Shown here: in pieces, positions 1-32,000 of the stretch
Numbering within the stretch: the stretch's first letter is position 1
Layout: each line of letters begins with the position of its first letter
Source of the DNA: Promethearchaeota archaeon
Lineage (GTDB): Archaea; Asgardarchaeota; Lokiarchaeia; Sigyniarchaeales; SOKP01
NCBI GenBank assembly: GCA_030606485.1
Contig: JAUWGH010000001.1
Coordinates: forward strand, 600,001 to 632,000
DNA length: 32,000 nt
Direction: 5' to 3'
The notes under the pieces: generated by a model
Told to the model about the DNA's origin: nothing
Databases searched by the model: none
Seen by the model: only the letters and a program-made list of their open reading frames with translations
Program-made: the position numbers and the translations under genes

Positions 1-769
1 CACAACCTTCGCAATCTATTTTTAATATATCAATGGATTCTTTTAAAATATCTTTAAAGGGTACAAGATTAATTTTTTGTTTCTCCATAATATTCATTTT
101 TTCATTAAATTCATGATATAAACTTGTTGATCCTTTTATCTCAGTTATATTTAAAATTCCTTCTTTATAATTATTAGAAACACCAATATTGAAAGGTATA
201 ATTTTTTCTTCTAAGTTATTCATTTTTATATTTGATTTCAATATTTCAAATACTTCTCTATTTATTTCATAAACATAAACTTTCTTAGCACCTTCTGAAA
301 TAAAATATAAAGCTGTATCACCTATAAAACCGCCTATATCAATAATTATTTTATTTTTATAATCAAATTTATTATAATTTTCATCAATAAATATTTCATT
401 TATTTGATAAATTCCATTTATATTATCAATTAATTGTAAATTCAAACCCCAAATTTGAACTATAATTTTAGTTCCAAGATTTTTTATGATTACATTATTT
501 TTAAAGGCTTTAATATAAAAATATAAATAGCGCCAATAATTTTTGCTAAGCTCTTGAAATTTAAAACCATTTTTAAAAACTACGTCTGTTTTTTTTTTAA
601 TATTCAGTAAAATTAATAATAAATCAAACCAATTACGAATATTTTTATATTCTTTTGCTAACCATTTAATTCTTTTACTTGTTACTGGATCGAATAAAAT
701 GTTTATAAAAGTATTAAAAACTTTTATACTAATTTTATTTTTCAGAAAAAAATTTATTTTTATTTTCAT
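1..769 (-). CDS. FkbM family SAM-dependent methyltransferase (3' end runs off the window)
   Basis: Not in the ORF track; translated by hand from ATG at 769 (MKIKINFFLKNK...) and open to position 1. Motifs IIIDIGGFIGDTALYF, KVYVYEIN and IDILKIDCEGC are typical of FkbM. Confidence 0.85.
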   Translation of the reverse strand, partial: MKIKINFFLKNKISIKVFNTFINILFDPVTSKRIKWLAKEYKNIRNWFDLLLILLNIKKKTDVVFKNGFKFQELSKNYWRYLYFYIKAFKNNVIIKNLGTKIIVQIWGLNLQLIDNINGIYQINEIFIDENYNKFDYKNKIIIDIGGFIGDTALYFISEGAKKVYVYEINREVFEILKSNIKMNNLEEKIIPFNIGVSNNYKEGILNITEIKGSTSLYHEFNEKMNIMEKQKINLVPFKDILKESIDILKIDCEGC

Positions 770-969
770 ATATACATTTATAGTTCAATTAAGTTATAAA
801 TTAAAAATATTATAATTTTATTTAAAGAAAATTGACAGGTTTAGTATTTCTTAATTTCAATTTATCGACAAAAATGTTTAAAGGTTCTTTGTTTTAAGTT
901 AAAACATATTTTTTTTAAAAGATACATTCAAATTCAGCCTAAAATTTCATTTGAATATAAAATTAATAT

Positions 970-1457
970 ATTTTTTGATGTTATTTAGGCAATAGATCTC
1001 TATCCGATTTAAATTTGCTTCCAGGAAAATGTTTCAACTTTTAATAATAAAATTGAATGTACAAACATGTTTAGGGGTTCTTATTCTAATTCTATAATTA
1101 AAAGGGGTAATGATCCTTCTGTAAAAGAAAGTTCATAACATTACAAGTTTAAAAAGGGCGGTAGGCATTTTTATACTCACCTATCTAGAATTTTTTTATA
1201 AATTAGAAAACTCGAGAAATGAACGCTCATTTTCCATTCTTGAAAAACTTATTAATTTCCGAAGTAAAAGAAATTAAAAATATTGGAATCAATTACTTAA
1301 TTCTTATTTTACAGTTCGCGAATTTCCGTTAATCTTGAAAGAATTATTAAATGAATTGGGATTTTCCCCTCAAATGGTACATAAGCGTCAATTAAACTAT
1401 TAACTTGAAAATCGTATGAAAAATGTTAATATCGAATTTAAATTTAAAGGTGATTAA
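970..1457 (+). pseudogene. Possible degraded class I SAM methyltransferase remnant
   Basis: Protein-like fragments broken by in-frame stops and a frame change: FDVI*AIDLYP (motif II-like), KKGGRHF / VGIFILTY (LKPGG-like), then LEKLINFRSKRN*KYWNQ...KFKGD*. No motif I found and boundaries are approximate. Confidence 0.3.
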
Positions 1458-1531
1458 AGATTAAAAAAAAGAATTTAAATTAAAAATTATCGCAGTTTTT
1501 TTTTAAAAAAAGTAGAACTCTTATTAAAATG

Positions 1532-2554
1532 TTAAAAATATTTCATTCTAAATACATCTTTTTTTTTCATTTCTTCTTGTATCAAGGAAGGATATAGTAA
1601 ATATTTTTTAGGATCATATTTAATATAATCATTTTTATCAAAATGAATATTTTTTAAATAAATCTGTAAAGCTTTTTTGATGTTATTTGTATTGTATTTT
1701 TCCTTTATAATACTTTTAATATAAGATAATAGAGTAGGATATTTTTTATAATTCCCTAATGCTCGCCAATTTGTTCTTTCTGAACGTAAAAAATAATTTA
1801 ATCCTGTTTTAATATCACAATGCATCCAAAAAACAGTTTTATAAGTAATATTATTCATATAAGATTGAAAAGTGGCATATTCCCTTCTACCAAATCGAGT
1901 AAATGTCAAATAAGGGAAGTATTCATAAATACTTATCCTCGGGCCTGCTAAAATTTTCAATTCATGTTTTAGAAAATCTCTAATTCTAGAATGCCAAAAA
2001 TCACCGCCTAAATTTATGTAAAATAGTGATATGGATTTTGGAATTATCCCTCTTGGAAGATTCAAAAGTAGATTTCTTAACTTTAATATGTTATTCTTTC
2101 CTTGAGTATATGCAACAAAATCTGAATCAAATCTACATATCCATCGATAGCGAGATTGTTTTAAAGCAAAATTTCTATTTTGGTACAAATCTGATAAATT
2201 TGGGACATCGAAAAATTTAATTTTAGAATAGTTTTTAGTTAAATTCTTAACTAGTTCTTTCGTTTTATCGATTGAACCATTATCGACTATAATAATTTCA
2301 TCTGCAAAATCTAAAATGGAACAAACGGATAAGTTCACCAATATTTCTTCATTTTGGGTTGGTAATAAAACGGAAATACCATTTTCTCTCTTCTTAAATC
2401 TTTTTAAAGGTTTTTCAGATTGAATAAAATCAATACAAAATGCTTTAACTGATGTTAAAAAATAACTTAAACCATGGAAATTAAAAAGAGTAATTTTAGC
2501 TCCATTAAAGATTGATTTAAATATTTGTTTTAATTGTCTTACAAAATTTTTCAT
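1532..2554 (-). CDS. GT2 family glycosyltransferase (resembles CgtA-like beta-1,4-GalNAc transferases)
   Basis: GT-A N-terminus GISVLLPTQNEE, IIIVDNGSIDKT, RNFAL, and DxD motif in CRFDSDF. The CgtA resemblance is from recall only. Confidence 0.8.
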   Translation of the reverse strand: MKNFVRQLKQIFKSIFNGAKITLFNFHGLSYFLTSVKAFCIDFIQSEKPLKRFKKRENGISVLLPTQNEEILVNLSVCSILDFADEIIIVDNGSIDKTKELVKNLTKNYSKIKFFDVPNLSDLYQNRNFALKQSRYRWICRFDSDFVAYTQGKNNILKLRNLLLNLPRGIIPKSISLFYINLGGDFWHSRIRDFLKHELKILAGPRISIYEYFPYLTFTRFGRREYATFQSYMNNITYKTVFWMHCDIKTGLNYFLRSERTNWRALGNYKKYPTLLSYIKSIIKEKYNTNNIKKALQIYLKNIHFDKNDYIKYDPKKYLLYPSLIQEEMKKKDVFRMKYF

Positions 2555-2976
2555 AAGAAATTATAATTATAAGAGAGTAAAAAAGTATATTATTAATAAA
2601 AAATTGTTAAATTAAGTACTTTAAATTGTATTATTTTTAAAAAAACCATACTTTTAACTTCCACTTTTTAAAAAAAATAGATAAATTTCATATATGTTCG
2701 TTATAATAAACAGGGTTTATCAAAACATAAATAATTTATTCACATCTTTCTCAATAATTTACATTTTTCAATATTTAGGATAATTTATGAATTAAAAATG
2801 ATTCCTAAGTTGAACAAAAAATTATATAAAATATAGCCATAATATAGCTCTCAAGGGCAATACTATCTATAAAGCCCTAAAAGATTTAATTATTTCGCTT
2901 CATATGGATAATTATACTCTAGTACGAGATAAGATTGAAAAATTGGGTGAGGAATGACGATTATTATTAGAAATTA

Positions 2977-4269
2977 TTAAAAATCTTTATTTTTTAAGAG
3001 ATCATCATATATTTTTCTATAATTTGGAACAACCTTTTTCCAAGAAAAATTTTTTTCTACATAATCTCGCGCAAATTCTTCAATTTTATTTCGTTTTTCG
3101 GGATTTCTTAAGTAATAAATAATTTTTGATGCAAGATCTTCAGGATCTTCAGCTTTAAATAAATCTCCTGTTTTTTCTGGTTTAATTGTAAATCTTAACG
3201 CAGGTAAATCACTCGCAATTACTAATGTTTTAAGCGCCATACTTTCAAGTGGTTTAAGTGGAGTAACTAATCTAGAAACATTCAAATTCAATCTGGGGAG
3301 GACAATTATGTCAATAATTGAGTAATATTTGGTTATCTCTCTATGTGGAATTGCACTTAATAATAAAATATATTTAGAAATATTTAATTCTCTTGACAAT
3401 TGTTTTAGATATTTTAAATAATCTTTATTTATATTTCCTATTAAAACAAGTGTAATATTTTGAATTTTTTTTAATACACAAGGAATAGATTTTATTAATA
3501 TATCGATCCCTTCGTACCAACTCAATCGTCCTATATATCCAATAATAAAGTTCCCATTTAATTTTAAATCTTTTTTCAACTTTAAATTGGTTTCTATAGG
3601 TTGTAATAAATCAGTATCAGTACAATTTGGAATAATTTTTATTTTTTCCTCTTTAATATTTCTTTTTAGCAGTTCTTTTTTCATAGAATCTGAAAGTGTA
3701 ATTATTAGATCTGATTTTTTTATCAAATTTGTCTCATTAGTTTTCATTTTGTTGTAAATGTGCTTTATTAATTTCAAATTAATATTTTTTCGATATTTTG
3801 TATTTGCGATTAAATTTTCTTCAAGGAAACCTCTAACTTCATAAATAAAAGGAATTTTTTGTTTTTTTGCTACTTTTAATGCATATCTTCCAACCTCATA
3901 ATGCGTATGTTGATGAATGATATCAATTTTATAAAATTTAACTAATTTTCTAATATAATATTTCATTAAAACAGAAATTAGAAAATATTGATATTTATTT
4001 TCAAGATCAATATTAAAAAATTCATAAAAAATATTATTAAAACGTTTAATATAGGAAAAATACTTACTTAATAAAAAGGCTATTCTATTATTTATTCGAT
4101 AGTAGGGAATGTTATCAATAATCTCTAAATTTTTTTTACTTTTAAATAGAAATGATGTAAGAACAAATATTTTTGAGAACTTTTTTTGATATTTGAATAT
4201 ATATTTTGATCTTATGGTAGATCCTGAAATTAAAGGTAATGAGTTTTGTAATAAATGTAAAACTTTCAT
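2977..4269 (-). CDS. GT4 family glycosyltransferase
   Basis: GT-B motifs IPFIYEVRGFLEE, GYIGRLSWYEGIDIL, VTPLKPLESMA and VIASDLPAL. Confidence 0.9.
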   Translation of the reverse strand: MKVLHLLQNSLPLISGSTIRSKYIFKYQKKFSKIFVLTSFLFKSKKNLEIIDNIPYYRINNRIAFLLSKYFSYIKRFNNIFYEFFNIDLENKYQYFLISVLMKYYIRKLVKFYKIDIIHQHTHYEVGRYALKVAKKQKIPFIYEVRGFLEENLIANTKYRKNINLKLIKHIYNKMKTNETNLIKKSDLIITLSDSMKKELLKRNIKEEKIKIIPNCTDTDLLQPIETNLKLKKDLKLNGNFIIGYIGRLSWYEGIDILIKSIPCVLKKIQNITLVLIGNINKDYLKYLKQLSRELNISKYILLLSAIPHREITKYYSIIDIIVLPRLNLNVSRLVTPLKPLESMALKTLVIASDLPALRFTIKPEKTGDLFKAEDPEDLASKIIYYLRNPEKRNKIEEFARDYVEKNFSWKKVVPNYRKIYDDLLKNKDF

Positions 4270-4556
4270 AGTTATAGAAAAAAGTTTATTTTTTAAAAAT
4301 ATTGCAACTATTAAAAGATTTTGTTAGAGATAAACCTTTAAAATAAATTGATTAACTTTCCTTGAAAAAATCCTGAAAATAATGAAAAAATTGTAAAAAG
4401 TAAAAATTTATGTTTTATTTTTGATTTTTTTTAATAATTTTATTAATTTATTTTGTTTTTTAATTTGAATAAAAAATTTGCTCTATTAAAATGTATTAAT
4501 TTTTTAATAATTAATGAAATTAATGTTAAAAATTTTTAAAACTTGGGATAAATACT

Positions 4557-5660
4557 ATGTCAAAAATAATATATCTTATAGCAGGGGCAAGACCAAATTT
4601 TATGAAAATTGCTCCATTAATACCACAATTAAACAAAGAAAATATTAAATTTAAACTAATTCACACTGGGCAACATTATGATTATAATATGTCTAAAATC
4701 TTTTTTAAAGATCTTGATATACCAGAACCAGATATATATTTAAATGTTGGCTCAGCCTCTCATGCTACACAAACCGCAAAAATAATGATTGAGTTTGAAA
4801 AAGTTCTTCTTAAAGATCGCCCCATACTTGTATTAGTAGTGGGAGATGTTAATTCTACCCTCGCTTGTGCATTAGTAGCTAAAAAATTATTTATCAAAGT
4901 AGCCCATGTAGAAGCCGGATTGAGAAGTTTTGATCATAAAATGCCCGAAGAAATAAATAGACTTTTAACGGATCAAATATCAGAATTTCTATTTACAACT
5001 GAGATGAGTGCTGAAATCAATTTAAAAAGAGAAGGGATTAATCCAGAGAAAATCTATTTTGTTGGAAATGTAATGATTGATAATTTAATAAAAAATTTGG
5101 AGAAAGCTAGAAATTTAAATTATAATAAAAAGTTAAATTTAGAAGAAAATTCATATGCCTTAATTACTTTACATAGACCATCAAATGTAGATAATAAGAA
5201 AGATTTAGAGAAAATAATTGAATTTTTTGATTATCTCCGAAAGAAAATTAAGATTTTTTTTCCAATTCATCCTAGAACAAAAAAAAAAATTGAAAAATTT
5301 AATTTTTCCAATAAGATTAAAAAAGATAATATAATTTTATCTGAACCAATTGGGTATTTAGAATTTTTAAGTTTAATGCTAGGTGCTAAATTAATTTTGA
5401 CAGATTCTGGAGGTATTCAGGAAGAAGCATCATTTCTCAAAATTCCGGTTTTAACATTAAGAAAAAATACAGAACGCCCTATTACTGTTCAAAGAGGAAC
5501 AAATACGATAATAGACAAGAATTTTGACCAAGCCAAAAAGTATATTAAAGAAATTTTATCAAATAACTATAAAAAAGGTCAAGAAATTGAAAAATGGGAT
5601 GGACAAACATCTAAAAGAATCGTTAACATTCTTATAGAAAAATTAATTGAAAACAATTAA
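4557..5660 (+). CDS. wecB: UDP-N-acetylglucosamine 2-epimerase (non-hydrolysing)
   Basis: GARPNFMK, HTGQHYD, VVGDVNST, HVEAGLRS, MPEEINR, LHRPSNVD, TDSGGIQEEA and TERP motifs. Confidence 0.95.
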   Translation: MSKIIYLIAGARPNFMKIAPLIPQLNKENIKFKLIHTGQHYDYNMSKIFFKDLDIPEPDIYLNVGSASHATQTAKIMIEFEKVLLKDRPILVLVVGDVNSTLACALVAKKLFIKVAHVEAGLRSFDHKMPEEINRLLTDQISEFLFTTEMSAEINLKREGINPEKIYFVGNVMIDNLIKNLEKARNLNYNKKLNLEENSYALITLHRPSNVDNKKDLEKIIEFFDYLRKKIKIFFPIHPRTKKKIEKFNFSNKIKKDNIILSEPIGYLEFLSLMLGAKLILTDSGGIQEEASFLKIPVLTLRKNTERPITVQRGTNTIIDKNFDQAKKYIKEILSNNYKKGQEIEKWDGQTSKRIVNILIEKLIENN

Positions 5661-5779
5661 AGTTTTAGATGATCTTAACGATTTATCTTTTTTCAATGAA
5701 TTATCTAGAAAATATCCATTAAGTTAAAAGTTTTTAATAAATTTTATTTTTATTTTTTAATTTTTTCTGTTATTTTATT

Positions 5780-7024
5780 TTAACTTAGTAATTTTTCATA
5801 AAGAATTCGATATTTTTCAATAATAATTTTCCAATCATGATTTTTTTTTACAAACTTTCTTGCACTCACGCCTAAACGCTTACGTACCGTACGATCAGAA
5901 AGATAATAAATAATTTTTTTTGCTAAGTCATTATAATTACCCACCGCGAATAAATCACCTGATATTCCAGGTTTTACACTTTCAATGAGTGCTGGTAGAT
6001 CACTAGTTAACACAACTTTCTCCATTGACATTACTTCCAATTGCTTCATAGGAGTGACAATTCTAGTAACCCGTGAATCAATGCGAGGAATTATATTTAT
6101 ATCTATAATTGAGCGATAATTCCTTACCTTCTCGAACGGTACTTGACCTGTGAAATGAATGCATTTAAATAATTTCAATTTTTTGATTATTTTTACCAAT
6201 TCTTGACGGTATTCATTATTACAAGGACCAACAATTAAAAGTACAGCGTCTTTGATTTCACTTTTCACAATTTTCATTGCTTTAATCAATATATCAATTC
6301 CTTCAATTCGCCGAACTAATCCGACAAAACCTACAACAATCTTTTCATGAATCCCTAATTTTTGCTTAAGGTTTAAATCTGGAGTTTGGGGTCGGAAAAT
6401 CTCGGTGTTCACTCCATTTGGTACAATAATTATCTTTTGTCTATCTATACTACGACTCATTATTTCAGCTTTCATCATTTTTCCCAAAGTTACCACGGCA
6501 TCAGATTTTCTCATTATTTCTGTTTCTCCTTTACGCCTAGTCCAATATTTATAGCTATTTCTCGTTATTTGTCCAACACCAATATCAGATTCTTCCCAAA
6601 ATCCACGTACTTCATAAACAAAAGGAAGTTTATTTTCATGAGCTATTTTTATCCCCCAATTAGCAAATGAATATGGCATATGGCTATGAATTATATCTAT
6701 TTTTTGTGTTTTTACAATTTTTCGAACATAATTTAAAGGAATCTTAAGTATCGAACAATAGAATTTATAATAAAGTCCGGCCATTTTCACACGCTTAAAA
6801 AATTGTGGATCATAAAATGAATTCATTCCGATATTCGGCGGAAAGCGATAGTAAATAACATTACCAATTATATCTTTTTTTTTTTTCCGAAAATAAATTG
6901 GTGAAGTTAAAGCGCAAGGATCAACAAATTTTTTTTGAAAAGTGAGAATATTATGGCTACGAATTGAATATCCACCTAAATTCGGACGTGATATGTATAA
7001 TAAATGAAGTATTTTTGGATTCAC
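5780..7024 (-). CDS. GT4 family glycosyltransferase (paralog of 2977-4269), GTG start
   Basis: LPFVYEVRGFWEE, EGIDILIK, VTPMKQLEVMS and SDLPAL motifs match the other GT4 throughout. Confidence 0.9.
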   Translation of the reverse strand: MNPKILHLLYISRPNLGGYSIRSHNILTFQKKFVDPCALTSPIYFRKKKKDIIGNVIYYRFPPNIGMNSFYDPQFFKRVKMAGLYYKFYCSILKIPLNYVRKIVKTQKIDIIHSHMPYSFANWGIKIAHENKLPFVYEVRGFWEESDIGVGQITRNSYKYWTRRKGETEIMRKSDAVVTLGKMMKAEIMSRSIDRQKIIIVPNGVNTEIFRPQTPDLNLKQKLGIHEKIVVGFVGLVRRIEGIDILIKAMKIVKSEIKDAVLLIVGPCNNEYRQELVKIIKKLKLFKCIHFTGQVPFEKVRNYRSIIDINIIPRIDSRVTRIVTPMKQLEVMSMEKVVLTSDLPALIESVKPGISGDLFAVGNYNDLAKKIIYYLSDRTVRKRLGVSARKFVKKNHDWKIIIEKYRILYEKLLS

Positions 7025-7050
7025 TTTATTGTACTCAGATAATTTAATCT

Positions 7051-7659
7051 TTATTTATCAGGTGTAAAAATAATTTCTAGACCATAGCAGGGAAAAATAT
7101 AACATAAATTTTCTTCATAAAATTCTTGTAATTTGCTACTCATATTAATAAATTTGCCGAATGCTTTTTTAATTAGACTTCTACGCTTAAACGGAGACCA
7201 GAAAGCTAATTTTTGTGAAATAATTTTTATTCTTATATCCGTATAAAAAGTTGGAACCATTCTTTTTAATTGGTATTTTCTTTCAGTGAAATAATAAAAA
7301 GTGTATAGTCCAAAGAAATTTTTATGGGTTGGATCAGAAAAAAAATATGGATTCGAAAAATGAGGGACAACTGTATAGGATTTACCCCTTTTTTTAAGAA
7401 CTCTAACAATCTCTCTCATTAAATTTTCAAAATTTTTGATATGCTCTAAAAAATGTGTAGAATGAATTTCATCTACTGAATCATCAGGAAAGAAGGAAAG
7501 GCCATATTCAAGATCTGCTACGATATCAACATAAGAGGAATCAAATTTATCAATACCGATCCTTTCTTTCTTTTTATTAGGACCACATCCTAATTCAAGA
7601 ATTACTGGCTTATCACTATTAATTATTTGTTCTAAATCGATTTTAATTATGGGTTTCAT
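7051..7659 (-). CDS. Class I SAM-dependent methyltransferase (type 11-like)
   Basis: ILELGCG motif I, VDEIHSTHFLEHI, EIVRVLKKRGK. Lies 26 bp upstream of the GT4 on the same strand. Confidence 0.85.
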   Translation of the reverse strand: MKPIIKIDLEQIINSDKPVILELGCGPNKKKERIGIDKFDSSYVDIVADLEYGLSFFPDDSVDEIHSTHFLEHIKNFENLMREIVRVLKKRGKSYTVVPHFSNPYFFSDPTHKNFFGLYTFYYFTERKYQLKRMVPTFYTDIRIKIISQKLAFWSPFKRRSLIKKAFGKFINMSSKLQEFYEENLCYIFPCYGLEIIFTPDK

Positions 7660-7882
7660 GTCAATTATATTTATTTAAAAATAATTTTTAAATTATTTAA
7701 TTTCGATTAAAAATATTTCCTTTTTTTCCTTTATCTTACATTATTTAGGATTATAATAAATATCTCTTTATTAAAATTTATAAATTGAAAAATAAGGAAT
7801 TAAATAAATAACTTATTAGTTTAATTAAATTGAATATTTTATAGTAAATATTGATCAAAAACTTATAATAGAAATATTAAAA

Positions 7883-8742
7883 ATGAAATTCCTTTTTGCT
7901 ATACCTACATTATTTAGGAAAGACAGACAAGAGATAATAAATAAATGTCTAATACGTTTGAAATATCAATGTGAATTACATAATATCTCTTATAAAATAA
8001 TTGTTGTTTGCAATATTGAAAATGAATACTTTAAAAATTGGAAAATTAAATCAGATAATATTGTAAAAAAGGTTTGTGGGGTAAAGTATAACCTTGCTGC
8101 TTCATTAAATAGTGCAATTGATGAGATAACTGATGAAGACTATTTTTGTTTTATACATGATGATATAAAATTCCTAATAACAATTGGATTATAACCTTTG
8201 TAAATTTATATGAAATTAACATTTTAAAATGTGGTATTATAGGAATAAGACCTCACTATAAAGGAAACACTTATTATAGATTACTCCAAAGATTTAGGAA
8301 TAAAATTATTAGAAGTTTTATCAACCTATATAAAACTAAAAAATATTTATCTAGGATTATAACTTTTTGTGTTCATTATCTAAATAAAACTAATCTCATA
8401 ACATTAGACTTTTTTAATCGGTTAAAGCTTATGAACAGTTTTAATATTGAAGTGCAGAGCTGGGTTGATGGCGTTATGTTTTTTTCTATTGATAAATTAA
8501 AAGAAATTGGTAAATTTAATGAAAATTATTTTGGTGATTGTGAATCTGAAGATTTTAACTACCATATAAGAGAAAATGGTTATAAAATTTATAGAGTTAT
8601 ACTTTCTTATATTCATTATAGTGACCCTTTTAAATCGTAAGTAACTAAAGAGGAAAATATTATTTTTCTAAATCACGTTAAAAAGTCAATATTTTTACTA
8701 GCACAAAAATGGGGCAAAAAAAAGGATATTATATACCCTTAG
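7883..8742 (+). pseudogene. GT2-like glycosyltransferase broken by one frameshift (~8170) and one in-frame TAA (8638-8640)
   Basis: ORF 7883-8194 ends just after CFIHDDIK. An alternate frame (PNNNWIITF...) runs open into ORF 8431-8640 (WVDGVMFF, FNENYFGDCESEDFNY). Past its TAA the same frame continues VTKEEN...QKWGKKKDIIYP to TAG at 8740-8742. Confidence 0.75.
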
Positions 8743-8845
8743 TTTAAATTCTAATTGAGAAATAAAAAATTTTGATAAATATTTTCCGATATTTTCTTGC
8801 AGTTAGGAACATTATAAAGAGAAGATGATTAAAATTTTTCTTTTT

Positions 8846-10153
8846 TTAATTTTGTTTAATTTTAATATCTTCTTTTATTAAACTTCTTATTAAATTTAGA
8901 AAATCTTTTTTACTTTTATCTGCAGAAAAATGCTTATAAATTAGATTAATGTCCTTTACATCAATTTTAGGAGGATTTTCAATTATAGTTTTTATAGCTT
9001 TTTTCCATAAATGAAGTTTTAATGGAACGACTTTTAAAAACTTTTTTTCTTTAAAGAAGTAATTAGCTCCACAATTTGGTGAAGAAATTACGGGTGTTTT
9101 GTTGATAAAACTTTCAATTATAATTCTTCCAAATGCCTCAGAATAGAAAGAGGGCACTAATGTAATTTTAGATTTATGATATAAAAAATATAAATAATCT
9201 AACTCTACTTGATCTAAATTTAAAATTCTTTCGTTTATTTCATTTTGATCAATTTTTTTTCCCACAATTATTATCTTATATGACTCTGGAAGTTTTTTTA
9301 TTAATTTTTTAATAAAATTTTCGCCTTTATGATATCCTTTATAGGTTGGAGTTATAAATAGTAGTAGATTTTTAATTAATTCTATTTGTTTCATTAAATT
9401 ACCTTTTATTTTCTTAAAATTTAAAATGTATTCTTTTTTCTTCTCTATAGGAGTGATGTTTATGATTTTTATTTTCTCTGGATTTACAAAATAAGACAAA
9501 AAATTTTGCATTAAAGGAGAGGCAACTACATTAATTGATGTTCGATTCATTAACATAAAATTTAAACGAATTAAATAATATCTAAACTTATAAAATATGG
9601 TATAAATTACGGATTTAAAGGATTTCTCCCATCCCTTAGGTTTATCACCTATTAAAACTCTTAAAGTTCTCCAATAATTAATACATTTATAACATGTTTT
9701 TTTGTTTATTAATGCAGGACAAGCCGTTCCATATTTAATAATATCAACATGTTTAGGGCAAATATTTGTTGGATCTCGAAGTATATGAATAACTGGAATT
9801 TGTTTTTTTATCGCACAAAATATTGTTGGAAATGCTACATTTCTTTGTGTGATAATAATATGCGGTTTAAATTTTTTTATAGTTCTGAAAATTTGGAGTG
9901 TATATAAAAAATAATCTGCTCCAAAAGGCATAATAATTTTTTTTACTTTATTTTGTAGATGAGAGATAATTGGTTCTAAAGGTGTTATTGAGAGGTTCTT
10001 TTTTTTGATTTTTTTAACTTCACGAGCAAGGATTTTTATAGAAATGTTTTTAATTTCTAATAATCCTTCAATAATAATTCTAAGACTTTTTTCTGCACCT
10101 CCAGGGATATTTTTTCCGAAGTAATCGGAAGTTACAAGAATTTTTAAACTCAT
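8846..10153 (-). CDS. GT4 family glycosyltransferase
   Basis: N-terminal ILVTSDYF...GGAEKS and C-terminal EX7E motif SEAFGRIIIESF...PVISS. Confidence 0.85.
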   Translation of the reverse strand: MSLKILVTSDYFGKNIPGGAEKSLRIIIEGLLEIKNISIKILAREVKKIKKKNLSITPLEPIISHLQNKVKKIIMPFGADYFLYTLQIFRTIKKFKPHIIITQRNVAFPTIFCAIKKQIPVIHILRDPTNICPKHVDIIKYGTACPALINKKTCYKCINYWRTLRVLIGDKPKGWEKSFKSVIYTIFYKFRYYLIRLNFMLMNRTSINVVASPLMQNFLSYFVNPEKIKIINITPIEKKKEYILNFKKIKGNLMKQIELIKNLLLFITPTYKGYHKGENFIKKLIKKLPESYKIIIVGKKIDQNEINERILNLDQVELDYLYFLYHKSKITLVPSFYSEAFGRIIIESFINKTPVISSPNCGANYFFKEKKFLKVVPLKLHLWKKAIKTIIENPPKIDVKDINLIYKHFSADKSKKDFLNLIRSLIKEDIKIKQN

Positions 10154-10305
10154 TAACTTAAAAAAATTTTATTCAAGTTTTAATTTATTAGATATGAAAA
10201 TTTTTAATGATTTATAAAAAGATTTTTTTATTTTATAAGAATTAAATCAAAGTATTTAGAAAAAAGCTTGAATTAAACCAAGGAATAAATATAAAAAATA
10301 AAGAA

Positions 10306-13300
10306 TTATTCTCTTTTAAACTGAAATTCTATTAATTTAATGTCGCTTTCTTTTAAATTAATATTACAATATGGACAATTTAGTTCAATTTTATCCTTTA
10401 ATTTTGAAATTACTTTATCTTTTAAAGAAGCAGAACAATCTTTATTTGGACAAATATTTAATGTTCCAATTACTTTATCTTTTTCTTTTGTTAAATCACC
10501 TAAACAGATTTCAAGATTTTTAGCAGTAGTCTTATCTGAAATAGTATCTTTATTTTTTTCAATATATTCTTTTAAAAATTGAGTGTTTGTTCCAATCGCT
10601 AATGATATTTCTTCTCCAACTTTAAAGTTATTTTTTTTCCGAGAAAATTGAATATTTCTTATTAAATCATTTACCACGCGCTCAGCTAAAAGTTCTTCGT
10701 CAAGACTTATATCTAAATAAATATTACATAGTTTTGATTCTGCCTTAAGAAAATTTTTTATTGGTTTAACAGATTTTACGATCTCTAATTCTTTAACATT
10801 CCCCATTTGTTTTATTATGTATGCAAATTTAATCTCCGGCATTCCATCTTTGGATTCAATTATTAATTTCCTATTTGGCCATCTTAACCTAATTTTATTT
10901 TCATCTTTTAAAGAACGAACAATTTCTATCAGATCTCTCGTAAATTGCATTTGTTCTTCTAATTCCAAATCAATGTCTTCTTCATTAACTTTCGGCCAAT
11001 CTTGTAAATGAATGCTTTTAGTTTCCCTTAAACCCATCGATTTTAGATATGGATTAAACATTTTTAGGAAAATTTCTTCGCTCAGCATTGGATTAATGGG
11101 TGCTAATAATAAAAGAATTTTATATAGTACTCCAAATAATACAGCCATTATTTGAAATTTATTTGGATCCTCTGAATATAATTCTATCTTCTCTCGGTTT
11201 AACATTATATACCATCGGCTAATATCATTAACAATTAAATCTCTTAATTGCTGAGTAATCCAAGGAAGTTTATATTTATCCGATAGTTTTGTAATTTTTT
11301 TAATTATGGAATTTACTCTTGAAAGTAGCCATTTATCTAATTGACTTAATTTTTCTGGTTCAATTTTTACTTTTGAAGGATCAAATTTAGCTAAAGTAAA
11401 TTTTTCATTTGCATATACATAGACGTTCCAGATTGTATTAATGACCTTGTAGGTATCTGTATATTCTTTTATACTAAAATTTAAATCACGACCAGGTTGA
11501 GTCGCACCAATTGAATAAAAACGAAAAGTTTCAATTCCCTTAATATTTGAATATTTTTTATTGGTTTTTATTTCTTTTAAAGTTCCATTAATAAGATCTT
11601 CAGGTCCGAAAAAAGTTCCGCGTGATTTACTTAATTTTTGGTTATCCTTTAATACCCAACCGTGCATATAACAAGCATTATAATTTTTACGTTTAGATGA
11701 AACCATTGCACTACTTAAAAGACTATTGAACCATCCTCTAATCTGGTCCTTTCCTTCTATAATAAAATTTGCTGGAACCCATGTATCATAATGGCTTTTT
11801 CCATCATAAACTTCTTGAGCTGCCCACATTACAGAGCCAGAATCTAACCAAACATCTAAAATATCAGGTATTCTCTTTTTTGTTCCTATTTTGCATTTTT
11901 TACATTTCCATGTAACTTCATCGATCCAAGGACGATGTAAATCTTCTGGACATTCTCCGGCAATCTCTTTCAATTCTTTTCCCGAACCAATTACAGTAAT
12001 CTCACTACAATCTTCGTTATCACATATCCAGATGCTCAAAGGGACTCCCCAGAATCTTTGCCTTGAAATACACCAATCTTTTAAAGAGTCTAACCAACTT
12101 TTAAACCATCTTTTTCCTGCCCAATCAGGAACCCAGTAAATTTCAGCATTTTTTTCTAACATTTCAGAAATAAGAGTTTCAGTTTTAAAAAACCATTGAT
12201 CAGTTGCCCTATATACTAATTTCGAATCGCATCGCCAACAATGTGCATATTCATGCTCTATTTCATTCGTTGTTAAAAGTGTTCCTTTCTTCTTCAATAA
12301 GTCTAATATTTCTTGATTTGCATCAAAAACAAATTGTCCTTCAAATTTTCCCGCTTCTTTTGTATATATCCCTCTAATATCAACAGGAGTAAAAACAGGT
12401 ATATTATTAGCCACACACACCTCAAAATCTTCTGGTCCATGTCCCGGAGCAGAATGTACCAATCCAACTCCTTCTGATGCAGAAACGTATTCATCTGATA
12501 AAATAATCGAATGAACTGTATCACTTTCCTTGGCTAATTCATCTTGATAGGGAACCTCTTCTAAAAGGGGGTGGATATATTTCATGCCTTCAAGGTCTTC
12601 ACCTTTATACTCCTCCACAATCTTGAATTTGTATCCCAATTCTCCAGTTATAACAAAAGTGGATGAGCTTTTTGATAAAATCCAATATTCATTTAATTCT
12701 TCAATTTTAACTTTTACGTATTCAGCAAATGGATTTGCCATAATTGCTTCATTAGCAACTAAAGTCCAAGGGGTTGTTGTCCAAATAATAAAATAGGTAT
12801 TTTCCATATCAGCAGATTTGAGTTTTAAGAATAAACTTACATCCTTAATATTTTTATAATCGAATTCATGTTTAGCTAAGGCGGTTGCACATCTCGGGCA
12901 ACAATTTAGGGGCCTATAAAATCTATATAGAAAGTTATTTTCCCATGCTTTTTTTAGTGTCCACCATATACCTTCGAGATAACTATTTTTAAAAGTGATA
13001 TAAGGATTATCCCAATCCCAAAAATAACATCCTAATCGCTTAAATTGTTCATTCATAATTACAAGATTGTCTTCAGCAAATTTCTTACAATTTTTAATAA
13101 ATTTATCTACTCCATATTCGAGAATCTCTTGCTTATTTTTAATTCCTAATTGTTTTTCCATTTGAACCTCAATTGGTAATCCATGAGTATCGTAACCGGG
13201 AGTATCCGTTACTTTAAACCCTCTCATTCGTTTATATCTAATTAAATAATCTTTCAGTATCTTATTCCAAGCGGTTCCAAGATGAATTGACCCAGTAGTG

Positions 13301-13443
13301 TAGGGAGGTCCATCAATAAATCTCCAAGTTTCTCTACCTTCTTCTTTTTTTCTTATTAAGGAATATATATTCTCCTTTTTCCAATAGTCCAGTATTTTTT
13401 CTTCTAATTTAAGTAAATCTAACTTTTTATCCAAAGTTTCCAT
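10306..13443 (-). CDS. ileS: Isoleucine--tRNA ligase (archaeal/eukaryote type)
   Basis: DGPPYTTGSIHLGTAWNK (HIGH), GYDTHGLPIE, WTTTPWTL, GLVHSAPGHGPEDF, DWCISRQRFWG, EGKDQIRGWF and KLSKS (KMSKS equivalent). Confidence 0.95.
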   Translation of the reverse strand: METLDKKLDLLKLEEKILDYWKKENIYSLIRKKEEGRETWRFIDGPPYTTGSIHLGTAWNKILKDYLIRYKRMRGFKVTDTPGYDTHGLPIEVQMEKQLGIKNKQEILEYGVDKFIKNCKKFAEDNLVIMNEQFKRLGCYFWDWDNPYITFKNSYLEGIWWTLKKAWENNFLYRFYRPLNCCPRCATALAKHEFDYKNIKDVSLFLKLKSADMENTYFIIWTTTPWTLVANEAIMANPFAEYVKVKIEELNEYWILSKSSSTFVITGELGYKFKIVEEYKGEDLEGMKYIHPLLEEVPYQDELAKESDTVHSIILSDEYVSASEGVGLVHSAPGHGPEDFEVCVANNIPVFTPVDIRGIYTKEAGKFEGQFVFDANQEILDLLKKKGTLLTTNEIEHEYAHCWRCDSKLVYRATDQWFFKTETLISEMLEKNAEIYWVPDWAGKRWFKSWLDSLKDWCISRQRFWGVPLSIWICDNEDCSEITVIGSGKELKEIAGECPEDLHRPWIDEVTWKCKKCKIGTKKRIPDILDVWLDSGSVMWAAQEVYDGKSHYDTWVPANFIIEGKDQIRGWFNSLLSSAMVSSKRKNYNACYMHGWVLKDNQKLSKSRGTFFGPEDLINGTLKEIKTNKKYSNIKGIETFRFYSIGATQPGRDLNFSIKEYTDTYKVINTIWNVYVYANEKFTLAKFDPSKVKIEPEKLSQLDKWLLSRVNSIIKKITKLSDKYKLPWITQQLRDLIVNDISRWYIMLNREKIELYSEDPNKFQIMAVLFGVLYKILLLLAPINPMLSEEIFLKMFNPYLKSMGLRETKSIHLQDWPKVNEEDIDLELEEQMQFTRDLIEIVRSLKDENKIRLRWPNRKLIIESKDGMPEIKFAYIIKQMGNVKELEIVKSVKPIKNFLKAESKLCNIYLDISLDEELLAERVVNDLIRNIQFSRKKNNFKVGEEISLAIGTNTQFLKEYIEKNKDTISDKTTAKNLEICLGDLTKEKDKVIGTLNICPNKDCSASLKDKVISKLKDKIELNCPYCNINLKESDIKLIEFQFKRE

Positions 13444-13687
13444 GAAGATTATCTACATCTTTATGTTAATTGTTTATTATAAGAGAATTAGATTAAAAAA
13501 TTTAATCAAATCTTATAAAAAGATTAGATTTGAATTATAAAATTCAACATTTTCATTTTACGGCATCAAATTTACAATATATTATATGGATTAAAAAATT
13601 TCTATGAATAAAAAAACCTTTATTAGAATTGTAAAAGAGATTTTTGGATAAAAATAAAAAAAAAATAAGAGAAAATATTAAAAAGTT

Positions 13688-14386
13688 TTATACTTCTTCT
13701 GGTTTATGAATATCATCTACTTCTACAGTAATTCTTGATAATAATCTATCCAATTTTTCCTCAATTTTGTTTATACCAGGAACCGTAGTTAAATGAATTG
13801 TTTTACCTTTATGTGGGTGTAATGTTAAAGTACCGGTTCTTAGTAATAAATATTCAAAAACATCAGGAATTGTCTTTTCAAAAGTTAAATTCGAAGTTGG
13901 AATCCTTTCTGCTTTACCCATAAATCCATTTTTGTGGTATATTTCATTTCTTTCAATTTTATAATAATCTATTCTTCTTGATAACCATACAATTCCCAAG
14001 ACTCCGAATAAAATTATTGTAGTTGCCAAATAAAAATTGTCAGTAAGTCCAATATTAAATTCAGGAATATCACCAAGACTAACTCCTCCGAATACTCCTG
14101 TTTGCCACAAAATAAAAATTATCAATATTACAACGACAATTGCTGCCAATAATAGGAAAAATTTCGTACTCTGAAAATCAAAAGCCATTACAAATATATT
14201 AAATGCAAAAATTATTAACCAGAACCATGATAAAATTGATTGTGAATCTATAAAAATTGTCCCTCCCATGACTTTGAGGATTATTGTAATGATCCATAAT
14301 GCAAAAGAAGATAATAGAGTAGGCCACAAAAAAATTACCTTGGGATAAGTCCTTAAATATATTTCATGCACTGGTTCTTCCGCCAT
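13688..14386 (-). CDS. Hypothetical membrane protein, about four TM segments plus a possible bacterial PH-like (bPH_2-like) C-terminal domain
   Basis: Hydrophobic runs in the N-terminal ~135 aa. Soluble tail RIPTSNL...EYLLLRTGTLTL...IHLTTVP resembles the bPH_2 pattern. Confidence 0.6.
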   Translation of the reverse strand: MAEEPVHEIYLRTYPKVIFLWPTLLSSFALWIITIILKVMGGTIFIDSQSILSWFWLIIFAFNIFVMAFDFQSTKFFLLLAAIVVVILIIFILWQTGVFGGVSLGDIPEFNIGLTDNFYLATTIILFGVLGIVWLSRRIDYYKIERNEIYHKNGFMGKAERIPTSNLTFEKTIPDVFEYLLLRTGTLTLHPHKGKTIHLTTVPGINKIEEKLDRLLSRITVEVDDIHKPEEV

Positions 14387-14395
14387 AGTTATTTA

Positions 14396-14401
14396 TCACC
14401 T
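14396..14401 (-). promoter_or_regulatory. Shine-Dalgarno-like AGGTGA upstream of the membrane protein gene
   Basis: Reverse strand reads AGGTGA, then 9 nt, then the ATG at 14386. Confidence 0.55.
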
Positions 14402-14650
14402 AATTTTTATATTATTAATTTATTGTAGATTTTATTTACTAATAAATCAAATTAATTTATATTTATATATATAGAACATAATAAAATCATATTAACATTA
14501 TCATAGGATTAGGTTTAAAATTTCTTATCATTTCTGGACTAATTAGGTATTTTATATTTAATCTTAAATTAGAACAAAAATTTTTAATTTATTATTCAAA
14601 TTAAGTGAATATTAAATATAGAATAGAATTTGTATTCTTACTGATTAAAG

Positions 14651-15400
14651 ATGTTTAATATCGGAAATATATATACAAAAAAAGGATATAAAATTATTGA
14701 TAACGTTTATTATTTTAAAGAAACACCTACATTAGATGCCAATAATTATATTATTTCTAATAAAGATAAGACAGATTTAACGTTAATAGATACTGGAAAC
14801 GGCATTTCATTTAAAAGTTTAATAGAAGAGATGGAAAAATTAAATCTATCATATAAAAACATTAAAAAAGTGATTCTAACACATATTCACGTTGATCATC
14901 TATTAGGTATCTATCCATTATTGTTAAAAATGAATAGTAATCCTCCCAAAATTTATGCTTTTGGGCATGCAGCAAGAACTATTAAAAATGCAGATATTTC
15001 AGCAATATTTCCGGGGAGTTTGGGACTCGGACCACAAACATTTAAAGTTAAGATAATTCCCATAGAAGTTAATGAACTTACAAATAATCAAGAAATATCC
15101 TGTGCAGAATATAAGTTTCGGATTATACATACTCCTGGACACAGTGAAGGATCAATTTGTTTATATGACCAAAAAAATAAGATTTTAATAAGCGGAGATG
15201 TAGTGTTTTCGGGTGGTGCATTTGGAAGATTTGATTTTCCTGGAGGGTCTTTAAAAAAATTGAAAAATTCTATTAAAATTTTAAGCCAATTAGACGTAAA
15301 ATATTTATTACCGGGGCATATGAGTTACAGTGCTAATGGAAATAAAGAAATCAAATTAGCTTTAAGAATAATTGAAAGTACAGCAAATTACTTTTTTTGA
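14651..15400 (+). CDS. MBL-fold metallo-hydrolase (glyoxalase II-like)
   Basis: LIDTG, THIHVDH, HTPGHS, ISGDVVF and LPGH metal-binding motifs. Confidence 0.9.
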   Translation: MFNIGNIYTKKGYKIIDNVYYFKETPTLDANNYIISNKDKTDLTLIDTGNGISFKSLIEEMEKLNLSYKNIKKVILTHIHVDHLLGIYPLLLKMNSNPPKIYAFGHAARTIKNADISAIFPGSLGLGPQTFKVKIIPIEVNELTNNQEISCAEYKFRIIHTPGHSEGSICLYDQKNKILISGDVVFSGGAFGRFDFPGGSLKKLKNSIKILSQLDVKYLLPGHMSYSANGNKEIKLALRIIESTANYFF

Positions 15401-15452
15401 TTATTTATTATGACTCAAAAAGGTAAATAAATTAAATATTTAGTGATTGTAA

Positions 15453-15848
15453 ATGGCAATAAAAAAGAATTCTAAAGAAATTATAAATCGTATTGAAAAA
15501 CTCAATTTTGAGTTTAAAATCTGGTTTAAATTTAATAATCAAAATATTTTGGGGGATGGTTGGTCAAAATTACTTCAAACTATTAAAGAAAATAAAGGAA
15601 AATCTTTATTAAAAGCATCAGAAATTTGTAATTATAGTTATAAATATGCTTGGAGTATTTTAAAAAGGATTGAGGTAAGAACAGGAATACCGGCAGTCTC
15701 TATTGGAAGAGGTGGTCATGGAGGTGGTGGTTGGGTTAAATTAAATCAATGGGGCGAGATTTTATTAAATTTGTTCATTGAATTTAAAAAATTTTCAGAA
15801 ATTCAACTTCAGAATTATTTTATTGAATTAAAAAAGGTCAATAATTAA
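15453..15848 (+). CDS. ModE-like winged-helix regulator (DNA-binding domain only)
   Basis: FKIWF...ILGDGWSKLLQTI...SLLKASEICNYSYKYAWSILKRIE...GRGGHGGGGWVKL pattern. No molybdate-binding TOBE/mop domains. Confidence 0.8.
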   Translation: MAIKKNSKEIINRIEKLNFEFKIWFKFNNQNILGDGWSKLLQTIKENKGKSLLKASEICNYSYKYAWSILKRIEVRTGIPAVSIGRGGHGGGGWVKLNQWGEILLNLFIEFKKFSEIQLQNYFIELKKVNN

Positions 15849-16013
15849 ATTTTAATCTAATGATAATATCTATTTTAGAAAAAGAATTAATCAAAATAAA
15901 GATTAAAAAACAAAATTTTAGATAATAAATTATAAGAAAATATATATAAACAAATTAATAATTAAAAAAAATATACTTTAATCAAAAATATTGAAATAAT
16001 TAGGAAAAATATC

Positions 16014-17576
16014 ATGGAAATACCCGTAAATGTTCCAATTATTATTGATATTGGTGAAGCATATGTAAAAATAGGATTTGCTGGAGATCAAATTCCTAGA
16101 ATTGTATTTCCATGTATGACTGGCACTGAAAAATATAGATCAATTATGGTAGATATAGGAGAAGCCAGGGATAAAATGATTTATGTCGGAGAGGACTGCA
16201 TGAAGATGAGAGGTGTTTTAAAAATCACCTATCCAATTTCAAGAGGAAATATTACTCAGTGGGAAAGCTTTTATGAAATTTTAAATCATATTTTCTATAA
16301 TTTGCTAAGAATAAATCCGTCTGAATATGAAGTATTATATTCCGAACCAATAAATATCCCTAAAGAAACAAAAGAATATATAGCAAGAGTACTTTTTGAG
16401 ACACATCGCGTTAAAAAATTAATGATGATCCCCTCTCCATTATTATCTTTATTTTCTGTCGGATTAACTACAGGTTTAGTTATTGAATGTGGAGAAGGTT
16501 TAACTAATATAGTTCCCATAATAGATGGAAAGATTTTTTATCCGGCTGTCCAGATATTAACACTAGCTGGAGCTGATGTAAGTCTTCATTTAAAATCATT
16601 ATTACTAAGGCAAGGAATCAATTTAGAATTTTCTGCTCAAAAAGTAATTTTAAGAGAAATTATTGAGAAATTTTGTTATATTGCCTTAGATCCTTCCTCT
16701 ATCAATGAAAAAGTAAAAACAGAAAAACAAAGTTATGTTCTACCTGATGGAGAAGCAATCAATATTTATAATGAGTCTATGTATCTTTCTCCTGAAATTT
16801 TATTTCAACCTTCAATTTTGGGTTATAATATCCAAAGTATTCCAGAAGCTGTTATAAATTGCCTTGGAAATATAAATAGTGAATATTGGGCATTATTATT
16901 AAAGAATATTGTCGTATCAGGTGGCAACTCTTTCTATAATGGTTTTATTGAAAGATTAAAAGCAGAATTAATTACAATTTTACCAAATTTAGGTCCAATT
17001 CCAGCAATTCCAGAAACTCCACAAATTCAAGAAGAAAAATCATTAATTTCTCAAGAGGGAACATCTATCCTTCAAGATACGTGTGAGAAATGTGGAAATT
17101 TAGTTGATTTAAGCTCAGGAATTAAAATTTGCCCATATTGTGGTAATACTATGAAAACACCAACGATTGATATTCCTATAAAAACAGGTATAGAATTGAG
17201 TGAAAAAAAACTACAAAAAATAAAAGGGAAATGTCCTCATTGTAAAAAAGATTTACCTTCAGATTCAGAACATTTATTTTGTCCGTTTTGTGGTCAAAAA
17301 ATACAAGATTTAGAAGGTCAAGATATAAAAGAAGGTCAAGAAGTACATATCAAAGAATATACTGAACCGATAGTAGCAATACCTACTTATTATGAAGATG
17401 TCTCTGAATTATTTAATTTTTTTATTCCCGAGAACAAACAATTTGCAATCTTTTTGGGAGGCTCCATACTAAGTTCATTGCCTTCTTTTAGAAAATTATT
17501 TATTAACTCGAATCAATTTGCTTCAAATCCAAATCTATTATATCATGATATATCAGAAATTTTCAAAATTGAATGA
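16014..17576 (+). CDS. Actin-related protein with an internal double zinc-ribbon insertion
   Basis: Colinear with actin: IDIGEAYVKIGFAGDQIPRIVFP, YVGED...RGVLKITYPI, EPINIPKETKE, IECGEGLTNIVPI, AGADVS, YVLPDG, PEILFQPSILG, NIVVSGGNS, FLGGSILSSL. Four CxxC pairs lie between the last two motifs. Confidence 0.92.
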   Translation: MEIPVNVPIIIDIGEAYVKIGFAGDQIPRIVFPCMTGTEKYRSIMVDIGEARDKMIYVGEDCMKMRGVLKITYPISRGNITQWESFYEILNHIFYNLLRINPSEYEVLYSEPINIPKETKEYIARVLFETHRVKKLMMIPSPLLSLFSVGLTTGLVIECGEGLTNIVPIIDGKIFYPAVQILTLAGADVSLHLKSLLLRQGINLEFSAQKVILREIIEKFCYIALDPSSINEKVKTEKQSYVLPDGEAINIYNESMYLSPEILFQPSILGYNIQSIPEAVINCLGNINSEYWALLLKNIVVSGGNSFYNGFIERLKAELITILPNLGPIPAIPETPQIQEEKSLISQEGTSILQDTCEKCGNLVDLSSGIKICPYCGNTMKTPTIDIPIKTGIELSEKKLQKIKGKCPHCKKDLPSDSEHLFCPFCGQKIQDLEGQDIKEGQEVHIKEYTEPIVAIPTYYEDVSELFNFFIPENKQFAIFLGGSILSSLPSFRKLFINSNQFASNPNLLYHDISEIFKIE

Positions 17577-17674
17577 ATAATTACTAATTCATTATCTTTT
17601 CTCACTTCTACTTAATTTGCTCATTATTCGATTCGATACTTTTATTTATTTTCAAATATTTTTAAAATAATAAA

Positions 17675-18841
17675 TTGGATCTAAAAAGAGAACCCACATT
17701 AAGAGTGACTTTAAAAATTAGATGGAATAAAATTTTTATTATACTATTTTTATTGAGTTTGATTTCAGTTTCATTGGGAGCACTATTTTCCCCAGTAACT
17801 GCAAGATCAAGAAGAACCCATTTAACTGATTTTATTCTCAATAATAGAATTGAAAATAAAGGCTATTCAAATTCAATTTTAGAAGAACATTACGTTTCCG
17901 AACAATCAACCTACTATGCTTTAAAAATGCTTGAAGATTTAGATTTACTTGAAACTCAAGAAGATTTAGATATTTTGGCAACAACACTTGCTCAGAATGT
18001 TCAAACCGAACTTGATGAGTATGATGATAATTCTCTAATAACCCTATATTATCTACTCCATTCATTAAGTGTTTTAGATAGCTTAGATGAAATAAGCACT
18101 GATAATAAAAATGAAATTATCAATTGGATTAATCTCTCAATAGATGAAAATGGTGGTTTTAAAAATTTTAATAGTTCCTTACCAACCGTATTTAATACAT
18201 ATTTTTCGGTTAAAGTTTTGTATCTATTAAGTTCAGAAAATATTTTCGACAGTCAGAACCATACGGAATGGATAATTAGTTGTAATAATTCCGATGGTGG
18301 TTTCGGCGGAAATTCAACATTAAATTCATCAATAATTAGTACATATTATGCAGTTTTGGGAGTTAATAACCTTACAGATATTAGTGATCTATCATTGCAA
18401 AACGAATCAATTATTCAATACATAATGGAATCTTATAATTCCGATATTGCCGATTCTCTAAATTACGGTGGGTTTTCTCAAACAGACTCTCCTACTAAAA
18501 GTTTAATTAGTACAACATTTTATTGTGTCTCTACCGTAAATTTATTAGATTCTAATCAGCTGGATTCTGAAACAATCCTTCAGTGGATTTTAGAATCTCA
18601 GAATCCAATCGATGGTGGCTTTTCAGAATCAAAATCAGATGGTTCTACATCATATTCTTCCATGATAACAACTTATTATGCTTTTAATATTATAAAATAT
18701 CTTGATCCTGATTTCTTTTCATTAAATGAAGATGTGTGGGATGTAGAATTTAATTGGGTAATATTAATAATACTTATCTTAATTATAATAGCAGCGCCAA
18801 CTATTGTTATTTTCATTATTTGGCGGAAAAGAAAAGTATAA
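17675..18841 (+). CDS. Predicted type I membrane protein with extracellular prenyltransferase/squalene-cyclase-like repeats
   Basis: Signal-like N-terminus (IFIILFLLSLISVSLGALFSPVTA). Four GGF repeats (ENGGF, DGGFGG, YGGFSQ, DGGFSE), each followed by a (S)TYY/TYF-type helix. C-terminal TM helix and RKRKV tail. Start uncertain (TTG 17675 or a nearby downstream GTG). Confidence 0.75.
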   Translation: MDLKREPTLRVTLKIRWNKIFIILFLLSLISVSLGALFSPVTARSRRTHLTDFILNNRIENKGYSNSILEEHYVSEQSTYYALKMLEDLDLLETQEDLDILATTLAQNVQTELDEYDDNSLITLYYLLHSLSVLDSLDEISTDNKNEIINWINLSIDENGGFKNFNSSLPTVFNTYFSVKVLYLLSSENIFDSQNHTEWIISCNNSDGGFGGNSTLNSSIISTYYAVLGVNNLTDISDLSLQNESIIQYIMESYNSDIADSLNYGGFSQTDSPTKSLISTTFYCVSTVNLLDSNQLDSETILQWILESQNPIDGGFSESKSDGSTSYSSMITTYYAFNIIKYLDPDFFSLNEDVWDVEFNWVILIILILIIIAAPTIVIFIIWRKRKV

Positions 18842-19606
18842 TTACAGTTTTTTTCGATTTACTATCTCCTTAATAGCAAAAGTGGCTACATCTTCAGCAT
18901 ATTTGTTGGGTCCAAATCCTGCATCATATCCTAATTCTTTTGCTAGTTCATGAGTTATTCTAGGACCTCCACAAACCAGAATAACCTTATCTCTTAACCC
19001 TTCACCTTCTAAAAGATCTACAAGCTGTGTTAAATTTTTTAAATGAATATCTTTTTGAGTAACAGTCTGAGATACAAGTAATACATCAGCTTTCAACTCT
19101 AAAGCTCTTTTAATAAACTCTTCATTTGGTACTTGACTACCCATATTATAAGCTTCTACCATTTCATAGCTTTCAAGCCCGTAATGACCTTTATATCCTT
19201 TCCTATTTATTATAGCATCTATGCCTACGGTGTGTGCATCTGTTCCAGTTGTTGCTCCAAGTATTATAATTTTTCGTTCAATATTTTCTTTTATATATTC
19301 ATTTATTTGCTCTCTAGCCATAATTTCTTTATCTATTGCATCTAAATGAATTTCCGTATAATCTATAGTTTGATTTAATCTTCCATAAACAACAAAATAG
19401 GTAAATCCTTTATCTAGAGGACAATGATATACAACAGAGGGATTTTTTACCCCCATTTTTCTAGTCAATATTTTTGCAGCCACTATAGCTTTTTCATCGT
19501 CTTCTACTGGAAGTGTAAAACTAATTTGCACTTTTCCGTCATTAAAAGTATCTCCATATGGCTTAATTTTTGTCAAATCAAGGGTTTTATCAAATTTATT
19601 ATTCAT
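18842..19606 (-). CDS. kamE: D-lysine/beta-lysine 5,6-aminomutase beta subunit (B12-binding)
   Basis: IKPYGDTFNDGKVQISFTLP, DAHTVGIDAI (DxHxxG), KGYKGHYGLE (PLP lysine region) and LLVSQTVTQKDIH. Confidence 0.95.
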   Translation of the reverse strand: MNNKFDKTLDLTKIKPYGDTFNDGKVQISFTLPVEDDEKAIVAAKILTRKMGVKNPSVVYHCPLDKGFTYFVVYGRLNQTIDYTEIHLDAIDKEIMAREQINEYIKENIERKIIILGATTGTDAHTVGIDAIINRKGYKGHYGLESYEMVEAYNMGSQVPNEEFIKRALELKADVLLVSQTVTQKDIHLKNLTQLVDLLEGEGLRDKVILVCGGPRITHELAKELGYDAGFGPNKYAEDVATFAIKEIVNRKKL

Positions 19607-19613
19607 ATTTCTT

Positions 19614-19619
19614 CTCCTT
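19614..19619 (-). promoter_or_regulatory. Shine-Dalgarno AAGGAG upstream of kamE
   Basis: Reverse strand reads AAGGAG, then 7 nt, then the ATG at 19606. Confidence 0.6.
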
Positions 19620-19651
19620 AATATTATTTAATTAGTAAATAACAAATAATT

Positions 19652-21235
19652 CTAAATTGGATTTTCTTGAACCATTAATTCAATAAATGGATTAAAATAA
19701 TCCTTTTCTTTTTCAAACACACCTTCCAAACCTTTACCACCGTTTATTTTCCTCTTTATTCCAGCAAATATTCCCTTTTCGATTGTGCTGAATAAACCTT
19801 CTTTTTCTATTTCTTTCAAAAGTGAATAAGCTTTATTTAAAACTTCATTAACTCTTTTTTCCATTATTCCACCTTGTTTAAAAGCAATTTCCTCTCCTAA
19901 AGATTTCATATTATTGAAAATATATTTCGCATTTTCTATAGATAATGCTCTATCAGACATAAAAGGAGTGTGTATGGCTTCGGTTAACATTCCAAGTAGA
20001 TGAATTTTCTGATTAGTCATAATAGTTATCATATTAAATAAAGCGTTTTGAATATGGCCCTTAAAGATATTTCCTGACATAAACTTTGTTGGGGGCATAT
20101 ATTTTAAGGGGGCTTTAGGAAATATTTCTCTTGCCATTTGAGCTTGTGCAAGTTCATATAAAAATCCGTTTTCCAACTCAGGATTCATTTCAAAAGCATG
20201 ACCCAAACCAAGTTGTTCTTCTTTTAAACCAGCAAGTAGAGCAAATTGTTCATTTATAAATTGAGAAGCAAGCACGGTATGAGCTGCTTCAAATGCATCA
20301 TCTGTAGTTAAATAATTGTCTTCTCCAGTATTTATAATGACACCTGCAAATGCATTAATCATCCTTGAAAAATATTGATCAATAATAGTTCTTTTCATAT
20401 TAATATCTCTAAATAATATTCCATAAAGAGCATCATTAAGCATCACATCAAGTCTCTCAAATGCTCCCATAGCAGCTATTTCAGGCATGCAAAGTCCAGA
20501 ACAGTAATTAGTTAATCTTATATATCTTCCCAATTCTTCTCCAACTTCATCTAAAGCTTTTCTCATAAGCCTAAAGTTTTCTTGGGTTGCATAAGTACCA
20601 CCAAATCCTTCTGTTGTCGCACCATAAGGCACATAATCAAGAAGACTCTGTCCAGTAGATCTAATAACTGCAATGATATCTGCTCCTTGTTTTGCGGCAG
20701 CTTTTGCTTGAGTGATATCTTCATAGATATTCCCCGTTGCAACAATTATATATAAAAGAGGTCCTTCCTTCTCACCAAATTTTTCAAGATAAGCTTCTCT
20801 CTTTTTTTTATTATTTATTATTTTTTCTAAAGTTTGTTTAGTTAATTTGGTTATAGTTATCTTTATTTCAGATAAATCATTCATCGGAAGTTTTGTCAGA
20901 TCAAGTTCATCTTTTGATATTTTTTCTGCAATCTCTTGAGGGGATAATCTTTTTTGGAGAATTGCATTTCCAATAAAGATAGCCACACCTTTTCCAAGCC
21001 CCTTATCCTTTTTAATATTATTAACAACTACATTCGGTAAAGGAACCCCAAACTCATCTACTCCATCTATACCAAGTAATCTACAGACAGTTCTTTCAAT
21101 TGAGGTTGTAGTGTGTTTATCTATAAATTTTTGGGTGTCTAAAGCAATAGTTTTTGCTGTCTCTCTTGCTTTTTTTACTATTGAGAAATCTAAATTCAAT
21201 TTGCTATTTACTGCTTTATTAATCAATTTTTTCAC
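19652..21235 (-). CDS. kamD: D-lysine/beta-lysine 5,6-aminomutase alpha subunit
   Basis: SKLNLDF, ERTVCRLLGIDGVD, VATGNIYED, RSTGQSLLDYVPYG, NYCSGLCMPEIA, LNDALYGILFRDIN, KYMPPTK and GMLTEAIHTP. GTG start, uncertain. Confidence 0.95.
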   Translation of the reverse strand: MKKLINKAVNSKLNLDFSIVKKARETAKTIALDTQKFIDKHTTTSIERTVCRLLGIDGVDEFGVPLPNVVVNNIKKDKGLGKGVAIFIGNAILQKRLSPQEIAEKISKDELDLTKLPMNDLSEIKITITKLTKQTLEKIINNKKKREAYLEKFGEKEGPLLYIIVATGNIYEDITQAKAAAKQGADIIAVIRSTGQSLLDYVPYGATTEGFGGTYATQENFRLMRKALDEVGEELGRYIRLTNYCSGLCMPEIAAMGAFERLDVMLNDALYGILFRDINMKRTIIDQYFSRMINAFAGVIINTGEDNYLTTDDAFEAAHTVLASQFINEQFALLAGLKEEQLGLGHAFEMNPELENGFLYELAQAQMAREIFPKAPLKYMPPTKFMSGNIFKGHIQNALFNMITIMTNQKIHLLGMLTEAIHTPFMSDRALSIENAKYIFNNMKSLGEEIAFKQGGIMEKRVNEVLNKAYSLLKEIEKEGLFSTIEKGIFAGIKRKINGGKGLEGVFEKEKDYFNPFIELMVQENPI

Positions 21236-21335
21236 TTTAAATATGATATCTTTTTATATTTTTGATTGTATTTACAATTTTCTCTTTACTTCTAAAACCA
21301 TCAATCTTTCCATATTTTAATCTAAATGGTTTTAG

Positions 21336-22367
21336 TTAATCACTAGGTCCAAGATCATAAATGGGGATATTAATATTTTCTTTTAATAATGTTAGAAATT
21401 CATTTTTATCAAACTGGTATCCAAATGGAGAGGTTGGATTTGCGGTTACTGCAATCAACTTTATTGGGTTTAATACTTTTAAGATACCCCCTTTTTTTTG
21501 GAATTTTTCCAGTAAACCTTTACTTAAGAATAATTTTGTACCATCCTCTACCAAAAATGTAACTCCTTTATAGTTATCAGTAGAATCCATTAAATCGCTT
21601 AATAATTTATCAGAAATTGGTCCTTTTATTACGACGTATTTTGAGTTACTATTTAAATTTTCATTTATCTCTGTAGCTGCATCCAGTGAAGTTATTACTT
21701 CTAGCATTTTTATGGAGTTTTTTGAATCAATTATCCCAATTTTTGAGTTTTTGAAAATTTCATTAGCCAATTTGAGTATTTTTTCTTCTTTTTCATTTTC
21801 TATGGTCAATAATTTAACTATATGAGCGGTTAAATCAACAACCTTATGCATATTTTCTGATATAGATGCCCCTGTTGACAGTATTGTAGCATCAGATATT
21901 ACAGGAGCCGCATATGATTTTCTATCAAATGCACCATCCACTAAAATGATATCACATCCTAAATTAATTAATTCTAAACAAATATTAGATAAATATTTAT
22001 TTATCGATGGCCCTGCTAACTCTATATAGCCACTACTCATAACCTTTAATATTTTAACTACTCCTAGTGGTGTATTAAATCCCGTAGTTTTAATAAATTC
22101 CATCTTGATATTACTATTATCAAGACTTTGCTCTGCTGTTGCTACATAAGTTTCCTTTTCAATATAAATGCGTGGTTTTGGTAAACGAGTAATAACGTCA
22201 TACTTTTCTCCATCTCTTCCTATAGAAGTAATCCCCAAATTTCCTTTAAAATTTCTAATAATATGATTTAAAGTCGTAGTTTTCCCCGTATTTTTCCCCA
22301 TTCCAATAATTGATATAATTTTGTATTTTTTAATCATATCAAGAAGTTGTATCGAGATCACCATCAT
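21336..22367 (-). CDS. kamB: KamB-like lysine 5,6-aminomutase reactivase subunit
   Basis: SIIGMGKNTGKTTTLN, ITSIGRDGE, KPRIY, TPLG, LAGPS and LVDGAFDRKS. Lies directly downstream of kamA, as in clostridial/fusobacterial clusters. Start may be a few codons later. Confidence 0.8.
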   Translation of the reverse strand: MMVISIQLLDMIKKYKIISIIGMGKNTGKTTTLNHIIRNFKGNLGITSIGRDGEKYDVITRLPKPRIYIEKETYVATAEQSLDNSNIKMEFIKTTGFNTPLGVVKILKVMSSGYIELAGPSINKYLSNICLELINLGCDIILVDGAFDRKSYAAPVISDATILSTGASISENMHKVVDLTAHIVKLLTIENEKEEKILKLANEIFKNSKIGIIDSKNSIKMLEVITSLDAATEINENLNSNSKYVVIKGPISDKLLSDLMDSTDNYKGVTFLVEDGTKLFLSKGLLEKFQKKGGILKVLNPIKLIAVTANPTSPFGYQFDKNEFLTLLKENINIPIYDLGPSD

Positions 22368-22428
22368 CTTTCGTAATTAAAAGAATAGATTTCATTTTAA
22401 ATATTAAATATTTTCAATGCTTTTACTT

Positions 22429-23673
22429 TTATTTACTTAAACTCCTTTTCCTTATATTACGTTCTAGATCTTCTGGTTCAATTGTTATTTTTTGTCCATT
22501 CAATAGTCCTGCGACACCAATTAGTTTCTCTCGATCTTCACAGTTACATTGTGGTTGATAATCAGATGGCTCTGCATACGTTGTGATAACTCCCTCAAAA
22601 TTCCTTAACACAACTCGACTATTGCCTTGAGAAATAATATAATTCGGAAATATTGGTATCTTACCCCCGCCACCAGGTGCATCAACTACAAATGTAGGTA
22701 CGCATAAACCGGAAGTATGGCCCCTTAAACCCTCGATAATTTCAATACCTTGGGCGATACTTGTTCTAAAATGCTTAAGTCCCATAGATAAATCGCATTG
22801 GTAAATATAATATGGTCTAACCCTTATTTTTACTAGTTCATGGACTAGTTTTTTCATTACATGAATACAGTCATTTACTCCTCTTAATAATACTGATTGA
22901 TTACCAAGAGGTATGCCTGCATCAGCAATCATTTCACAAGCTTTTTTGGATTCCTCAGTAATCTCATTTGAATGATTAAAGTGAGTATTAAACCAAATTG
23001 GATGATATTTCTTAAGCATATCAACTAATTCTTGATTAATCCTTTGGGGCATTACAACGGGAGTTCTTGAACCTATACGAATAATTTCAACGTGGGGAAT
23101 CTCCCTTAACTTTTTTATTATATACTCCAATTCTTTATCAGAAATTAATAAAGCATCTCCTCCAGACAATAAAACATCCCTTATGGCTGGAGTTTTGGCA
23201 ATATATTCTATTGCATCATTGATCTGCGACTTTGGGGGAGCTTTATCATGATGTCCGGCAAATCTTCTCCTTGTACAATGCCTACAATACATTGAACAAT
23301 TCTCTGTGATTAAAAAAAGTACTCTATCTGGGTATCTATGAGTTAAACCCTTAACTGGTGCATCTTCATCTTCATGAAGAGGATCATGCAGATCATCTTC
23401 ACACTTTTCTAATTCAAATACTGTTGGGATTGCTTGTTTTCTTACGGGATCATCTTTATCATTAACATCTATTAAAGATAAATAATATGGAGTTATTGCC
23501 ATCCTCATAGATTCCAAACATTTCTTGATTCCTTCCTCTTCCTCTTTACTAAGAGGGATATACTTTTTTAAATCATCCAAAGTAGTTATTCTGTTTCTAA
23601 ACTGCCAATGCCAATCATTCCATTGTTCATCTGGAACGTCCTTAAAGAGTTCAAATCTTCTATATACCTTCAT
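22429..23673 (-). CDS. kamA: L-lysine 2,3-aminomutase (radical SAM, PLP)
   Basis: WNDWHWQ, GLTHRYPDRVL, CSMYCRHCTRRR, DVLLSGGD, PLGNQSVLLRGVND, YQCD, GLRGHTSG and DAPGGGGKIP. Confidence 0.97.
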   Translation of the reverse strand: MKVYRRFELFKDVPDEQWNDWHWQFRNRITTLDDLKKYIPLSKEEEEGIKKCLESMRMAITPYYLSLIDVNDKDDPVRKQAIPTVFELEKCEDDLHDPLHEDEDAPVKGLTHRYPDRVLFLITENCSMYCRHCTRRRFAGHHDKAPPKSQINDAIEYIAKTPAIRDVLLSGGDALLISDKELEYIIKKLREIPHVEIIRIGSRTPVVMPQRINQELVDMLKKYHPIWFNTHFNHSNEITEESKKACEMIADAGIPLGNQSVLLRGVNDCIHVMKKLVHELVKIRVRPYYIYQCDLSMGLKHFRTSIAQGIEIIEGLRGHTSGLCVPTFVVDAPGGGGKIPIFPNYIISQGNSRVVLRNFEGVITTYAEPSDYQPQCNCEDREKLIGVAGLLNGQKITIEPEDLERNIRKRSLSK

Positions 23674-23714
23674 TTGTTCTGCCTTTTTTTCATTATTTTG
23701 TATACTTATTTATA

Positions 23715-24752
23715 TTAAACGTACTTTTCCTCAAAAATTTTCCTTAATTTATCAGATTCTCTTAACTCATCTAAAGCTATTTGAGAGTGACCTTTTGTGT
23801 ATCCATTTCCAATTATCATTACAACATCTTTCCCAACACCTTCTGCTCCTAATGCTGCCTTTGCAAAACTTGTTGCCATGGAAAAGAAATACACTATTCC
23901 ATTTTCCTTAACAGGGAGAATACTAGACATCTCTGTATTGGGGATACTTAAACAATTAATCGAAATATCAACTTCTATTCCGTTATTTACTTTTAAAGTT
24001 TCATTTAAAATTTCTATGGGTTTAAGAACATCTGCGACAATTACTTCATGGCAAAACTCTGTACTTTTAAGAAATTTGGCACGTTTTTCATTTCGAGCTT
24101 GTCCTATTACTTTACCCTGCGGTCCAACTTTTTTTTTAGCCATATAAGAGCACATTAATCCGGATTTTCCAGTTGCTCCAAGTATTAAGACACAATCTCC
24201 CGATTTCACAAGTTTTGTAGTTTGTGCTGGAGCACCTGCAACATCAAGAGCGGCTAATGCTAATGTATCTTCTATATCTTCCGGAAGCTTTGCATATATT
24301 CCACTTTCAAAAAGTATCGCCTTCCCATTAATATCAACTCGCTCAATATCAGGTTTTATATCCAGAATTTTATCGATTCTAAGTGGTGTTAATGTAAGTG
24401 ATACTAATGTAGCAATTTTATCTCCAACTTTCAAATCAATTTTTTCTTTTAATGAGTTTCCAATTTGCTCTACTTTTCCAATTAACATTCCTCCAGAACC
24501 AGTTACAGGATTCTGCATTTTACCCTTATCATTTACAATTTCTAAAATTTTAATTTTTATTTTTTCTAAATTTCCGTCTGCTTCCTCCTTAAGTTGAGAA
24601 AAACTAGCAGAATCGATATTTAGTGAAATAACATCGATTAATAGTTCATTATCATATAACTCCATATCATTTGATATTTTATTTGCTGTTTGGGGTAATA
24701 CACCTTGTGGTTCAATTACTCTATGTGTTCCATATTTTGATCCTTTTTTCAT
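23715..24752 (-). CDS. kdd: L-erythro-3,5-diaminohexanoate dehydrogenase
   Basis: KYGTHRVIEP.GVLPQ, LNIDSASF, NPVTGSGGML, ATLVSLTLTPL, LAALDVAGAP, FSMATSF and AALGAEG. Confidence 0.95.
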   Translation of the reverse strand: MKKGSKYGTHRVIEPQGVLPQTANKISNDMELYDNELLIDVISLNIDSASFSQLKEEADGNLEKIKIKILEIVNDKGKMQNPVTGSGGMLIGKVEQIGNSLKEKIDLKVGDKIATLVSLTLTPLRIDKILDIKPDIERVDINGKAILFESGIYAKLPEDIEDTLALAALDVAGAPAQTTKLVKSGDCVLILGATGKSGLMCSYMAKKKVGPQGKVIGQARNEKRAKFLKSTEFCHEVIVADVLKPIEILNETLKVNNGIEVDISINCLSIPNTEMSSILPVKENGIVYFFSMATSFAKAALGAEGVGKDVVMIIGNGYTKGHSQIALDELRESDKLRKIFEEKYV

Positions 24753-24817
24753 AATATCATCCTAATTAGGTTAATTTAAGATACATAATTAAAATATATA
24801 TTATTGGTAAGAACTAT

Positions 24818-25525
24818 CTATTTTTTTACTCCAATATAAAGCCCTCTGTCTTTTATTAAACCTTTTTTTAAAAATTCTGGTTTAAATCCTGTTTCTTTCA
24901 TAAATTCTAAAGTTTTATCAATTTCAAAAAGTCCCAATTCATGTCTATCCTTATAATATTTAATTTCTTTATTTCTCTCCGCAATCAAATAGTGCATATC
25001 CAGAACCGAGAGATTTCCTTCAATTTTTGAAATATTTAATCTTGCGATTTTTATATCTTCACCATCATAAGTATTCATATGTGGAAATCCTTCTATATAA
25101 GTGGATTTTGTAAGCCATGGTTCAAATATCACAACCCCACATCTTTTTAAGTGGTTTGCAAAATTTTGAATACATTGTTTTAAATTTGAATAAGTTTTTA
25201 CATAACCAATTGAACTAAATAAGCAAATAATTATATCAAATTTCTTATTAAGATTTAATGTAATCATGTCTGCTTTTTTGAAACTAACTCCCCTAACATT
25301 TTTTTTCGCAATATTTATCATTTCTTCATTAATATCAACACCCATACAAGAAAAAGTATTCTTTAAATACTCTAAGTGCTTTCCAGTACCACAAGCAATA
25401 TCTAGAAGCTCATTTCCATCCGATTTTTTATATTTTAAAATTAACTTTTTAATTTTTTTAGCTTCTTTCTTATAATCTTTCCATGAATAAATCAAATCAT
25501 AATATGAGGCAATTTCTCTATACAT
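24818..25525 (-). CDS. Class I SAM-dependent methyltransferase (TylM1/DesVI N-methyltransferase-like)
   Basis: YYDLIYSWKDYKKEA, LLDIACGTGKH, DIIICLFSSIGY, VVIFEPW and HELGLF. Confidence 0.8.
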   Translation of the reverse strand: MYREIASYYDLIYSWKDYKKEAKKIKKLILKYKKSDGNELLDIACGTGKHLEYLKNTFSCMGVDINEEMINIAKKNVRGVSFKKADMITLNLNKKFDIIICLFSSIGYVKTYSNLKQCIQNFANHLKRCGVVIFEPWLTKSTYIEGFPHMNTYDGEDIKIARLNISKIEGNLSVLDMHYLIAERNKEIKYYKDRHELGLFEIDKTLEFMKETGFKPEFLKKGLIKDRGLYIGVKK

Positions 25526-25555
25526 AATTGAATCTTATTTTATTATTATATTAAT

Positions 25556-26380
25556 TTAATTCAATCCTAATATTTTCCTTGCTTCCATAGGAGTAGCAAT
25601 ATCTCTTCCTAATTCCCTTGAGATTCTTACAACCTTCTCGACTAATTCTCCATTGGATTTTGCTAAAACTCCTTTTGATAAGTACACATTATCTTCAAAT
25701 CCAACTCTTGCATGACCACCCATTATTATTGATAAAGTTACCATTGGATACTCATGTCTTCCTATAGCACATACTGAATATGTAGAATCTTTAGGAATGC
25801 TTTCAACTAAAAAAGTCAAATCTCTTGCACTTGCCTTTATACCGCCATTAACACCTAATACAAAGCTAAAATGCATCGGATCTTTGATATATCCTTTATC
25901 ATGTAATTTTAAGGCCATATCAACCATACCCTTATCAAAACATTCTAATTCCGGCTTAATACCCCGTTCATTCATTTTTTTAGCAAATTCTATAATAGTA
26001 TTTTCAGTATTTATAAAAATCTCATCTCCGCCAAAATTACAAGTACCACAGTCAAGAGTAGCCATTTCAGGAGGAGGTTCTAAGTAAATCGGTTGGAGCC
26101 TTTCTTTATTACTCATACCTACAACCCCGCCAGTGGAAGGTTGAATTATAACATCTGGACATCGATTTTTTATCTCTTCTATACACACTTTGAATTTGTC
26201 TATATTTTGAGTAGGAGTGCCATCATCTTCTCTCACATGCAAATGGATAATACTGGCTCCAGCTTTATATGCCAATTCAGCTTCCTTTCCTATTTCATCA
26301 ATAGAATACGGAATATTGGGATTAAGTTCTTTTGTTACTTCTGCTCCACATATAGCAGCAGTAATAATCAATTTTTCCAT
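25556..26380 (-). CDS. kce: 3-keto-5-aminohexanoate cleavage enzyme (BKACE)
   Basis: LIITAAICGAE, IIHLHVR (Zn His pair), STGG, EMATLDCGTCNFG, KPELECFD and GGHARVGFEDN. Confidence 0.95.
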   Translation of the reverse strand: MEKLIITAAICGAEVTKELNPNIPYSIDEIGKEAELAYKAGASIIHLHVREDDGTPTQNIDKFKVCIEEIKNRCPDVIIQPSTGGVVGMSNKERLQPIYLEPPPEMATLDCGTCNFGGDEIFINTENTIIEFAKKMNERGIKPELECFDKGMVDMALKLHDKGYIKDPMHFSFVLGVNGGIKASARDLTFLVESIPKDSTYSVCAIGRHEYPMVTLSIIMGGHARVGFEDNVYLSKGVLAKSNGELVEKVVRISRELGRDIATPMEARKILGLN

Positions 26381-26488
26381 TAAAAATCCCTGATAATATT
26401 TAAAGAAATTGAAAAATTTAAATTAAAAATTATTTAGTAAAATATTCAATAAAGAAAATCTTATAGCTTTTTATGTAATTCGATTTTA

Positions 26489-27131
<643 letters not shown>

Positions 27132-27231
27132 TTATAATAATTCTCAGGAATAAATATTTTTTAACCAGTATTCAGAAATAAGAATTATTTTGAATTTTTA
27201 AATTGTAAGATAAAATTAAAGTCTAAAGAAA

Positions 27232-28476
27232 TTATAATAATTTTTTGCATTCATTTAAAGATTCTTTAATCATATTGGCAGCATGATCCAAATCTTCATC
27301 AGTATGTCGATAACATACATAACCATGATGATATGGTTGAAGGAATATACGCCGACGAATTAACTGTGTATAAAATTCTTCACGCAATTTTTTATATAAA
27401 AAGTTTGGATCACGTTGAAAAGTGATATAAGGCATCCAAGGATCACCTGAAAATGTGCATGGAATACCACTATCTTTTATGATATCTTTAACCTTAGATG
27501 CAAAACGACTCCCTCTTTCATTAATAACGTCTAAAACCATTTCTCGCTCTAAAATTTCAATAGTTTTAAGTGCCGCTACTTGAGCAAGACTATTTGGCCA
27601 AAATGTAGAAGTAATAAATACTTTTTCGATTAAAGCATCCATATATTCTTTTTTACCGACACAAACACTGATCGGATAACCATTTGCCATTGATTTTCCA
27701 AATGCGGCAAGATCCGGAATCACATCAAATTTTTTTTGGGCACCCCCCAAATTTACACGAAAACCTGTACGAATTTCATCATAAATTAAAAGAGAGTCAT
27801 ATTTAGTTGCCAACTTGCGAATACCTTTTAAAAAACCAGGTTTAGGCATCTGAACTTCATGACCTCCTTGATGATCGATAGGGGTTAAAATAATTGCTGC
27901 TACATCATTACCATACTGTCCCATTATGTTTTCAGCTTGATCAAGGTTATTGTATTCAAATTCATAAACATCTTCAAAAGACTTTTTAGGAATTCCACCT
28001 TTTTGTTCAACACACCAACTATGCCACCCATGATAACCACAACGAAGCACCTTTATCCGTCCTGTATATCCACGAGCAACACGAATAGCAATAGTTGTTG
28101 CCTCAGAACCGGTTTTTACAAAAACTGCTTTCTCACAGCATGGAATTAATTCAATCAATTTCTTTGCTAATTTATTTTGAACCTGTTGGGTTAATGACAT
28201 GCAAAACCCTTTATTTTTTATCTGTTGTATTACAACATCATCAATTTCTTCTTCCCGATGACCAATAATAATCGGACCATAAGCGCAAAGCATATCAAGA
28301 AATTCATTACCATCTACATCAATGACTTTTCCTCCTTTACCCTTTTCAAAGAAGATTGGATATTCTCCCTCTACAAAATTATAAGGGCGACGGATTCCTA
28401 ATATGGCACCAGGAATAAGTTTCAAAGCATCTTCATACAATTGATTTGATTTTTCCAACTTTAATTTTTTAGCCAA
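27232..28476 (-). CDS. kat: 3-aminobutyryl-CoA aminotransferase (class III PLP, Kat-like)
   Basis: Class III motifs LIYDEIRTGFR and AFGKSMANG. GIRRPYNFVEGEYPIFF and FLQPYHHGYVCYRHTDEDL match Kat of Ca. Cloacamonas acidaminovorans as I recall it, and the gene sits next to kce. Start placed at the second TTG (28476), 7 nt after an AAGGGAG SD, rather than at 28482. Confidence 0.85.
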   Translation of the reverse strand: MAKKLKLEKSNQLYEDALKLIPGAILGIRRPYNFVEGEYPIFFEKGKGGKVIDVDGNEFLDMLCAYGPIIIGHREEEIDDVVIQQIKNKGFCMSLTQQVQNKLAKKLIELIPCCEKAVFVKTGSEATTIAIRVARGYTGRIKVLRCGYHGWHSWCVEQKGGIPKKSFEDVYEFEYNNLDQAENIMGQYGNDVAAIILTPIDHQGGHEVQMPKPGFLKGIRKLATKYDSLLIYDEIRTGFRVNLGGAQKKFDVIPDLAAFGKSMANGYPISVCVGKKEYMDALIEKVFITSTFWPNSLAQVAALKTIEILEREMVLDVINERGSRFASKVKDIIKDSGIPCTFSGDPWMPYITFQRDPNFLYKKLREEFYTQLIRRRIFLQPYHHGYVCYRHTDEDLDHAANMIKESLNECKKLL

Positions 28477-28706
28477 TTTCAAACTCCCTTTTCTTTAATG
28501 ATTAATGCAATTAAATATAATTATTGAAGATTTCTAAAAACTTATTTTATTTCTTTTTAATTTCTTAAAATTTGAATATTTTTTACTTTTTCTAAGTAAA
28601 TTATTAATTTTAATAAAATATGAATAATCCAATTTTTAAAGTGTGACAAAATAATTTTAAATATGGTCTCATAAAGAATTAAAACAGATTAAAATTGATC
28701 ATCAAA

Positions 28707-29570
28707 ATGCAAAAAGAAAAAATTATAGATGGGAAAAAACTCGCTGAAGAATTGAACCAAAAATTAAAAAAACAAATCGAAATTACAATTAAAAAAACCG
28801 GAATTAAACCAAAATTAGCTACTATCCTTGTAGGAGATAGTCCGGCTTCAAAAGTATATCTCAATATTAAGAAAAAAATATGTGATAAAGTTAATATTGA
28901 AAGTGTATCCATAGAATTAGATAAAAATGTTAATAAAAATCAACTTTTAAATGAAATAAATCGATTAAATACTGATACTTCCGTTCATGGAATTTTATTG
29001 CAATTACCACTCCCACAAAATCTAATAGAAGATACAAATCAATTTTTAGCTACAATTGATCCAAATAAAGATGTTGATGGATTACACCCCATGAATACAG
29101 GAAATTTATTCAATTATAACGAATATTTGAGTCCTTGTACTCCAAAAGGCATTATTAAGTTATTGGAATATTATAATATTGATCTCTCTGGAAAAGATGT
29201 AACAATTATCAATAGAAGTAGGCTTGTTGGGAAGCCCTTGATTTTCATGCTATTAAAAAGAAATGCTACTATCAGTGTTTGCCATACTAAAACTAAAGAT
29301 ATAAATAAATATATTAAGAACGCTGATATTTTAATTGTTGCAGTAGGAAAGCCGAAATTTATAAAAGTAGATCAAATTAAAGAAGGAGTTGTAATTATTG
29401 ACGTGGGAATTACGCGCATCGACGGAAATTTATATGGGGATGCAGATTTTGAAAATGTCCTTCCAAAAGTCTCAAGAATAACGCCAGTTCCCGGAGGAGT
29501 GGGACCAATGACGACTCATATGCTTATGCAAAATACTTATAATACTTTTAAAAACTTAATTAAAATATAA
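28707..29570 (+). CDS. folD: Methylenetetrahydrofolate dehydrogenase/cyclohydrolase
   Basis: IIDGKKLA, LATILVGD, GILLQLPLP, KDVDGLHP, PCTPKG, NRSRLVGKP, CHTKT, IDVG and TPVPGGVGPMT. ATG 28707 preferred over TTG 28695. Confidence 0.95.
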   Translation: MQKEKIIDGKKLAEELNQKLKKQIEITIKKTGIKPKLATILVGDSPASKVYLNIKKKICDKVNIESVSIELDKNVNKNQLLNEINRLNTDTSVHGILLQLPLPQNLIEDTNQFLATIDPNKDVDGLHPMNTGNLFNYNEYLSPCTPKGIIKLLEYYNIDLSGKDVTIINRSRLVGKPLIFMLLKRNATISVCHTKTKDINKYIKNADILIVAVGKPKFIKVDQIKEGVVIIDVGITRIDGNLYGDADFENVLPKVSRITPVPGGVGPMTTHMLMQNTYNTFKNLIKI

Positions 29571-29672
29571 TATGGTAAAGAATCAGAATAGAAATATTTT
29601 ATAAAATCATAATTTATTTATTACTTGATTATTTTAATTATAATCTTAAAATTTTCAATAAAATAGGCCCCT

Positions 29673-30128
29673 ATGCCAATATATGAAGCTGGAATTAATT
29701 TAGGAAATAGAAATTTAATTCAAATTAAATATTATATCTCCCCTGAACAACTTGATCCAAATTTAAGAGCCGGATTTCTCCAGGCACTTGATGGATTTAG
29801 TCACGAAGTCATGGGCGACGATATCGATACTATATCACTTGCTTCATTTAAGTTAGTTTGTGTTTCTATTCCATTAGCACTACCGGGGGTTTCAACTCCT
29901 GAAGATACCTTACCTCTAATTTCTTATGCAATTATTGATAAAAAACTTTCTGTAGAAACTGTAAAAGAACAGTTAGATTTAGTTTCTCGGCGATTTACTA
30001 ACAGATACTCAATAAATGATATTTTTTCGAAAAAGCCTAAATATTTTAGAAAATTTACATCTTTATTTGATGAGATTTTGGGTGATTTGAAGCTTAAAGA
30101 AGAAGATCGATTTAAATCAATATTATAA
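29673..30128 (+). CDS. Longin-like domain protein (Asgard type)
   Basis: Pattern DPNLRAGFLQALDGFSHEVMGDDIDTISLASFKLV ... LDLVSRRFTNRY ... FRKFTSLFDEIL resembles Asgard longins and sedlin/AP-sigma folds. Confidence 0.65.
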   Translation: MPIYEAGINLGNRNLIQIKYYISPEQLDPNLRAGFLQALDGFSHEVMGDDIDTISLASFKLVCVSIPLALPGVSTPEDTLPLISYAIIDKKLSVETVKEQLDLVSRRFTNRYSINDIFSKKPKYFRKFTSLFDEILGDLKLKEEDRFKSIL

Positions 30129-30170
30129 AAATTCAATTAAAAATATTTAAAGTAGAATGGGAAAAATACT

Positions 30171-31358
30171 CTGAGTTCCAATATCGGTTCCGAGGCTAAA
30201 GCTAAATATGCAGAATATTTGGATGCAAAATCCCTTGAAGAAAAAATTAAAAAACTAGAAGAATTCATATCTTTAGTTCCAAAGCATAAGGCAACGGAAA
30301 AAATTGTTGCTTTAAATAGAACAAGATTAGTTAAATTAAAAGGTGAACTGGAGTCTAACAAGAAAAGACAAAAGAAACTTAGCTCCAGAATTAGTCCTTT
30401 CTCAGTAAAATCAGAGGGAATTCAAATAATATTAATTAGCGACTTTCATACTCTGGGTGCGGGAAAAACAACAATTTTTCATCATTTAACAGGAGCAAAA
30501 TATGAAAATATCGGTAAATTCACAGCTATACCTCAAATAGGAATTTATAAATTTAATAAAATAAAATTTCAGATTGTTGACATGCCTGCAATTATGGAAG
30601 GCGCCTCAAAAGGTGTGGGTCATGGAACTGAAATATTATCGGCTGTTCGCTCTGCAGATTTAATATGTTTATGTATAGATTTAAGTAGAGGCATCAAAAA
30701 ACAAATGGGCTTATTATTAAGTGAATTTAGCAAGGCAAATATCCGAATTAATATAACATCACCACCAATTGAAATTGAAAAAACGGGTTCTAATAAAATT
30801 CAAGTATTTTATTTAACCGAAGAAGCAAAAAAATATTTGAATATGGACGAAGATATTAAACAACTAGTAAAAGAAAGTGGTATCCATAATGCACTAGTAA
30901 AAATCCATGGAAAAATTAATTTGGAAATGGTATCAGATGCGTTAAATCAATCAATTGCATATAAAAAAATGATCATTTTAGGAACTAAAGGCGATTTGCC
31001 TAATACTCAGAATCAATTTGATTTATTAAAAAAGAAATATAAAAATAAATTTCCATTAATCATTGGTGTTAGTGGAAAAAAAGGTGAAGGGTTTATTGAT
31101 TTTGGCAATAATATTTTAGAATTTCTCAATAAGATTAAAATTTTTACCAAATCGGGAAATAAAATAGCTGAACCACCTTTAATTGTTAATAATGATTCAA
31201 CTGTTAAAGATATAGCATTAAAAATACATAAAAGTTTTTATAAATACTTTAAATATGCCGTAGTCTACAGAAAAGGTTCAATTATGAATAAAAAAAGAGT
31301 AGGAATCAATTATTTACTTCAAAATGAAGATGTCGTTGAAATTTTTACTACAGTATAA
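30171..31358 (+). CDS. DRG/Obg family GTP-binding protein with C-terminal TGS domain
   Basis: EAKAKYAEYLDAKSLEEKI, VPKHKATEK, GAGKTT, TKGD, TVKDIALKIHK and VGINYLLQNEDVVEI. Conserved N-terminus extends upstream of the track's TTG (30219) to CTG at 30171. Confidence 0.85.
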   Translation: MSSNIGSEAKAKYAEYLDAKSLEEKIKKLEEFISLVPKHKATEKIVALNRTRLVKLKGELESNKKRQKKLSSRISPFSVKSEGIQIILISDFHTLGAGKTTIFHHLTGAKYENIGKFTAIPQIGIYKFNKIKFQIVDMPAIMEGASKGVGHGTEILSAVRSADLICLCIDLSRGIKKQMGLLLSEFSKANIRINITSPPIEIEKTGSNKIQVFYLTEEAKKYLNMDEDIKQLVKESGIHNALVKIHGKINLEMVSDALNQSIAYKKMIILGTKGDLPNTQNQFDLLKKKYKNKFPLIIGVSGKKGEGFIDFGNNILEFLNKIKIFTKSGNKIAEPPLIVNNDSTVKDIALKIHKSFYKYFKYAVVYRKGSIMNKKRVGINYLLQNEDVVEIFTTV

Positions 31359-31379
31359 ATATAAAGTAGGCTTTATTTA

Positions 31380-32000
31380 TTAATAATCTTCGATATCTTC
31401 CTCTTTTAATTTTAGGATATCTTTTATAACCTGAGATAGTTCTGATTCTTGGTTCGCGTCTTTTTCAAGTAACATTTTTGCCATTTCTTTAAATTTCTGA
31501 TACTCATTTCCAGAAGATATTTTTTGAATTTTTGAACCAAAAGAATATAGATTTAAATATGTGTCTCTATATTCTCCCTCAATAAGAGGTTTCTGACCAA
31601 TTTTTTTTAAAGACTCACTTAAAGATTCTTTTGCTCTTTGTAAATAATATTTAATTTTAAATTTTGTATCATCAATCTCTCTTTTTACCTGCTGGAATCT
31701 TTTCTGATATTGTCTATATCCATTATCATCCTTTAATTGATTAGAAATATCTAAAATGTTCTCAATTATCTTTTGTTTTCTTATTAAATTTTCGGTTTGA
31801 TTTAATCGATCTTCTAAAAATTGCTTTTCTTCTAATAAATCCTCAACTTTTTGGGGAGAGAGTGCCCCTTTTTGCTCCCAAATTGATTTTAAAACTTCCA
31901 TTTGATTATCCGTAAGAGTTTTTTCATCTATTAATGATTTTTCAGAAACAATTAACTGGGAAATTGGATGATCTAAAATCTTAAATATATCCTTTTGACC
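31380..32000 (-). CDS. Hypothetical protein, C-terminal part only (helical, coiled-coil rich)
   Basis: The frame of ORF 31380-31901 stays open for 33 more codons to the window edge (GQKDIFKILDHPISQ...), so the track's ATG is probably internal. Confidence 0.7.
   Translation of the reverse strand, partial: GQKDIFKILDHPISQLIVSEKSLIDEKTLTDNQMEVLKSIWEQKGALSPQKVEDLLEEKQFLEDRLNQTENLIRKQKIIENILDISNQLKDDNGYRQYQKRFQQVKREIDDTKFKIKYYLQRAKESLSESLKKIGQKPLIEGEYRDTYLNLYSFGSKIQKISSGNEYQKFKEMAKMLLEKDANQESELSQVIKDILKLKEEDIEDY

What the first reader, a model, noticed from the sequence alone, without database searches (positions are those of the whole stretch)
16986..17408. Actin-related protein carrying a ~140-aa double zinc-ribbon insertion
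Seen: between the adenosine-motif helix (SGGNS...ERLKAEL) and the C-terminal IPENKQFAIFLGGSILSSL lie two four-Cys ribbons, CEKC-x12-CPYC (17082-17141) and CPHC-x12-CPFC (17232-17291), flanked by Pro-rich and acidic linkers. Known: in actin this is the short APSTMKIKII segment of subdomain 3, and divergent eukaryotic Arps gain specificity through surface insertions. Inferred: an Asgard Arp-like class that uses zinc ribbons as a partner- or nucleic-acid-binding module, or as a block to filament contacts. I do not recall this architecture being described, but I cannot search.
Basis: partly seen in the sequence, partly recalled or inferred. Interest (0 to 1): 0.85.

Follow-up and report, generated by a model that had tools for sequence, protein, structure and literature searches.

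The report
Lokiarchaeal actin relative with zinc-ribbon insert
This gene encodes a real actin-like protein, conserved across one order of Loki-type Asgard archaea, with two small zinc-binding modules on flexible tethers spliced into a filament-contact loop; its function is untested and I found no paper describing the insert.

Summary
ORF 16014-17576 (+) encodes a 520-aa actin-fold protein (Pfam Actin, 248 bits). Residues 327-467 are an insert with two C-x2-C-x12-C-x2-C zinc ribbons at exactly the stated coordinates.

All eight cysteines are kept in 121 of 121 close homologues. The ribbons are as conserved as the actin core, while the three linkers are variable and predicted to be disordered. 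A contig from an independent study spans the whole gene, so this is not a chimeric assembly.

The family forms one well-supported clade, separate from lokiactin. Full-length copies occur only in the window organism's own GTDB order, which includes Ca. Lokiarchaeum ossiferum and Ca. Harpocratesius repetitus. It is therefore not pan-Asgard. The L. ossiferum orthologue, UYP44711.1, was published as an unnamed 'ARP' and has only one ribbon.

The equivalents of actin's catalytic Q137 and H161 are replaced, but a lokiactin-like D-loop and the barbed-end groove are kept. My best reading, which is inferred, is a poorly hydrolysing Arp that docks on lokiactin and presents tethered ribbons as a protein-binding adaptor at its barbed-end face.

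This scan had already found the family in five other genomes. I found no paper describing the insert. I class it as a new variant of a known kind.

The parts
16014..17576 (+). Complete gene for the zinc-ribbon actin-related protein (520 aa plus stop codon)
   Evidence: ORF list and translation. Pfam Actin E=1.4e-73. AF2 model has TM 0.90 to actin structures.
16014..16991 (+). Actin core, N-terminal part (residues 1-326): phosphate-1 loop DIGEAYVK, D-loop, phosphate-2 ECGEG, adenosine motif SGGNS and the helix ERLKAELITILP
   Evidence: Matches Pfam Actin positions 6-357 and PDB actins. pLDDT is mostly 85-94. Family invariants are D12 G14 K19 E158 G160 G162 G303 G304.
16992..17075 (+). Linker A (residues 327-354). 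It begins with the conserved LGPIP motif and is otherwise variable and partly Pro-rich.
   Evidence: Mean majority fraction 0.45. pLDDT is below 50 for residues 335-351.
17076..17147 (+). Zinc ribbon 1 (residues 355-378), family consensus DTCPxCGxLVDLSDGKxxCPxCGA. It is present in every family member examined.
   Evidence: D355, C357, C360, G361, C373 and C376 are invariant. Conservation is 0.76, equal to the core. It is also present in families f2-f4.
17148..17228 (+). Linker B (residues 379-405): variable, mildly basic and disordered
   Evidence: Conservation 0.39. pLDDT is below 50. An in-frame 9-nt deletion at 17192 occurs in a strain variant.
17229..17300 (+). Zinc ribbon 2 (residues 406-429), family consensus CPxCxKxIxDxxSxFCPYCGK. 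It is absent in L. ossiferum and in family f4.
   Evidence: C407, C410, C423, P424, C426 and G427 are invariant in the family-f1 alignment. It is missing in P0271, P0273 and P0126.
17301..17414 (+). Linker C (residues 430-467): acidic, variable and disordered, with a semi-conserved xEF motif
   Evidence: Median net charge -6, conservation 0.37, pLDDT below 50 for residues 432-455.
17415..17573 (+). Actin core, C-terminal part (residues 468-520): strand FFIPEN and the helices of subdomain 1 that line the barbed-end groove
   Evidence: Second HMMER stretch 470-504 against actins. pLDDT 82-91. P472, G482, L486, S488 and F502 are invariant.
15453..15848 (+). Conserved upstream neighbour: a 131-aa stand-alone ModE-N-terminal-like winged-helix protein
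   Evidence: Weak matches to PDB 2ijl (E=0.012) and to ModE. Orthologues weakly match Pfam HTH_1. It lies upstream of the Arp on the same strand in nearly all f1 loci with room, and in most f3 loci examined.
17675..18841 (+). Conserved downstream neighbour: a 388-aa protein with an N-terminal signal or anchor, a prenyltransferase-type alpha-alpha toroid domain and a C-terminal transmembrane helix
   Evidence: Pfam Prenyltrans E=3.4e-30. It sits directly downstream of the Arp in every f1, f2 and f3 locus with room. This is not so in f4.

Best explanation
Shown: this is a lineage-specific actin-related protein found in one order of Lokiarchaeia. It has a complete actin fold. One or two independently folding Cys4 zinc ribbons are spliced into the subdomain-3 loop (actin residues about 321-328), each held on flexible tethers of roughly 25-35 residues. 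Inferred mechanism: the protein still binds ATP, because the phosphate-1, phosphate-2 and adenosine glycines, K19 and E218 are invariant. It probably hydrolyses ATP poorly or not at all, because the residues at actin's Q137 and H161 positions are S/T and W/N. It keeps a lokiactin-like D-loop (KYxS[VI]MxDV) and the hydrophobic barbed-end groove. Both subdomain-3 loops that make the longitudinal contact with subdomain 4 of the next subunit are changed: 283-294 is remodelled and 321-328 carries the insert. I therefore propose that it docks on lokiactin, at a filament end or on a monomer, through actin-type contacts, while its own barbed-end face displays the tethered ribbons. Ribbon 1 is as conserved on its surface as the core and would be a specific protein-binding adaptor. 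As a by-product, the ribbons would hinder or alter addition of the next subunit.
For: Actin fold. Insert position relative to lokiactin. All eight Cys are invariant, together with non-Cys ribbon residues (D355, G361, V364, L366, P374, P424, G427). Conservation is 0.77 for the core, 0.76 for ribbon 1, 0.68 for ribbon 2 and 0.37-0.45 for the linkers. The ribbons fold separately (pLDDT 73-79) around a disordered linker, with pTM 0.31. Catalytic-site substitutions, the retained D-loop and groove, and the remodelled 283-294 loop. The family is a single clade with a long stem (SH-aLRT 100; UFBoot/SH-aLRT 100/99). It co-exists with lokiactin and two other actin paralogues in the same genome. From the literature, D-loop M44/M47 insert into the barbed-end groove, and subdomain-4 E241 pairs with a subdomain-3 residue of the neighbouring subunit (PMC10918085). 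The L. ossiferum orthologue was assayed by RT-qPCR alongside lokiactin, whose transcripts were several-fold higher than those of the other actin homologues (PMC9834061).
Against: There is no direct evidence of binding to lokiactin. Long flexible linkers could let the ribbons swing clear of the interface, so self-polymerisation or co-polymerisation is not excluded. The L. ossiferum orthologue keeps a His at the H161 position, so loss of ATPase may not be uniform across the family. Ribbon 2 is dispensable in some lineages. Zinc binding itself is inferred from sequence only. My recollection that Arp3 carries an insert at the same loop could not be checked, because that paper is not held.
Confidence: 0.4

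Rival explanations
1. It builds a second, self-polymerising filament system. The actin core assembles into its own filaments, and the tethered zinc ribbons decorate the outside as docking sites or cross-linkers.
For: The D-loop and barbed-end groove are both strongly conserved within the family, as expected if they bind each other. Linkers of 25-35 residues on both sides could route the ribbons out of the longitudinal interface.
Against: Both subdomain-3 longitudinal contact loops are altered. The residues actin uses for polymerisation-coupled ATP hydrolysis are replaced. In L. ossiferum, lokiactin transcripts were several-fold higher than those of the other homologues, and the filaments observed were attributed to lokiactin (PMC9834061).
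Confidence: 0.2
2. It is a non-cytoskeletal Arp comparable to the eukaryotic nuclear Arps (Arp4/5/8). It would act as a stable subunit of a larger complex, with the zinc ribbons binding DNA or RNA or a nucleic-acid enzyme.
For: In eukaryotes, insertion-bearing, ATPase-poor Arps are typically complex subunits (my own knowledge). The nearest solved zinc ribbons by profile are RNA polymerase subunits P and M, ribosomal eL43 and NOB1, but only at E 0.008-0.1, which is generic. A wHTH regulator gene lies directly upstream.
Against: The universal ribbon 1 is net acidic (median -2), and the insert as a whole is close to neutral or acidic. No remodeller-type ATPase or nucleic-acid enzyme is a conserved neighbour. 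A strongly conserved actin-type D-loop is not expected for this role.
Confidence: 0.1
3. It links the cytoskeleton to the cell envelope. The Arp would work with the adjacent membrane-anchored alpha-alpha-toroid surface protein, the ribbons holding that protein's short cytoplasmic end.
For: The Arp gene is followed on the same strand by the Prenyltrans-domain membrane protein in every f1, f2 and f3 locus with room: more than 80 loci, with Arp identity down to 35-38%.
Against: In f1 the conserved block is much longer, so adjacency there is not specific. In the basal family f4 the downstream gene encodes a TPR protein instead. Prenyltrans-like proteins of similar size (329-427 aa) occur in sister orders that lack the Arp. 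In this window the surface protein's C-terminal tail after the transmembrane helix is only about 5 residues, and in L. ossiferum the N-terminus looks like a plain signal peptide, which leaves little to bind.
Confidence: 0.1
4. It is an artefact: a chimeric assembly or a mis-called frame joining an actin gene to a zinc-ribbon gene.
For: None found.
Against: It is a single open frame. The same architecture occurs in over 120 independently assembled genomes. An independent contig spans the whole gene. The actin fold resumes after the insert.
Confidence: 0.01

Closest known systems
Ca. Lokiarchaeum ossiferum 'ARP' UYP44711.1 (Rodrigues-Oliveira et al. 2022, PMC9834061)
   Same: It is an orthologue in the same clade. 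It has the same gene neighbourhood: wHTH, Arp, Prenyltrans protein, FolD. It carries the same ribbon 1 at the same loop.
   Different: It is 499 aa with only one ribbon, and it is about 38% identical in the best tblastn segment. The paper treats it only as an unnamed ARP in a tree and an RT-qPCR target. I found no mention of the zinc ribbon in it.
Lokiactin / eukaryotic actin (Pfam PF00022; e.g. PDB 9wc4 'HC1 actin', yeast actin 1yag)
   Same: Same fold (TM 0.90). About 36-37% identity over residues 8-330. A similar D-loop motif and barbed-end groove. The nucleotide-binding glycines, K18 and the adenosine GG are retained.
   Different: It has a 141-aa insert in the 321-328 loop. Q137 is replaced by S/T, H161 by W/N, D154 by E, G15 by A and H73 by R. 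The 283-294 loop is remodelled. It forms a separate clade, and the genome has its own lokiactin (P0292).
Eukaryotic Arps with functional surface insertions (Arp3 inserts; Arp4/5/8)
   Same: The principle is the same: an actin core gains specificity through loop insertions and has altered ATPase residues. PMC4947185 states that Arp2 and Arp3 contain conserved inserts with complex-specific functions.
   Different: I know of no eukaryotic Arp insert that is a zinc ribbon (my own knowledge). Orthology to any Arp class is not shown, because the tree backbone is unresolved. The distribution is limited to one archaeal order.
Stand-alone double zinc ribbon proteins (Pfam DZR PF12773, Zn_ribbon_3 PF13248)
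   Same: Two C-x2-C-x11-12-C-x2-C knuckle pairs. The insert scores above the DZR cut-off when scanned alone. The nearest protein-language-model neighbours are small DZR proteins.
   Different: Here the module lies inside an actin fold, and its two ribbons are separated by a disordered linker of about 25 residues rather than forming one compact unit. No close donor was found in the same genome; the best other match has E=8e-5.

Membership tests
Actin family (Pfam PF00022) | Profile score above the curated cut-off | tested here: met
   248.3 bits against a cut-off of 27, E=1.4e-73.
Actin family (Pfam PF00022) | Four-subdomain actin fold | tested here: met
   The AF2 core has pLDDT 85-94. Foldseek gives TM 0.88-0.92, normalised to the target, against many actin structures at E about 1e-35.
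Actin family (Pfam PF00022) | Phosphate-1, phosphate-2 and adenosine nucleotide-binding motifs | tested here: met
   D12, G14, K19, G21, E158, G160, G162, G303 and G304 are invariant in 55 sequences. Actual ATP binding was not assayed.
Lokiactin / bona fide actin | Catalytic Q137 and H161 and a short 321-328 loop | tested here: not met
   The Q137 position is S/T, the H161 position is W (N in this protein), and the loop carries a 141-aa insert.
Lokiactin / bona fide actin | Groups with the lokiactin clade; about 60% identity to eukaryotic actin | tested here: not met
   It forms a separate clade with support 100 and a stem length of 0.4-0.56. It is 36-37% identical to actins. The genome's own lokiactin, P0292, is 57-65% identical to eukaryotic actins.
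A named eukaryotic Arp class (Arp1-Arp10) | Robust sister relationship to one Arp class in a phylogeny | tested here: inconclusive
   The backbone of the 69-row tree is unresolved. The only suggested sister is the genome's own 375-aa paralogue, at SH-aLRT 80. Named eukaryotic Arps were not in the data set. JGI labels such as 'centractin' are automatic.
Double zinc ribbon (Pfam DZR PF12773) | Two Cys4 knuckle pairs and a profile score above the cut-off | tested here: met
   There are four CxxC motifs. The insert alone scores 36.2 bits against a cut-off of 27.3, and 26.8 bits within the whole protein.
Double zinc ribbon (Pfam DZR PF12773) | Binds zinc | not testable with these tools
   This needs metal analysis of purified protein.
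Zinc-ribbon Arp family of Lokiarchaeia (defined here and in earlier notes of this scan) | Actin core with at least one Cys4 ribbon in the 321-328 loop, and membership of the clade | tested here: met

The most novel reading that the evidence does not exclude
The zinc-ribbon Arp is a single-polypeptide regulator of lokiactin filament ends, acting as a cap or a nucleator. It would have evolved within Lokiarchaeia independently of the eukaryotic Arp2/3 complex and capping proteins. Its tethered ribbon 1 would recruit it to a defined cellular site or partner, making it the first archaeal Arp with an assigned job.
Probability: 0.2. Interest if true: 0.8.

Novelty: new variant of a known kind. Interest (0 to 1): 0.55.

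Why it matters
Asgard archaea encode several actin paralogues. Only lokiactin has a known role, and what the 'ARPs' do is an open question in work on the archaeal roots of the eukaryotic cytoskeleton. This family gives that question a concrete handle. It has a sharply defined, invariant module (ribbon 1) that can be deleted, mutated or used as bait. It also has natural one-ribbon and two-ribbon variants. An orthologue exists in the culturable Ca. L. ossiferum. The family is confined to one order of Lokiarchaeia and was not found in the other Asgard classes sampled. It therefore speaks to lineage-specific elaboration of the archaeal actin system rather than directly to eukaryogenesis.

Tried and rejected
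- **Complex prediction:** Complex prediction of lokiactin (A2) with the Arp (A1) was not folded. This gives no information either way.
- **RNA evidence:** The look-up of sequencing runs listed no RNA holder.
- **Literature:** searches for the Asgard/ARP/actin plus zinc-ribbon architecture found no description of it. The Arp3 insert paper (PMC3537046) is not held, so that comparison rests on memory.
- **Fold search of the isolated ribbons:** nothing at E<=0.001, only generic small ribbons such as RanBP2-type ZnF, AccD and Nop10.
- **Profile search of the PDB with the ribbons:** only weak, generic hits.
- **Protein-atlas feature search:** generic DZR clusters, all scoring below 0.9.
- **Donor search in the own genome:** no close relative of the insert.
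- **Apparent absence in G147:** this congener is 100% complete but seemed to lack the gene. Its contig C5 is collinear with window 20403-31990 and ends there, and the neighbouring MBL and Prenyltrans genes are also not found. This is an assembly break, not a loss.
- **Long hits P0129-P0138:** I checked whether these were intermediate relatives. Those that carry a taxon name are eukaryotic actin gene models.
- **NCBI labels:** names such as 'Thor-', 'Hod-', 'Hermod-' and 'Odinarchaeota' on some homologues suggested a pan-Asgard spread. I rejected that reading because the GTDB-based genome survey found no full-length match outside the order.

Full report
**Observation**

The window is AT-rich, with 19-34% GC. 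It carries a 520-aa ORF at 16014-17576 on the + strand. Pfam Actin matches residues 8-327 at 248 bits, and HMMER alignments to solved actins resume at residues 470-504. It holds CEKC-x12-CPYC (nt 17082-17141) and CPHC-x12-CPFC (nt 17232-17291). Scanned alone, the insert passes the Pfam DZR cut-off at 36.2 bits against 27.3. Aligned with the genome's own lokiactin, the insert sits between IPE329 and SVDVK330, which is the actin 321-328 loop of subdomain 3.

**Is it real and conserved?**

A search of 5.8 billion proteins returned 426 hits. The best 120 are nearly all 490-520 aa and carry an Actin domain together with zinc-ribbon (mostly DZR) Pfam domains. Every one of the 121 sequences has exactly four CxxC motifs at equivalent positions.

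In a 55-sequence alignment all eight Cys are invariant. Several non-cysteine ribbon residues are invariant or nearly so: D355, G361, V364, L366, P374, P424 and G427. Mean per-column conservation is as follows:

| Region | Conservation |
|---|---|
| Actin core | 0.77 |
| Ribbon 1 | 0.76 |
| Ribbon 2 | 0.68 |
| Three linkers | 0.37-0.45 |

Linker C is acidic, with a median net charge of -6.

AlphaFold2 gives a confident actin core and moderately confident ribbons, and three linkers with pLDDT below 50. Folded alone, the insert forms two separate ribbons (pLDDT 73-79) around a disordered linker, with pTM 0.31. The core matches actin structures with TM about 0.90.

Sequencing runs from 10 studies hold at least 60% of the sampled words of this stretch; one run may be the source of this DNA. 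One 2750-nt contig from an independent study covers 15960-17700 with 12 mismatches and one in-frame 9-nt deletion in linker B.

**Distribution**

I searched 400 genomes of the phylum with a profile of the family. Full-length matches (profile positions 1-509) occur only in the window organism's own GTDB order:

- Family f1: 127 of 134 genomes, of which two carry only a partial or interrupted copy (G229, G194).
- Family f2: 1 of 1.
- Family f3: 10 of 14.
- Family f4: 4 of 4, but matched only through ribbon 1.

Other families of the class, and all other classes, give only matches of about 1e-85 to 1e-97 over positions 6-324. Those are lokiactin.

The 6,035,313-bp single-contig genome in f3 is Ca. 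Lokiarchaeum ossiferum. Its orthologue is UYP44711.1. The 4,361,485-bp genome is Ca. Harpocratesius repetitus. NCBI labels such as 'Thorarchaeota' or 'Hodarchaeota' on some homologues therefore probably do not reflect a wider spread.

The f1 genomes without a match are mostly incomplete. For the 100%-complete congener G147, the relevant contig simply ends inside the adjacent lysine cluster, and the neighbouring genes are missing too. That is an assembly break.

**Phylogeny and variants**

In a 69-row tree the family is one clade (SH-aLRT 100) on a long stem. The deeper backbone is unresolved, and the only suggested sister is the genome's own 375-aa paralogue, at support 80. The next-best database hits after the family are eukaryotic actins.

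Within the family, f4 is basal and has a single ribbon. L. ossiferum also has a single ribbon but nests among two-ribbon forms. This holds with the insert columns removed, and the tree needs two changes in ribbon number. Ribbon 1 is the universal hallmark and ribbon 2 is dispensable.

**Active site and interfaces**

Relative to actin and lokiactin, the family keeps D11, G13, K18, G156, G158, the adenosine GG and E214 (actin numbering). The substitutions are:

| Actin residue | In this family |
|---|---|
| G15 | A |
| H73 | R |
| Q137 | S/T |
| D154 | E |
| H161 | W (N in this protein; H retained in L. ossiferum) |

Q137 and H161 position the attacking water in actin, so weak or absent hydrolysis is a reasonable inference.

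The D-loop is unusually conserved and resembles that of lokiactin: EKYKSVMVDV against PKYESIMTDV. The residues lining the barbed-end groove are kept. These are the segment corresponding to actin 140-150, and the C-terminal helices with L486, L489 and F492.

By contrast, the subdomain-3 loop at actin positions 283-294 is remodelled and now contains an invariant Trp. The 321-328 loop carries the insert. In actin-type longitudinal contacts, D-loop M44/M47 enter the groove, and subdomain-4 E241 pairs with a subdomain-3 residue of the neighbouring subunit (PMC10918085). The protein thus keeps the parts needed to dock on, or receive, an actin-type partner, but has changed the subdomain-3 part of its own barbed-end face.

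**Gene neighbourhood**

The gene order is: a ModE-like wHTH protein of about 125-134 aa, the Arp, a membrane-anchored Prenyltrans-domain protein of about 364-407 aa, then FolD. This order holds in essentially every f1 locus with room, and the Arp, Prenyltrans protein, FolD part holds in f2 and f3 as well.

Three observations temper a functional reading:

- In f1 the syntenic block is much longer, so adjacency there is not specific.
- In basal f4 the downstream gene encodes a TPR protein.
- Similar Prenyltrans proteins exist in sister orders that lack the Arp.

In this genus, the lysine-fermentation cluster at 18842-28476 has been inserted between the Prenyltrans gene and FolD.

**Interpretation**

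The shown facts fit a lineage-specific Arp that is ATP-binding, poorly hydrolysing and carries a tethered protein-interaction module. I favour interaction with lokiactin, with the ribbons displayed at the barbed-end face, at confidence 0.4. The alternatives are:

- a self-polymerising decorated filament (0.2);
- a nuclear-Arp-like complex subunit with nucleic-acid-binding ribbons (0.1), disfavoured because ribbon 1 is acidic;
- a link to the neighbouring surface protein (0.1).

Nothing can be concluded from that.

**Prior knowledge**

The genes are deposited as 'zinc ribbon domain-containing protein' or 'actin-related protein'. UYP44711.1 appears as one of three unnamed ARPs in the tree and RT-qPCR of Rodrigues-Oliveira et al. 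(PMC9834061). In that study lokiactin transcripts were several-fold higher than those of the other actin homologues. Seven full-text searches found no paper describing the zinc-ribbon insert.

This scan had already flagged the same family in five other genomes, with concordant follow-ups. My additions are:

- the restriction of the family to one order;
- the one-ribbon and two-ribbon history;
- the limits of the synteny argument;
- the independent-contig check;
- the resolution of the apparent absence in a congener.

**Verdict**

The feature is real and conserved, but it is a variant of a known kind (an Arp with a functional insertion), not a new category. It is moderately interesting and directly testable in a cultured organism.

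Noticed in passing
window 18842-28476: The minus-strand lysine-fermentation cluster (KamE, KamD and others) sits between the Prenyltrans gene and FolD only in this genus (window, L009, L010). In about 75 other loci FolD directly follows the Prenyltrans gene. The cluster therefore looks like a genus-specific insertion into a conserved block.
   Followed up: partly
window 14651-15400: The metallo-beta-lactamase-fold gene is on the + strand here and in L010 but on the - strand in all other syntenic loci. This points to a local inversion in this genus.
   Followed up: no
window 17192 (9 nt): A contig from a different study carries an in-frame 9-nt deletion in linker B of the Arp. This matches the 517-aa variants (such as P0002) and shows that linker length varies between strains while the frame is kept.
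   Followed up: partly
G194:C12:3318-4412 (not fetched): One f1 genome (58% complete) has a copy of the zinc-ribbon Arp interrupted by 3 TAG and 2 TAA codons. It may be a pseudogene or a poor assembly.
   Followed up: no
L017, L018, L019, L023, L025, L038, L045, L057, L065, L067, L083, L084: These MAGs are labelled Thor-, Hod-, Hermod- or Odinarchaeota at NCBI, yet they carry the Arp and the same syntenic block as the Lokiarchaeia loci. The GTDB-based survey found no full-length match outside the order. The NCBI labels of this MAG series therefore look unreliable.
   Followed up: partly
L004:1471-2670 and L002:1483-2607 (own genome, contigs C7 and C1): The genome has two further actin paralogues besides lokiactin. 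One is a 375-aa Arp that may be the sister of the zinc-ribbon family. The other is a very divergent 400-aa Arp on a long branch (2.58). Neither has a known function.
   Followed up: partly
window 15453-15848: The small protein conserved upstream of the Arp resembles the DNA-binding N-terminal domain of ModE (PDB 2ijl, E=0.012) but has no molybdate-binding domain. Pfam does not detect it at the default threshold.
   Followed up: partly
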